In this document: in pieces, positions 1 to 37,339 of the stretch
How the letters are laid out: the number at the start of each line of letters is the position of its first letter
Position numbering within the stretch: the first letter of the stretch is position 1
DNA from: a virus
Taxonomy: Duplodnaviria; Heunggongvirae; Uroviricota; Caudoviricetes
IMG/VR virus record: IMGVR_UViG_2585427777_000002
Location: 1 to 37,339 of that record
Strand: one strand, 5' to 3'
Length of the DNA: 37,339 bases
Program-made: the position numbers and the translations under genes
Notes under the pieces: model-generated
The model's input: only the letters and a program-made list of their open reading frames with translations
Databases searched by the model: none
Told to the model about the DNA's origin: nothing

Positions 1-8215: not shown

Positions 8216-8224
8216 GATAGTTCC

Positions 8225-8495
8225 GTTTTGCACATCCCTGTGCCGCCGCCCGTCAGAAGAATCCTGCTTTGTCGTTGATGTATTCCGCGTGGGTCTGGAT
8301 ATCACGCAGGCATTTACTCACACCGACGATGTAGCAGAACATAGTGGTCAGCTCCGCCGCCGCGCCCGATACGTCGTGCCCGTCTTCCTGTAACTGGTTC
8401 AGCAAATTCATCAGCAGTGAGTTCTCCGTCAGGCCGAGAACACCAGACGGCGAGTGAATCAGGCTACGGTAGCCGGGCTTCAGTGGGGCACTGTA
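8225..8495. repeat. right arm of about 270-bp inverted repeat (3' end of AntA-type antirepressor gene plus about 28 bp)
   Basis: Reverse complement matches 7003..7275. Confidence 0.85.
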
Positions 8496-8903
8496 TTCTT
8501 TTTTGTCTTCCAGCTTGATCGCCTCCATAATGGCGGGCATGAAGCCTGACAAGACCTTCTCCACTTTTGTTTCTTGTTGTCTTAAACGTTTCTCGCATTC
8601 AATGAAGTAGCGTCGTACCTGACGACCTTTTTCGTTACGCTCGACCATCGCCAGCTCTTTGGCTGTATCGAGGGTTAGGTGGTAGTCTTTTGCAGGACGG
8701 CCTCTGCCTATTTTTTCCCGAACTTGGGAAATAATCATAAAGTCTTGATTTTCAACGAAGCCATATTCAGCAATTCGTTCGACAATCCACGAAGCAAATC
8801 GCTTACCCACATCGAGGAAAGTGTGTAAATCACGGGCATTAACGAGAAGAGCGGTTTCGTTGGATATAGTGCCGTTGAATACGGGGATGAGTTGAGCGTT
8901 CAT
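8253..8903 (-). CDS. antirepressor with AntA/AntB-type N-terminal domain
   Basis: 216 aa; N-terminus ARDLHTFLDVGKRFASWIVERIAEYGFVENQDF typical of AntA-type antirepressors; C-terminal 80 aa shared with 6553..7245. Confidence 0.85.
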   Translation of the reverse strand: MNAQLIPVFNGTISNETALLVNARDLHTFLDVGKRFASWIVERIAEYGFVENQDFMIISQVREKIGRGRPAKDYHLTLDTAKELAMVERNEKGRQVRRYFIECEKRLRQQETKVEKVLSGFMPAIMEAIKLEDKKEYSAPLKPGYRSLIHSPSGVLGLTENSLLMNLLNQLQEDGHDVSGAAAELTTMFCYIVGVSKCLRDIQTHAEYINDKAGFF

Positions 8904-9173
8904 GATGGCGTCTCCACTTAGCGAATTACATCACCACCGCTGAGACCAATCAGATGGTGGTGAACTGAACGGAGTTGGTCTTACCGGCCTAAGTGGTACC
9001 GGCGTCCTTTCGGACCCCCATTCAGCCCACCATAATTCTGGCATGACTGTGCTATACGCATAAAAAAACCACGTCTGGCGTGGTATGCGCCACTTAGTAA
9101 TCCGGGAGACCAATCCCGGCACTGGATTTTGCCAGTGCCTGATTACTATGGCACAAGAGGAATGCGATGTAAA
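8904..9173 (-). promoter_or_regulatory. structured 5' leader with attenuator upstream of the AntA-type antirepressor gene (paralogue of 6287..6552)
   Basis: Same three-helix arrangement as the left copy; attenuator region (about 9062..9095) has stems GTGG/CCAC and CCACG/CGTGG plus T7 run, and a downstream hairpin GGTCC-gaaa-GGACC replaces GGCACC-gaaa-GGTGCC. Confidence 0.5.
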
Positions 9174-9190
9174 TTTACCGCAAAGGTAAT
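9174..9190. promoter_or_regulatory. operator-like palindrome TTTACCGCAAAGGTAAT at the AntA antirepressor promoter
   Basis: Perfect TTACC-N5-GGTAA; inverted counterpart of the 6270 site. Confidence 0.6.
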
Positions 9191-9217
9191 GATAGACACA
9201 GACAAACATTAAAATCA

Positions 9218-9231
9218 ACCATATTTGGTTA
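9218..9231. promoter_or_regulatory. palindromic motif AACCATATTTGGTT (second motif family)
   Basis: Read directly; abuts a TTGATT -35-like hexamer of the minus-strand antirepressor promoter and lies upstream of gene 9337. Confidence 0.45.
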
Positions 9232-9336
9232 ATTCGTGTAAAAGAGCCAGCAGCGAGAAATTGTGCCGCGACGTAAAATAACGAGCATCTGCTGGCTTAC
9301 AACCAGCGATGTTTCAAATTTGTCACTACTATCAAC

Positions 9337-9735
9337 GTGCCATTCCACGGCGCAGAACTTTATGTTGTCAATCACAACGGCGAACCGTACACCCCAATGA
9401 AACCTATCGTTGAGGGAATGTGTCTAGACTGGAAATCTCAACATAAGAAGATTTCTCAACGCTTCTCGAAGGGTATGGTGGAAATCACCATACCTTCTGC
9501 CGGAGGGGTGCAAGCCATGATTTGTATGGCTTTACGAAAATTGGCAGCTTGGTTGAACAGCATCAGTCCAAACAAAGTCCGCCCTGAAATCCGCGACAAG
9601 GTAATCCAGTATCAGGAAGAGTGTGATGATGTGCTCTACGAATACTGGACTAAAGGCCATGTGGTTAACCCACGCAAAGCTAAAAAGGCGTTGCCGGGTA
9701 AAATCACTACTGAGCAACAGGAGGTATACACTTAA
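9337..9735 (+). CDS. P22 antirepressor N-terminal-domain-like protein (short, start uncertain)
   Basis: Motif MKPIVEGMCLDWKSQHKKI resembles the N-terminal domain of P22-type antirepressors; ORF opens with GTG and has no convincing RBS. Confidence 0.55.
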   Translation: MPFHGAELYVVNHNGEPYTPMKPIVEGMCLDWKSQHKKISQRFSKGMVEITIPSAGGVQAMICMALRKLAAWLNSISPNKVRPEIRDKVIQYQEECDDVLYEYWTKGHVVNPRKAKKALPGKITTEQQEVYT

Positions 9736-9759
9736 CACTTGATCACATTAGCACAAAAC

Positions 9760-9776
9760 ATTACCTTTAAGGTAAT
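9760..9776. promoter_or_regulatory. operator-like palindrome ATTACCTTTAAGGTAAT upstream of gene 9796
   Basis: Perfect TTACC-N5-GGTAA 20 bp upstream of the start; -35-like TTGATC 17 bp before it. Confidence 0.6.
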
Positions 9777-9795
9777 GTTATTGTGAGGAAAAGCA

Positions 9796-10323
9796 ATGGA
9801 AGTTTTCTTAATCATCGTCGGCATCGTGATTATTAATTTTGTTTTTTTATTTATTGCAAAAAAACAAAAAAGTAACGATATGCATGTTTCTACAACTGAT
9901 GATCTTACCTTTGTAGAGCATGCACTGAATGTATCAGGATATAAACTCACCCCATACGGAGCTGGTGTATCACTCATGTCTTTAAGTAACGGTTTTTCAA
10001 AAGAAGAAACATTTTCACATATAGCTTTGATGGCTCTTTCTCAACACGCCAAAGTCGCAGGTAGTGACGCAATTGAGCTTAGTAAAGTTAGCATTCGTGC
10101 GATGTCGATAGCTGAAAACTTAACTAAATTATTCAGGAAAGGTCTTATTCGATCAGAAATATATAAAAATGATTTGAATGCTATCATGGCTGTCAGCACA
10201 ATTAATGAAAACCAAGAGGATTGGATTTCCATAGTTCTGGAAAGCAATAGCACATCTAACAAGGATACTATTGCTTTGCCGATAAGTGCAGAAGCTTCTT
10301 TAGAAGCCATAAACAGCCATTGA
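9796..10323 (+). CDS. hypothetical membrane-anchored protein (AT-rich cargo gene)
   Basis: 175 aa; N-terminal hydrophobic helix MEVFLIIVGIVIINFVFLFIA then a soluble domain; GAGGAAAAG RBS; visibly AT-rich; no family recognised. Confidence 0.6.
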   Translation: MEVFLIIVGIVIINFVFLFIAKKQKSNDMHVSTTDDLTFVEHALNVSGYKLTPYGAGVSLMSLSNGFSKEETFSHIALMALSQHAKVAGSDAIELSKVSIRAMSIAENLTKLFRKGLIRSEIYKNDLNAIMAVSTINENQEDWISIVLESNSTSNKDTIALPISAEASLEAINSH

Positions 10324-10344
10324 AAGAACTCCAATAAATATTGA

Positions 10345-13300
10345 TTAACGCATCACCGGATCCACTTGGTTTATTAGTGGCGCAATCCAGAACAGGTTAT
10401 TGCCGGGTATCAGGGTTCGGACATTATGCACAATACGATCACCGGCATCACCATTCAACACTCCTGCGGTCACATCAATGATGCTATCCGCAAGACCAAA
10501 TGACGGTCCGAATAGAGATCCTACGAATCCACGACTGGCATACCTAGACTGTGTGCCAGTGCCAAATAAAGCCCCCAGCCCAACAGCACCACCAGTAGCC
10601 TTTTCAGCCATGTTGTTATATTCCATCAATGGCCCAAGAATACCGGATCTATCTATACCCTCAAGCACCAGCTTCTCTGGTGACCAGTCAACATTTTTCC
10701 CTTTCGATGCTTCTTTAAGCGCATAGACCAGTGAGCCAAGAGCAATCTGAAATGCAGTGCCATAATAAAATTGCGCAGTTCCTTCCTGTAACCCACCAAG
10801 TAGCGCACGGTTGTATGAAGCCGTTGTGAATGATTTAAACTGAAATATCGTTCGCCCCATTGGAGTACTCGCCCATAAAGGTGTGTCACCAATACCGGGG
10901 GTGATGATAGTGTTATTAACGTCTTTCAGAACCGCTGACTGGAATACTCCGGCAACGTACTGATCGTCCCATTTATCAAAGTTACCAATGTGCCATCCAT
11001 CAATTACCTCACCATGTTTCTCGAACTCACTGCGAATACGCGCAGCCATATTGTCGTTGATACCGAGTTTTGCCATGCGACGTGCAGAAAACGCACCAGA
11101 CAAAATACCGTCTGACGTGAGCATTCCGTTCATGGATTTGTTTATGTCATTAAATCGATCCATGAGTGTCAGCTTGCCGAAGGCATCAGTAATTCGCTCC
11201 ATTCCTGCTTCGACTGCTGTTGTCCTGGAAGAACTGTCAACAAGATCACCAATTGCACGAGAACGTGAATGTAGTACAGCTTCCAATCCAATCCCCATCT
11301 TCAACATCTCTTCTTTGCTGGCCTTAAATGCCGGTGATTGGGATATCTGAGAAGCATAGCCTTTCATGGTGTTACGGAAACCATTAACCATAACCCCTCT
11401 GGCCAGATCTGGAATAGCTGATACTGTCATTCCACCGAGTTTGGTCGTGAAGTTCACATCCCGCAGAAAAGCGCCAGCACGAACAAAAAACGAAGACGGA
11501 TCATCAGGCATACCATATGTACCAACAAGACGATCGCGTAATGCTGTTATGTCTCTGAGATCATTTGCTCTTGATTTTGAAAGTCTGGACTGTTCTTTCC
11601 GTAATTCCTTTTCGTACTTTCGCATTAATGAATCGAGTTTACCCTGAGGAACAACTTCACCATTGCTCTCATAACGTGCTTTCAGATTTGCCACACTTTC
11701 GTCATATTTCGCCTTTATTTTTTCAGGCACTTCCCGTAACAGACTGTCATATTCGTCCTCAATTAATTGCAGACGCTCAGTCATAGTTCGTTTGCCAAAT
11801 GTTCTCGTCAACTCAATTTCTGCTGCCGCTTCACGGATATGACGTTGCAGCACGTAATTCACATCACTTTCAAGATAATCCCTGATAAGACTATCAGGAA
11901 CATTTAATGTTCTTTCTTTCGTACTACCTGCGGCTTTTACAGAAAATACGCTGACAAAATCCTGTGGAACCTTAGCACCAGTAATTTTATTAATTACGAT
12001 ATCCGCTGCAATTTCAGCATCCTCAGGATCCAGTGTTTTATTTCCTCTCGACCACCAGTCAACCAAAATACGTCGAAATTTATCGCGTTCACTGATTATT
12101 TTTCCAACTTTATATATGCGTGGGAAATAGCTTGCCTGGCCTAATGCTTTCAGTTCTTCATCTGGCGGCAATAAACCAAGCTTTTGCATTTCAACTTTCA
12201 CCCGATTTAATACAGTTCGCATCGCCTGCGCCGTTTCCTGAACAACAGGATTAGCATGCACATCACCGCTTCGCATAGCATTCCCAACCTGCTGACGAAA
12301 TGAATCAAAACTCATGTCACCACCATCAGCTTTATACTTTGCGTATGCCTGTTTATTTCCGACAACAACAGCAGCTTCTTCACGCTGCCATCCACGTGTA
12401 CGGGTTTCTACAGCTACCGGTGTTTCAATCCCCCTTTCATTTCCTTTAAGGGTGAAATTATTTTCGGCTAACTCCAGCGTTGTTTTTCGCACCGTCTTGG
12501 ACGGAGACTCCATTAACCTTGTCAAAGGAGTAAGATAGCTCCCTGCTTTCCATGCAGCCTTTCCAACCCACCCACCGGAAACAGGGGTTAAATCATCCAG
12601 AGTCGCTGTATCAATTTTCATAGCACCAACACTACCACCATCGGAAAGCGAAGCGGCAGCCCTGTCAGTCGCTGATGTAATGCTCATATTATCAAGAGCA
12701 TCAGCAACCTCACGTGTGGCTGCAGCCCGGACGGATGGCGAAAGCGCAACACCAGCACTGGCAAACACGCCGCTCATCATCGCACCCGCTGCAACGTGAG
12801 CGGCACTTTCACCCCATGAGCGTGTTATTTGCTGATTATTCAGTACAACCTCGCTTAATGCTGTACCGGCAGCACCAATCGCAATCTGTGAGCCAATACG
12901 CGCCAGTGCCCCTCCTTGAGCACCGGGAATAAACATTGACGCAACAGTAACCGGATCCATTCCCGCAGCAATACTGGCAAGGGTTCCAACTACGCCAGCA
13001 TCAGACAATAAACGTCTGTCTTCATTTTCATCATCTATCTGCTGCTTAATCCACGCCGTTTCCTCTGGCGATCGGGAATCTGCAAATTTCGCCCCCCAGT
13101 ATTCATAACCGTGCAACTCATTTTTATCAGCATATGGGTTATAACCCTCGACCGGTTCAAACTGTCTGGCAGGACGGAAAAAACCAGCCAGAATATTGTT
13201 CTGTCGTATTGCTGCGGCAAGCAATGAAGGCTCTTTGGGACGAGGTTCAGGGTTCTTACCTTCTGGCGGATGCACATCAAAACTCTGTTCATCAGGTTCA

Positions 13301-13365
13301 GGAATGGCGAAACCAGCAGAAATAAATCCGTTATTGTTTGATTCAGATACAGGATAGAACGGCAT
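10345..13365 (-). CDS. large internal virion/ejection protein (T7 gp15/gp16-like by synteny)
   Basis: 1006 aa; last of four consecutive genes following tail tubular protein B, the position of the T7 internal core proteins. Confidence 0.65.
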   Translation of the reverse strand: MPFYPVSESNNNGFISAGFAIPEPDEQSFDVHPPEGKNPEPRPKEPSLLAAAIRQNNILAGFFRPARQFEPVEGYNPYADKNELHGYEYWGAKFADSRSPEETAWIKQQIDDENEDRRLLSDAGVVGTLASIAAGMDPVTVASMFIPGAQGGALARIGSQIAIGAAGTALSEVVLNNQQITRSWGESAAHVAAGAMMSGVFASAGVALSPSVRAAATREVADALDNMSITSATDRAAASLSDGGSVGAMKIDTATLDDLTPVSGGWVGKAAWKAGSYLTPLTRLMESPSKTVRKTTLELAENNFTLKGNERGIETPVAVETRTRGWQREEAAVVVGNKQAYAKYKADGGDMSFDSFRQQVGNAMRSGDVHANPVVQETAQAMRTVLNRVKVEMQKLGLLPPDEELKALGQASYFPRIYKVGKIISERDKFRRILVDWWSRGNKTLDPEDAEIAADIVINKITGAKVPQDFVSVFSVKAAGSTKERTLNVPDSLIRDYLESDVNYVLQRHIREAAAEIELTRTFGKRTMTERLQLIEDEYDSLLREVPEKIKAKYDESVANLKARYESNGEVVPQGKLDSLMRKYEKELRKEQSRLSKSRANDLRDITALRDRLVGTYGMPDDPSSFFVRAGAFLRDVNFTTKLGGMTVSAIPDLARGVMVNGFRNTMKGYASQISQSPAFKASKEEMLKMGIGLEAVLHSRSRAIGDLVDSSSRTTAVEAGMERITDAFGKLTLMDRFNDINKSMNGMLTSDGILSGAFSARRMAKLGINDNMAARIRSEFEKHGEVIDGWHIGNFDKWDDQYVAGVFQSAVLKDVNNTIITPGIGDTPLWASTPMGRTIFQFKSFTTASYNRALLGGLQEGTAQFYYGTAFQIALGSLVYALKEASKGKNVDWSPEKLVLEGIDRSGILGPLMEYNNMAEKATGGAVGLGALFGTGTQSRYASRGFVGSLFGPSFGLADSIIDVTAGVLNGDAGDRIVHNVRTLIPGNNLFWIAPLINQVDPVMR

Positions 13366-16073
13366 TATTTAGATCCCCACGAAAAGTAATCTTTAAATTT
13401 GTCCATACGTTCGTTATGCAGGCGCTGATACTGCTCATCCAGAGCGCGATGCTTGTCTTTGAAGTTTCGTATAGCCTGTCCACGCATAATTTCTTCCTGC
13501 TCGTGCTGCTCCCGTTCCTGCTGCATTTTCTTATAAGGTTCCCAATCTTCTAGTGATGGCCCCCAGCGCATCTGTCTTCCATGCTTGTCATAAAATAAAT
13601 CATCCCTCGTAATACCATCTTTATCTTTTGTTCTGATCACAACTGAATAAAGCTTATCTCTCGGAGTTGATAAGTCAGGAACGAGAATCAACTCACCTCC
13701 AACCAGTGAGCGTGGCTTATTCAGTCCCAATGCACCAGCCTCAGTTGAAGGTCGGTTAAATGAAGGAGCCGGTTTATGTAAGTCATCGCCATACATGATT
13801 TTTTCTTTTTCAGCCTTCCATTGCGCTGCAATCCAGCCTGACGGCCCATATTGATAAAGCGCCTCCGGTGCATATTTCATAAACTGTGCTTCCCCGTTGA
13901 CCTCGCTGATACTCCAAGTGCGGGCTATCTGCTGGTTGGTCATTTGCTTCGCTACGTCAGCGTTACCACCAGCAAGGCGATAGTTAACGTCATACAGCAT
14001 CTGATAGTCATTGCGAAAGAGCGCTGCTTCCGGCGTCTGGTCATCCGCAGACGGATCCCAACGGAACCACTGCGCCATATTGCTGACAGCAGAATTGGCT
14101 GCGCTGTCACGCTCTTTTTTGTATTCTCTTGTACTCTGAACAGATGAGAGCTGCGCCCTTAGTGCATCTGTCTGGTTGTATGTCTTACTCTGCGCTTCCA
14201 CAATAGCAGCATCTGAAGACATCCCTGCATCAGTTAGTTGCTTAACAGTCAGATAAAAACCCTGCATATCCTTCGGCATATTTCCAATAGATGCATTGTC
14301 TGTTTCATATAACCGACTAAACAGTTCAGCCGCATTTTTAACCACTTCCTGATTGCTGGATCGGGATACTGCTGAAAGCTGCGTGATGACCTGCGAAGGC
14401 ATTATGCCAGTCTGAGCCACAAGCCGAACAACCCCATCATGAGTGGAGGCATCATTAATACGAAAGTTCTGCGCCATTTCTGTGTAATCAGCAGCTTTCT
14501 GCATTGACTTGTTGCTTGGGTCTAATTTCTCACCTATTGTCAGCGCCTCATTAAATCTGCGTGAATCCCGTTGCGCCTGAATTGCTTCATTTGATCTCTG
14601 AAGCAATGCAGACAATTTTCCGTAAGCATCGAGTTTTAACGCATAGTGAGGATCGTTAACCTCAGGCTTCACTTTCTGCATTTCTTCTTGCTGCTGAGAA
14701 GGAGGCAAATACTGAATTGCCTGGAATATTCTCGCGTTATCAATCGCTATATCCAGTTGGTTGATTATTTTATCTGCGTTTTTTCCATACCCCCTGATGA
14801 TGGTCTCCTGAGCCGGTATATAATCTGGAACCTCACCGTTATATAGCTGGGCCATGGTGTTATTAATAGCTGGCTCAAGCTGTTCTAATATTAACTTCCT
14901 TTGCTTTTCTATCTGACTATTAGCAAGGTTATCTATTTGATAAATAGTCAGCGGATCCATTCCAGTTTTATTTTTTCTATATCGGGAAAGCCACCCTTGT
15001 GTTTCTGATGGAAGATTTCTGATAAATTCTTCTTCTGATATTTCACCTTTACGTGGATCACCGACTTTGGCGATCAGTTTATCCACGTTACCCATCCCCC
15101 AGTTATATGCTGCTCCGGCCAATATTTCGGAGCCGTACTTACCATACAGTTGATTTACATAGTCACTGGCGAGCATTTCATGCTGTTGTTCGTCCGTAGG
15201 GTTGTATTCAACGCCACGCTTGGCCGCCAGTTCTTTCCCTGTGCCCGGCATTAACTGGTATTTCCCCTGGGCTCTCTCTCCAGAAGATGTTATCGGTCCT
15301 TCAAGAAGACTACCATCAGGATTAAAATGTCGATCACCTGATTCAACAAGGCGTATGGCACGCATGTCCATGCCTCCAGAATCATTTTTCTGAAACAGAC
15401 CATTTAGCCATCCTTCTGGATTGGCAGCGGCATAATTCTTCGCCCGCGTTTCTGTGGCACTGCGATCATCACTTTCTATTTCTTCCAGAATGCGTTCTTG
15501 TGACCATCCCCTGGCAGCTCCATATCTGGCAATGGCTACCATTCTGGAATTTCTGGCTAAAGTGGCAGTTTGCGGGTCATTCCAGGCATCCGCTTCATTT
15601 TGTATCCATAATTTTCTCGTTGCCTGATATTGCTCATCTTCATAGGCATTTGTCTGCCCTATCTCATGTCTGAGAACTCCAGTACTGAACTGAATTTTCT
15701 GTGTTCTGGCTTGTTGCAAAAACATATTTCTTGCTGCTTCATCAGTCAATGAAGCAGCTATTTCTTCCACATCCTGATCAAATCCAGATATGTACTCTTG
15801 CCCCTTACCAATCGCATTTTTGCCTTGTTGTGCATAAAAACCGGTTTGAGGGTTATAAAGACGTTCATTGCTGCGCTGATTAAGCTGAAGGATGGCATCC
15901 TGAGACAATGCAACATTCGCTTTCTGCCTGGCTTCACCATATGCCACCGCATACTGATCTGCGACATTCGCCAGCACCTGACCTGCTTGAGGAACATCGA
16001 AGGTCTGAAAACCACCGGTTTGCACACCACGACTTTGCACCTGGCGTCCGGATGTAGTAGGAACAACAGGCAT
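13365..16073 (-). CDS. internal virion protein with lytic transglycosylase (SLT) domain
   Basis: 902 aa; motif RAIRLVESGDRHF...AQGKYQLMPGTG...AYNWGMGNV typical of SLT-domain proteins; T7 gp15/gp16-equivalent position. Confidence 0.8.
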   Translation of the reverse strand: MPVVPTTSGRQVQSRGVQTGGFQTFDVPQAGQVLANVADQYAVAYGEARQKANVALSQDAILQLNQRSNERLYNPQTGFYAQQGKNAIGKGQEYISGFDQDVEEIAASLTDEAARNMFLQQARTQKIQFSTGVLRHEIGQTNAYEDEQYQATRKLWIQNEADAWNDPQTATLARNSRMVAIARYGAARGWSQERILEEIESDDRSATETRAKNYAAANPEGWLNGLFQKNDSGGMDMRAIRLVESGDRHFNPDGSLLEGPITSSGERAQGKYQLMPGTGKELAAKRGVEYNPTDEQQHEMLASDYVNQLYGKYGSEILAGAAYNWGMGNVDKLIAKVGDPRKGEISEEEFIRNLPSETQGWLSRYRKNKTGMDPLTIYQIDNLANSQIEKQRKLILEQLEPAINNTMAQLYNGEVPDYIPAQETIIRGYGKNADKIINQLDIAIDNARIFQAIQYLPPSQQQEEMQKVKPEVNDPHYALKLDAYGKLSALLQRSNEAIQAQRDSRRFNEALTIGEKLDPSNKSMQKAADYTEMAQNFRINDASTHDGVVRLVAQTGIMPSQVITQLSAVSRSSNQEVVKNAAELFSRLYETDNASIGNMPKDMQGFYLTVKQLTDAGMSSDAAIVEAQSKTYNQTDALRAQLSSVQSTREYKKERDSAANSAVSNMAQWFRWDPSADDQTPEAALFRNDYQMLYDVNYRLAGGNADVAKQMTNQQIARTWSISEVNGEAQFMKYAPEALYQYGPSGWIAAQWKAEKEKIMYGDDLHKPAPSFNRPSTEAGALGLNKPRSLVGGELILVPDLSTPRDKLYSVVIRTKDKDGITRDDLFYDKHGRQMRWGPSLEDWEPYKKMQQEREQHEQEEIMRGQAIRNFKDKHRALDEQYQRLHNERMDKFKDYFSWGSK

Positions 16074-16648
16074 CAGTAACCTCCTATTTTGAATCGGGAG
16101 TCAGAATTCATAAAACCTGAGTTAGATAACATTGGCGTCCCACCACTAGATGTACTTCCTTTAGAGAACGGACTCCACGTCCCACCAAACATCTGGTACG
16201 CACCGTATGCCTTCAGAGGCGCAGTGAGCAATGTTGTTGCTGCTCCCACATTCCCCTGTTTACGGGCTGAACTGGCTTCTGCTTTATAGTTGGCAGCCTG
16301 AACCTGATAACCGTAAGCCTCGCGTTGCGCGTTATTCACCGTCGTCAGCGAATCAAGAGCGCCAAACTGGGCAGTGTCGCCAAATATATCCAGCGCGTTA
16401 CCGGTAGATAAATCGGCGCCGGTCGCCCCCATTGTCGCCGCCTGTGTACCAAGCCGCTGTCGGGTCTCTCTGCGCCGTTGCTCAGCTTCAGCGTTACCTC
16501 TGTTTATTGCATCATTTGCCTGAGCTGTGGCTATATCTGCGTTCGCTTCTGCAACCTTCGAGGCATACTTTCCCTGTTGGTACTGGGTGTATGCCTGAAT
16601 GCCACTCATGGCGAGCATTGCGCCACCAGCAATAACCGGATCGCACAT
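16073..16648 (-). CDS. internal virion protein B (T7 gp14-like)
   Basis: 191 aa; N-terminus MCDPVIAGGAMLAMSGIQAYTQ resembles the Cys-containing N-terminus of T7 gp14; synteny. Confidence 0.6.
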   Translation of the reverse strand: MCDPVIAGGAMLAMSGIQAYTQYQQGKYASKVAEANADIATAQANDAINRGNAEAEQRRRETRQRLGTQAATMGATGADLSTGNALDIFGDTAQFGALDSLTTVNNAQREAYGYQVQAANYKAEASSARKQGNVGAATTLLTAPLKAYGAYQMFGGTWSPFSKGSTSSGGTPMLSNSGFMNSDSRFKIGGY

Positions 16649-17112
16649 TATTTTCTCTCCATGTGAAATCTGTGGAAATTAAGACCAAGAGCACCATAAG
16701 GCGCGGCTTCTTCAAGCCTGAATCCAAGCCAGTGCAGCCATGCTTTGGCAACATGGTTTCGCTCATCGACGTAGTTTTCCAGGCGCGGATAAACTGCCAG
16801 CATCTGCTGCAATACAGGGCGGCAGTGGCGAAGAAATGTCTTCTGATATTTTTCAATACGGCTGGTTCCTACCAGCCAGGGCGTACCATTGCCACCGATC
16901 ATTGACGCCGGAGATACGCCAAACATGGTTACCAGTTCTCCGTTCGCAAATCCTGACCAGGCCATAGTCGCAGTGCGAAGACCAACACGCAGCGCATCTT
17001 CGGTAGTCATCAGCGATACCGCATACAGTTCGTCAATATCAGCCTGACGAACATCCGGCAAAATCATCTGAAGATGCTCTTCGGTAGCGGGAACAATTCG
17101 AACATCGATCAT
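16648..17112 (-). CDS. hypothetical virion protein (T7 gp13 position)
   Basis: 154 aa between the gp12-like and gp14-like genes; assigned by synteny only. Confidence 0.45.
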   Translation of the reverse strand: MIDVRIVPATEEHLQMILPDVRQADIDELYAVSLMTTEDALRVGLRTATMAWSGFANGELVTMFGVSPASMIGGNGTPWLVGTSRIEKYQKTFLRHCRPVLQQMLAVYPRLENYVDERNHVAKAWLHWLGFRLEEAAPYGALGLNFHRFHMERK

Positions 17113-19583
17113 CAGAATCCCCCAACAGTAAGGCGAGGAATAACGGCAAGAACAGACAGCGGCAACGGATCAAGCTGACGGATTTTTACACGTCCGTTTT
17201 TGCCCCAGTTACTGTCCAGTTTCACTTCTACTTTTCCGGTAGCATCATCAACAGGATCATCGTAGAACTCGAATTCACGCTGTGGATATTCGTACCATTT
17301 ACCGCCGGGCGTAGTCGCCCAGATGCCGCGACTGGCATTCACAACCAGAGTAACGGAGGGGATCACCTGTTTTTTGTCCAGCAGCGTTTCCTGTCCGTTA
17401 ATGTTGATATCCAGTGTTTCGAATTCAGCAGTTATTGGCAGGCCGATGTGCACTACAGCCCCCGGAGATTCCAGCGTGACGGCACCTCCGGAAACCACTT
17501 TCTGTGGTTCCACGTTCGCATCAGAGAGAATGTTTACGGTCTGGCCTTCAAGATGAGACAGGCCTCCAAATGTCCGGCGCGCCATCTGCCAGTTCGTGGT
17601 GGCCACATTCCTGAGGGATGGCGGGACGTTCCTGTTAGCACGAACCACTACAGCGGTATTGCTGGTTACAGAAATAATGTCGCAACGTAATTCTTTTGAC
17701 ACCTCATCGCCAGTATCAGGATCAGTTCCGGTATAAGGGAACTGTAGTTGCGCGCCGACATCACTACTGGTGAAGTACGCACCACCAGAAACACTGATTG
17801 TATATTCCGCGCGGTAATCCCATTCGCCAGAACCACCAGTGATGGTCATCGTTCTGTCAGACGTATTTCTTCCATCATAGCTAAGGCCAGAATCAACAAA
17901 GAAAGCATCTTCATCGCTGGTAAATAAACGGCTGGACAGTCTCTCGATGTATCTCACTGTTTGCCCGTTAACGGTCCTGTTAACGGCGAAATACACCGCA
18001 TCTTCATTGCCTTCGCTGATACTGCATGTGCTTTCATATTTTCCGGTACTGGATTGTGGTGCCCATGCAAAAACCTGCTGATCACGCAAATAGGTCATCA
18101 CCAGTAATTTACCGTCATCACGAATGCAGAAGGCGCTGGAGTAAGGGACAATAGAGAAGCACCAGTCAACAATGCTGTGCTTCTGAAAAAGATGATTGGC
18201 AAGGATGGTCAGGTCGTTCCCCTGATAGCCGTCAACATCGAATGAGTAGGCCAGATCACGGACAACACTGCCTTTCTCCTGGACGAACAGAGCAATATTC
18301 GCCACGGCAATTGGTGGGACATTGCTCGAGCCATTTGATCCCTGAGAGCTGAATGCAAATGATGATGGGGTTAACACTTTGTTCTGGTCGCCGGTGATGA
18401 CGTACTCACCTCCGGAAGTCAGTGCCACCAGCGAACCGACATCAATCAGGTGGCGGATCTCATTAACCTGACGCCCGGCATAGGTGTAGATAATTCTGTC
18501 GTCATCCTGCGTAGGATTGCTTTTGCCAAAATCCTTATAATCCCCGGTACGGCTGGCCCAGATAGTCTGAGGGAACGCAGTCGATGCGGCGAAGTAAAGA
18601 CGTTGTTGATAATAAACAACAGTGCCAGGATAACCATTAACACTGTTCCAGGCATATTTAGCCCATTTATAGCTGGCATTATCCTCGCCAACGACCTGCG
18701 AAGGGATATAGGAAATCACCTCAGCAGTTGCAGTAGTGCCATTTGCAGCAGTGATACGGGCAATGCCAAAACCACTGTGCAGATACTCCCACTCAATGCC
18801 AGTATCATCATCACCGGATCCGCCCCAGCCATCCCATGATGTGCCTTCTGTATGCGAAGGGCGCAAAGTACCTGTTTTGCCTGCTGTAACGGCGCGATAG
18901 TAGTTACTGTCTGCACGGCGAATATCGCCAACCGACGTACTCTTACTGGTTTCCCATACCGGCACAGAATCCACTGCAGGCTGTTCCAGATAGAACAATT
19001 TGCCTACCTGCTCCGCGCCAAAAATAGAGGCGCTTGCCGTTAACGTAATTGTCCCGGTGCTGGCGCTGGCATAAACCGTCACTGACTCGTCAATATTGAT
19101 ATCTTCAAATGGCCCGTTCTTCGTTACCACATCAACCAGTTGCCAGTTGTCATGAGCATATCTGCGCAACTCTTTCGGCGGGTATGCCGGGTGAACCAGC
19201 GTAAGCACGTCGGCGCTTTGCGTGAATTTAATTCGGAACAGATCGGCTTCAGTATATGGCGTGGCAATTTCATAAATAACATTGCTGCTGTTCAGCACCA
19301 ACGCACCATCTTTGATAACGCGCATGTACTGGTGTCCGAACTCCAGAGCATAGGTCTGAACCGTCGAGAACTGGAACGGGATCAGGCGGCATTTCCGATT
19401 TGGGTATTTGGCGGCACCGACAAAACGCGTACCAGGTCGATTCTCAACGCCGCCATACTGCCGCACGATAAAGTTATCGCACTTGCGCAATGCCACCTGG
19501 TACTTCGCCATGTCAATACGCCCGTACAACGACGGTCCAATCTCACCACCGGCAAAGCTGGGCTGGATCCAACTGATAGCCAT
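17112..19583 (-). CDS. tail tubular protein B (T7 gp12-like)
   Basis: 823 aa; N-terminus MAISWIQPSFAGGEIGPSLYGRID resembles T7 gp12; follows the gp11-like gene. Confidence 0.8.
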   Translation of the reverse strand: MAISWIQPSFAGGEIGPSLYGRIDMAKYQVALRKCDNFIVRQYGGVENRPGTRFVGAAKYPNRKCRLIPFQFSTVQTYALEFGHQYMRVIKDGALVLNSSNVIYEIATPYTEADLFRIKFTQSADVLTLVHPAYPPKELRRYAHDNWQLVDVVTKNGPFEDINIDESVTVYASASTGTITLTASASIFGAEQVGKLFYLEQPAVDSVPVWETSKSTSVGDIRRADSNYYRAVTAGKTGTLRPSHTEGTSWDGWGGSGDDDTGIEWEYLHSGFGIARITAANGTTATAEVISYIPSQVVGEDNASYKWAKYAWNSVNGYPGTVVYYQQRLYFAASTAFPQTIWASRTGDYKDFGKSNPTQDDDRIIYTYAGRQVNEIRHLIDVGSLVALTSGGEYVITGDQNKVLTPSSFAFSSQGSNGSSNVPPIAVANIALFVQEKGSVVRDLAYSFDVDGYQGNDLTILANHLFQKHSIVDWCFSIVPYSSAFCIRDDGKLLVMTYLRDQQVFAWAPQSSTGKYESTCSISEGNEDAVYFAVNRTVNGQTVRYIERLSSRLFTSDEDAFFVDSGLSYDGRNTSDRTMTITGGSGEWDYRAEYTISVSGGAYFTSSDVGAQLQFPYTGTDPDTGDEVSKELRCDIISVTSNTAVVVRANRNVPPSLRNVATTNWQMARRTFGGLSHLEGQTVNILSDANVEPQKVVSGGAVTLESPGAVVHIGLPITAEFETLDININGQETLLDKKQVIPSVTLVVNASRGIWATTPGGKWYEYPQREFEFYDDPVDDATGKVEVKLDSNWGKNGRVKIRQLDPLPLSVLAVIPRLTVGGF

Positions 19584-20188
19584 CAGGACAACCTCGCAAT
19601 GGTAAACTCATCAACCGGTGGCTGTGGTTCCTGTGATTCATTCTGGCTATGCGAGCCAGCACTAAGAATCACGCGATTGTACATATTGAGGGCAAACGTA
19701 CCGAGGTCTGCATTCCCAGTCAGCGCCATGTTAATAGCTGCCGCAAGACGCCAGGCCAACGCCTCCATAAAAATGGCATCAAACATGTTCACATCTGTAA
19801 CGCGAGAGACATACTTGAGCCATGCCTGAGGCTGGTCTGTGTAGATCAACTTTCCTGTTCCGTTGGTGTCTGCACCAACTTCGTACTGAACGCGCATTGC
19901 TGCTGTTGGATTGCGTACACCAGGAAGCATAATTTCAGTAATGCGCAGACAATCTGACGGGTACTGGTACGCATATTCCCAGTCAGGCGGTGGATTGCTC
20001 GTATCTGCAAGCGCCACGCGTTTGGTAGCAAAGTTCCAGTCAAAATCAGAAAGCACAGCATCACGGCAGGCCTCAAAGTGCAGCGAACATTCCCCCGCTT
20101 CCTTGCTGGCTTCCGTCAGGCTGTTAATGCTGCGGCTGTTGCCAATATTGGACAGCGCACGATTGCAGATCTCTACTACAGAGGCCAT
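19583..20188 (-). CDS. tail tubular protein A (T7 gp11-like)
   Basis: 201 aa; N-terminal ICNRALSNIGNSRSINSL resembles T7 gp11; AGGAG RBS. Confidence 0.75.
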   Translation of the reverse strand: MASVVEICNRALSNIGNSRSINSLTEASKEAGECSLHFEACRDAVLSDFDWNFATKRVALADTSNPPPDWEYAYQYPSDCLRITEIMLPGVRNPTAAMRVQYEVGADTNGTGKLIYTDQPQAWLKYVSRVTDVNMFDAIFMEALAWRLAAAINMALTGNADLGTFALNMYNRVILSAGSHSQNESQEPQPPVDEFTIARLS

Positions 20189-20204
20189 AAGTTTCTATAC
20201 TCCT

Positions 20205-20226
20205 GCAATAAAGGGGCCGAAGCCCC
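20205..20226 (-). terminator. intra-operon hairpin/partial terminator between head and tail gene blocks
   Basis: Stem GGGGC/GCCCC with short loop, followed on the minus strand by TTTATT. Confidence 0.45.
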
Positions 20227-20244
20227 TTGTCTGATTCGCGAGGC

Positions 20245-20580
20245 TTACACGCCCAGTTCTTTACGCTTATCTGCGATCTTCTCGCGTAGCGTTTCGGCTT
20301 TGGCGTTATGGTGTGGCTTCTCGTTAAAGAGCAATTCGTACTCTTCACGGAGCTTATCCAGTTCACCATCATCTGACACATCGTTGATGATTTTGGTGCT
20401 GGTTGCTGCCATTGACACCTTTCCTGCAACTTTTGCTTTTGCCTGTCTGGCTGCATCGTTAACAGGTTCCAGTGCGCTACCAGGCTCACCTTCGTATTCG
20501 ATTTCTGCCCCCTCCGGCCACAGAGTGTTATGGATATGAGAGAGGCGCAGAACGCGGTATCTTGGTTTCTCACCTGACAT
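20245..20580 (-). CDS. hypothetical head-module protein
   Basis: ORF 20245..20589; ATG at 20578..20580 has a strong AAGGTGA RBS. Confidence 0.5.
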   Translation of the reverse strand: MSGEKPRYRVLRLSHIHNTLWPEGAEIEYEGEPGSALEPVNDAARQAKAKVAGKVSMAATSTKIINDVSDDGELDKLREEYELLFNEKPHHNAKAETLREKIADKRKELGV

Positions 20581-20590
20581 CGATATCACC

Positions 20591-21028
20591 TTAACCAGTT
20601 ACTTTTGAGCGGATCGGATACGGCGTATTGGCATCAACATCAAGACTGATACCAGCAGTGAATTCGCCAGCCGTTAGTGGGCCAGTTGCGACGGAGTAGT
20701 TAACACGCAGATATCGCTGAACACCGGCAGGCACCTTTGCAGAAACAACTCGTTTACCTGCTGTCAGGGCGGTCTTTGCCAGTGCGCCACTATCATAAAT
20801 AGTGGTCCATGAGCTGTTATTCTCACTCGTCTGCAACTGGATGTTTACAGTTGCATCACCGCTTGCTGCGGCGGCTGCGTTAACCAGCACCCAAAACTCA
20901 AGCGGGTAACCCACGCCGATATCGCGATGGTTTCCATCAATTGGACCGAGATCGATTACGTCAGTAGAAGCCGCGGTATCAGTTACCGCCTGTGCTTCGG
21001 AGAACATCAACAGTTTGTCGGTGATCAT
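20591..21028 (-). CDS. hypothetical structural protein (possible capsid decoration or minor capsid protein)
   Basis: 145 aa directly after the major capsid gene; GGAG RBS; no motif recognised. Confidence 0.5.
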   Translation of the reverse strand: MITDKLLMFSEAQAVTDTAASTDVIDLGPIDGNHRDIGVGYPLEFWVLVNAAAAASGDATVNIQLQTSENNSSWTTIYDSGALAKTALTAGKRVVSAKVPAGVQRYLRVNYSVATGPLTAGEFTAGISLDVDANTPYPIRSKVTG

Positions 21029-21079
21029 CTTCTTTCTCCATTAGTGGGTCTGTTACGACCCACAGGTTAATAACAGGCG

Positions 21080-22066
21080 TTACACCACGCGGGCTTCTGT
21101 TTCCAGAAGCGCATCAGTTTCACGGATTGGTACACCACGGAATGAAGTCCACCACTCGCCTTCTGTCTCTTTTACGCTGATCGCCAGAGATGTTTTCTCC
21201 AGAGATTGCAGATCAAGAGCCTGACCTACAGTGCGGTTCATGTAGAACACTGGGCGCCCCATGCCACGGTTTGGAATGCGATGCAGTGCTTTAACCATCA
21301 ACTTCGCAATATTTGCGGCAGAGGAAGGTTCTGAAAGATTGCTGACATCGATGTTTGCAATGCGAACAACATAACGCCAGTCACGCAGAGCAAGTCCGTT
21401 GTCCCATTTGTAATGGGTGCGGTAGCCTTCGTACTTGCCGCCATTAGCATCTTCCAGTGTCACCTGGCCTTTATCTTCCATCTGAATGCCAGCCTTCTGC
21501 CCTTTCGGGAAGATGCCATGCACGGTGTTTTCGCCCCACACCACTAACCAGATTGAGGTGTTATCTGTACCCGTGCCACCAGCATCAATGATGTTCTGAG
21601 CATTACCTGCAGACAGGCTGGAATAGCGGGAGGACAGTCCCATAAACTGCTGAGGGTTAACGCTGGAATCACCATAAAACAACGTCTGCGCCATCTGCTG
21701 ATTCATCGCTTCAATAAATGCGCGGTCTTCAGACAGGCGGAATTCGGCGGTATTGCCGTTCAGATCAGCCAGTGACTTATCGACTTCAGCATAGGTTTCC
21801 AGCATGCCCACGGAATCGGTTACCTGCACTGTGGTTGATTTGCTTGGCTGTACGCCATAGTTCAGCAAACGCCAGGTAGCTGAAGGTAAACCAGAACGAA
21901 TGGTGGTTTTGTGTCCGGTAGGAAGGTTCCCTTCGACAAAAGGCATATCCTGAAGGATCGGGTTAGTTTGACCGAGAAGCTCGATAATCTTATCGACTTT
22001 CCCATCTGGATCGACGCGCTTACCCCAGTCAGCCAGCGTTAGCGCAGTTAAGCCTTTAACAGCCAT
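21080..22066 (-). CDS. major capsid protein
   Basis: About 328 aa following the scaffold gene; GAGAGG RBS fits the ATG at 22064..22066 better than the first ATG. Confidence 0.8.
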   Translation of the reverse strand: MAVKGLTALTLADWGKRVDPDGKVDKIIELLGQTNPILQDMPFVEGNLPTGHKTTIRSGLPSATWRLLNYGVQPSKSTTVQVTDSVGMLETYAEVDKSLADLNGNTAEFRLSEDRAFIEAMNQQMAQTLFYGDSSVNPQQFMGLSSRYSSLSAGNAQNIIDAGGTGTDNTSIWLVVWGENTVHGIFPKGQKAGIQMEDKGQVTLEDANGGKYEGYRTHYKWDNGLALRDWRYVVRIANIDVSNLSEPSSAANIAKLMVKALHRIPNRGMGRPVFYMNRTVGQALDLQSLEKTSLAISVKETEGEWWTSFRGVPIRETDALLETEARVV

Positions 22067-22080
22067 TGTCATTTCCTCTC

Positions 22081-22782
22081 TTATTTGCCATAGAGCACTT
22101 CGGCCGCACTACGCTGGCCTTCATTACCACCGGTGACCATGCCATCTTCAGACATCGCCTTTCCGATTTTCACGAACGTTTTGACCAGATCAGGGTGATT
22201 ACCCAGCCCGGTGGTGTTCAGATATTCTTTGAGTTCAGGTGTCCCGAACTGGTCAAGCGCACGCTGTGCGGCGCTAAGGTTAGAAATCAACTTGTCGCCA
22301 CCGATTTCTTTGTCAGCTTTTACATCCGCAGCCCACTGCTCGGTTGTTTTCTGCCAGGCTTCTGCCTGGCGCTGCTGAACACCTGCCAGAATCTTCGGAT
22401 AAGCATCAACCAGCTTTTGCGCTTGCTCGTTGGTCAGGTTAAGTTCTCGCGCCACTGGCTCGAATTCCTTCAACGCTTCTGTATCCAGCTCTACGCCTTC
22501 GGCAGCATGAAATTCGTACTTCTCCGGCGCACCCTCTGGTTTATCGCCGTCCTTTTTTTCACCCTGCTTATCGTTTTCAGATTTTTTTTCATCATCAGGT
22601 TTATCGACATCAACAACAGGTTGTGGCTTATCACCTTCCTGTTGTGATGGATCACCAACTGGAGCAGGGTTATCACCTGCAGGCGCTGACGGTTCTGACG
22701 CAGCCGGAGCTGCTCCACCATCGACTTGTTGCTCATTGCAAAGACGGCGATACAGCAAACGCTCAAATAAATTCATGATCAC
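22081..22782 (-). CDS. scaffolding protein
   Basis: 233 aa, highly acidic and Lys/Glu/Asp/Pro-rich, between portal and capsid genes as in T7 gp9. Confidence 0.7.
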   Translation of the reverse strand: MIMNLFERLLYRRLCNEQQVDGGAAPAASEPSAPAGDNPAPVGDPSQQEGDKPQPVVDVDKPDDEKKSENDKQGEKKDGDKPEGAPEKYEFHAAEGVELDTEALKEFEPVARELNLTNEQAQKLVDAYPKILAGVQQRQAEAWQKTTEQWAADVKADKEIGGDKLISNLSAAQRALDQFGTPELKEYLNTTGLGNHPDLVKTFVKIGKAMSEDGMVTGGNEGQRSAAEVLYGK

Positions 22783-23075
22783 TCCTGTTCACTGGCCTCT
22801 TTGGCCATCTTCAAATACTGTTCAGGGCAATGCGCCATAACGCGCTGAAACAGTTCCAGCGCCAGATTGCGTTGCCCCTCATTAAATGCCATTGCCATAG
22901 CGTCCATCGGTGAGATAGCGGAAAACACACGGCCTTTCTCCAGCACCGACCAGACAACGCGACGCCCCTGTTCACTGCTCATGACAAAGCGAATGTCATC
23001 AATTTCACGCTGCGCCATGTCACGTTGCTTACGGGCGTTTTCTTCTTTCAGTTGATCGTCTTCGTAATCTGTCAT
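22779..23075 (-). CDS. hypothetical small acidic protein
   Basis: 98 aa ORF translationally coupled between portal and scaffold. Confidence 0.5.
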   Translation of the reverse strand: MTDYEDDQLKEENARKQRDMAQREIDDIRFVMSSEQGRRVVWSVLEKGRVFSAISPMDAMAMAFNEGQRNLALELFQRVMAHCPEQYLKMAKEASEQE

Positions 23076-24751
23076 TGTGATTGCCCACCCTGACCACTAA
23101 CTGCATTCGCCATAGCTGACAACACACTCGGATCCGAAGTTTTAGCTTCGCTTAGCGTCTTGGCCCCCTGTGCCGCCGCCATCCCCATCGCCATCATTTG
23201 TTGCTGCTGTTGTTGCTGTGCCCGTTGCTGGCGAGCCTGCTCAACCTGTTCCTGCGGAACAATGACGGTTGGAGACACTCCGGACATATCAGCGAATGCA
23301 TCGATCGCCTGATCAACGTTGAGTTTGTCGAGAGCTTCTGGTTTCGCTTGCGCAAGTTGACCAATGAAGTTGACCGTAGACGCCAGACTGGACAGGCCGA
23401 TAGACTTCTGCGCCTGAGCCATGACGGAAATGTATTCGACCTTCAGGGGCATACCTTCCATCGCGTCAGGCGGTGGCGGCAGCATGTTTTTACGCACCAT
23501 CATCGAGAAAGCGCGGTCAATGAGAGGATTAAGACATTCGTCGTTCAGACGCTCCAGAACCGGCCCCAACATCAGAAGTTTTTCTTCTTTCATTTCGATC
23601 ACTGCTTCAACAGGCATCGAGCGGGTATTGATGTTCTGCAACATCATGAACAGATCGACAAAGTAGGCGCTGTTAATGATTTGACGAGTGTCCTGAATGT
23701 CTGCCACCAAATCTGCTGTACTGGGGTTAACCAGATAAGCAGGCCTGAAACCATCCTGACCAGTAATCTGATCGATATACGTGATGTCGCCAGGAAGAAG
23801 GGAGGCACGCTGATTCTTGAGGGAAGTCGGAGCAACCATCGGCGGATTGGTGGCTTTATCAATCAACTGCGACTTGCGCTTCTGGAGAAGCTGCAATGCC
23901 TTAACAGGTCCAAGCGCCAGCATACCCGGGCATGATGATCCATAAACATCTTCGCCGTTAACTTCCCAGCGCGGAGCCATAATTGGAAACTGATCGAATC
24001 CGGACTCACGCAACAACTTGTCGTTATCGCCACCAACCTCGTAATAAACCGATTTGAATGGCTTGTTCTTGCTATCCAGCTTCGATGTATCGCGGTCAAT
24101 GTTCGGGTAAACCGAATGCATCACTTCAATCCACTTCTCGTAGGTGCCGCTTTCCCACATGCTTTTTACGGATTCGCTGACGTTATTTAGCCCGAACTCC
24201 TGAACAAGCTGACGAACAGTCATAGAGAACTTGCGAAAACAGGTGTCAACACTGCCACGAGGTGAGTTAGCCAGGTAGTAACTGCCTATCGGGAATGGCA
24301 TTGTGCGAATGATGTCCTCGTCATCCTCCAGCACTGCCATTGCACCAGTGCTGTATGTGCCGAGGCTTCCGTATAACTGCGGCAGAGACTGATAGAGATT
24401 CGACTTATTGAACATATCGTTCATGCGGTTCTGCACCGCCTAAAGCCACAACTTAACAGGGCCATAATCCATCATTTCAGGATCTGGCGTAGCCAGGCGA
24501 AACCACGGACGCGCGGGGCTTGTGATGCCTGACATCATGCCGCTGGCGAGAGTGCGCGCCGCCATAGTCCCGGTCGAATCAATAATACGTGTATTGCGTC
24601 GATCGTTACGGTTGACCTCAGAAGTCAGAAAGCGGGAACCACGCGGGTTGATGTAATCACTCAACTCGCGCCAGTGCGGCTCGAACGATTGACGCTCGCT
24701 TTCAAGTTGTGCGAACTGTTTGTTCAATCGCTCTTTAGTTGTTTCCGCCAT
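23072..24751 (-). CDS. portal protein (T7 gp8-like), reading frame interrupted by an in-frame TAG at 24440..24442
   Basis: ORFs 24440..24751 and 23072..24436 are in the same frame with a single TAG between them; the N-terminal piece carries ARTLASGMMSGITSPARPWFRL resembling the T7 gp8 N-terminal region; Q-rich C-terminus; GGAG RBS before ATG 24751. Confidence 0.75.
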
Positions 24752-24765
24752 TTCAATGACTCCGG

Positions 24766-24972
24766 TTACTGACCAAGCAGCGTTTTACCGCTGGTATTAG
24801 CGGTTGATGTGTCGCCCCGAGAACCGGTAAGCAGCGTAGAACTACGACCAGCAGCAGCGCGACGGCGACGTGTTTCTTCGTCGCGGGCATCAACAACGGC
24901 GGCATCCTGCTCCTGTGGTGCTGCCTGAACTTCTGGTGTTGCAGGCACTGATGGTGAGCTACCCATGCACAT
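24766..24972 (-). CDS. hypothetical small protein
   Basis: 68 aa ORF with GGAG RBS 8 nt upstream. Confidence 0.4.
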   Translation of the reverse strand: MCMGSSPSVPATPEVQAAPQEQDAAVVDARDEETRRRRAAAGRSSTLLTGSRGDTSTANTSGKTLLGQ

Positions 24973-25061
24973 ATCAATGACTCCGTACGCAATTAAATTA
25001 TTACCAATTTAACCACATATGATTTATTTATCGTAGACAGTTGACATTTAACGCGCGAATT

Positions 25062-25078
25062 ATTACCTTTAAGGTAAC
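25062..25078. promoter_or_regulatory. operator-like palindrome ATTACCTTTAAGGTAAC with upstream TTGACA
   Basis: Perfect TTACC-N5-GGTAA; TTGACA at 25041..25046; divergent region between gene 24972 and the tRNA. Confidence 0.6.
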
Positions 25079-25399
25079 TAAAGAGTTCATTCCGGTTACT
25101 AACCTGACTGGCTTGTCGTTAAATTGAACAGGTGGAGTGAGCTTTTATTTTGAGCAGTACGGCGTATGGCACATGCGACGATAGCGGTCTGGATACGTTT
25201 AAGGGGCACCCTCCCTTGCTCGGGCAAACGAACCAGGTAGCCGGAATGTGCAAGTCGAGCGGTTTTATTCCGCGCACGGGGATTCACCATCCCGGCGATT
25301 CGGTGTGACGCCTCGGAAGAGACGAGGGTACAACGATGAGAGCATTTATGGAGCTGCGACAAAGTGTGGCGCATTAACAGGCTAAGTGCTCTCAGCGTT

Positions 25400-25476
25400 G
25401 TGGCATTAGCTCAGCTGGACAGAGCAACCGCCTTCTAAGCGGTTGGTCGCAGGTTCGAATCCTGCATGCCACGCCA
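25400..25476 (+). tRNA. tRNA-Arg (anticodon UCU), phage-encoded
   Basis: 77 nt folded by eye: 7-bp acceptor stem GTGGCAT/ATGCCAC, D-arm GCTC/GAGC, anticodon stem ACCGC/GCGGT with loop CTTCTAA, T-arm GCAGG-TTCGAAT-CCTGC, discriminator G and CCA end. Confidence 0.9.
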
Positions 25477-25519
25477 GAATCACGCCCAAGGACCGTGATG
25501 CCAGAAGTTCCAGGTGCTT

Positions 25520-25561
25520 GGCGGTGATAGTTTCCCTTGAAGGACTATCACCGCCCTTTTT
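25520..25561 (+). terminator. rho-independent terminator downstream of the tRNA
   Basis: 12-bp stem GGCGGTGATAGT/ACTATCACCGCC followed by CTTTTT. Confidence 0.65.
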
Positions 25562-25639
25562 ACAGCAGGACGCCATTGCGATGACTTCATGCTGTAAACC
25601 AGTACAGCCACGGAAGGCATAACTCATTGCTTCCAGTTC

Positions 25640-25663
25640 GCCCGGTTCGCCGGGCATTTTTTT
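25640..25663 (+). terminator. hairpin plus T-run immediately upstream of gene 25675 (terminator or attenuator)
   Basis: GCCCGG-ttcg-CCGGGC followed by TTTTTTT, then the RBS AAGGTGA. Confidence 0.5.
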
Positions 25664-25674
25664 AAGGTGAGATC

Positions 25675-26094
25675 ATGAAGACAATTGATATGTTGGCTAA
25701 GTATCTAAATGAATGGCCATTAAAATATTCTCGTATCGTTCAGGCTGAAGACTGCATTTTTTATGGCGTTCTTGCTGGTAATGAAATGCATTACGAAGTA
25801 ATTCAGAGTGAGGGACTGGCTGGGTTAACTCTTAGCGAAGACCATGGTACTAGCGTTACGTTCCATGACTGGATAACAGCACAACGTTCTGAAATGGAAA
25901 AAGGCGATGTTTTTGATATTTCTCGCGCTGTTTACGCTAAAGCAAAAAGTGATAATGATTACATGAGCGAACACTTATACAACATGAAGTTGCAATGCCT
26001 GCATGCGGCGCTTATTCAGAATGGGCACTTCGATAAAACAAGTGCCATCAATATTGCGGAAGCCATCAACGCTGGATTTAATGCCATTAAGTAA
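25675..26094 (+). CDS. hypothetical protein (cargo gene between terminase and portal)
   Basis: 139 aa with AAGGTGA RBS; opposite strand to the structural operon; flanked by terminators; no family recognised. Confidence 0.6.
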   Translation: MKTIDMLAKYLNEWPLKYSRIVQAEDCIFYGVLAGNEMHYEVIQSEGLAGLTLSEDHGTSVTFHDWITAQRSEMEKGDVFDISRAVYAKAKSDNDYMSEHLYNMKLQCLHAALIQNGHFDKTSAINIAEAINAGFNAIK

Positions 26095-26098
26095 CACC

Positions 26099-26110
26099 GT
26101 GACATGTCAC
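26099..26110. repeat. 12-bp perfect palindrome GTGACATGTCAC
   Basis: Second copy of the palindrome at 8204..8215. Confidence 0.5.
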
Positions 26111-26114
26111 AAAC

Positions 26115-26141
26115 AGCCAGCCGATGAGCTGGCTTTGTTTT
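26115..26141 (+). terminator. rho-independent terminator of gene 25675..26094
   Basis: Stem AGCCAGC/GCTGGCT followed by TTGTTTT. Confidence 0.6.
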
Positions 26142-26184
26142 ATCCTCATCAGAGGATATCAACGACATTATCCCCACCAGCGGA

Positions 26185-27660
26185 TTAAGCATATGGATCG
26201 TAATCTGTGATGGCCTTGCCTTGCTGGTTCTGCTGCCCGGGAATTCGCAGACGCTTTGACACAGGGAAAGCAAACGTCAGCAGTAGCGCATCGCCTTTAC
26301 CAGGAGAACGCCCAAGCCGCTCCTTGATATCTTCCTTCGGTTCGATAACGATTTTACCGTCCACTCGAACTTTATACTCTGCCGCCGACAGGTCGTCCGC
26401 TGTTTCCTGGTCATCCAGCATCCCGCCCAGCCTCAGCCATGTCTTGCATGAGTTGAACATCTCCCCACGCTTGTTGAGCATCTGCGGGTCAGTAGACGCG
26501 CCACCGAACGGAACAAGTTGCCATGTGCGCCCCCAACCATCACCGATTGACTTCAGACCGGTACCGTAACCGAAGTCGATGAACACCGCGTCAGCCTGAT
26601 ACTGGTCTTCAAAGTCAGCGATACGCTTCGCCATAATCAGATCGTCGGTGGTCTTGTTACCAGTCCATAGCACCTTACTGTGCAGCCCCTGCCGCAGGTA
26701 TATCACAGCGTCATCAACGCCGGAGTATGCCGGGTCAACGCCGATTATCACCGGAGCATGTGCCACCTGCGCAGCGGTTACCACCCGTTTCATTGCCTCG
26801 TCAGTAAGACCGGTAGGGATAAACTGCAATTCAGATGCATCAGGGAATATGCCGCGCACACGGATTTTAACGAAGTCGCTGTCTTCCCCGTAGTCATCAA
26901 CCCATTTCTGCAACTGCTGTTTGTTAGTGCCTTCCACCGTCCGGCTGTCAATCTGCACAGTTTTCCAGCGGTGTTTATATTTGCGGAAACATTCGCGGAA
27001 ACGCCCGGTATTACGCGTCGGGTTTCCGAACGCCACCCAGATAATCTCAGTGTCTTCGTCCGTTAGCGCACCCTCGGCAACTTCCCACACCAGATCCGCA
27101 ATGTTCGACGCTTCATCGAATACCACGATGATGCGTTTGCGCTCGTTGTGTAGTCCGGCAAATGCCTCAGTGTTGTGCTCAGACCAGGGGATTGCGTCAG
27201 CTCGCCAACGCTTGTCGTGCCCAGGGTCATTGCTGTACATCGCGGTAGCGGTACAGGTAAACCAGTCTTTCGTGATAGCAAGGTTCGACCACTTGATAAT
27301 TTCCGGCCAGGTCTTCGTTCGTAGCTGGTTGTCGGTGTTGGCGGTCACCACGACCTTACAATCCTCGCAAGTGGACATGCCCCAGTTGATCAACATTGAG
27401 ATGAATGCTGATTTACCAATACCGTGACCCGAAGCACGTGCCAGCATAAGCGGCTGATAGCGCGTCTCTGGATTCTGCAGGTGATCACGTATCTCTCGGA
27501 ACGCATCAGCCTGCCACTGACGTGGGCCGGTAGCATGTGCCAGTTCAGTCCCCTCTTCCCCCCACGGGAACGCATAGAGGGCATAGCCAAGCGGATCGTG
27601 AGTGAACCCTGCAATATCCTCGATTAACTGCTCTTCAGGAGATAACGCTGTATCTGTCAC
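26185..27660 (-). CDS. terminase large subunit
   Basis: 491 aa; ATPase-like N-terminal half and nuclease-like C-terminal half; translationally coupled to the small subunit gene. Confidence 0.85.
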   Translation of the reverse strand: MTDTALSPEEQLIEDIAGFTHDPLGYALYAFPWGEEGTELAHATGPRQWQADAFREIRDHLQNPETRYQPLMLARASGHGIGKSAFISMLINWGMSTCEDCKVVVTANTDNQLRTKTWPEIIKWSNLAITKDWFTCTATAMYSNDPGHDKRWRADAIPWSEHNTEAFAGLHNERKRIIVVFDEASNIADLVWEVAEGALTDEDTEIIWVAFGNPTRNTGRFRECFRKYKHRWKTVQIDSRTVEGTNKQQLQKWVDDYGEDSDFVKIRVRGIFPDASELQFIPTGLTDEAMKRVVTAAQVAHAPVIIGVDPAYSGVDDAVIYLRQGLHSKVLWTGNKTTDDLIMAKRIADFEDQYQADAVFIDFGYGTGLKSIGDGWGRTWQLVPFGGASTDPQMLNKRGEMFNSCKTWLRLGGMLDDQETADDLSAAEYKVRVDGKIVIEPKEDIKERLGRSPGKGDALLLTFAFPVSKRLRIPGQQNQQGKAITDYDPYA

Positions 27661-28256
27661 TGATTACCATCCTGACGTTCTTTGAGTCGCTTCCTGGCTG
27701 CTGCTATGCGATCAGCAATTGTCACATTCACATTAACATCCAGGCGTTCTTTGAATGCGTTGACGTCGACGTGCTTACCAATCAGTTCGAGGTTCTTCAC
27801 CTTGTCAGGCCATTTAATTTTTTTGAGGATTGTCTCTATCGAATCCTCGTTCATGTTCATGATGGTCGATGACAGATCAAAGCCGCTAAGCGTAGTGCGC
27901 CAGATTTTCGGCCACTCGCGGATTGGCTTAAGGCTCCCATCGTCGTTGAGGATGTCGATCACGTCCATCTGGTCGATCTCCACCAGGCGCATGAGAACGT
28001 AATCAGCACTGACGCGCATTCGTTTGTTGCGCTCCTCCATCAACTCGGCAATCCGTTTCTGAATGCGTTCATCGCGCATCATGACACTGGCTTTAACTGC
28101 CGCTGTATTTGGGGAGAATCCTGCGTTAATCGCAGCCTGAGTCTGATTTTCAGGCGTTTTGATGTATGACTGGCAATAAGCCTCCTGCATTGCTGTTAGT
28201 GGCTTAAATTGCGTTGATTTGCGTTTATAGGTTTTAGGTTCAGCAGGCATCATAAC
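27657..28256 (-). CDS. terminase small subunit
   Basis: ORF 27657..28331; start taken at MMPAEPKTY because upstream codons lie in the operator/direct-repeat region; motif QEAYCQSYIKTPENQTQAAINAGFSPNTAAVKASVMMR typical of Terminase_2-type small subunits. Confidence 0.75.
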   Translation of the reverse strand, partial: VMMPAEPKTYKRKSTQFKPLTAMQEAYCQSYIKTPENQTQAAINAGFSPNTAAVKASVMMRDERIQKRIAELMEERNKRMRVSADYVLMRLVEIDQMDVIDILNDDGSLKPIREWPKIWRTTLSGFDLSSTIMNMNEDSIETILKKIKWPDKVKNLELIGKHVDVNAFKERLDVNVNVTIADRIAAARKRLKERQDGNQ

Positions 28257-28269
28257 CACCGTGGTAATA

Positions 28270-28286
28270 GTTACCGTTGTGGTAAT
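28270..28286. promoter_or_regulatory. operator-like palindrome GTTACCGTTGTGGTAAT at the start of the packaging/structural operon
   Basis: Perfect TTACC-N5-GGTAA inside the direct repeat GTGGTAATAGT-N8-GTGGTAATAGT, just downstream of a minus-strand terminator. Confidence 0.55.
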
Positions 28287-28290
28287 AGTA

Positions 28291-28322
28291 CCATGCAAAA
28301 TAAAGCCGCCATAGTTGGCGGC
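28291..28322 (-). terminator. rho-independent terminator separating early genes from the terminase operon
   Basis: Stem GCCGCC/GGCGGC followed on the minus strand by TTTATTTTG, directly after the stop of gene 28328..28930. Confidence 0.6.
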
Positions 28323-28327
28323 AGTAT

Positions 28328-28930
28328 TCAAAGTCCATCAAATTCATCGTAAAAACTCTCGTCAAGATACCCTTCCCATTTACCGCGAATGAAAATTACA
28401 TCCTCGCCGCAAGGGTGCTGACTGTCGATAACTATATCCCTCCTGGCGCAACCATACTTATGCATGAGAAATTTAACCTCTTTCGGAAAATTTGCTGAGT
28501 TATCTCTCATATCTTCAAGGTCGTAGCGTATTTTTGGCATAACACCTTCGTAATATTCACGCTGTTCGTTGAGTTTTGATTTTGTCTCTTCAAGCTCAGC
28601 AACCAGTTTTCGAAGCCCTTCAATCTCACCATTGCGAGCAATGAGGTCGCGGCACATGCTTTCGTTCTCATCCAGCAGTGCCAGCACGGTAGCTGGACTG
28701 GCTGCGGCGATGAATTCAGCATTGGCCTGCTGTTCCATTTGGAAATCGTCATCGAAACCGCTTTCAGGATGTGCTCCTTCAATTCTGCAAATGGGAAGAT
28801 ATCCAACAACTTCACGATGAATTAACGCATCATCACAATCAAATCGGCTCTCTCCATATTCGAGCGACCATACACCACACGTTGCTTTTTCTGCCTTAGC
28901 ACGCAGTGCCTGATAATCAATCTTGCTCAC
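28328..28930 (-). CDS. hypothetical early protein (possibly Ead/Ea22-like)
   Basis: 200 aa; N-terminus MSKIDYQALRAKAEKATCGVW recalled as similar to Ead/Ea22-like prophage proteins; translationally coupled. Confidence 0.55.
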   Translation of the reverse strand: MSKIDYQALRAKAEKATCGVWSLEYGESRFDCDDALIHREVVGYLPICRIEGAHPESGFDDDFQMEQQANAEFIAAASPATVLALLDENESMCRDLIARNGEIEGLRKLVAELEETKSKLNEQREYYEGVMPKIRYDLEDMRDNSANFPKEVKFLMHKYGCARRDIVIDSQHPCGEDVIFIRGKWEGYLDESFYDEFDGL

Positions 28931-29541
28931 TGGTTGCCTCCTTTGCGAAGCTCAGCGGCGAAGGCTACTGCGTGATCATGATGTTCAAGTGTGTATGCAC
29001 ACTCCGCAAACATCTCCACACCCTGTGCCCGCACTTCAGACAGGCATTTGCGAAACTCGGAAACGTACTGTTCGACGCTCATTCCCCAGCTAAGTGGACA
29101 TTCATTGAATGTTTCGCCTTCGTGCTCTTCATCAGGTAGCTCTTTGGTAAAGAACTCACGTTCAATGGCGTGGAGTGTGTCAGCAAAACGACGTAAGTTA
29201 CTCAAACCTGTCGTAATGGAGAATTCAGGAGCATCACATCCGACGCCCATCTGCTGATAAACGGCGGTTTTGAAGGCCTTAAGCCCCGCATTCTCCGCCG
29301 CCAGCGCCGAAAACTTCTCGTGTGCCAACTTAACAGCCGAATCAGCCTGCTTAATTGACTCAATCGCTCTCTGGTGGTCTTCGGCCAGCGCATTAGCACG
29401 CACCAGTTGCACTTCAAGTTGCGTTGCCAAATCGCTGATCAGCTTTGCCACACTGCGCATATCAACGGCACCACATTCTGCTTTCAGTTCCGAAGCCATC
29501 TCATGCCCGGCGGCAACTAACCATTTGATATTACTTTCCAT
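28927..29541 (-). CDS. hypothetical early protein
   Basis: 204 aa ORF with GAGGG RBS; no motif recognised. Confidence 0.55.
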   Translation of the reverse strand: MESNIKWLVAAGHEMASELKAECGAVDMRSVAKLISDLATQLEVQLVRANALAEDHQRAIESIKQADSAVKLAHEKFSALAAENAGLKAFKTAVYQQMGVGCDAPEFSITTGLSNLRRFADTLHAIEREFFTKELPDEEHEGETFNECPLSWGMSVEQYVSEFRKCLSEVRAQGVEMFAECAYTLEHHDHAVAFAAELRKGGNQ

Positions 29542-29602
29542 CTTTACCCTCGCTTATCCACATAACTTATTGATTACATTGATAACTAAAAAGATCGTCG
29601 AT

Positions 29603-29947
29603 TCAGAACTCTTCGATGTTCCAGCCACCACCTGCTTTCTTTGGTTTAACCGTTACCCCGATGATTCGGAACGGATACTGATCTGCGGCGACTTTGGTTT
29701 TCACCCTGGCGTCGTCAGTCCAGAAACCTTTCACTTCGTGCAGTTCCATCTCGCCGGTGGCGAGCATCACAGCGAAATCGGGCGTATAGAACGTGTTGTC
29801 AGCTAACCGCAGCTTGATACCCTCGAATCGATACCAGGCGATTTCCCCTGCACGTTTACGAAGCTCAAGGTGCTGGCAATACGCAGATTCTGTTTTGTTC
29901 ATCTGGCCTGTTTTGAGTCGACCAAGAGCCTGTATCTGTTTTCTCAT
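29603..29947 (-). CDS. PD-(D/E)XK-type nuclease-like protein (DUF1064-like)
   Basis: 114 aa; motif YTPDFAV...GEMELHEVKG fits the PD-(D/E)xK pattern. Confidence 0.55.
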   Translation of the reverse strand: MRKQIQALGRLKTGQMNKTESAYCQHLELRKRAGEIAWYRFEGIKLRLADNTFYTPDFAVMLATGEMELHEVKGFWTDDARVKTKVAADQYPFRIIGVTVKPKKAGGGWNIEEF

Positions 29948-29949
29948 GA

Positions 29950-29966
29950 TTTACCCCTGAGGTAAT
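29950..29966. promoter_or_regulatory. operator-like palindrome TTTACCCCTGAGGTAAT overlapping the RBS of the nuclease gene
   Basis: Perfect TTACC-N5-GGTAA 3 nt upstream of the start codon at 29945..29947. Confidence 0.55.
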
Positions 29967-30011
29967 TAAAAACCACATAAGACACGAAATCAATAGAGTT
30001 TAGAATATTTT

Positions 30012-30028
30012 ATTACCTAATAGGTAAT
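30012..30028. promoter_or_regulatory. operator-like palindrome ATTACCTAATAGGTAAT
   Basis: Perfect TTACC-N5-GGTAA, 62 bp from the 29950 site. Confidence 0.6.
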
Positions 30029-30064
30029 TATCAAGACGTAAAAAAATGCGCTATCGCGCTGGTA

Positions 30065-30841
30065 TTACTTGATAAATCCTGCCGCCTTTCCCCGCCTGTA
30101 TTCCTCCATCAGCCACTGCGCCGGTGTTATTCCCCCCAGGGTAGCGGCGTTAGGCATACACCCGAAACTTCGCCCTGGTGGATGGTAAACGTCTCTCCCT
30201 GTGTCCGGAGGCGTACTCATGGGTTCTGGCTTTGCCTGTATGCTGATCACCGGATCGGGTATCTGCTGTCCGGAAGCCACCTTTTTCGCCCAATCATCAA
30301 GCAGCCTGCGCGCATGTTTCTCAACCTCAATCTCGCTAAGCTGGCGCTGATACATTGCACGGCGGGTATCACATACGACCCAGTACATAACCGGATGCCG
30401 CCACGGGAATCTTTCGGGACCACCAGGATATAAACTTTTTTCCTTGCTGTACCGGTGAAACTCCGCCATCACATCGTCAATGGTGACGCCAAGAACCATC
30501 TTGCTGTCTTTACACCACTTGATAAATTGCCCTGGCGACGGCCAGAACGGAGATTCACTGGCGCGGGCGTGGCGCATACCAGCGTTAACCTGTTCCATTG
30601 TAGTGATCCCATTCTCCAGAAACGCAAGCATCCATTGCTTACGGAATTCATTAAGTTTGTTCTGCTCCCTTATGGTCGAAACGCTTGCAGGAAATGCAGC
30701 CTGTAACTGGACAAATAGTTCATTGAAAATTCTAGCGACCTGCTCCTTTTTGCCATTGCTGTCACGCCGCTCTTCATGCACAGCAACACCATGCTCACGT
30801 AAGCGATCGTACTCATTGAGAAGTTCTGGAGTTGATTTCAT
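30065..30841 (-). CDS. lambda P-like replication protein (helicase loader)
   Basis: Extended match to lambda P as recalled: AFLENGITTMEQVNAGMRHARASESPFWPSPGQFIKWC versus AFRENGITTMEQVNAGMRVARRQNRPFLPSPGQFVAWC. Confidence 0.85.
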   Translation of the reverse strand: MKSTPELLNEYDRLREHGVAVHEERRDSNGKKEQVARIFNELFVQLQAAFPASVSTIREQNKLNEFRKQWMLAFLENGITTMEQVNAGMRHARASESPFWPSPGQFIKWCKDSKMVLGVTIDDVMAEFHRYSKEKSLYPGGPERFPWRHPVMYWVVCDTRRAMYQRQLSEIEVEKHARRLLDDWAKKVASGQQIPDPVISIQAKPEPMSTPPDTGRDVYHPPGRSFGCMPNAATLGGITPAQWLMEEYRRGKAAGFIK

Positions 30842-31643
30842 CCCACACCCCTTCTATCCAGTCAGTGTTATTCCAGTCAAGCTCATCGCTTTTCCCGACG
30901 TTTTTTGATTTTCCCCTGATATGATTTACGTGCCTGGCGAATTTTTGTTCCCACTGAACCTGCGTGAACACTTTGCCCTCAGCCATCCAGTAATCCCGGA
31001 ATGCAGCAAGTTCAGCAGGTGTAAATTCCGGTTCCGGCAGGGCCGTTCCCCACAGCGCAGCACGCCGTCGAAAATCCGGCGATGGATGCCAGCCATCGGT
31101 CATCGGAAATTTCCCAATAGGTTCACTCAGGCCATCCAGAAATGCAGGTTCTGCCACCTGCAACGGCGTACCGTTCGCTTCACTGGTCGGATCACTCTCG
31201 CGCGCGTGTGCTATGTGTGGGGTTTTATATATATCTTCCTCTTCCTCTTCCTCTGGTAACTCCTTTTGTAACGCTGTTGGCGTTACTTTTTGCGTTACTC
31301 GTTTTCGATGCTCTGCCACTCTTCTATTCGTAAGTGCACGTTTTTTCGATGATTCTCCATTGTGTCGCTCAAAGTTTGGAAGAATTAGTTTGCCGTCATG
31401 ATAAGCAAGCCATCCGACGCTAATGAGGGCGTCAGCAAATCCTGTAATAAAAGCGAGTCTATCAAGTACTCCTTTTGTAACGCTGCCAGCGTTACCGTCT
31501 ATTGTTTGCTGGTCAGCCCATGCCCATATACGAACCAGCTTTCCAAGAACAGCATCTGGATCAATACCCAGAATTTCTGCTATCTGAAAAATTTCAGGTT
31601 TATCAGGAGTGATAACTTCAACCTTAATCCAGCTGCTTGCCAT
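30813..31643 (-). CDS. O-like replication initiation protein (replisome organiser)
   Basis: Directly precedes the P-like gene; AGAGGGG RBS before MASSWIK; acidic EEEEEE linker; iteron-like repeats inside the coding region. Confidence 0.65.
   Translation of the reverse strand: MASSWIKVEVITPDKPEIFQIAEILGIDPDAVLGKLVRIWAWADQQTIDGNAGSVTKGVLDRLAFITGFADALISVGWLAYHDGKLILPNFERHNGESSKKRALTNRRVAEHRKRVTQKVTPTALQKELPEEEEEEDIYKTPHIAHARESDPTSEANGTPLQVAEPAFLDGLSEPIGKFPMTDGWHPSPDFRRRAALWGTALPEPEFTPAELAAFRDYWMAEGKVFTQVQWEQKFARHVNHIRGKSKNVGKSDELDWNNTDWIEGVWDEINSRTSQ
31225..31495. other. putative replication origin inside the O-like gene
   Basis: TTGTAACGCTGTTGGCGTTAC at 31266..31286 and TTGTAACGCTGCCAGCGTTAC at 31476..31496, each preceded by TCCTT; extra GCGTTAC half-site at 31292; AT-rich TTTTATATATAT plus CTTCCT x3 at 31225..31258. 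Confidence 0.45.
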
Positions 31644-31881
31644 AGGTTTCCCCTCTTGCACTCTTTAGTGCACAAGCAAATTCATTACGATGGCGGTTGG
31701 CGCTATTCATTGCACATTCAACACATGTTCCGTTCAGAACATACCTTTCAGAGAGATGGCCGTGACGGCACCGCTTTCCTGTGAAATAGCGATTTAACCC
31801 GGCTTTTGCGGCCTCCATTCTGGTTACTATCTTCAATTTTTCCGCCCCCTTTTTGTTATTGATATTGGCTATTTTGCACAA
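31624..31881 (-). CDS. hypothetical Cys/His-rich (possible zinc-binding) protein, start uncertain
   Basis: ORF contains CRHGH...CVEC; likely start at MEAAKAG (31818); position between the cro-like gene and the replication genes. Confidence 0.4.
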   Translation of the reverse strand: MCKIANINNKKGAEKLKIVTRMEAAKAGLNRYFTGKRCRHGHLSERYVLNGTCVECAMNSANRHRNEFACALKSARGETYGKQLD

Positions 31882-31896
31882 TTGGAAAATTTGATC

Positions 31897-31910
31897 AACC
31901 AGATTTGGTT
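31897..31910. promoter_or_regulatory. palindromic motif AACCAGATTTGGTT (second motif family)
   Basis: Third copy of the AACCA-N4-TGGTT class, adjacent to an imperfect operator at 31914..31931. Confidence 0.45.
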
Positions 31911-31913
31911 TTT

Positions 31914-31931
31914 TATTACCTTTGAGGTACG
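31914..31931. promoter_or_regulatory. imperfect operator-like site ATTACCTTTGAGGTACG
   Basis: Left half-site perfect, right half-site GGTAC. Confidence 0.4.
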
Positions 31932-31985
31932 AATAGATATGAAAAGACCGCCGGATGGCGGTCTACAGAGGGTTGTGGCTGGATA

Positions 31986-32216
31986 TCATGAGTAGAAGAA
32001 GTATGCCAGTTCTGCTTTTGAGCGCAGCCATTGTCTTGTTTTACAGGCTTTAAAAAGCCCATTCATCAATACCTTACCTGGCATTTTGCGCTTACCTGTT
32101 AAGTGAGTCTGGATATAGTGACTCGTCGTTCCGGCTTCCTGTGCGAAGGCTTCACGCTCATCCGGAGTAAGTGCAAGCCAGTGCTTTTTGAAATCGAAAT
32201 GTCCGTTATCGCTCAT
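31986..32216 (-). CDS. Cro-like small HTH regulator
   Basis: 76 aa divergent from the repressor gene; HTH-like TPDEREAFAQEAGTTSHYIQTHLTGKRK. Confidence 0.65.
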   Translation of the reverse strand: MSDNGHFDFKKHWLALTPDEREAFAQEAGTTSHYIQTHLTGKRKMPGKVLMNGLFKACKTRQWLRSKAELAYFFYS

Positions 32217-32251
32217 AGCTATTGCCTGATATTTATTTCAGATAATAAATA

Positions 32252-32316
32252 TTCACCCATAAGGTAACAAAAATCAAGGATAGTTACCTATGAGGTGCAT
32301 TTACCTGTTGGGTAAT
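32252..32316. promoter_or_regulatory. tripartite operator region between the cro-like and repressor genes (OR-like)
   Basis: Three sites: TTCACCCATAAGGTAAC (32252..32268, imperfect), GTTACCTATGAGGTGCA (32283..32299, imperfect), TTTACCTGTTGGGTAAT (32300..32316, perfect). Confidence 0.65.
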
Positions 32317-32370
32317 ATTGCTTTAAATTGAATCATCTACTGATTCATATATGAGGCGATTTTCCAGAAA

Positions 32371-32955
32371 ATGAAAAGTATCCAGGACGTCCGCAGGCAA
32401 AATCTCAACGACTTGATCGACCGTGAATTCAATGGTGTTCAGACGCGGATGGCAGAAAAACTTGGAACTCAGGCAAATCTGGTAAACCGCTGGGCTCTTG
32501 GCAAGAAGGTTATCGGCGACCAGGTTGCACGAAAAATTGAAGCTGCCGCCAATAAACCCCGTAACTGGCTTGATATTGATCGCTCGCTTTCTCAGGAGGG
32601 TTTTCAGCCTGTCGGCCCGAGCGATATAGGTCAGCTGGCGGCTCACAACCTGGAACGCTGGATGAGCGAAAGCCGCGACCTTTCAACGCAGGGAAAACTA
32701 CACCGCGCATCCGGCGTCGCCCAGGTGACAATCAGCCGCCTGTTAAACAATGAAGTCAGCGTTTCCATTTCCACCCTGGAGAATGTTGCATCCGCATTCG
32801 GGCGTCACGGCTATGAATTACTGATTCACCCGCACGACCCTGCGACTATCAACTATGATCGCTCGCGCTACGCATTGTTACCTGAAACAGAGAAGGCAAA
32901 GATCGAAAGTTACATTGAATTTGTCATCAACCAGAACGAAAAAAGAAAACAATAA
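32371..32955 (+). CDS. prophage repressor with two tandem XRE-type HTH domains and no peptidase domain
   Basis: 194 aa; two Cro/C1-type HTH-like segments (TRMAEKLGTQANLVNRWALGKK and LHRASGVAQVTISRLLNNEVSVS); no S24 Ala-Gly or Ser/Lys motifs seen; divergent from the cro-like gene. Confidence 0.7.
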   Translation: MKSIQDVRRQNLNDLIDREFNGVQTRMAEKLGTQANLVNRWALGKKVIGDQVARKIEAAANKPRNWLDIDRSLSQEGFQPVGPSDIGQLAAHNLERWMSESRDLSTQGKLHRASGVAQVTISRLLNNEVSVSISTLENVASAFGRHGYELLIHPHDPATINYDRSRYALLPETEKAKIESYIEFVINQNEKRKQ

Positions 32956-32975
32956 AATCATATTTTTCAGTAAGT

Positions 32976-32999
32976 AAGCCGCCTCATGGCGGCTTTTTT
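32976..32999 (+). terminator. rho-independent terminator after the repressor gene
   Basis: Stem AAGCCGCC/GGCGGCTT with loop TCAT followed by TTTTTT. Confidence 0.7.
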
Positions 33000-33011
33000 A
33001 TTGCCTATACG

Positions 33012-33089
33012 ATTACCTTATGGGTAATTTTTTAACTCATATCTATTGACATCAAACCAGATACGCATAATTATTACCTCAACGGTAAC
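33012..33089. promoter_or_regulatory. early-left promoter with two operators (OL-like)
   Basis: Perfect sites ATTACCTTATGGGTAAT (33012..33028) and ATTACCTCAACGGTAAC (33073..33089) flanking TTGACA (33046..33051) and a -10-like AATTAT/ATAATT. Confidence 0.65.
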
Positions 33090-33107
33090 AGACCGAGGTA
33101 ACAAGTT

Positions 33108-33260
33108 ATGCAGTGGAAAATCATCAACGGTTGGTACTGCGTTACTGCATGCGGATTCATGAGCTGGAAGTTCCGCACCTTACAGGAAGGCATTAAGTGG
33201 GCTTTCGTCAGCAAAGAAGCTCGCGATGTAGCCAACGATAACGAGATATGGGAGGGCTGA
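33108..33260 (+). CDS. small hypothetical protein (first ORF of the early-left operon)
   Basis: 50-codon ORF not in the supplied track; ATG 33108 preceded by GAGGT; hydrophobic N-terminal half. Confidence 0.3.
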   Translation: MQWKIINGWYCVTACGFMSWKFRTLQEGIKWAFVSKEARDVANDNEIWEG

Positions 33261-33262
33261 TA

Positions 33263-33562
33263 ATGAACGTTAATCAGCAGAAAAATCTTCAAAAAATCAT
33301 GCTGGCATTCGACAAGGACTACCGCCTGTCAGAACAGCTATATGACCGACAAGTTGAACTGATTGAGAGCATCCGACTTCATCAACTGTCCTCAACTTTC
33401 GACGTTGTAACAGGCAAAGGCGTTCGTCAGGAAGTACTGGAAGCAGCTAAAGACAGCCCTGAGTTCGAAGAACTAATGGATGCCTACCGGCGCGAGGCAA
33501 TGGCAATTATCGCCCGCTGGGATCTGGCGGATCGGATTGATGGGCAGAGGGAAGCGGCATGA
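33263..33562 (+). CDS. hypothetical protein
   Basis: ORF 33248..33562; ATG at 33263; translationally coupled to the exonuclease gene. Confidence 0.5.
   Translation: MNVNQQKNLQKIMLAFDKDYRLSEQLYDRQVELIESIRLHQLSSTFDVVTGKGVRQEVLEAAKDSPEFEELMDAYRREAMAIIARWDLADRIDGQREAA

Positions 33563-37339: not shown

Follow-up and report, generated by a model that had tools for sequence, protein, structure and literature searches.

What is the small gene that lies between an antirepressor gene and the gene for an internal virion protein in this prophage, and what might its product do? The window, by which we mean the whole stretch of 37,339 nucleotides analyzed, is an E. coli prophage, a podovirus of the epsilon15-like (Uetakevirus-type) kind. 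Strain A_5 of E. coli carries a copy that is 99% identical, with one half of an autotransporter gene on either side of it. Annotations of the A_5 copy include a range of virion components (a Bbp16-type cement protein, a gp10 staple, a T7-gp14-like core protein, an SLT internal protein and the portal) as well as terminase, replication genes of the lambda-P/DnaT type, an HTH repressor, RecT and an integrase. The gene under study, here called ORF175, is named hypothetical protein throughout. A literature search with its RefSeq accession found no paper, and the gene is absent from the Uetakevirus regulatory paper (PMC9782041).

ORF175 is located on the + strand at 9796..10323 (ATG at 9796, TGA at 10321-10323; 175 amino acids plus stop) and is preceded by a ribosome-binding site GAGGA (9785..9789, + strand), which lies 6 nt ahead of the ATG and is kept in the upstream alignment. 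The gene had been called AT-rich by eye, and the composition agrees: its GC content amounts to 0.354 against 0.48 for the window. The genes of its homologues are also AT-richer than their own surroundings in all seven loci examined. An artefactual open reading frame can be ruled out, given a dN/dS of 0.26 in comparison with a 93%-identical allele (12 synonymous and 12 non-synonymous changes) and the presence of the identical protein, with its reading frame intact, on 659 contigs. Both the length and the N-terminal helix are kept in homologues down to 29% identity. Two antisense open reading frames (9732-9977 and 10041-10334) were discarded as well, since the conservation among homologues tracks the + frame. 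Overall, ORF175 is a genuine accessory gene of an E. coli prophage.

The immediate surroundings are informative. ORF175 directly follows a truncated antirepressor gene (9337..9735, + strand), so that its placement next to the antirepressor cluster by the sequence-only reading stands. The truncated gene encodes the P22_AR_N domain only (Pfam, 2.4e-43) and is listed by RefSeq as a pseudogene 'missing C-terminus'; an intact 314-aa version is present in TL-2011b. Further to the left there are two more antirepressor genes, each behind an isrK and C4 antisense-RNA module, followed by the tailspike gene. On the right, only 21 nt separate ORF175 from the stop of a convergent gene for a 1006-aa internal virion (ejection-type) protein (10345..13365, - strand; phrog_342 'internal virion protein with endolysin domain', 2.3e-208). 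No terminator-like site is present in these 21 nt; hairpins flank the homologues in the related loci L015, L019 and L020, on one or both sides.

Two origins or roles suggested by such a position were considered and rejected. ORF175 does not represent the missing C-terminus of the antirepressor: the hhalign probability is at most 0.13% against the Ant proteins of TL-2011b and P22, and there is no Pfam match to the antirepressor families P22_AR_N, AntA, BRO-N and ORF6N. A lysis or holin role is rejected because the lysis cassette sits elsewhere. In the near-identical prophage L001 the lysis genes are located at 3640-5437, past the tailspike and about 6.8-8.9 kb apart from the ORF175 gene at 12497; they comprise two holins, a GH19 endolysin and DUF2514. 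The architecture of one TM helix with a large folded domain is also not that of a holin-like small polytopic protein.

Comparison with relatives shows that ORF175 is part of a replaceable cassette of 754 bp (9597..10350), which comprises the 3' end of the antirepressor pseudogene, the promoter/operator and ORF175 itself. In E. coli UTME-9 (L002) the homology ends at 9596 and restarts at 10351, and the interval is occupied by 409 bp holding, on the opposite strand, a gene for a 98-aa protein with two TM helices. A query of 1501 bp (9300-10800, gene included) finds a match covering 80% or more of its length in only 5 out of 5426 complete E. coli genomes and a partial match in 838. ORF175 is a moron-type accessory gene of this epsilon15-like E. 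coli prophage, the moron traits seen being the deviant GC content and the presence or absence among similar phages (as in L002, where the cassette is replaced). The internal virion protein is 98% identical between phages with and without ORF175 and therefore shows no sign of co-variation with it.

In more distant relatives the homologue is found in comparable surroundings. In other epsilon15-like prophages, homologues with 40%, 40% and 29% identity (L012, L015 and L020, respectively) converge on a homologous internal virion gene. The two genes are directly convergent in L012 and L020, with internal virion proteins of 58% and 46% identity, and in L015 (Proteus terrae) a 98-aa gene lies in between. 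The order in L019 is antirepressor C-terminus, ORF175 homologue and a convergent 54-aa TM protein. In a Proteus lambdoid prophage (L016) the homologue immediately follows the repressor gene and is itself followed by an ASH/ORF6N antirepressor pair. Taken together, homologues at 29-47% identity retain length, TM helix and slot, and in one case also the promoter/operator geometry.

The slot itself was surveyed by taking the first open reading frame past the stop of the internal virion protein gene in 80 IMG/VR contigs that share the C-terminus of that protein. The most frequent occupant is a 113-aa soluble protein (24 contigs), followed by a TM-anchored protein of 187/196 aa (15 contigs). A TM-anchored Cys-rich protein and signal-peptide proteins of about 106 aa are found on 5 contigs each; ORF175, the 98-aa two-TM protein and a 159-aa lipoprotein each occupy the slot on 4 contigs. 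Finally, a 182-aa protein with two TM helices is seen twice and another lipoprotein once. Data were available for 77 loci, and in about 40 of these the first open reading frame encodes a protein that is TM-anchored, a lipoprotein or equipped with a signal peptide. Based on this survey the slot is a hot spot of envelope-directed cargo.

ORF175 fits this picture in being membrane-anchored. As had been read from the translation, the protein has a single N-terminal hydrophobic helix: residues 3-21 (9802..9858, + strand) make up its one hydrophobic segment (mean Kyte-Doolittle hydropathy 3.18) and are followed by KKQK. Only 2 residues precede the TM helix, and the part on its C-terminal side comprises about 150 residues. 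ORF175 is a bitopic protein with one TM helix and a compact helical domain. The topology prediction that had been proposed as a check returns one TM helix with an N-out/C-in orientation. All 13 TM-anchored family members carry 0-1 lysines or arginines ahead of the helix, against 3-6 within the first 15 residues behind it; the soluble family members lack a signal peptide. Given the basic residues behind the helix and the positive-inside rule, we infer that ORF175 is tethered to the inner membrane with its domain on the cytoplasmic face.

Is the protein an orphan, as the sequence-only reading had it? It is not. A word-indexed homologue search yields nine clusters of close relatives, two of them at 47% identity, and an exhaustive profile search extends the family to 124 representatives at E<=1e-3 (73 at E<=1e-10). 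The portion common to the family spans query residues of about 35 to 155 (9898..10260, + strand) and corresponds to a conserved helical domain, predicted to be cytoplasmic, that is covered by PHROG 21690 only. The match of ORF175 to this PHROG of unknown function is full-length (E 7.5e-104, residues 1-175 on profile positions 1-175), and the same PHROG is matched by 95 out of 95 family members tested. The architectures vary: about 13 members have a single N-terminal TM helix as in ORF175, many are soluble proteins of 130-155 aa that start with MFGFFKKK or similar, and in many others the domain is located behind N-terminal regions of 100-190 residues. A recurrent N-terminal module in the fused members is wHTH-like ('MSYPP...GHPDR...'); one such N-terminal domain matches MarR at 2e-4. 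As judged from these profile matches, the PHROG 21690 family reaches soluble and fused non-phage proteins, which was previously not known.

Some of the other family members reside in mobile or prophage contexts and some in ordinary chromosomal neighbourhoods. The closest homologue outside E. coli (47% identity, Enterobacteriaceae RIT693) is chromosomal and lies between a TonB-dependent receptor gene and proBA. For several soluble or fused members the context is uninformative or the contig is short. When searching for related loci with the narrow alignment, one species genome and five IMG/VR contigs were obtained. A tblastn search of 50,697 phage genomes (INPHARED) with ORF175 and the family members P0017 and P0011 did not find the family in sequenced isolates.

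The absence of a recognizable motif was confirmed on a larger scale. ORF175 belongs to no Pfam or NCBIfam family, and nothing meaningful was found there for 95 relatives. In PADLOC-DB v2, ORF175 has no match at E<=1 and the 95 relatives give scattered single weak matches. A sequence-profile search of the PDB did not produce a match for ORF175 either (best E 0.13). Structure prediction from 9 sequences was poor (pLDDT 51.8) and required the 95-sequence alignment, with which AlphaFold2 reaches a pLDDT of 94 and a pTM of 0.80. The resulting model shows a continuous helix over residues 2-46, followed by a compact bundle of five further helices and two short strands. Foldseek comparison of this model with PDB and BFVD gives nothing at E<=0.001; the domain is thus confidently modelled, and its predicted fold has no specific match in the solved or viral structures searched. 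Nearly invariant columns of the alignment are G55, A82, D126, A129, W143, L148 and A160, i.e. small or hydrophobic residues plus D126. Since none of these looks catalytic, the pattern suggests that the family domain is a binding module rather than an enzyme.

The remaining claim of the sequence-only reading concerned an operator-bearing promoter for the gene alone, which probably stands as well. A putative sigma-70 promoter lies at 9739..9767 (+ strand), with the -35 element TTGATC at 9739-9744, a 17-nt spacer and the -10 element TACCTT at 9762-9767. It is overlapped by a perfect palindrome, ATTACCTTTAAGGTAAT (9760..9776), such that the -10 hexamer falls inside the left arm of the operator. 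A generic promoter scan made no call upstream of ORF175 because the -10 element is weak. The distance from operator to ATG is 19 nt, which holds the ribosome-binding site, and is identical in L012. The arrangement of TTGAT(C/T), 17 nt, TACCTT, ribosome-binding site and ATG is also found upstream of P0011, a 39%-identical homologue, and precedes two diverged versions of the unrelated TM-anchored Cys-rich protein. In four aligned upstream regions, and also in L059, the promoter hexamers and the operator are conserved and the spacer is variable.

The palindrome belongs to a motif family with 16 members: the operator motif ATTACC-N5-GGTAAT occurs at 16 sites in the window at <=2 mismatches, where 0.92 would be expected by chance. 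Three operator-like sites (32253-32316) lie between a cro-like gene and the divergent gene for a 194-aa prophage repressor (32371..32955, + strand), and two more (33012 and 33073) are found just past the repressor gene, ahead of the recombination operon. Further sites precede both isrK/C4-ant promoters, orf211 and a gene with a LexA box. The repressor, our candidate for the trans-acting regulator, matches Pfam HTH_3 (1.2e-09) and contains a second HTH-like stretch; a match to the S24 peptidase was not found. A Proteus lambdoid prophage with a repressor of 33% identity carries the motif in its OR-like and OL-like regions as well. Because the sites fill the OR-like and OL-like regions both here and in the Proteus prophage, we infer that the motif belongs to the main repressor of the prophage and is probably shared with Cro.

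With the operator of the main repressor overlapping its -10 element, ORF175 should be repressed in the lysogen. The 194-aa repressor would bind the operator and occlude the -10 element, so that ORF175 is probably off in the lysogen and turned on by induction or infection. A route to derepression can be proposed from the window itself. A consensus LexA box (5944-5961) precedes a gene whose 85-aa product shares 42% identity with the C-terminal domain of the antirepressor. An SOS response would thus probably produce a small antirepressor, upon which repression would be lost and the ant operons and ORF175 would be expressed; alternatively, ORF175 and the antirepressor operons might be derepressed jointly when the phage enters a naive cell. 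We hold the anatomy and regulation of ORF175, considered jointly, with high confidence.

The function is less certain. Our favoured reading, with a probability of roughly 0.3, is a role in phage-phage competition or exclusion at the cytoplasmic face of the inner membrane. It is suggested by the slot of the gene, by its product's membrane tether and by its behaviour as cargo. The sequence-only reading had guessed at superinfection exclusion or abortive infection; the position of the gene favours this guess, which is so far neither borne out nor contradicted. After derepression the tethered domain would bind a partner at the membrane, and the bound domain would interfere with genome delivery or establishment of competing phages; such early-expressed exclusion would be analogous to P22 SieA in position and to T4 Imm in timing. 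Several observations argue against it: the gene is predicted to be repressed in the lysogen, unlike sieA, there is no homology to known exclusion, abortive-infection or defence proteins (SieA and PADLOC were searched), and the large domain is predicted to be cytoplasmic and also occurs in soluble non-phage proteins. Also counting against it are the chromosomal location of the closest homologue outside E. coli, the internal virion protein showing no co-variation with ORF175, the weak -10 element, the terminator not found behind the gene and the lack of tblastn matches to the family in 50,697 phage genomes. Given the domain's occurrence in soluble proteins, in wHTH-like fusions and in chromosomal neighbourhoods, a generic partner-binding or regulatory role is equally natural. 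A more specific version of the exclusion reading, which we consider doubtful, starts from the promoter, the operator and the 'MEVF...' transmembrane leader that the Cys-rich protein and ORF175 share. The two proteins could be two heads of a modular class that is repressor-controlled, early and tethered to the inner membrane, and the heads would stop a competitor genome emerging from the ejection conduit, acting from the cytoplasmic face.

The most direct competitor of the exclusion reading is an accessory role in the lysis-lysogeny or induction circuit. On derepression, the tethered domain would sequester or stabilize a soluble regulator (candidates being the repressor, an antirepressor or a host factor, for instance a membrane protease) and thereby sharpen lytic or lysogenic commitment. 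An antirepressor gene lies beside ORF175 or its homologue in six of six phage contexts (the window, L015, L016, L019 and L020, and the same region in L012), the operator is common to ORF175 and both isrK/C4-ant operons, and in the Proteus lambdoid prophage the homologue even adjoins the repressor gene. The domain is also found elsewhere behind wHTH-like N-termini, like the sensor or oligomerization domain of a regulator. Nonetheless, we rate such a role as rather unlikely: ORF175 is not similar to antirepressor C-terminal domains, and antirepressor clusters are cargo hot spots themselves, such that the linkage may be positional alone. Moreover, the near-complete ORF175 region is present in just 5 of the 5426 E. 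coli genomes while the ant cluster is common, and therefore the circuit works without ORF175. Early host takeover or anti-defence, in which the domain would inhibit a host membrane process (such as a membrane-bound abortive-infection effector, division or transport) in favour of lytic growth, draws on the predicted early, repressor-controlled expression and on the predicted combination of a membrane tether with a cytoplasmic domain. The invariant residues, not catalytic-looking and suggestive of a binding module, are in line with it too, as is the alternative allele, where the same promoter, operator and TM leader are joined to another cytoplasmic domain as if the effector heads were swappable. 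We find it unlikely, however, as chromosomal non-phage homologues are unexpected for a dedicated anti-defence factor and envelope proteins, as are typical of exclusion or conversion cargo, predominate in the slot.

Two further possibilities carry still less weight. An abortive-infection or toxic membrane protein, killing or arresting the cell once derepressed, would be in keeping with a small membrane protein within cargo DNA and with the YafO-family toxin genes in the same antirepressor region of sister prophages. It is very unlikely nevertheless: a single TM helix joined to a large soluble, folded domain is not how a pore-former is built, there is neither a PADLOC match nor an adjacent antitoxin-like partner, and expression would coincide with the lytic cycle of the phage itself, so that self-toxicity would be costly. 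ORF175 might finally be a hitch-hiker without function, a remnant in decay from the recombination event that cut the antirepressor gene short; its cassette does interrupt that gene and is rare in E. coli. We judge this highly improbable in view of the dN/dS of 0.26 and the intact frame on so many contigs, and because diverged homologues keep the length, helix, slot and once the promoter/operator geometry described above.

New in this analysis are a sizeable uncharacterized domain family, the very probable control of ORF175 by the prophage repressor and the location of the gene in a hot spot equivalent to that of sieA. Prophage cargo in such slots decides which phages can infect the lysogen, which matters for phage therapy and strain ecology. 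What was a hypothetical protein is now a curatable domain family, with 124 representatives, a confident model and no Pfam entry. Its predicted topology, regulator and operator can now be tested, aided by a cassette with natural presence/absence variants and by an alternative allele with the same regulatory and membrane-anchor module as ORF175. If the exclusion reading is true, epsilon15-like phages would own an analogue of SieA with unrelated sequence, another architecture and opposite regulation. Otherwise, the close linkage with antirepressors would point to an unrecognized component of the induction circuit. Should the modular class exist, this would amount to a new superinfection-exclusion mechanism based on a domain without a specific structural match, which in many non-phage bacteria would act more generally, as a binding module close to the membrane.

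How does ORF175 compare with known systems? An annotated homologue was not found in Pfam, PHROGs, PADLOC or NCBIfam, and the comparison concerns position, architecture and timing. T4 Imm and HK97 gp15 are small inner-membrane proteins that block DNA entry of a superinfecting phage; Imm is made early in lytic infection and gp15 is a moron product. The early lytic timing of Imm is also the timing predicted for ORF175, whereas neither Imm nor gp15 is known to have a cytoplasmic domain comparable to the one of ORF175. The closest parallel in layout is P22, which according to its annotation has gene 16, a convergent sieA, mnt/arc/ant and then the tailspike. Hence sieA and ORF175 occupy an equivalent slot, convergent with the last ejection-protein gene and with the antirepressor region beyond, and both SieA and the ORF175 product are small inner-membrane proteins of a temperate podovirus. 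Homology between the two is rejected, as neither sequence nor profile similarity was seen with type A SieA, the type compared (BLASTP E 0.21 over 7 residues, hhalign probability 0.2%). The architectures differ too: SieA is predicted to have three TM helices (PMC10883804) and has little soluble mass; ORF175 combines one TM helix with a predicted cytoplasmic part of about 150 residues. SieA is believed to act at the inner membrane, on the conduit of the incoming ejection proteins (PMC10883804). Regulation differs as well, since sieA has its own constitutive promoter and is on in the prophage, whereas the promoter of ORF175 carries the operator of the main repressor.

With respect to regulation a second parallel is offered by P1/P7 immI. 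ORF175 itself has no counterpart there, and the P1 C1 site is asymmetric whereas the operator described here is a 17-bp palindrome. As in immI, however, isrK/C4 RNAs are found behind operator-bearing promoters in the neighbouring antirepressor operons, and, just as in P1, a single repressor seems to govern many scattered operators, that of ORF175 included.

Across 80 IMG/VR relatives (L034-L113), the slot just 3' of the internal virion protein gene, occupied in the window by ORF175 (the 175-aa membrane-anchored protein gene, 9796-10323, + strand), forms a hot spot of cargo genes with envelope-directed products. The survey of these loci relied on crude ORF calling, with ATG starts only and the first ORF only; the slot products include TM-anchored proteins, proteins with a signal peptide, a two-TM protein of 98 aa and lipoproteins of two kinds, whose lipoboxes read LVGC and LSGC. 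Among the slot genes of L034-L113, the repressor operator occurs only at those that encode a MEVF leader.

This leader is found on two kinds of protein. The 77-bp promoter/operator/RBS of ORF175 also precedes a gene for a Cys-rich protein in sister phages, located at 1-732 (-) in E. coli UTME-9 (L002), at approximately 5001-5793 (+) in L026 and, in L059, in the equivalent slot adjoining the internal virion protein gene. ORF175 and the Cys-rich protein have the transmembrane leader 'MEVF(W/L)I(V/I)VG' in common and are otherwise different. The latter protein is about 228 aa long, its cytoplasmic part is Cys-rich and zinc-ribbon-like, and a Pfam scan returned no match for it. Judged from these sequences, the pair looks like a modular design of an anchor plus an exchangeable head.

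Relatives of ORF175 also occur outside this setting. At L003 10001-13650 and L005 7956-8531, a homologue with 47% identity, found in Enterobacteriaceae RIT693 and on a related metagenomic contig, is chromosomal and has a TonB-dependent receptor gene as its neighbour. Some 2.3 kb from the L003 copy there is a segment resembling a P4 satellite (Ogr/Delta, Psu). Within the domain family to which ORF175 belongs (PHROG 21690), approximately 30 soluble or fused members (P0019-P0129) carry a brief hydrophobic-basic stretch at the very start of the sequence, for example MFGFFKKK, MFGLFKKK and MFGWFKKR. Such a start could act as an amphipathic membrane-targeting tag, in which case the entire domain family would be membrane-proximal.

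Next to the tailspike, where the GC content of the window is at its lowest (0.31), a 267-aa ORF (2106-2909, + strand) shows features of hexapeptide repeats (left-handed beta-helix acyltransferase), with a Pfam Hexapep score of 20 bits, which is below the cut-off. This ORF is possibly a conversion gene whose product modifies the O-antigen.

The antirepressor region contains two isrK plus C4 antisense-RNA modules matched by Rfam (61-79 bits), mutually inverted in orientation at 6322-6504 (+) and 8953-9138 (-). Upstream of each is an operator-bearing promoter (TTTACA, 17 nt, CATAGT), and downstream follow antirepressor genes at 6508-7245 (+) and 8253-8903 (-). The modules are connected by inverted repeats of 105, 59, 30 and 20 nt. 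A further inverted repeat of 279 nt (6990-7268 and 8230-8508, 95% identity) represents the C-terminal domain common to the two antirepressor genes, which differ elsewhere and are encoded on opposite strands; this repeat is likely a substrate for inversion or recombination. Between both operons lies orf211 (7474-8109, +; phrog_1349, function unknown), which is preceded by operator-like sites at 7317 and 7418 and had no match in a Pfam scan. In sister prophages the orf211 region carries a YafO-family toxin gene.

A consensus LexA box (TACTGTATAAATATACAGTT, 5944-5961, +) lies 5' of an 85-aa ORF (5982-6239, +) with 42% identity to the C-terminal domain of the AntA-type antirepressor, and a perfect repressor operator (5890-5906) is found just 5' of the box. 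Since no S24 peptidase match was found for the 194-aa repressor, we read the 85-aa ORF as a candidate small antirepressor under SOS control, which looks like the Tum/Gifsy style.

The operator ATTACC-N5-GGTAAT is scattered over the whole prophage, with 16 sites observed against 0.92 expected, among them 25062, 28252, 28270, 29950, 30012, 31915, 32300, 33012 and 33073. The pairs 28252/28270 and 29950/30012 fall within or between early genes, and the operator-like site at 25062 accompanies a tRNA gene (25400-25473, +; Rfam 71.7 bits) between the portal and terminase regions, annotated as tRNA-Arg in a near-identical RefSeq prophage. This scatter suggests a multi-operon regulon resembling that of P1 C1, and the succession of promoter, isrK/C4 and antirepressor gene is similar in layout to the immI region of P1/P7.

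What the first reader, a model, noticed from the sequence alone, without database searches (positions are those of the whole stretch)
24437..24442. In-frame TAG interrupts the portal gene
The 103-codon ORF 24440..24751 and the 454-codon ORF 23072..24436 are in the same frame, separated by one TAG (24440..24442) and two sense codons. The upstream piece carries a T7 gp8-like N-terminal motif, so both belong to one portal gene of about 558 codons. Possible explanations are a nonsense mutation in a defective prophage, dependence on an amber-suppressing host, a sequencing error, or a small upstream protein with the portal restarting at ATG 24422..24424. The phage tRNA reads AGA, not UAG, so it is not the suppressor.
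Basis: seen in the sequence. Interest (0 to 1): 0.6.

Follow-up and report, generated by a model that had tools for sequence, protein, structure and literature searches.

The report
Likely false stop in prophage portal
The stop codon that splits the portal gene of this E. coli prophage is really in the deposited sequence, but it is most likely a known kind of Illumina base-calling error that recurs at this exact spot in unrelated draft genomes, not a biological feature.

Summary
The window is a whole draft contig (JOST01000059.1, E. coli 5-366-08_S4_C1) carrying a phiV10/epsilon15-like (Uetakevirus) prophage. The portal gene (24751..23072, minus strand, 559 codons) has TAG at codon 104 (24442..24440). 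Relatives have GAG or GAA there.

The stop is probably not biological:
- The same G>T change recurs on at least 8 different portal alleles from unrelated strains.
- It usually comes with a second change 7 nt away (T>G), and once with a third (G>A).
- Each changed base copies the preceding base, just downstream of two GGC motifs and at a small hairpin. This is the published signature of Illumina sequence-specific dephasing error.
- Two carriers are documented HiSeq 2000 + MaSuRCA drafts from one centre.
- None of 517 complete E. coli genomes with this portal, and none of 120 IMG/VR contigs examined, has it.
- Two contigs break exactly at this base.
- A near-identical prophage (3 differences in 16.5 kb) has an intact portal.

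My estimate is about 0.8 artefact, 0.1 real private nonsense mutation, and 0.05 real mutational hotspot. Amber suppression or a split or restarted portal are unsupported. Interest is low.

The parts
23072..24751 (-). Portal (head-to-tail connector) gene of a phiV10/epsilon15-like prophage. It is 559 codons plus stop, interrupted at codon 104 in this assembly.
   Evidence: The length and position equal phiV10p07 and its homologues. Pfam PF12236 scores 623 bits for the repaired protein. The PDB portal 8ck0_A matches at E=1.5e-178.
24440..24442 (-). TAG at portal codon 104 (portal nt 310-312). Only nt 310 (window 24442) differs from relatives: G>T on the coding strand, C>A on the plus strand.
24443..24751 (-). 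The N-terminal 103-codon piece, annotated in GenBank as KEO35284.1.
   Evidence: It matches Pfam PF12236 profile positions 2-98.
23072..24436 (-). The C-terminal piece. The mechanical ORF runs from GTG 24436. Gene callers used ATG 24424 to give a 450-aa product, KEO35283.1.
   Evidence: It matches Pfam PF12236 profile positions 102-488.
24445..24447 (-). First GGC motif (portal nt 305-307). It ends 2 nt upstream of the altered base, in the coding direction.
   Evidence: Read directly from the sequence. GGC within 10 nt upstream is the main trigger of Illumina sequence-specific errors (PMC3141275).
24438..24440 (-). Second GGC motif (portal nt 312-314). It ends 2 nt upstream of nt 317 (window 24435), the site of the linked T>G change in the other affected assemblies.
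24425..24439 (-). A small hairpin, GCGGT-GCAGA-ACCGC (portal nt 313-327), starting right after the TAG.
   Evidence: It appears in the minimum-free-energy fold of both strands (61-nt z-scores -2.2 and -2.5). The stem is only 5 bp, shorter than the inverted repeats of more than 8 bp counted by Nakamura et al.
25400..25476 (+). tRNA-Arg (anticodon TCT), the only tRNA in the window. It is not an amber suppressor.
   Evidence: The homologous tRNA is annotated in CUVET20-1667.

Best explanation
The TAG is most likely a consensus error in a short-read draft assembly, caused by Illumina sequence-specific (lagging-strand dephasing) miscalls. The true sequence is most likely GAG (Glu104) in an ordinary intact portal gene.

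Proposed mechanism (inferred, not shown). Reads made in the portal-sense direction pass TGGCTT and then GAGGCGG, which sit at a small hairpin. Part of each cluster falls one cycle behind, so the base call is contaminated by the preceding base. This matters most where the two bases are G and T, which share optical crosstalk. That predicts:
- CTT[G] read as CTT[T] at nt 310;
- GG[T] read as GG[G] at nt 317;
- occasionally GA[G] read as GA[A] at nt 312.

The wrong k-mers are frequent enough to survive error correction and now and then win the bubble. Some assemblies therefore fix the error, and others simply break at this base.

Shown: recurrence on independent backgrounds, the preceding-base rule, the motif context, the batch effect, absence from finished genomes, and contig breaks at the site.

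Inferred: that reads of this particular isolate carry the error in a strand-specific way.
For: 1. Recurrence on unrelated backgrounds. The exact 103-aa truncated product is indexed in 57 blocks of the collection and seen on 35 contigs. Eight full-length portal alleles with a stop at codon 104 differ from each other at 8-29 of 1680 nt. They are no closer to each other than to intact alleles.

2. Same micro-lesion each time. Six alleles have 310 G>T plus 317 T>G, one has those two plus 312 G>A (TAA), and the window has 310 G>T alone. L009 differs from intact L098 at 6 of 8734 aligned bases. Sites 310 and 317 are the only differences in a stretch of about 7.6 kb. L012's portal equals intact L103's except at the same two sites. 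A recombined patch or shared ancestry is therefore excluded.

3. Error signature.
- All three substitution types copy the immediately preceding base in the coding direction.
- Two of the three are G<->T.
- GGC motifs end 2 nt upstream of both 310 and 317.
- Both sites fall in the 33 of about 1670 portal positions (2%) where a lag-1 G/T confusion with a GGC within 10 nt upstream is possible.
- Nakamura et al. 2011 (PMC3141275) report GGC within 10 nt upstream of error start sites, 49-61% of miscalls equal to the preceding base, T-G conversions favoured, false SNPs, and branching or gaps in assemblies.

4. Batch effect. Two carriers (LGMU = ETEC 602687, Bangladesh; LGMM = ETEC 300659, Mozambique) are documented HiSeq 2000 + MaSuRCA drafts from the Institute for Genome Sciences (PMC5216030). 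That is at least 2 of 35 genomes in that batch against 0 of 517 complete E. coli genomes carrying this portal. My arithmetic gives a worst-case p of about 0.004.

5. No such allele elsewhere. All 120 IMG/VR matches examined are GAG..GGT, and direct scans for the variant alleles found none.

6. Assembly breaks. Contigs L015 and L016 end at portal nt 310 and 309 respectively.

7. This prophage is otherwise intact.
- L139 (GCA_031880735.1) differs from the window at 3 of 16,472 aligned bases, one of them 24442, and has GAG.
- The repaired 559-aa protein occurs exactly on 49 other contigs.
- The other structural-module ORFs keep about the lengths of their phiV10 counterparts. I saw no second lesion.
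Against: - No reads were available, so strand bias and base quality at 24442 were not examined.
- The window carries 310 G>T alone, without the linked 317 T>G seen in the other seven alleles. It is the least typical example.
- I could not document the sequencing platform of this assembly. The strain name suggests the same centre, but that is from memory only.
- The hairpin stem is 5 bp, below the more-than-8-bp inverted repeats counted in the SSE paper.
- The motif test was designed after seeing the sites.
- A complete genome (ETEC4075) has a real-looking 1452-bp deletion whose left end lies exactly at this base.
- A 1-nt deletion 4 nt away (inferred loss of C314) is on 227 contigs.

The last two hint that the spot could also be biologically fragile. 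A single-base deletion is not a typical dephasing product.
Confidence: 0.8

Rival explanations
1. This is a real, recent, private nonsense mutation (Glu104 to amber) in the prophage of this isolate. The portal is truncated after 103 residues, no heads can be packaged, and the prophage is defective although otherwise intact.
For: - The TAG is in the deposited consensus.
- The window lacks the linked 317 T>G that marks the other affected assemblies.
- Prophages do accumulate inactivating mutations. One relative, ETEC4075, is clearly degraded.
Against: - It would have to hit by chance the very nucleotide that is altered the same way on seven other unrelated alleles.
- There are no other lesions, and only 3 differences in 16.5 kb from an intact twin.
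- None of 517 complete genomes has it.
Confidence: 0.1
2. This is a real site-specific mutational hotspot. The GGC-rich hairpin at portal nt 305-327 is a fragile site that repeatedly generates substitutions, a 1-nt deletion and deletion end-points in vivo. It would then knock out the portal of this prophage family again and again.
For: - The same 8-nt stretch carries 310 G>T, 312 G>A and 317 T>G.
- A 1-nt deletion, inferred as loss of C314, is on 227 contigs.
- It is also the left end of a 1452-bp deletion with GCTT microhomology in a complete genome.
Against: - No known mutational process gives an identical G>T plus T>G pair 7 nt apart.
- Quasi-palindrome templating predicts G310>C and G312>T, not what is seen. 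The changes weaken the hairpin rather than perfecting it (and direct reading).
- No donor sequence exists in the window.
- CRISPR escape (GAG PAM 310-312 plus seed) is unsupported. Only 2 of the 520 matching records gave a partial match to this region, and the one I could inspect is a deletion, not a spacer.
- The point changes are absent from all 517 complete genomes and concentrated in one sequencing batch.
Confidence: 0.05
3. The amber codon is functional. It would be read through by a host amber suppressor or by programmed readthrough, or the portal would be made as two polypeptides or restarted at GTG 24436 or ATG 24424.
For: - The residue aligned to position 104 is not conserved (Glu here, Tyr in the solved homologue 8ck0), so an inserted Gln or Tyr would probably be tolerated.
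- Only 12 portal copies are needed per virion (general knowledge).
Against: - The stop is not conserved in any relative.
- There is no suppressor tRNA in the window.
- I see no obvious Shine-Dalgarno sequence before the ATG (direct reading).
- A restart product would lack profile positions 2-98 of the portal family.
- The near-identical twin prophage has GAG.
Confidence: 0.02

Closest known systems
Illumina sequence-specific error (SSE) from lagging-strand dephasing at GGC motifs and inverted repeats (Nakamura et al. 2011, NAR 39:e90, PMC3141275)
   Same: - A GGC motif lies within 10 nt upstream of each altered base.
- A hairpin is adjacent.
- Every altered base equals the preceding base.
- G<->T changes dominate.
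- Several linked miscalls sit within a few nt.
- The result is a false SNP in the consensus and contig breaks at the site.
- It recurs in independent samples.
   Different: - Here the error reached the assembled consensus of deposited genomes rather than only the read pile-up.
- The inverted repeat is 5 bp, not more than 8 bp.
- Strand specificity and base quality could not be examined.
- The neighbouring 1-nt deletion variant is not a typical SSE product.
Portal (head-to-tail connector) of Uetakevirus phages phiV10 (PhiV10p07, YP_512261.1) and epsilon15 (gp4, NP_848212.1); Pfam PF12236, the T7 gp8 type
   Same: - The DNA is 98.5% identical to phiV10 over the 1801-nt query.
- The gene is the same 1680-nt length.
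- It has the same neighbours: terminase, tRNA-Arg, a small gp3-like ORF, portal, Bbp19-like, protease, capsid.
- It matches the Pfam profile over its full length.
   Different: A single base at codon 104 gives TAG instead of GAG or GAA.
Amber (sus/am) mutants of phage morphogenesis genes grown on supE or supF hosts
   Same: An in-frame UAG lies in an essential head gene, at a position whose residue is not conserved.
   Different: - This is a wild isolate's prophage, not a selected laboratory mutant.
- There is no suppressor tRNA in the window.
- The same 'mutation' appears on unrelated alleles together with neighbouring miscall-like changes.

Membership tests
PF12236 Head-tail_con (T7 gp8-type portal) | The protein matches the Pfam profile above the gathering score over nearly the full profile. 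| tested here: met
   The N piece scores 119 bits (profile 2-98) and the C piece 482 bits (profile 102-488). The repaired protein scores 623 bits (profile 2-488 of 489) against a cut-off of 27.
PF12236 Head-tail_con (T7 gp8-type portal) | Relatives carry a single uninterrupted gene between the terminase and the protease/capsid genes. | tested here: met
   One CDS of 1680 nt (1671 nt in epsilon15) is annotated in phiV10, ZX5, epsilon15 and CUVET20-1667. The gene product is 559 aa in L138-L140.
Uetakevirus (phiV10/epsilon15-like) temperate podovirus prophage | Nucleotide similarity and gene order match the type phages across the structural module. | tested here: met
   Window 16167-28348 aligns to phiV10 at 97-98.5% identity and is collinear. 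The lysis and early regions are 88-97% identical. The tail-spike and internal-protein regions are mosaic.
Illumina sequence-specific error (SSE) | A GGC motif lies within about 10 nt upstream of the miscalled base in the read direction. | tested here: met
   GGC at portal nt 305-307 precedes nt 310 and 312. GGC at 312-314 precedes nt 317.
Illumina sequence-specific error (SSE) | The miscalled base equals the immediately preceding reference base, with T-G conversions favoured. | tested here: met
   310 G>T follows T, 312 G>A follows A, and 317 T>G follows G. That is 3 of 3, and two are G/T (criterion).
Illumina sequence-specific error (SSE) | An inverted repeat lies next to the error start site. 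| tested here: inconclusive
   A 5-bp stem with a 5-nt loop at nt 313-327 appears in the minimum-free-energy folds. The paper counted repeats longer than 8 bp.
Illumina sequence-specific error (SSE) | The error is reproducible at the same site in independent samples whatever the genetic background. | tested here: met
   Eight different portal alleles carry it. Two of them equal an intact allele except at sites 310 and 317.
Illumina sequence-specific error (SSE) | The error is tied to platform or batch and is absent from finished genomes. | tested here: met
   LGMU and LGMM are HiSeq 2000 + MaSuRCA drafts from one centre. None of 517 complete genomes and none of 120 IMG/VR contigs has it. The platform of the window's own assembly is not documented here.
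Illumina sequence-specific error (SSE) | The error causes branching or gaps in assemblies at the site. | tested here: met
   Contigs L015 and L016 end at portal nt 310 and 309 (criterion).
Illumina sequence-specific error (SSE) | Mismatches are confined to reads of one direction and have low base quality. | not testable with these tools
Suppressor-dependent or programmed-readthrough gene | The in-frame stop is conserved among relatives. | tested here: not met
   Relatives have GAG or GAA in phiV10, ZX5, CUVET20, epsilon15, 120 IMG/VR contigs and all the complete genomes.
Suppressor-dependent or programmed-readthrough gene | The element or host encodes a cognate suppressor tRNA. | tested here: not met
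   Only tRNA-Arg(TCT) is in the window. The host genome was not examined.
Decaying (cryptic) prophage | Several independent inactivating lesions are present. | tested here: not met
   The other structural-module ORFs keep about the lengths of their phiV10 counterparts. The window differs from an intact twin at 3 of 16,472 bases. The contig ends inside the integrase gene, so the prophage ends were not assessed.

The most novel reading that the evidence does not exclude
The 8-nt stretch GAGGCGGT at portal nt 310-317 would be a genuine, sequence-directed mutational hotspot or fragile site in Uetakevirus prophages. There, a GGC-rich hairpin would repeatedly produce nonsense, frameshift and deletion alleles in vivo, giving a recurrent built-in route to prophage inactivation.
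Probability: 0.05. Interest if true: 0.6.

Novelty: not a real feature. Interest (0 to 1): 0.12.

Why it matters
As biology it matters little. The prophage most likely has a normal portal and may well be inducible.

As data quality it is a useful warning. One particular base of a portal gene found in about 10% of complete E. coli genomes is repeatedly miscalled in short-read drafts. The result is false 'split portal' annotations (for example KEO35283/KEO35284), false pseudogenes and false 'defective prophage' calls.

Surveys of prophage decay, stop-codon reassignment or suppressor dependence that rely on draft assemblies would pick this site up again and again. If the small chance of a real hotspot were true, it would be an unusual case of site-directed prophage inactivation.

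Tried and rejected
- **Shared ancestry or a recombined patch carrying the TAG.** Rejected. The stop-bearing alleles are not each other's closest relatives, and two of them equal intact alleles except at the two sites.
- **Quasi-palindrome template switching.** Rejected. Perfecting the hairpin would need G310>C and G312>T. The observed changes do not extend the stem, and 317 T>G breaks it (direct reading).
- **Ectopic donor for gene conversion.** No other copy of the mutated 16-mer exists in the window at up to 3 mismatches.
- **CRISPR self-targeting escape** (GAG PAM at 310-312 with seed at 313-317, or type I-F registers on the other strand). Unsupported. Only 2 of the 520 matching records gave partial matches to this region. 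The one I could see is a deletion junction, not a spacer.
- **DGR-type mutagenesis.** Considered because the module has BPP-1-like genes. The changes are not adenine-specific, and the prophage's homologues in phiV10 and ZX5 have no annotated reverse transcriptase. I did not scan the window's own ORFs for one.
- **General low quality of the contig.** Not supported. The 18 other private SNPs in 12.5 kb are mostly transitions with no GGC/lag pattern.
- **DNA of the 109-aa frameshift variant (P0014).** Could not be retrieved.
- **Sequencing details of the window's own assembly.** Searches for JOST/JONE accessions and strain names found nothing usable. Richter et al. 2018 (PMC6060285) describes a different isolate set, listed under SRR accessions.
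- **Denominator for draft assemblies.** The large protein search did not give a usable figure.

Full report
**What is at the coordinates**

Read on the minus strand, the window has ...AAG TTG TGG CTT TAG GCG GTG CAG AAC CGC ATG AAC....
- A 103-codon ORF (ATG 24751, stop TAG at 24442..24440) is followed in the same frame by one sense codon (GCG, 24439..24437).
- Then comes a 454-codon ORF that starts at GTG 24436 and ends at 23072.
- The two pieces hit consecutive parts of the same Pfam profile, PF12236 Head-tail_con: positions 2-98 and 102-488 of 489.
- Together they span exactly 1680 nt, the length of the single portal CDS in phiV10, vB_EcoP_ZX5 and an E. coli chromosome.
- The closest solved structure by sequence is portal 8ck0_A (E=1.5e-178).

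This is one portal gene cut by one stop.

**What the window is**

- The window is the whole contig JOST01000059.1 of assembly GCA_000713855.1, E. coli 5-366-08_S4_C1.
- It is a phiV10/epsilon15-like (Uetakevirus) prophage. The segment 16167-28348 is 97-98.5% identical and collinear with phiV10. The lysis and early regions are related, and the tail-spike and internal-protein regions are mosaic.
- The contig starts 127 nt downstream of the Rz gene and ends inside the integrase gene.
- The only tRNA is Arg(TCT) at 25400..25476.

**The stop is one base away from every relative**

phiV10, ZX5 and CUVET20-1667 have GAG and epsilon15 has GAA at codon 104. The change is G>T at portal nt 310, which is window 24442.

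Elsewhere the TAG allele is absent:
- No complete E. coli genome in the collection matches the TAG allele over the 81-nt query. The best full-length matches are 80 of 81. 517 of the 5426 genomes carry this stretch.
- All 120 IMG/VR matches examined are wild type, and scans for the variant alleles found nothing.

**The unexpected result: the same stop recurs in unrelated assemblies**

An exact look-up of the 103-aa product found it in 57 blocks of the public collection, on 35 contigs. These include five NCBI draft genomes, Logan assemblies of three sequencing runs, a JGI metagenome and an ENA metagenome.

- The eight full-length portal alleles with the stop differ from one another at 8-29 of 1680 positions. 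They are no closer to each other than to intact alleles.
- Six carry 310 G>T plus 317 T>G (TAG and Val106Gly).
- One carries those two plus 312 G>A (TAA).
- The window has 310 G>T alone.
- L009 differs from the intact IMG/VR contig L098 at 6 of 8734 aligned bases. Sites 310 and 317 are the only differences in about 7.6 kb. L012's portal equals intact L103's except at the same two sites.

Common descent and recombination of a patch are therefore excluded. The same micro-lesion arose many times.

**Why I read it as a sequencing artefact**

1. *Direction of the changes.* All three substitution types replace a base by the base just before it in the coding direction (T then G>T, A then G>A, G then T>G). 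Two of the three are G/T exchanges.
2. *Motif context.* The sequence is TGGCTTGAGGCGGTG. GGC motifs end 2 nt upstream of nt 310 and of nt 317. A GCGGT/ACCGC hairpin starts at nt 313.
3. *Match to the published error profile.* Nakamura et al. 2011 (PMC3141275) describe exactly this for Illumina sequence-specific errors:
   - GGC within 10 nt upstream, and inverted repeats nearby;
   - 49-61% of miscalls equal to the preceding base, attributed to lagging-strand dephasing;
   - T-G conversions favoured by optical crosstalk;
   - false SNPs where most mismatches fall at a few positions;
   - apparent branching and gaps in assemblies.
4. *Rarity of such positions.* Sites 310 and 317 both belong to the 33 of about 1670 portal positions (2%) where a one-cycle lag would confuse G with T and a GGC lies within 10 nt upstream. 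This test was chosen after seeing the data.
5. *Contig breaks.* Contigs L015 and L016 end at portal nt 310 and 309.
[quoted passage not shown] Even if all 35 carried the prophage, 2 of 35 against 0 of 517 complete genomes gives p of about 0.004 (my arithmetic). LRLH is numerically close in accession. The window's strain name suggests the same centre, but I could not document either point.

**This prophage is otherwise healthy**

- L139 (GCA_031880735.1) is the same prophage. It differs at 3 of 16,472 bases, one of them 24442, and has GAG and a 559-aa portal.
- The repaired protein occurs exactly on 49 other contigs.
- The other structural-module ORFs keep about the lengths of their phiV10 counterparts.
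- The window's 18 other private SNPs in 12.5 kb are mostly transitions without the GGC/lag pattern, so the contig is not generally poor.

**Alternatives**

- *A real private nonsense mutation* would have to strike by chance the nucleotide that is miscalled elsewhere. I give it about 0.1, mainly because the window lacks the linked 317 change and I have no reads.
- *A real mutational hotspot* is hinted at by two side observations:
  - A 109-aa frameshift product (...WLEGCRTA*, which requires loss of C314) is seen on 227 contigs. It too is absent from complete genomes.
  - The complete genome of ETEC4075 has a 1452-bp deletion running from portal nt 310 into the Bbp19-like gene, with GCTT microhomology.

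  However, quasi-palindrome templating predicts different changes. There is no donor sequence. A CRISPR-escape reading lacks spacers, since only two of the 520 matching records gave partial matches. No known process makes the same G>T plus T>G pair. I give it about 0.05.
- *Suppression, readthrough, a split portal or a restart* have nothing in their favour beyond the non-conserved residue at 104, which is Tyr in 8ck0. I give them about 0.02.

**Verdict**

The stop codon is most likely an Illumina sequence-specific error fixed in a draft consensus (confidence about 0.8). It is not a new biological feature. Its value is as a caution about a reproducible false pseudogene in a common E. coli prophage. 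The decisive test is a strand-resolved read pile-up at 24442, or Sanger sequencing of the strain.

Noticed in passing
portal nt 314 (window 24438); protein P0014: A second truncated portal N-terminus (109 aa, ending ...KLWLEGCRTA*) is seen on 227 contigs from NCBI, Logan and ENA. It requires loss of the C in GAGGCGG, 4 nt from the TAG site. No complete E. coli genome has it. Whether it is another artefact or a real clonal frameshift is unknown, because its DNA could not be retrieved.
   Followed up: partly
L137 (NZ_CP122652.1, E. coli ETEC4075) 4036-4040, equivalent to window 24443: A complete genome carries a degraded copy of this prophage. A 1452-bp deletion joins portal nt 309 to the middle of the Bbp19-like gene through a GCTT microhomology, so its left end is exactly at the base studied here. 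The terminase genes are not annotated in the stretch shown, and the capsid gene is truncated.
   Followed up: partly
window 1 and 37339 (contig ends): The contig begins 127 nt downstream of the Rz/spanin gene and ends inside the integrase gene, at phiV10 coordinate 27641. About 0.9 kb, including attP and the 5' part of int, is therefore missing, and no host flank is present. Integration site and prophage ends cannot be judged from this window.
   Followed up: no
window 25400-25476 (+) and ORF 25406..25657 (-): The tRNA-Arg(TCT) gene lies between the terminase and portal genes, where phiV10 and ZX5 annotate a 252-nt 'hypothetical protein' (PhiV10p04, QTH80046.1) and no tRNA. RefSeq annotation of CUVET20-1667 places a tRNA-Arg there instead, overlapping that position on the other strand. 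The ORF calls may therefore be spurious.
   Followed up: no
window 10345-16073 (-): Two large virion or internal-protein genes (1006 aa and 902 aa, the latter with a weak SLT lytic transglycosylase hit) have no DNA match to phiV10 or ZX5, which carry 837-, 600- and 824-aa genes at that place. This looks like a mosaic swap of the ejection/internal-protein module. L139 shares the window's version.
   Followed up: no
proteins P0031 (735 aa, phage vB_EcoP_PAS61) and P0044 (673 aa, E. coli): Two over-long 'portal' proteins appeared among the close relatives. One is 735 aa in a deposited phage genome. The other is 673 aa and carries both the portal (PF12236) and capsid (PF20911) domains. They suggest other assembly or annotation anomalies in this gene neighbourhood.
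   Followed up: no
L038, L099, L131 (IMG/VR contigs), portal codon 557: Three otherwise intact portal alleles have a stop at codon 557, three codons before the usual end. This is probably a harmless natural C-terminal variant.
   Followed up: no

Follow-up and report, generated by a model that had tools for sequence, protein, structure and literature searches.

The put RNAs of HK022 and HK639 make RNA polymerase resistant to terminators in cis, through the zinc-binding domain of the beta-prime subunit. Two other phage leader RNAs, the precursor of the C4 RNA of P1/P7 and the CI RNA of P4, are matured by RNase P by way of tRNA mimicry, and GOLLD and ROOL are large RNAs of phages and prophages, backed by covariation and typically found beside tRNA genes.

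The locus described here lies in a window (the whole stretch of DNA that was analysed, 37,339 nucleotides) whose host element is an E. coli epsilon15/phiV10-like (Uetakevirus) prophage. The sequence, its open reading frames and its relatives delimit a plus-strand unit located between the minus-strand TerL gene, on one side, and the genes for the gp3 homologue and the portal, on the other. Its flanks and promoter region are as follows:

23072..24751, minus strand: portal, on the same flank as the gp3 homologue
24766..24972, minus strand: gp3 homologue, flanking the unit
25034..25069, plus strand: sigma-70-like promoter, from the sequence and a promoter scan, with presumptive -10 and transcription start
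25063..25077, unstranded: repressor operator TTACCTT-T-AAGGTAA, a perfect 7-1-7 palindrome over the -10 region
26185..27660, minus strand: TerL, on the other flank of the unit

All of the features listed in a first-pass annotation of this DNA are present where it had placed them. Comparison with related phages changes how they are to be read. The unit, described there as inserted, is conserved at this site across Uetakevirus; the site being shared among relatives, sequence comparison indicates that the unit is ancestral to the genus and no recent insertion. Epsilon15 has lost most of it through a deletion that removes the core (see below), the tRNA and half of the first terminator. Since epsilon15 is viable despite this deletion, the unit is dispensable, at least for laboratory growth. 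Leader, tRNA and first terminator had also been listed as separate items, a division that gives way, upon comparison, to one modular RNA unit.

The promoter has the sequence TTGACA at 25041..25046 and, 17 nt further on, TACCTT; an alternative call of the promoter scan is TAGACA-18-AATTAT. The operator recurs as an exact second copy at 9761..9775, and operator-like sites with up to 3 mismatches number 16 in total against 1.16 expected (none of 100 shuffles reaches 16). The exact copy and the excess of sites show that this is no chance match but a repressor operator with dispersed copies. A repressor site is also annotated in the equivalent region of the epsilon15 record. The promoter with operator proposed in the first-pass annotation is thus borne out, with the dispersed copies pointing to repressor control. 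This would imply that a phage tRNA-Arg is transcribed from an operator-bearing prophage promoter rather than from a constitutive one.

On comparative grounds, the leader segment 25158..25399 is a member of a structured-RNA family that has no match in Rfam and consists of a core and a closing helix, P7. The core comprises:

25158..25331, plus strand: structured RNA core of about 175 nt, P1 to P6 with a pseudoknot, from covariance model R1 and covariation
25160..25168 with 25172..25180, plus strand: helix P1
25183..25189, plus strand: invariant AGCGGTC
25188..25192 with 25233..25237, plus strand: helix P2, surrounding a variable P3
25237..25256, plus strand: invariant GTAGCCGGAATGTGCAAGTC
25259..25273, plus strand: helix P4
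25279..25293, plus strand: helix P5
P5 loop CACC at 25285..25288 with GGTG at 25302..25305, plus strand: pseudoknot
25311..25327, plus strand: helix P6

Model R1 scores 139.8 bits on the window core (E 3e-40). A first covariation test used 27 diverse cores, aligned by MAFFT from sequence alone: 94.2% of the cells assigned to pairs are indeed paired, against 28-51% with slid partners, both-sided changes occur in 11 of 28 pairs, and none of 500 shuffles matches the observed score. Among 77 distinct covariance-model matches the paired fraction is 95.2%, versus 28-50% with slid partners, and none of them breaks the pseudoknot pair, which is C-G in 56 and A-U in 18. Altogether, compensatory changes are seen in four core helices, in the pseudoknot and in P7. 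Rfam 15 gives no overlap with 25079..25399, either at the gathering score or at E values up to 10, for any family, C4, isrK, AgvB, AsxR, GOLLD and ROOL included; C4/isrK copies are found elsewhere within the window. An Rfam search of 18 related loci likewise returned no match to the core, and no description of this RNA was found in the literature searched by sequence string and keyword.

These data leave next to no chance that the locus is nothing more than a commonplace phage tRNA gene, preceded by a lengthy 5′ leader or a decayed reading frame and followed by a cargo gene with its own signals. A tRNA and a cargo slot are ordinary phage features, annotated as such in relatives, and the fold of the single leader sequence is unremarkable in stability (z = -1.06), so that the structure is revealed only by comparative analysis. 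Against this reading, the leader is 70-82% identical in unrelated phage lineages that lack an adjoining tRNA; it shows the compensatory changes just described; no frame is open in all of the relatives' cores, whose lengths fall in every class modulo 3; and, of 5426 complete E. coli genomes, 1840 (34%) carry core and P7 together. Covariation and distribution already contradict the notion of an unremarkable leader, and the absence of a continuous frame does the same for a degraded ORF, which the first-pass annotation had set against its own suggestion of an unannotated RNA. That suggestion is supported by the covariation and the lack of an Rfam match.

The core has long unpaired stretches that do not vary between the phage lineages of one host family. 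Together with the behaviour of P1, this bears on the idea of a riboswitch-like sensor or alternative-fold attenuator, in which a ligand or physiological signal would toggle the RNA between P1 and a long-range GCACAT-ATGTGC pairing, thereby setting terminator passage. RNAalifold favours the pairing of these two invariant hexamers, which excludes P1, and P1 is itself backed by a G-C to A-U covariation, so that both folds are plausible; the many invariant unpaired positions would also suit a sensor. On the other hand, both segments being invariant, the long-range pairing cannot show covariation; the terminator lies at least 190 nt past the core with the tRNA in between, leaving no adjacent expression platform, and the neighbouring genes suggest no ligand. 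We consider such a sensor very improbable.

The core is accompanied by hairpins and by a tRNA:

25081..25146, plus strand: 5′ leader hairpin, AAGAGTTCATTCC ... GGAGTGAGCTTTT, from the minimum-free-energy fold, of the same module type as P7
25331..25399, plus strand: P7 closing hairpin, CAACGATGAGAGCA with TGCTCTCAGCGTT(G) and a 42-nt insert between them, from covariation
25400..25476, plus strand: tRNA-Arg(UCU), from ARAGORN and Rfam RF00005
25479..25499, plus strand: trailer hairpin ATCACG-CCCAAGGAC-CGTGAT, found 3′ of the tRNA or tRNA-like module in many loci

In relatives (for example, locus L096) ACAACATGAAAGCGCACTCC...GGAGTGCGCTTCC takes the position of the 5′ leader hairpin. Covariation in P7 was assessed by comparing duplex energies of cognate and non-cognate strands: cognate strands average -17.8 kcal/mol versus -13.6 for non-cognate ones, a mean attained in none of 10000 permutations. 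The 3′ strand of P7 ends at base 1 of the tRNA. The latter, already annotated in the records of relatives, is genuine, as the first-pass annotation had it: ARAGORN finds it and RF00005 scores 71.7 bits against a gathering score of 29. It has discriminator G, an encoded CCA end, D loop AGCUGGACA and anticodon loop CUUCUAA. Recognition by E. coli ArgRS relies on A20 in the D loop, C35, U36 and a purine at 73, and these identity features are present in the sequence of the putative ArgRS substrate. AGA, a rare codon in E. coli, occurs in the window at 8.0 per 1000 codons; it is concentrated in the tail genes (10345..19583) and in a cargo gene of low GC content at 2106..2909 (7 of its 11 arginine codons), and absent from the head genes, the terminase genes and the 139-aa ORF of the unit. 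The proposal that the tRNA serves AGA codons of AT-rich cargo genes is partly supported by this distribution.

In lambdoid copies the tRNA slot is filled by a tRNA-like domain. Acceptor stem, D arm and a T-like arm are all preserved in these modules and covariation can be seen by eye; one of them scores as a tRNA in the Rfam search of the 18 related loci. A genuine tRNA and a tRNA-like domain sharing one slot illustrate how phage tRNA genes can be gained or lost as cassettes.

Downstream of the trailer lie terminators, a spacer and a single reading frame:

25520..25561, plus strand: terminator T1, hairpin 25520..25555 with a 14-bp stem then CTTTTT, from a terminator scan, -23.6 kcal/mol
25563..25634, plus strand: spacer with hairpins 25563..25594 and 25612..25634, read from the sequence
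25640..25663, plus strand: terminator T2, hairpin 25640..25655, GCCCGG-TTCG-CCGGGC then ATTTTTTT, from a terminator scan
25675..26094, plus strand: cargo ORF, 139 aa, from the ORF call, PHROG 4846
26099..26110, unstranded: palindrome GTGACATGTCAC, with an exact second copy at 8204
26115..26141, unstranded: terminator T3, hairpin 26115..26134, from a terminator scan, where the cargo ORF and the terminase gene converge

The three terminator-like elements of the first-pass annotation were all recovered by the terminator scan as hairpins with T runs. T2 lies immediately 5′ of the ribosome-binding site of the cargo ORF, and its equivalent in the epsilon15 record is annotated as a rho-independent terminator; the phiV10 record has a terminator at the T3 position, on the terminase strand. 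Both copies of GTGACATGTCAC adjoin a terminator hairpin between convergent genes. The base of T1 resembles the 3′ half of DicF; we did not retain this assignment, as RF00039 scores 16.9 bits at 25509..25556 against a gathering score of 48. The spacer is kept in Uetakevirus relatives regardless of the ORF that follows. A LexA-like box had been noted within it, at 25592..25607. This sequence matches TACTG(TA)5CAGTA at 12 of 20 positions and its distal ACAG half-site is retained in 19 of 34 relatives; weak match and poor conservation speak against an SOS box.

The cargo ORF has the traits of a moron, with its own signals, terminators on either side, a GC content of 0.40 versus 0.51-0.54 in the neighbouring genes, and a slot of variable content, occupied among relatives by orf139, by a PF13876 gene (phiV10, epsilon15) or by other ORFs. 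Its product had been called an orphan, a label that the match to PHROG 4846 and the approximately 100 homologue clusters across Enterobacteriaceae contradict. Searches of Pfam and PDB gave no match. The AlphaFold2 model is poor (pLDDT 67, pTM 0.35) and thus unsuited to fold search.

The core is found in three phage lineages: at the Uetakevirus site, in the PL leader of lambdoid phages and in the ban operon of P1. None of 30 sampled records carries any annotation beneath it. A contig scan with a 15-mer over 596 Gb yielded only 5 real matches, all in Enterobacteriaceae, among the 120 listed, the rest being due to chance, so that the taxonomic range is under-sampled. No copy was found in the K-12 CPS-53 remnant. 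Judging from the surrounding sequence, each of the three lineages places the core under a repressor-controlled early promoter. The P1 copy sits inside the C1-controlled ban operon, with no terminator ahead of ban and with P7 and the 3′ modules missing. In cdtI, mEp460, Stx2a_1447, mEp390 and Stenotrophomonas phage BUCT708 the order is cI, cI terminator, OL/PL operators with TTGACA, 10-110 nt, core, tRNA-like domain, terminator and early-left genes. More generally, a cI-like gene lies upstream of the core on the same strand in 73 of 137 loci, and strict-consensus promoter-like sites precede the core in 34% of loci versus 9% of control windows. The SopranoGao copy follows lysis genes and not a repressor gene. 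A fold-based scan of the 137 loci located a strong hairpin with T run 3′ of the core in 119, mostly 300-500 nt away.

The slot occupied by the core in lambdoid phages is that of nutL in lambda and of putL in HK022/HK639. No recognisable N gene was found in the core-bearing lambdoid phages by Pfam, PHROG or the mEp460 annotation. The related LLS/ST64B-type phages have been reported to lack N (PMC12315714). ST64B shares the downstream modules and differs in the 5′ region, where R1 gives no match. The mEp460 record from 19000 to 44510 has no second, putR-like copy of the core downstream of PR. For lambdoids without a recognisable N gene, among them Shiga-toxin and cdt converting phages, no means is known of getting past a strong terminator about 400 nt beyond PL, and the core sits exactly where an early-left antitermination device would be expected.

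One might then ask if the leader is a protein-dependent antitermination site of the nut or rrn type, the P6 hairpin (loop GAAGAGA) or a neighbour of it serving as boxB for an unrecognised N-like protein and the GCTCT-rich 3′ strand of P7 as boxA for NusB/NusE. The P6 loop does resemble GAAGA, the boxB loop of lambda nutL, and P7 3′ strands often read GCTCTTT. Moreover, in variants L086, L030, L078 and L042 a hairpin and TGCTCTTTAACAA (an exact rrn boxA) or AGCTCTTTAATAA directly follow P6, and the PHROG 14171 protein, encoded by the first early-left ORF of L078 and mEp390, has a segment rich in Arg close to the N terminus. The window argues otherwise: its boxA candidate GCTCTCAG agrees with the consensus at 5 of 8 positions and is base-paired in a covarying helix. 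A single-stranded boxA (GCTCTTTAACAA or CGCTCTTA) was likewise sought and dismissed, the window's GTGCTCTCAGCG lying inside covarying P7 and an exact boxA occurring only in variants such as L086. In addition, Pfam and PHROG detect no N-family member among the downstream ORFs, although an unrecognised analogue may exist, the Uetakevirus unit encodes no candidate N protein, and an invariant, pseudoknotted core of 175 nt far exceeds what a nut site requires. On balance a protein-dependent site appears improbable.

The main rival to an action in cis is a stable RNA acting in trans, about 240 nt long and closed at its 3′ end by P7. It would be excised via the tRNA or tRNA-like modules, by RNase P cutting 5′ of the downstream module and by tRNA 3′ processing after the upstream one, and would bind or titrate, early in infection, a conserved host component such as RNA polymerase, the ribosome, an RNase or a defence protein. 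Modules of this kind may flank the core on either side: in the window the tRNA-Arg abuts P7 exactly, in P1 the end of a tRNA-Ile lies 14 nt upstream of the core, and in Superficieibacter a tRNA-like module stands directly 5′ of it. Such an arrangement suggests machinery for cutting out a discrete stable RNA, something superfluous for an element that works during transcription only, and this counts against the cis model; the conserved arms of the tRNA-like modules, with one of them scoring as a tRNA, point the same way, and the invariant unpaired stretches are those expected of a binding surface. Precedents are the RNase P-matured C4 precursor and P4 CI RNA, and GOLLD and ROOL with their neighbouring tRNAs. 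However, the 5′ end of such an RNA would be undefined in most loci except by the start of transcription, and in lambdoids, with the unit's terminator between PL and the early-left genes and no recognisable N, an antitermination activity would still be needed. We therefore hold the trans-acting RNA to be a serious but rather unlikely explanation.

We favour, with a probability of about 0.4 for the model as a whole, a reading in which 25034..26141 forms a single repressor-controlled early transcription unit whose core may be a cis-acting, put-like antitermination leader, carrying RNA polymerase past T1 and T2, with the tRNA released by processing. In the window, two terminators separate the core from the cargo ORF, the single small gene downstream. 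Derepression would release RNA polymerase into the unit and the nascent core RNA would act in cis on the transcription complex, as the HK022 put RNA does or, in a more general wording, would shield the long untranslated transcript from termination. The polymerase would then read across T1 and T2 into the cargo ORF and, in lambdoid phages, through into the early-left operon. Cleavage by RNase P at 25399/25400 and 3′ trimming would free the tRNA-Arg(UCU), which might decode the AGA codons enriched in tail and cargo genes. The core RNA probably helps transcription pass the terminators beyond it, although we infer the antitermination step itself from position alone. Several observations weigh against this model: R1 detects no homology to put, and the core is over twice as large; epsilon15 grows without core and tRNA; the P1 copy has no terminator ahead of ban; the SopranoGao copy comes after lysis genes; the tRNA or tRNA-like modules flank the core; the window has one small gene to be reached; and strict-consensus promoter-like sites precede the core in just 34% of loci.

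More tentatively, the core could represent a new class of host-directed phage RNA, spread over three unrelated temperate lineages. It might be a second family of RNA-only processive antiterminators after put, structurally unrelated to it, or else a large early RNA excised by means of interchangeable tRNA and tRNA-like cassettes; it might also provide the missing early-left device of lambdoids without a recognisable N (SfV, cdtI, Stx2c/Stx2a types).

Among known systems, put offers a close parallel: a cis-encoded structured RNA directly 3′ of a repressor-controlled PL, no recognisable N and terminators downstream. The core occupies just such a place, 3′ of a repressor-controlled early promoter and 5′ of terminators, and shares with putL the short strings ACGGCG, CATGCGTCG and AGCG. 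Identity with put was considered and rejected, R1 having no match in HK022 (L008) or in HK639 (L133, which has an annotated putL-like RNA), where only such short strings are shared. The core also differs from put in size (about 175 nt versus about 70 nt), in architecture (five or six helices plus a pseudoknot versus two stem-loops) and in its linkage to tRNA or tRNA-like modules. Like C4 (P1/P7, RF01695) and the P4 CI RNA, it is a phage RNA in the leader of an early or immunity operon, but it is much larger, the locus has no Rfam match and no complementary target sites were identified; here, furthermore, tRNA mimicry resides in a module distinct from the regulator. With GOLLD and ROOL it has in common an ornate, covariation-supported structure and the vicinity of tRNA genes in phages or prophages. 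Unlike them it holds a fixed place behind repressor-controlled promoters, and it matches neither family in Rfam. It is also a smaller RNA, of about 240 nt (about 400 nt if the entire unit is counted), and within the sampling achieved it occurs in Enterobacteriaceae alone. Likeness to the rrn leader (boxB-boxA-boxC) and to lambda nut lies in the untranslated structured leader, in GCTCT-rich boxA-like strings, with an exact rrn boxA in some variants, and in tRNAs embedded in the transcript, as in rrn spacers; yet the window copy has no good boxA, its candidate being base-paired, and nothing in rrn or nut corresponds to the conserved core. The ORF slot, with its own terminators, a GC content of 0.40 and contents varying between relatives, resembles those of morons. 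Finally, the tRNA of the window reads AGA, as do argU-like tRNAs of phages, but is a cassette within a larger conserved RNA unit rather than a free-standing gene.

The window region is about 98% identical to many chromosomal prophages of E. coli and 90-97% identical to phiV10 and other Uetakevirus phages (epsilon15-like podoviruses). Within it, a plus-strand unit sits between the large terminase gene and the epsilon15 gp3 homologue, and all features listed in the first-pass annotation are present where it had placed them, including three terminator-like hairpins with T runs.

Features of the unit and its neighbours (window coordinates)
23072..24751, minus strand, portal gene
24766..24972, minus strand, epsilon15 gp3 homologue
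25041, plus strand, TTGACA promoter element
25063..25077, operator, perfect palindrome TTACCTT-T-AAGGTAA
25331..25399, hairpin P7
25400..25476, plus strand, tRNA-Arg(TCT)
25520..25555, terminator-like hairpin (T1)
25640..25655, terminator-like hairpin (T2)
25675..26094, plus strand, 139-aa ORF (orf139)
26115..26134, terminator-like hairpin
26185..27660, minus strand, large terminase gene (TerL)
27657..28331, minus strand, small terminase gene

An in-frame TAG (24437..24439, minus strand; context ...TGGCTT TAG GCGGTG...) interrupts the portal gene at a codon that reads GAG in the prophage of E. coli SCU-101. Either an amber mutation, which would leave this prophage defective, or an error of sequencing could account for it. 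Elsewhere, the isrK and C4 antisense RNA pair (immunity RNAs of the phage P1/P7 type) is found in two inverted copies (6322..6504, plus strand; 8953..9138, minus strand), both exceeding the Rfam gathering score.

The suggestion that the leader might hold an RNA is borne out: it belongs to a conserved structured RNA family. In a distant BLAST search with the 321-nt leader, bases 81..321 (window 25159..25399) showed 70-82% identity to unannotated DNA of unrelated phages: phages P1, P7, D6 and SJ46 (between trnI and ban), the lambdoid phages mEp460, cdtI and Stx2c/Stx2a converting phages, Klebsiella and Enterobacter phages, and one phage isolated on Stenotrophomonas. A pattern derived from its 5′ end matched at least 120 viral contigs, which yielded 113 distinct versions. 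Twenty-seven diverse cores were aligned by MAFFT on sequence only, and the structure was read off the alignment and then tested.

Structural elements of the core
P1, hairpin
P2, helix enclosing the variable hairpin P3
P5, hairpin, pseudoknotted through pairing of its loop bases CACC with GGTG further downstream
P6, hairpin with loop GAAGAGA

Standard pairs occupy 94.2% of cells in the 27 cores, and sliding the 3′ partners by 1-3 columns lowers this to 28-51%; 11 of the 28 pairs show changes on both sides, and none of 500 shuffles attains the observed score. R1, a covariance model derived from the alignment, matches the window once, at 25158..25331 (139.8 bits), and recovered 101 hits from 100 sources. 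In the 77 distinct hit sequences 95.2% of cells are paired; at the pseudoknot pair 56 of them have C-G and 18 have A-U, and no sequence breaks it. Hairpin P7, a long-range pairing 3′ of P6, closes a variable insert; its strands covary (cognate -17.8 versus non-cognate -13.6 kcal/mol, the observed mean being reached by 0 of 10000 permutations). The possibility that the leader is simply a degraded ORF is ruled against by the lack of any reading frame open across all cores; core lengths (148-180 nt) are spread over every class modulo 3, and the region is non-coding. One viral contig (L024) carries two cores in tandem on the minus strand (3996..4154 and 4803..4959), about 800 nt apart.

The RNA is made under repressor control. 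The proposed promoter with operator holds up, the palindrome recurring exactly at 9761. Allowing up to three mismatches, 16 sites occur in the window against 1.16 expected (TTACCTTNAAGGTAA, at 5891, 6271, 7419, 9175, 9761, 25063, 30013, 31916, 33013, 33074 and others), indicating that the palindrome is the prophage repressor's dispersed operator, reminiscent of the dispersed C1 operators of phage P1. The plus-strand unit is thus an early transcript under repressor control. The LexA-like box at 25592 does not stand up, matching 12 of 20 consensus positions and retaining its ACAG half-site in just 19 of 34 relatives. A far better match, the near-consensus LexA box CTGTATAAATATACAG, lies in the immunity region (5945..5960).

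Of 137 loci, 73 lie downstream of a same-strand cI-like repressor gene (39 of these are in turn followed by a yfdQ-like gene), the Uetakevirus site accounts for about 43 and at least 12 are P1-like, the copy in phage P1 itself being within the C1-controlled ban operon. Five lambdoid phages whose immunity regions differ share the order cI, cI terminator, OR-like operators with TTGACA (OL/PL), 10-110 nt, core, the further modules up to a terminator, and early-left genes. Thus, the RNA is made from a repressor-silenced promoter in three phage lineages. In 119 of the 137 loci a strong hairpin with a T run stands downstream of the core, mostly at a distance of 300-500 nt. Core and P7 occur in 1840 of 5426 complete E. 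coli genomes (2474 places, 554 on plasmids), and none of 30 sampled records bears an annotation under the match. The K-12 CPS-53 remnant has no copy, which may partly explain why the RNA went unnoticed. Beyond E. coli, true copies were found only in other Enterobacteriaceae (Kosakonia, Phytobacter, Superficieibacter, E. whittamii), a range under-sampled by the design of the scan.

Across loci the modules follow a set order: promoter, optional P7-type hairpin, core, P7, tRNA or tRNA-like module, ATCACG...CGTGAT hairpin, and terminator; the base of the unit's terminator resembles the 3′ half of DicF. The tRNA-Arg is called by ARAGORN and scores 71.7 bits with Rfam. The 3′ strand of P7 runs up to tRNA base 1, which would place an RNase P cut at the foot of this hairpin. 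tRNA-Arg(UCU) is the module after P7 in 28 of 128 loci, abutting P7 every time; other loci carry a tRNA-like module.

Parts of the tRNA-like module
Acceptor-like stem, 7 bp, GUGGUGA with UCACCAC
D arm, GCGC-AGGCUGAU-GCGC, with variants GCAC/GUGC and GGCG/CGCC
Anticodon-arm position, variable insert instead
T-like arm, present

The module of locus L094 scores as a tRNA with a large insertion. Leader RNA and tRNA thus belong to a single modular unit, in which the tRNA is a cassette. In the PL leader of ST64B (L255 7230..8060, minus strand) the same downstream modules (P7-type hairpins, tRNA-like domain, GCTGTGTGAAGTCTT, terminator) follow a different 5′ region of about 300 nt, which has no R1 match yet contains GTAGCC...GTGCAAGC; more than one type of "head" thus exists for this set of modules.

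Modules can also precede the core: in phage P1 tRNA-Ile ends 14 nt upstream, and in Superficieibacter a tRNA-like module lies directly upstream. Flanking modules of this kind figure in the main rival explanation, that of a discrete trans-acting RNA excised with their help. The precedents are C4 of phages P1 and P7 and CI of P4, which are excised in a similar way. We consider this reading less likely than not, and somewhat less probable than the cis-acting mechanism described below.

The proposal that the tRNA serves AGA codons of cargo genes holds in part. AGA is enriched in the window (8.0 per 1000 codons) and concentrated in the tail genes (10345..19583) and the cargo gene at 2106..2909; codon counts found none in the head genes, the terminase genes or orf139. 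Nor is orf139 an orphan, as it matches PHROG 4846 with about 100 homologue clusters (Escherichia, Salmonella, Citrobacter, Klebsiella, Leclercia); it has no match in Pfam or PDB and its AlphaFold2 model is poor. In phiV10 and epsilon15 the slot holds a PF13876 (N4 gp49 / Sf6 gp66) gene. Among Uetakevirus-type loci it is filled by orf139 in 8 cases and by the PF13876 gene in 13, the rest having other ORFs. The slot behaves as a cargo (moron) position; it and the tRNA are already known features. The 12-nt palindrome GTGACATGTCAC noted behind orf139 (26099..26110) is there, with a second copy at 8204..8215; these are the only two in the window, each adjoining a terminator hairpin between convergent genes.

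Directly observed are a structured RNA family at a fixed site behind repressor-controlled promoters, terminators downstream, a genuine embedded tRNA and AGA enrichment. In the mechanism we propose, to which we assign a probability of roughly 0.4, the nascent core would act in cis on the transcription complex, put-style; RNA polymerase would then pass T1 and T2 and reach the cargo ORF (in lambdoid phages, the early-left operon), and tRNA processing would meanwhile free tRNA-Arg. Several observations count against any essential role: epsilon15 has lost core, tRNA and half of T1 by a deletion between two TTCCCTTGATGCT copies (one each in the P3 and terminator loops, as seen in relatives), the phage P1 copy has no terminator after the core, and the SopranoGao copy follows lysis genes. 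The epsilon15 remnant (L007 1549..1700, compared with loci L011 and L040) is annotated as an RNase III site.

There are two lesser rivals. One is a protein-dependent nut-like or rrn-like site. Some variants have a hairpin and an exact rrn boxA directly 3′ of P6; core-bearing lambdoid phages have no recognisable N gene, and N is reportedly absent from LLS and ST64B, whose early-left operon is of this type (PMC12315714). The ORF that opens the early-left genes 3′ of the RNA unit belongs to PHROG 14171 in two different lambdoid phages (L078 1081..1485, minus strand; L130 3063..3566, plus strand) and has an Arg-rich stretch near the N terminus; its product could be an unrecognised N-like factor. 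The other is an attenuator switching between two folds. RNAalifold offers an alternative in which the hexamers GCACAT and ATGTGC pair long-range, excluding helix P1; being invariant, both segments are beyond the covariation test. Helix P1 shows a clean G-C to A-U exchange. Complementary CCUUG/CAAGG strings recur in the loops of P3 (25220..25226), the trailer hairpin (25485..25493) and T1 (25533..25545) and in the single-stranded invariant GCAAG (25250..25254), and may make loop-loop or switching contacts.

As to known systems, no Rfam 15 family matches the leader RNA at gathering score or at E up to 10, ruling out C4, isrK, DicF, AgvB, AsxR, GOLLD and ROOL. Our literature searches found no paper describing it, and it appears to be undescribed. 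There is a real chance that this structured leader of a phage early operon represents a new class. Its closest counterpart is one of position: in lambdoid phages the core lies where lambda has nutL and HK022 and HK639 have putL. It fails the put homology test, R1 finding no match in HK022 or HK639, but may work in the fashion of putL.

What the first reader, a model, noticed from the sequence alone, without database searches (positions are those of the whole stretch)
28256..28330. Boundary between early and packaging operons: terminator, direct repeat and operator before the small terminase gene
A minus-strand terminator (28291..28322) follows gene 28328..28930, then an 11-bp direct repeat GTGGTAATAGT with an embedded operator, then the small terminase start. 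Late transcription may therefore begin at an operator-controlled promoter here, not by antitermination.
Basis: inference. Interest (0 to 1): 0.4.

Follow-up and report, generated by a model that had tools for sequence, protein, structure and literature searches.

The report
Terminator plus repressor-controlled promoter before terminase
This is the junction between the early genes and the DNA-packaging genes of an epsilon15/phiV10-like temperate phage: a transcription terminator followed by a probable promoter covered by two binding sites for the phage repressor, an arrangement already annotated in phage epsilon15 and therefore ordinary for this phage group.

Summary
On the minus strand an Ead/Ea22-like gene stops at 28328. 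It is followed by a canonical intrinsic terminator (hairpin 28322..28305, T-run to 28296), the exact repeat GTGGTAATAGT twice, and the small terminase start (ATG 28253/28250).

The repeat is not a unit in its own right. It comes from two tandem copies of the phage operator TTACC-N5-GGTAA: O1 (28285..28271, perfect) and O2 (28267..28253, one mismatch, over the ribosome-binding site). The motif has 16 matches at one mismatch or fewer in the window, against 0.66 expected.

O1 abuts an extended -10 element, TGgTACTAT. In about 30 distinct relatives the TG, TA..TAT and operator half-sites stay fixed, while spacers, the O1-O2 gap and the repeat itself vary. The same -10/operator register occurs at the clear early promoter TTGACA-17-AATTAT (33046..33074).

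Similar terminator-then-operator junctions recur at about 31945, 32976 and 30060. No Q-type antiterminator was found.

The epsilon15 GenBank record already annotates the homologous terminator, repressor site and terS. SPC32H, whose repressor structure is solved, has the same layout.

The parts
28328..28930 (-). Last gene of the upstream (early) unit, an Ead/Ea22-like protein of 200 aa
   Evidence: ORF. Pfam PF13935, 4.9e-20. This gene varies between relatives; the mosaic boundary lies just upstream of the hairpin.
28296..28322 (-). Intrinsic (rho-independent) terminator: stem GCCGCCA/TGGCGGC, loop ACTA (28322..28305), T-run TTTATTTTG (28304..28296)
   Evidence: Terminator scan. MFE fold. Conserved in most relatives. 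The homologous hairpin is annotated as a terminator in epsilon15 at 39646..39672.
28285..28293 (-). Candidate extended -10 promoter element TGgTACTAT (TG 28293-28292; hexamer TACTAT 28290..28285). There is no recognisable -35, because the hairpin occupies that position.
   Evidence: Sequence. Scored. TG and TA.TAT are conserved in relatives apart from a single variant (TACCAT, L070), while the n and third hexamer positions vary G/T/A and C/G/T. Activity is inferred, not shown.
28271..28285 (.). Operator O1, TTACCACAACGGTAA on the minus strand, a perfect match to TTACC-N5-GGTAA. It would span about -7 to +8 of the candidate promoter.
   Evidence: The homologous site is annotated protein_bind 'repressor' in epsilon15 at 12..27. 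Half-sites are conserved in relatives (one variant has AGTAA, L086) while the spacer varies.
28253..28267 (.). Operator O2, TTACCACGGTGGTTA on the minus strand, one mismatch. It overlaps the Shine-Dalgarno GGTGG (28260..28256) and reaches the first ATG.
   Evidence: Nearly all relatives have a near-consensus site here, with the mismatch in a different half-site: TTACT...GGTAA in the epsilon15 group.
28261..28289 (.). The two copies of the 11-bp direct repeat GTGGTAATAGT (28261-28271 and 28279-28289). Each is one half-site plus flank of O2 and O1.
   Evidence: Not conserved as a repeat in relatives. Chance probability about 0.3 on its own.
27657..28253 (-). Small terminase subunit gene (Terminase_2), start ATG 28253 or the conserved ATG 28250. 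The 224-aa TTG-start ORF that runs through the hairpin is an artefact.
   Evidence: epsilon15 and SPC32H annotate the short form. Relatives show a 2-nt length difference between O1 and O2 and loss of the first ATG.
26185..27660 (-). Large terminase subunit gene, overlapping the terS stop codon. It is the second gene of the packaging unit.
   Evidence: Annotated as terminase large subunit in the matching phage records.
32371..32955 (+). Repressor gene (Rep) whose product is expected to bind the operators
   Evidence: Pfam HTH_3. Full-length match to the SPC32H repressor, PDB 5D50, E = 3.5e-42. The gene is flanked by operators at 32253, 32301, 33013 and 33074.
29951..30034 (-). A second cassette of the same kind, between the lambda-P-like gene and the DUF1064 gene: promoter TTGATA-16-TAAAAT (30034..30007) with operator 30013..30027 in its spacer, plus operator 29951..29965
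31916..31964 (-). A third cassette, after the cro-like gene: terminator hairpin 31964..31945, then operator 31930..31916 (one mismatch)
32976..33088 (+). A fourth cassette, after the repressor gene: terminator 32976..32995, operator 33013..33027, promoter TTGACA-17-AATTAT (33046..33074), operator 33074..33088. The last T of the -10 is the first T of the operator, as at terS.

Best explanation
The region is a transcription-unit junction of an epsilon15/phiV10-like temperate podophage (genus Uetakevirus).

Proposed mechanism:
1. Transcripts of the upstream early unit (replication genes, DUF1064 gene, Ead-like gene) end at a strong intrinsic terminator.
2. Directly after the T-run lies a -35-less extended -10 promoter, TGgTACTAT.
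3. Its start site and initial transcribed region are covered by two tandem palindromic operators for the phage repressor Rep: O1 (perfect) and O2 (one mismatch, over the terS ribosome-binding site), 18 bp apart centre to centre.
4. In the lysogen, Rep occupies O1 and O2 and keeps terS-terL silent. Rep is a tetramer in the SPC32H homologue and could bind both sites at once.
5. When Rep is inactivated (by an antirepressor in this phage group), RNA polymerase starts near 28278 and transcribes the packaging genes.

The 11-bp direct repeat has no role of its own. It arises because the two operators share a half-site and similar flanks.

Shown by sequence and comparison: the terminator structure, the over-representation of the operator motif, its conservation pattern, and homology of the repressor to SPC32H Rep. 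Inferred: promoter activity, the start site, Rep occupancy at this site, and one tetramer bridging O1 and O2.
For: - Terminator.
- Operator motif: 16 matches versus 0.66 expected, and every exact match in this window lies between predicted genes, several next to promoter-like sites.
- The epsilon15 record annotates the homologous hairpin as a terminator and the homologous O1 as a repressor site upstream of terS. SPC32H has the same layout.
- The window's repressor is a full-length homologue of the SPC32H repressor, PDB 5D50.
- Substitution pattern in about 30 distinct relatives from at least 10 genera: TG, TA.TAT, TTACC, GGTAA and the O2 half-sites are conserved almost without exception. The n of TGn, the third -10 base, both spacers and the O1-O2 gap (3-5 nt) vary.
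- The element persists where the hairpin is absent (L062, L082, L083, L086).
- The same -10/operator register occurs at TTGACA-17-AATTAT (33046-33074), TTGCAA-17-TATATT (operator 6271) and TTGATT-18-TATCAT (operator 9175).
- Similar terminator/operator junctions occur three more times.
- Tandem operators 17-20 bp apart recur in immunity regions of relatives.
- No antiterminator or late activator was detected.
- Rep of SPC32H is described as binding DNA as a tetramer (PMC9638917).
Against: - There is no -35 hexamer (1-2 of 6 matches), and the -10 is only 4 of 6. The consensus scan that requires both hexamers finds no promoter in 27500-29500.
- The candidate's score (8.5) is reached by roughly 10% of random positions.
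- The AT at the end of the -10 may be conserved as operator flank rather than as promoter.
- Relatives are not independent samples.
- No transcript 5' end, reporter or binding data for this site could be found. The primary papers (Kropinski 2007; Kim & Ryu 2013; Kim 2016) are not in the held library.
- Many small early proteins have no known function, so an unrecognised activator or antiterminator cannot be excluded.
Confidence: 0.6

Rival explanations
1. Roadblock without a promoter. The operators are real Rep sites but no transcription starts here. terS-terL are expressed by read-through of the hairpin from the upstream early promoters, possibly helped by an unrecognised antitermination factor. 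Rep bound at O1/O2 in the lysogen only blocks leaky read-through, in the manner of mycobacteriophage L5 stoperators.
For: The sites lie downstream of a terminator and inside what would be the 5' leader. No -35 is present and the -10 is weak. Several early proteins have unknown function.
Against: - The TG and TA.TAT positions are conserved while adjacent bases vary.
- The -10/operator register is identical to that of clear promoters in the same genome.
- The operators are symmetric and lie between genes, unlike asymmetric, orientation-dependent stoperators.
- The hairpin plus T-run is a canonical strong terminator.
- No Q-like or N-like protein was found.
Confidence: 0.22
2. Packaging signal. 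The direct repeats upstream of terS are binding sites for the small terminase (a pac site like SPP1 pacL), which would explain why deposited genomes of this group start here.
For: TerS belongs to the Terminase_2 family, and the epsilon15 record's own note gives an HHpred match to the small terminase of Bacillus phage SF6. The epsilon15, SPC32H, SPN1S and phiV10 records all begin within or next to this intergenic region.
Against: - The repeat as such is not conserved; only the operator half-sites are.
- The same motif occurs 16 times in the window, mostly next to promoter-like sites, whereas a pac site should be unique.
- Record starts differ by tens of bases between phages and fall exactly after the terminator in epsilon15 and SPC32H, which looks like an annotator's choice.
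- No data on physical ends were found.
Confidence: 0.05
3. Chance. The repeat and palindrome are coincidental features of an AT-rich spacer.
For: An exact 11-mer repeated within 50 bp appears in about 30% of simulated windows.
Against: The operator motif is enriched about 24-fold, with no shuffle reaching the observed count. Its position at -32/-14 relative to the terS start is conserved across genera.
Confidence: 0.02

Closest known systems
Salmonella phage epsilon15 (AY150271.2): terminator 39646..39672, repressor-binding site 12..27, terS 47..643
   Same: It is the homologous locus. It has the same hairpin (GGCCGCC-GACTAT-GGCGGC + TTTGTTTT), the same TGtTACTAT, the same O1 (TTACCAAAACGGTAA) and a one-mismatch O2 (TTACTTCGGTGGTAA) before the terS ATG. 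The record annotates the terminator and the O1 repressor site.
   Different: The upstream gene differs because of mosaicism. O2 carries its mismatch in the other half-site. The 11-bp direct repeat is absent (only TATTAC is shared). O2 and the -10 are not annotated in the record.
Salmonella phage SPC32H Rep/Ant switch (repressor structure PDB 5D50)
   Same: The window's repressor aligns over its full length with SPC32H Rep (E = 3.5e-42). SPC32H carries the same operator consensus at its immunity region and upstream of terS. Antirepressor genes are present in the window.
   Different: The window has several Ant/Bro-like genes rather than one. SPC32H O2 has two mismatches. Whether Rep binding to the terS site was ever tested could not be checked, because the papers are not held.
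Phage P1 C1 repressor with operators dispersed over the genome (from general knowledge, not tested here)
   Same: One repressor controls many separate transcription units through operators scattered round the genome rather than only at an immunity region.
   Different: P1 operators are asymmetric 17-mers, and P1 late genes, including pacA, depend on the late activator Lpa. Here the operators are symmetric and one pair sits directly at the terminase gene.
Mycobacteriophage L5 gp71 stoperators (from general knowledge, not tested here)
   Same: Many repressor sites lie outside the immunity region and silence the prophage globally. Sites downstream of a transcription start can block elongation.
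   Different: Stoperators are asymmetric, orientation-dependent and lie within transcribed regions. The sites here are palindromic, lie between genes, and sit in a fixed register with -10-like hexamers.
Lambda-type late control (Q antiterminator, pR', qut, tR')
   Same: A terminator lies between the early genes and the packaging and structural genes.
   Different: No Q homologue was found. The lysis genes are not at this junction. Repressor operators lie directly in front of terS.

Membership tests
epsilon15/SPC32H-type Rep operator | Palindrome with half-sites TTACC and GGTAA separated by 5 bp (17-bp form ATTACC-N5-GGTAAT) | tested here: met
   O1 at 28271..28285 has 0 mismatches and O2 at 28253..28267 has 1 mismatch. 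The annotated epsilon15 sites show the same consensus.
epsilon15/SPC32H-type Rep operator | Multiple copies in the same genome, including around the repressor gene | tested here: met
   16 matches versus 0.66 expected. Sites at 32253, 32301, 33013 and 33074 flank the repressor gene 32371..32955.
epsilon15/SPC32H-type Rep operator | A cognate repressor of the SPC32H Rep family is encoded by the phage | tested here: met
   phmmer against PDB: 5D50_A, E = 3.5e-42, residues 1-191 aligned.
epsilon15/SPC32H-type Rep operator | The homologous position is recognised as a repressor site in the type phage | tested here: met
   epsilon15 protein_bind 'repressor' at 12..27, upstream of terS 47..643.
epsilon15/SPC32H-type Rep operator | Rep protein physically binds the site | not testable with these tools
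   This needs EMSA or footprinting. No held paper reports it for this site.
Intrinsic (rho-independent) terminator | GC-rich stem-loop immediately followed by a T-run on the transcribed strand | tested here: met
   7-bp stem with 6 GC pairs, 4-nt loop, then TTTATTTTG. It is present in the MFE and centroid folds.
Intrinsic (rho-independent) terminator | Located downstream of a stop codon and conserved in relatives | tested here: met
   It starts 5 nt after the TGA. It is conserved in most relatives, though absent in four loci.
Intrinsic (rho-independent) terminator | Transcripts actually end there | not testable with these tools
   This needs 3'-end mapping.
Sigma-70 extended -10 promoter | TG at -15/-14, one base, then a -10 hexamer with A at position 2 and T at position 6 | tested here: met
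   TGgTACTAT at 28293..28285. TG and TA.TAT are conserved in relatives apart from one variant.
Sigma-70 extended -10 promoter | A -35 hexamer is optional for this class (it is required for a standard sigma-70 promoter) | tested here: not met
   The best -35 is ATGGCG or TATGGC, 1-2 of 6 matches, inside the hairpin. The site therefore does not qualify as a standard -35/-10 promoter.
Sigma-70 extended -10 promoter | A primary transcript 5' end about 7 nt downstream of the hexamer | not testable with these tools
   This needs 5'-end mapping or in vitro transcription.
pac site / TerS recognition repeats (SPP1 pacL-like) | Repeat units conserved with the terminase and unique to the packaging region | tested here: not met
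   The 11-mer repeat is polymorphic or absent in relatives with 83-100% identical TerS. The conserved core is the operator motif, which occurs 16 times.
pac site / TerS recognition repeats (SPP1 pacL-like) | Physical genome ends or packaging series start at the site | not testable with these tools
   No virion read data are available, and no paper on Uetakevirus termini was found.
Lambda-type Q antitermination of late genes | A Q-family antiterminator gene upstream of the late operon | tested here: not met
   Pfam, PHROGs and NCBIfam scans of 29 proteins found replication proteins, DUF1064, Ead-like, cro-like, PerC-like and antirepressor proteins but no Q. The scans covered the early, regulatory, packaging and accessory regions. 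The virion-structure block and the lysis genes were not scanned.

The most novel reading that the evidence does not exclude
In this phage group a single repressor directly gates every transcription unit, including the packaging, structural and tailspike genes. It does so through serial terminator-operator-promoter junctions, with no dedicated late activator or antiterminator. Lytic timing would then be set only by promoter strength and operator affinity, for example the consistently imperfect O2.

A further twist is possible. RNA that reads through the terminator folds the two operator palindromes into a -20.7 kcal/mol hairpin that pairs the terS Shine-Dalgarno sequence and AUG. A transcript begun at the junction promoter lacks the 5' arm (-9.3 kcal/mol). 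Only promoter-initiated mRNA might therefore be translated efficiently.
Probability: 0.3. Interest if true: 0.45.

Novelty: already known. Interest (0 to 1): 0.2.

Why it matters
The finding shows that epsilon15/phiV10-like prophages, which are common in E. coli, Salmonella and other enterobacteria, are probably silenced unit by unit. The packaging genes carry their own repressor-controlled start rather than depending on a lambda-style antitermination cascade.

This matters in three practical ways. It affects how induction of these prophages is predicted. It bears on engineering phiV10- and SPC32H-type reporter phages. It also helps annotation: the 224-aa TTG-start terS model used in some records runs through a terminator, a promoter and two operators, and should be the form of about 197 aa.

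As a discovery it adds little, because the type phage's public record already marks the terminator and repressor site at this position.

Tried and rejected
- Literature. The epsilon15 genome paper (PMC2698709), Kim & Ryu 2013 (PMC3807360) and the 2016 PNAS structure paper are not held. Full-text searches gave no transcript mapping or terminus data for this genus. The ZX5 paper only mentions four software-predicted promoters.
- Covariation between immunity type and the terS-proximal sites. This was not informative. All relatives found, across at least 10 genera and including epsilon15 (whose repressor is reported as 42% identical to the phiV10-type repressor in PMC9782041), use the same TTACC-N5-GGTAA half-sites.
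- Known RNA families. None was found in 27000-30500, even at E <= 1.
- Standard -35/-10 scan. It found no promoter at the junction, which is why the extended -10 reading rests on conservation instead.
- The direct repeat as an independent element. Rejected, because its chance probability is about 0.3 and it is not conserved.
- The 224-aa TTG-start terS ORF (28331). Rejected, because relatives show a 2-nt length difference and hairpin loss inside it.
- RNA hairpin across O1 and O2 as a regulatory structure. It cannot be separated from the constraint that the two palindromes impose, so it is kept only as a low-probability idea.
- PerC-like protein (35666..35965) as a late activator. I considered this unlikely, because as far as I know (not tested here) PerC-family proteins act on host virulence regulators.
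Full report
**What the window is.** The region around the finding is 98% identical to the terminase region of the Escherichia phages phiV10, TL-2011b and vB_EcoP_ZX5. It is 80-86% identical to the Salmonella phages epsilon15, SPN1S and SPC32H (genus Uetakevirus). Almost all genes run on the minus strand. Reading that strand, the order is:
- a DnaT-domain replication protein (30813..31661)
- a lambda-P-like protein (30065..30841)
- a DUF1064 protein (29603..29947)
- a hypothetical protein (28927..29541)
- an Ead/Ea22-like protein (28328..28930)
- the small terminase (Terminase_2, 1e-29) and the large terminase (26185..27660)

**Checking the observation.** The minus strand reads as follows:
- TGA stop at 28330..28328
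- hairpin GCCGCCA-ACTA-TGGCGGC at 28322..28305
- T-run TTTATTTTG at 28304..28296
- CA, then TGG-TACTAT at 28293..28285
- TTACC-ACAAC-GGTAA at 28285..28271
- CTA
- TTACC-ACGGT-GGTTA at 28267..28253
- ATG at 28253 and a second ATG at 28250

The terminator scan reports the hairpin with 7 pairs, 6 of them GC. The fold of the 106-nt region has z = -6.4. The repeat GTGGTAATAGT occurs exactly twice, at 28261 and 28279, and nowhere else. By itself this is weak evidence, because 29.5% of Markov-simulated windows contain an exact 11-mer repeated within 50 bp.

**What the repeat really is.** The immunity region shows a repeated palindrome, TTACC-N5-GGTAA. Allowing one mismatch, it has 16 matches in the window against 0.66 expected, and no shuffle reaches that number. 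Two of the 16 lie in the finding: O1 (28271..28285, perfect) and O2 (28253..28267, one mismatch). The direct repeat is therefore two tandem operators, 18 bp centre to centre. O2 contains the Shine-Dalgarno GGTGG and touches the start codon.

**Who binds it.** The repressor gene (32371..32955) is flanked by operators. Its product aligns over its full length with the repressor of Salmonella phage SPC32H (PDB 5D50, E = 3.5e-42). A held paper summarises that this repressor binds its palindromic sites as a tetramer and is dismantled by an antirepressor (PMC9638917). The window encodes several Ant/Bro-like antirepressors.

**Already annotated elsewhere.** The epsilon15 GenBank record annotates a rho-independent terminator at 39646..39672, a protein_bind feature 'repressor / lysogeny' at 12..27 and terS at 47..643. 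Joining the record's ends gives GGCCGCCGACTATGGCGGC-TTTGTTTT-GCG-TGT-TACTAT-TACCAAAACGGTAA-TTA-TTACTTCGGTGGTAA-CA-ATG. This is the same architecture as in the window. SPC32H has it too. Seven further repressor sites are annotated in epsilon15, upstream of gp3/portal, the tailspike, a RuvC-like gene and in the immunity region. These correspond to sites found in the window.

**Is there a promoter?** A scan that requires both -35 and -10 hexamers finds nothing here, because the hairpin occupies the -35 position. However, TGgTACTAT is an extended -10 element (TG, one base, then a hexamer with A at position 2 and T at position 6). Three comparative observations support it.

1. About 30 distinct versions of the junction came from 80 IMG/VR contigs and 11 species-level genomes. 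The genera include Klebsiella, Citrobacter, Pseudocitrobacter, Scandinavium, Superficieibacter, Kluyvera, Pseudescherichia, Erwinia and Samsonia. In these, the TG, the TA and TAT of the hexamer (one variant reads TACCAT) and the operator half-sites are conserved. The base after TG varies (G/T/A), as does the third hexamer base (C/G/T). Both operator spacers, the O1-O2 gap (3-5 nt) and the 11-mer itself also vary.
2. Four loci lack the hairpin but keep TGnTAGTAT plus both operators.
3. The register, in which the last T of the -10 is the first T of the operator, is the same as at three better promoters. These are the early promoter TTGACA-17-AATTAT (33046..33074, 10 of 12 matches), TTGCAA-17-TATATT (operator 6271) and TTGATT-18-TATCAT (operator 9175).

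With this promoter, O1 would cover about -7 to +8 and O2 about +12 to +26, which are classical repressing positions. O2 is nearly always one mismatch from consensus, but in different half-sites in different lineages. This suggests it is maintained as a weaker partner site. Tandem operators 17-20 bp apart also recur in the immunity regions of relatives. That fits one tetramer binding two sites, but this is inference.

**A repeated design.** Terminator-then-operator junctions also occur at three other places:
- after the cro-like gene (terminator 31964..31945, operator 31916..31930)
- after the repressor gene (terminator 32976..32995, operators 33013 and 33074, with the promoter between them)
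- between the P-like and DUF1064 genes (promoter TTGATA-16-TAAAAT at 30034..30007 with operator 30013 in its spacer)

Pfam, PHROGs and NCBIfam scans of 29 proteins found no Q-type antiterminator or known late activator. The scans covered the regulatory, early, packaging and accessory regions, but not the virion-structure block or the lysis genes. The only 'activator' hit is a PerC-like protein. They do not prove it.

**Rivals.**
- Roadblock model. The operators could act only as roadblocks against read-through, with no promoter. This cannot be excluded without 5'-end mapping. It is disfavoured by the conserved TG/-10 and the shared register.
- pac-site reading. This is suggested by the Terminase_2-family TerS and by public records that begin here. 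It is disfavoured because only the operator half-sites are conserved and the motif is dispersed over the genome. Physical termini are unknown.
- Chance. This is excluded.

**Gene-model point.** The mechanical ORF (TTG 28331, 224 aa; used in the phiV10 record) runs through the hairpin and the operators. Relatives show a 2-nt length difference between O1 and O2 and loss of the first ATG, while ATGCC (28250) is conserved with GGTGG 5 nt upstream. The gene therefore starts at 28253 or 28250.

**RNA structure.** RNA spanning both operators folds into a long hairpin that pairs the Shine-Dalgarno sequence and AUG with the -10/O1-left sequence (-20.7 kcal/mol). A transcript started near 28278 lacks that arm (-9.3 kcal/mol). 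Any two tandem palindromes of this kind will do this, so it may be a by-product. No Rfam family matches.

**Verdict.** The feature is already known at the level of the type phage's public annotation. The additions here are the second operator over the ribosome-binding site, the conserved extended -10, the explanation of the direct repeat, and the recurrence of the junction design. Interest is low (0.2).

Noticed in passing
window 24440..24442 (minus strand; portal gene 24751..23072): The portal gene carries an in-frame amber codon (TAG) at codon 104, where phage EC.W1-9 has GAG. This is the only difference in 301 nt. The phage or prophage in this window therefore appears to have a portal nonsense mutation: it may be defective, an amber mutant, or the result of a sequencing error.
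   Followed up: partly
window 25034..26134 (+ strand): A unit runs antisense to the late genes, between terL and the portal gene. It consists of a promoter-like site (TTGACA-17-TACCTT or TAGACA-18-AATTAT) overlapping operator 25063..25077, a tRNA-Arg(tct) at 25400..25476, a strong hairpin at 25520..25555, a 139-aa gene at 25675..26094 and a terminator at 26115..26134. The single operator may control divergent transcription.
   Followed up: partly
window 5859..9775: This is a cluster of several Ant/Bro-like antirepressor genes on both strands (6508..7245, 8253..8903, 9337..9735, and partly 5859..6239), each near an operator. The operator regions at 6271 and 9175 look like inverted duplicates of each other.
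   Followed up: no
window 35666..35965 (+): A PerC-like small protein (Pfam PF06069, 6e-7; phrog_868 'transcriptional activator', 6.5e-62) sits in the early-left operon, next to a DNA methyltransferase gene. It may be a host-directed regulator carried by the phage.
   Followed up: partly
window 28215..28304 (minus-strand RNA): Read-through RNA across the two operators is predicted to form a -20.7 kcal/mol hairpin that pairs the terS Shine-Dalgarno sequence and AUG. A transcript started near 28278 lacks the 5' arm.
   Followed up: partly
all relatives: L003 (epsilon15), L164 (SPC32H), L084-L094: Phages whose repressors are reported as only 42% identical (PMC9782041), and prophages from at least 10 genera, all use the same operator half-sites TTACC/GGTAA. 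Heteroimmunity in this group, if it exists, is probably not set by operator specificity.
   Followed up: no
window 28331 / phiV10 record DQ126339.2 41..715: The phiV10 record annotates terS with the long 675-nt ORF, which reads through the terminator, promoter and operators. epsilon15 and SPC32H use the short form.
   Followed up: yes

What the first reader, a model, noticed from the sequence alone, without database searches (positions are those of the whole stretch)
31225..31496. Iteron-like palindromes and AT-rich tract inside the O-like gene: candidate origin
Two 21-bp repeats TTGTAACGCTG-N3-GCGTTAC about 210 bp apart, an extra half-site and an AT-rich run with CTTCCT x3 lie inside the O-like coding sequence, as the lambda origin lies inside O.
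Basis: partly seen in the sequence, partly recalled or inferred. Interest (0 to 1): 0.4.

Follow-up and report, generated by a model that had tools for sequence, protein, structure and literature searches.

The report
Replication origin inside phage initiator gene
The repeats are real and are almost certainly the binding sites and melting region of a phage replication origin embedded in its own initiator gene, as in lambda, but built on an unnamed initiator family whose DNA sites are conserved almost unchanged across several bacterial phyla.

Summary
Observation confirmed; interpretation supported by comparative evidence, but not tested by experiment.

- **The gene.** The minus-strand gene 30813..31643 encodes a phage replication initiator. 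It has an N-domain with no Pfam family and a DnaT-like C-domain. A lambda-P-type helicase loader gene follows it.
- **The sites.** Inside the gene lie a distal palindrome GTAACGC-N5-GCGTTAC (31477-31495) and a proximal array of four half-sites at 12-bp spacing (31256-31298). Next to the array are a 21-nt purine-only tract (31234-31254) and the least stable 13-mer of the region (31223-31235).
- **Conservation.** The same layout recurs in about 90 non-redundant relatives from Enterobacterales, Pseudomonas, Burkholderiales, Planctomycetota and Verrucomicrobiota.
- **DNA-level selection.** Synonymous codons are frozen at the sites. The proximal site is read in two reading frames. The purine tract has a period of 5 or 6 nt.
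- **Link to the initiator.** Arm changes are one-sided, so this is not a hairpin. One lineage changed all eight half-sites together. Allelic phages with another N-domain (phiV10, K-12 Rac) carry different repeats at the same place.

Best reading: a lambda-like origin of a new architectural variant. No phage record or paper I could search describes it.

The parts
30813..31643 (-). Replication initiator gene (276 aa from the ATG at 31643). N-domain residues about 1-120 with no Pfam family, disordered linker about 120-178, DnaT-like ssDNA-binding C-domain 179-247.
31477..31495 (.). Distal palindrome (site 1), GTAACGCTGCCAGCGTTAC. It encodes the loop GNAGSVT of the N-domain. Proposed auxiliary initiator-binding site.
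   Evidence: Found at gene nt ~149 in 87 of 89 non-redundant relatives. Synonymous codons are frozen: GGT 85/88, AAC 85/86, AGC 74/74, GTT 84/87. Absent in L063 and L073, which keep the proximal array.
31256..31298 (.). Proximal array of four half-sites at 12-bp spacing. On the plus strand: GTAACTC 31256-62, GTAACGC 31268-74, GCGTTAC 31280-86, GCGTTAC 31292-98. The central pair is the palindrome 31268-31286. Proposed core initiator-binding sites.
   Evidence: The '>><<' pattern is the commonest in the family (24 loci). Adjacent spacing is 11-12 bp, or 23 bp. Exact half-sites occur at 12.55/kb in gene nt 100-450 against 0.141/kb in flanks.
31234..31254 (-). 21-nt purine-only tract on the coding strand, AGAGGAAGAGGAAGAGGAAGA, which encodes EEEEEE. 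Proposed part of the unwinding region.
   Evidence: Family-wide, the 30 nt after the last half-site are 78-91% purine and 15-27 points below locus GC. The repeat unit is GAGGAA in enterics and GAGAA elsewhere. Codons are frozen: GAA 71/71, GAG 52/58. Lambda has an 18-nt purine run in the same relative position.
31223..31235 (.). AT 13-mer TTTTATATATATC. Proposed first point of melting.
   Evidence: Least stable 13-mer in 30001-32400; only 0.06% of all 13-mers in the window are less stable. Short TATA/ATAWA runs follow the purine tract in most relatives.
30065..30841 (-). Lambda-P-type helicase loader gene, overlapping the end of the initiator gene.
   Evidence: PF06992, E 1.7e-55. phrog_109 'P-like helicase loader', E 2.3e-89.

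Best explanation
The segment 31223-31298, helped by the distal palindrome at 31477-31495, is the vegetative replication origin of this epsilon15/phiV10-like temperate phage. It lies inside the gene for its own initiator.

**Proposed mechanism (inferred by analogy with lambda)**
1. The initiator's N-terminal helical domain recognises the 7-bp half-site GTAACGC (core TAACG). Protomers occupy half-sites spaced about one helical turn apart, arranged convergently (> > < <), and form an O-some-like complex.
2. The distal palindrome about 200 bp upstream adds a further dimer, by looping or wrapping.
3. Together with transcription entering from the pR-like promoter, the complex melts the adjacent purine-only tract and AT 13-mer.
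4. The DnaT-like C-domain and the P-like protein bring in host DnaB.

**Shown here**
- The elements exist and are non-random.
- Selection acts on the DNA rather than on the protein.
- The sites are linked to the N-domain type.
- The gene neighbourhood is that of a replication module.

**Inferred, not shown**
- Protein binding, unwinding and origin activity.
For: 1. **Replication module.** The gene is a phage replication initiator followed by a P-type loader. In relatives, the gene after the same N-domain encodes a P-like protein, a DnaC/IstB-like protein or a DnaB helicase.
2. **Lambda-like position and order.** The proximal sites, purine tract and AT run lie in the region coding for the disordered linker. 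They have the same order and polarity as ori-lambda (PMC7466680).
3. **Conservation.** 73 of 80 loci from genome contigs carry both palindromes with at most 2 mismatches. Half-site density is about 89-fold higher than in the flanks.
4. **Constraint on the DNA, not the protein.**
   - Synonymous codons are frozen only at the sites.
   - The proximal site is read in two frames, 66 loci in one and 22 in the other.
   - The purine tract has period 6 (giving EEEEEE) or period 5 (giving EKRREEK).
   - A 4-codon insert in the Rac-type loop is exactly one extra 12-bp half-site unit.
5. **Not a hairpin.** Arm changes are one-sided: 42 one-sided against 1 compensatory at the distal site, and 63 against 3 at the proximal site. 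Many half-sites are direct repeats.
6. **Sites track the initiator.**
   - phiV10, about 98% identical in the flanks, has another N-domain and six ATCCC-N6-GGGAT-type repeats in mid-gene instead.
   - K-12 Rac YdaU (DUF1376) carries four CAGATGTTCAA repeats.
   - L071 changed all eight half-sites to GTTGCGC and L085 to GT(T/G)ACGC, with the layout unchanged.
7. **Extra operator-like copy.** Several enteric relatives carry a further palindrome 20-45 nt before the start codon, as expected for an initiator that represses its own gene.
8. **Easily melted DNA.** The AT 13-mer is the least stable in the region.
Against: - No experiment shows binding, unwinding or replication.
- Only two full palindromes are present, and one lies about 200 bp away inside the part coding for the DNA-binding domain. 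Lambda has nothing like this.
- The AT run is short, and GC on a 60-nt scale is unremarkable.
- The half-site is almost invariant across phyla, so classical initiator/iteron co-variation inside the family rests on a few lineages (L071, L085).
- The cumulative GC-skew minimum at about 31-33 kb coincides with the switch in transcription direction, so it is not independent evidence.
Confidence: 0.75

Rival explanations
1. The sites bind the initiator but serve only regulation (autorepression, a transcription roadblock or copy control). The true origin lies elsewhere.
For: The distal palindrome lies early in the coding region. Some relatives carry an extra palindrome just before the start codon, as an operator would. 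The distal site is dispensable in L063 and L073.
Against: The proximal array is universal and always abuts a conserved purine-only, low-GC tract and an AT run. An operator has no need of these. No other repeat cluster or DnaA boxes occur in the replication region. The position matches ori-lambda.
Confidence: 0.12
2. The palindromes act as hairpins in RNA or single-stranded DNA, for example a terminator for antisense transcripts, an RNase site or a primosome assembly signal.
For: Each palindrome can form a 7-8 bp stem. The consensus scan lists both as terminator-like on the plus strand, and the one at 31268-31286 is followed by TTTTT.
Against: Arm changes are almost all one-sided and break pairing (42 against 1, and 63 against 3). 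The loop varies freely while the arm sequence, not just the pairing, is conserved. Flanking half-sites are direct repeats that cannot pair. No Rfam family matches. The distal copy has no T run.
Confidence: 0.04
3. The repeats and the GA tract are merely conserved junction sequences (microhomology) at which lambdoid modules recombine. They have no role in replication.
For: Similarity to BUCT554, Klebsiella ST11-OXA245phi3.2 and Rac ends right after the purine/AT tract (query 1220-1235). The C-terminal domains downstream differ.
Against: This does not explain frozen synonymous codons at half-sites across phyla, the 11-12 bp periodic arrays, the distal site, or the concerted change of all half-sites in L071. 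A junction at the end of an origin-plus-N-domain module is exactly what the origin model predicts.
Confidence: 0.04
4. Chance, or a by-product of a repeated protein motif.
For: In most relatives both sites encode N-A-x-S-V-T.
Against: 0.10 palindromes are expected and two are found. In the window the two copies are in different reading frames. Codon choice is fixed at the sites, whereas equally invariant residues elsewhere use all synonymous codons.
Confidence: 0.02

Closest known systems
ori-lambda within gene O of phage lambda (and the origins of Stx phages, P22, phi80, 82)
   Same: The origin lies in the middle of the initiator gene, in the interdomain linker region. Dyad-symmetric initiator sites are followed, in the direction of transcription, by a purine-only/AT-rich tract. 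Lambda has four 18-bp iterons and then AAAAGAAAAAAGAAAAGA. The next gene is P. The N-domain and its sites are exchanged together as a module (PMC7466680).
   Different: The N-domain is unrelated in sequence to lambda O. The sites are 7-bp half-sites with an 11-12 bp period in a convergent array, not four tandem 18-bp iterons. There is an extra palindrome about 200 bp upstream inside the N-domain coding part. The C-domain is DnaT-like. The half-site is nearly invariant across phyla.
Rac prophage replication region (oriJ; ydaU-ydaV)
   Same: The Rac variant of E. coli 442/2 (MN652886) has the same N-domain, both palindromes and the poly-E tract in ydaU, followed by a DnaC-like gene. Rac is reported to have an active origin, oriJ (PMC3945230).
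   Different: The K-12 Rac YdaU has a different N-domain (DUF1376) and different repeats (CAGATGTTCAA x4). The paper on oriJ plasmids (Potrykus et al. 2000) is not held and could not be read.
phiV10 / epsilon15 replication module and DopC-DopE (O-like protein with DnaT_C domain plus P-like protein)
   Same: It sits at the same genome position, with about 98% identical flanks and P-like gene. The initiator also has a DnaT-like C-domain. An O-like protein with a DnaT_C domain paired with a P-like protein is described in PMC5509034.
   Different: phiV10 has a different N-domain and six ATCCC-N6-GGGAT-type repeats instead of GTAACGC sites. According to its authors, domesticated DopC has no iterons.
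Iteron-type plasmid origins (winged-helix Rep proteins)
   Same: Repeated initiator sites with roughly helical-turn phasing lie next to an easily melted tract. Some relatives have an extra inverted-repeat copy at the initiator's own promoter or ribosome-binding region.

Membership tests
Lambdoid origin embedded in the initiator gene (ori-lambda type) | Lies inside the initiator gene, in the interdomain (linker) coding region | tested here: met
   The proximal array, purine tract and AT run correspond to residues ~116-140, at the end of the basic helix and in the disordered linker (pLDDT <50). Lambda iterons are at O nt 349-433.
Lambdoid origin embedded in the initiator gene (ori-lambda type) | Several repeated, dyad-symmetric initiator-binding sites | tested here: inconclusive
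   Repeats are present, non-random and conserved. Their form differs from lambda's, and protein binding itself cannot be tested here.
Lambdoid origin embedded in the initiator gene (ori-lambda type) | Adjacent AT-rich / purine-asymmetric unwinding tract downstream of the sites | tested here: met
   A 21-nt purine run plus the least stable 13-mer. Family-wide purine and low-GC profile. Lambda comparison.
Lambdoid origin embedded in the initiator gene (ori-lambda type) | Initiator gene followed by a helicase-loader or helicase gene | tested here: met
   PF06992 / phrog_109 in the window. P-like, DnaC-like or DnaB genes in relatives.
Lambdoid origin embedded in the initiator gene (ori-lambda type) | Sites and initiator N-domain change together (specificity module) | tested here: met
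   phiV10 and K-12 YdaU have other N-domains and other repeats. L071 and L085 show concerted half-site changes.
Lambdoid origin embedded in the initiator gene (ori-lambda type) | Initiator N-domain homologous to lambda O (Pfam Phage_rep_O) | tested here: not met
   No Pfam hit for the N-domain. hhalign against the lambda O N-terminus gives probability 0.3%.
Lambdoid origin embedded in the initiator gene (ori-lambda type) | Supports initiator- and loader-dependent replication | not testable with these tools
   Needs a plasmid replication assay or marker-frequency analysis.
DUF1376 / K-12 YdaU-type initiators (oriJ) | DUF1376 N-terminal domain | tested here: not met
   K-12 YdaU is annotated as DUF1376. 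hhalign of the family profile against it gives probability 0.25%. No DUF1376 hit in Pfam scans.
DnaT (primosomal protein I) | Full-length equivalence to DnaT (NCBIfam NF002770 cut-off) | tested here: not met
   93.5 bits against a cut-off of 201. Only the C-terminal ssDNA-binding domain matches. The annotations 'primosomal protein I' in related phages are therefore domain-level only.
Winged-helix Rep/DnaD-type origin binders | Winged-helix fold of the DNA-binding domain | tested here: inconclusive

The most novel reading that the evidence does not exclude
This may be the first recognised example of a large, unnamed origin-initiator module: about 7,000 clusters at 50% identity, found in at least four phyla. 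Its origin is bipartite, with a distal palindrome inside the part coding for the DNA-binding domain and a proximal half-site array beside a GA tract. Its DNA requirements are written into the initiator's own sequence: the NAxSVT loop, the ALP motif, and EKRREE or EEEEEE. The near-invariant TAACG core would imply one DNA-recognition code kept across phyla.

A further, more speculative layer: the GA tract could be a single-strand landing pad for the DnaT-like domain or another factor, comparable to DnaA-trios.
Probability: 0.45. Interest if true: 0.6.

Novelty: new variant of a known kind. Interest (0 to 1): 0.5.

Why it matters
- **Annotation.** If confirmed, this gives a sequence signature for locating the origin in thousands of prophages and phages from Proteobacteria, Planctomycetota and Verrucomicrobiota that currently have no annotated origin: TAACG half-sites at 11-12 bp, then a GA-only tract, then a short AT run. 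It would also name the role of an initiator N-domain that has no Pfam family.
- **Overlapping codes.** It is a clean natural case of a cis-acting DNA element fixing the codons, and even the amino acids, of the protein thought to bind it.
- **Practical use.** The module occurs in phages of pathogenic E. coli (TL-2011b from an EHEC O103:H25 outbreak strain, and O157 phage phiV10). A defined origin could be used for replication-targeted interference or for building phage-derived vectors.

Tried and rejected
- **oriJ literature.** The oriJ plasmid paper (Potrykus et al. 2000, PMID 10964622) is not held. The K-12 annotation shows no origin feature, and K-12 YdaU turned out to have a different N-domain.
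- **Sequence homology of the N-domain.** hhalign against K-12 YdaU/DUF1376 and against the lambda O N-terminus found nothing. A Pfam scan of 20 family members found nothing above noise. A PDB sequence search found only the DnaT domain.
- **Fold search.** It gave a strong DnaT match for the C-domain. The N-domain gave only weak winged-helix-type matches, so the fold is left as inconclusive.
- **DnaA boxes.** None lie in or next to the element, and there is no enrichment in the window.
- **Rfam.** No hits.
- **GC skew.** The cumulative minimum falls at 31-33 kb but coincides with the divergent transcription switch. I did not use it as evidence.
- **Helical phasing of the distal-proximal distance.** The distances fall in classes about one turn apart (189, 198, 207-209, 219-221, 230-231). 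Relatedness and 3-nt or 12-nt indel steps confound the test. Suggestive only.
- **Literature searches.** Searches for the half-site sequence with iteron, origin or prophage terms returned only unrelated papers. No phage GenBank record annotates an origin here.
- **Link to the immunity operators.** They share GTTACC with the origin half-site. I rejected a link because the operator motif is TTACCT/AGGTAA, and the origin half-sites are conserved in relatives from quite different hosts and phyla.
- **Tool error.** One repeat finder failed because it was given a minus-strand region; it was repeated on the plus strand.

Full report
**1. What is in the sequence**

The window region 31223-31496 lies inside a minus-strand ORF, 30813..31643 (276 aa from the ATG).

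- The repeat finder reports one 28-nt direct repeat, 31259-31286 and 31468-31495, 89% identical and 209 nt apart. Each copy contains the 19-bp palindrome GTAACGC-N5-GCGTTAC.
- Allowing two mismatches, this palindrome occurs twice in the 37-kb window against 0.10 expected.
- The heptamer occurs 14 times against 3.27 expected, five of them within 31268-31495.
- On the plus strand the proximal element is four half-sites at exactly 12-bp spacing: GTAACTC (31256), GTAACGC (31268), GCGTTAC (31280) and GCGTTAC (31292).
- It abuts a 21-nt pyrimidine run, 31234-31254, which is purine-only on the coding strand. TTTTATATATAT follows at 31223-31234.
- That 13-mer is the least stable in 30001-32400 and within the top 0.06% of the whole window. 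GC on a 60-nt scale is unremarkable, 40-47%.
- The two palindromes are read in different frames: GNAGSVTKG and KVTPTALQK.

**2. What the gene is**

- The protein matches phrog_2509 'replication initiation protein' over its full length (E 5.9e-129).
- The next gene, 30065..30841, is a lambda-P-type helicase loader (PF06992, E 1.7e-55; phrog_109).
- The N-domain (about 1-120) has no Pfam family. It shows no profile similarity to lambda O or to DUF1376.
- The AF2 model gives a confident helical domain with a beta hairpin (residues 11-90), a basic helix (97-119) and a disordered linker (120-178).
- The proximal array, purine tract and AT run fall at the end of the basic helix and in the linker. 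The distal palindrome falls in a surface loop (residues 47-56).
- The window is 98-99% identical to Escherichia phages TL-2011b, vB_EcoP_ZX5 and HEMP4. These belong to the epsilon15/phiV10 group.
- A pR-like promoter (32270-32242, minus strand) and a terminator (31964-31945, minus strand) lie upstream, so the element is transcribed from the early promoter, as in lambda.

**3. Comparative evidence**

*Size and spread of the family*
- The N-domain family is large: 7,080 clusters at 50% identity with E <= 1e-3, and 4,754 with E <= 1e-10.
- I fetched 80 loci from genome contigs (Enterobacterales, Pseudomonas, Burkholderiales, Planctomycetota, Verrucomicrobiota and others) and 80 from viral contigs.

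*Conservation of the sites*
- In 73 of the 80 genome loci the same palindrome, with at most 2 mismatches, sits at gene nt ~149 and again at nt ~335-394. The N5 spacer varies freely.
- In 89 non-redundant genes, exact half-sites occur at 12.55/kb in gene nt 100-450 against 0.141/kb in about 445 kb of flanks.

*The constraint is on the DNA*
- In the distal site, Gly is GGT in 85 of 88, Asn is AAC in 85 of 86, Ser is AGC in 74 of 74 and Val is GTT in 84 of 87.
- Equally invariant residues elsewhere use all their codons: D44 is split 47/42, T47 uses four codons, R108 six and V109 four.
- The conserved 'ALP' motif is GCG-TTA-CCn, which is another GCGTTAC half-site; Leu is TTA in 84 of 85.
- The proximal palindrome is read in two different frames across the family, 66 loci in one and 22 in the other.
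- The purine tract is (GAGGAA)n in enterics, giving EEEEEE, and (GAGAA)n elsewhere, giving EKRREEK. What is shared is a 20-30 nt GA-only run rather than a peptide.
- The 30 nt after the last half-site are 78-91% purine and 15-27 GC points below the locus background.
- The 4-residue insert in the Rac-type loop (GNAECNARGVT) is exactly one extra 12-bp half-site unit.

*Layout*
- Adjacent half-sites are 11-12 bp apart, or 23 bp.
- The commonest pattern is '>><<', as in the window.

**4. Hairpin or protein site?**

- Departures from the consensus in the arms are almost always one-sided and break pairing: 42 against 1 at the distal site and 63 against 3 at the proximal site.
- Many half-sites are direct repeats.
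- No Rfam family matches.
- This favours sequence-specific recognition of duplex DNA over an RNA or ssDNA hairpin.

**5. Link to the initiator**

Three lines of evidence connect the sites to the N-domain.

- **(a) Allelic modules carry other repeats.**
  - phiV10 shares about 98% identical flanks and P-like gene but has another N-domain.
  - It lacks the GTAACGC sites and instead has six 18-24-nt-spaced repeats of the ATCCC-N6-GGGAT type in mid-gene.
  - K-12 Rac YdaU (DUF1376) has four CAGATGTTCAA repeats.
  - A Rac variant from E. coli 442/2 has the window-type N-domain together with both palindromes.
- **(b) Half-sites change together within the family.**
  - L071 (Planctomycetales) has no canonical half-site. 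It has eight GTTGCGC/GCGCAAC copies in the same two clusters, followed by the same GA tract.
  - L085 likewise uses GT(T/G)ACGC.
- **(c) An operator-like extra copy.** Several enteric relatives carry an additional palindrome 20-45 nt before the start codon, as expected for an initiator that regulates its own gene.

Two further observations bear on the model.
- The distal site is missing in L063 and L073 while the proximal array and GA tract remain. The proximal cluster is therefore the core and the distal site is auxiliary.
- In relatives, the gene after the initiator encodes a P-like protein, a DnaC/IstB-like protein or a DnaB helicase.

**6. Comparison with what is known**

- Ori-lambda lies in the middle of O: four 18-bp dyad-symmetric iterons, followed about 20 bp later by an 18-nt purine-only, AT-rich run. 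P is the next gene (PMC7466680).
- The window element shares the position, order, polarity and partner gene.
- It differs in four ways: the initiator family, the form of the sites (7-bp half-sites with a one-turn period in a convergent array), the extra distal palindrome inside the N-domain coding region, and the DnaT-like C-domain.
- An O-like protein with a DnaT_C domain paired with a P-like protein has been described (DopC/DopE, with phage relatives). That one has a helix-turn-helix N-domain (HTH_36), and its authors found no iterons in the domesticated copies (PMC5509034).
- Rac has an active origin, oriJ (PMC3945230), but the K-12 version is a different specificity type.
- No phage GenBank record annotates an origin at this site. 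Text searches found no description of it. Subscription literature could not be searched.

**7. Verdict**

The interpretation as a candidate origin is supported by strong comparative evidence but remains untested by experiment.
- I rate it a new variant of a known kind: a lambda-type origin within its initiator gene, with a new initiator family and a bipartite half-site layout.
- Interest is moderate. The principle is textbook. What is new is the cross-phylum invariance of the site, the way it dictates the initiator's own sequence, and the size of the unannotated family.

Noticed in passing
window 31918-31932, 32071-32100, 32262-32320: Repeated TTACCT/AGGTAA motifs lie between the Cro-like gene (31986..32216, minus strand) and the repressor gene (32371..32955). 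Examples are AGGTAAC-N14-GTTACCT at ~32262-32289 and TTACCT-N3-AGGTA at ~31918-31932. They are probably immunity operators. They overlap a pR-like promoter (32270-32242, minus strand).
   Followed up: partly
window 31945-31964 (minus strand): A strong intrinsic-terminator-like hairpin, AGACCGCCATCCGGCGGTCT followed by TTTC, lies between the Cro-like gene and the replication genes. phiV10 annotates a terminator at the same position. This implies read-through or antitermination control of the replication operon.
   Followed up: no
window 31234-31254 compared with L001 (TL-2011b): The GA/poly-Glu tract differs in length between near-identical phages: six Glu in the window and four in TL-2011b, a 6-nt difference. 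It is longer in some viral contigs (L117, L149, L152). The tract behaves like a microsatellite.
   Followed up: partly
L002 (phiV10) 4267-4419: The allelic phiV10 initiator gene carries six lambda-like repeats (ATCCCGTTTTTGGGAT type) and three 12-nt TGGTTATATGAC repeats in mid-gene. These give the peptide repeats PKNGMLND and NQSY. This is probably the unannotated phiV10 origin.
   Followed up: partly
L006 (E. coli K-12 Rac, ydaU) 3472-3578: K-12 ydaU (DUF1376 type) contains four CAGATGTTCAA-type repeats plus an inverted copy (ATGTTCAAACA / TGTTTGAACAT) in its linker region. These are candidate oriJ iterons. RefSeq annotates no origin feature there.
   Followed up: partly
L012, L015, L017, L020, L121, L132, L142 (20-60 nt before the initiator start codon): A subset of enteric relatives carries an extra GTAACGC-N5-GCGTTAC palindrome, sometimes with flanking half-sites, overlapping the 5' UTR or ribosome-binding region of the initiator gene. 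The window has none.
   Followed up: partly
window 31624..31881 (minus strand): A small ORF upstream of the initiator gene (85 aa, Cys/His-rich; phrog_1081, unknown function; weak similarity to an endonuclease VII family) overlaps the initiator start. In relatives L124 and L126 the DNA directly upstream of the initiator start holds half-site-like motifs; I did not check whether it encodes the same small ORF.
   Followed up: no
L004 (Klebsiella phage ST11-OXA245phi3.2) 2640-3410: This relative has the window-type N-domain and sites joined to a YdaU-type C-domain. The record annotates no helicase-loader gene after it; a DUF1064 gene is next.
   Followed up: no
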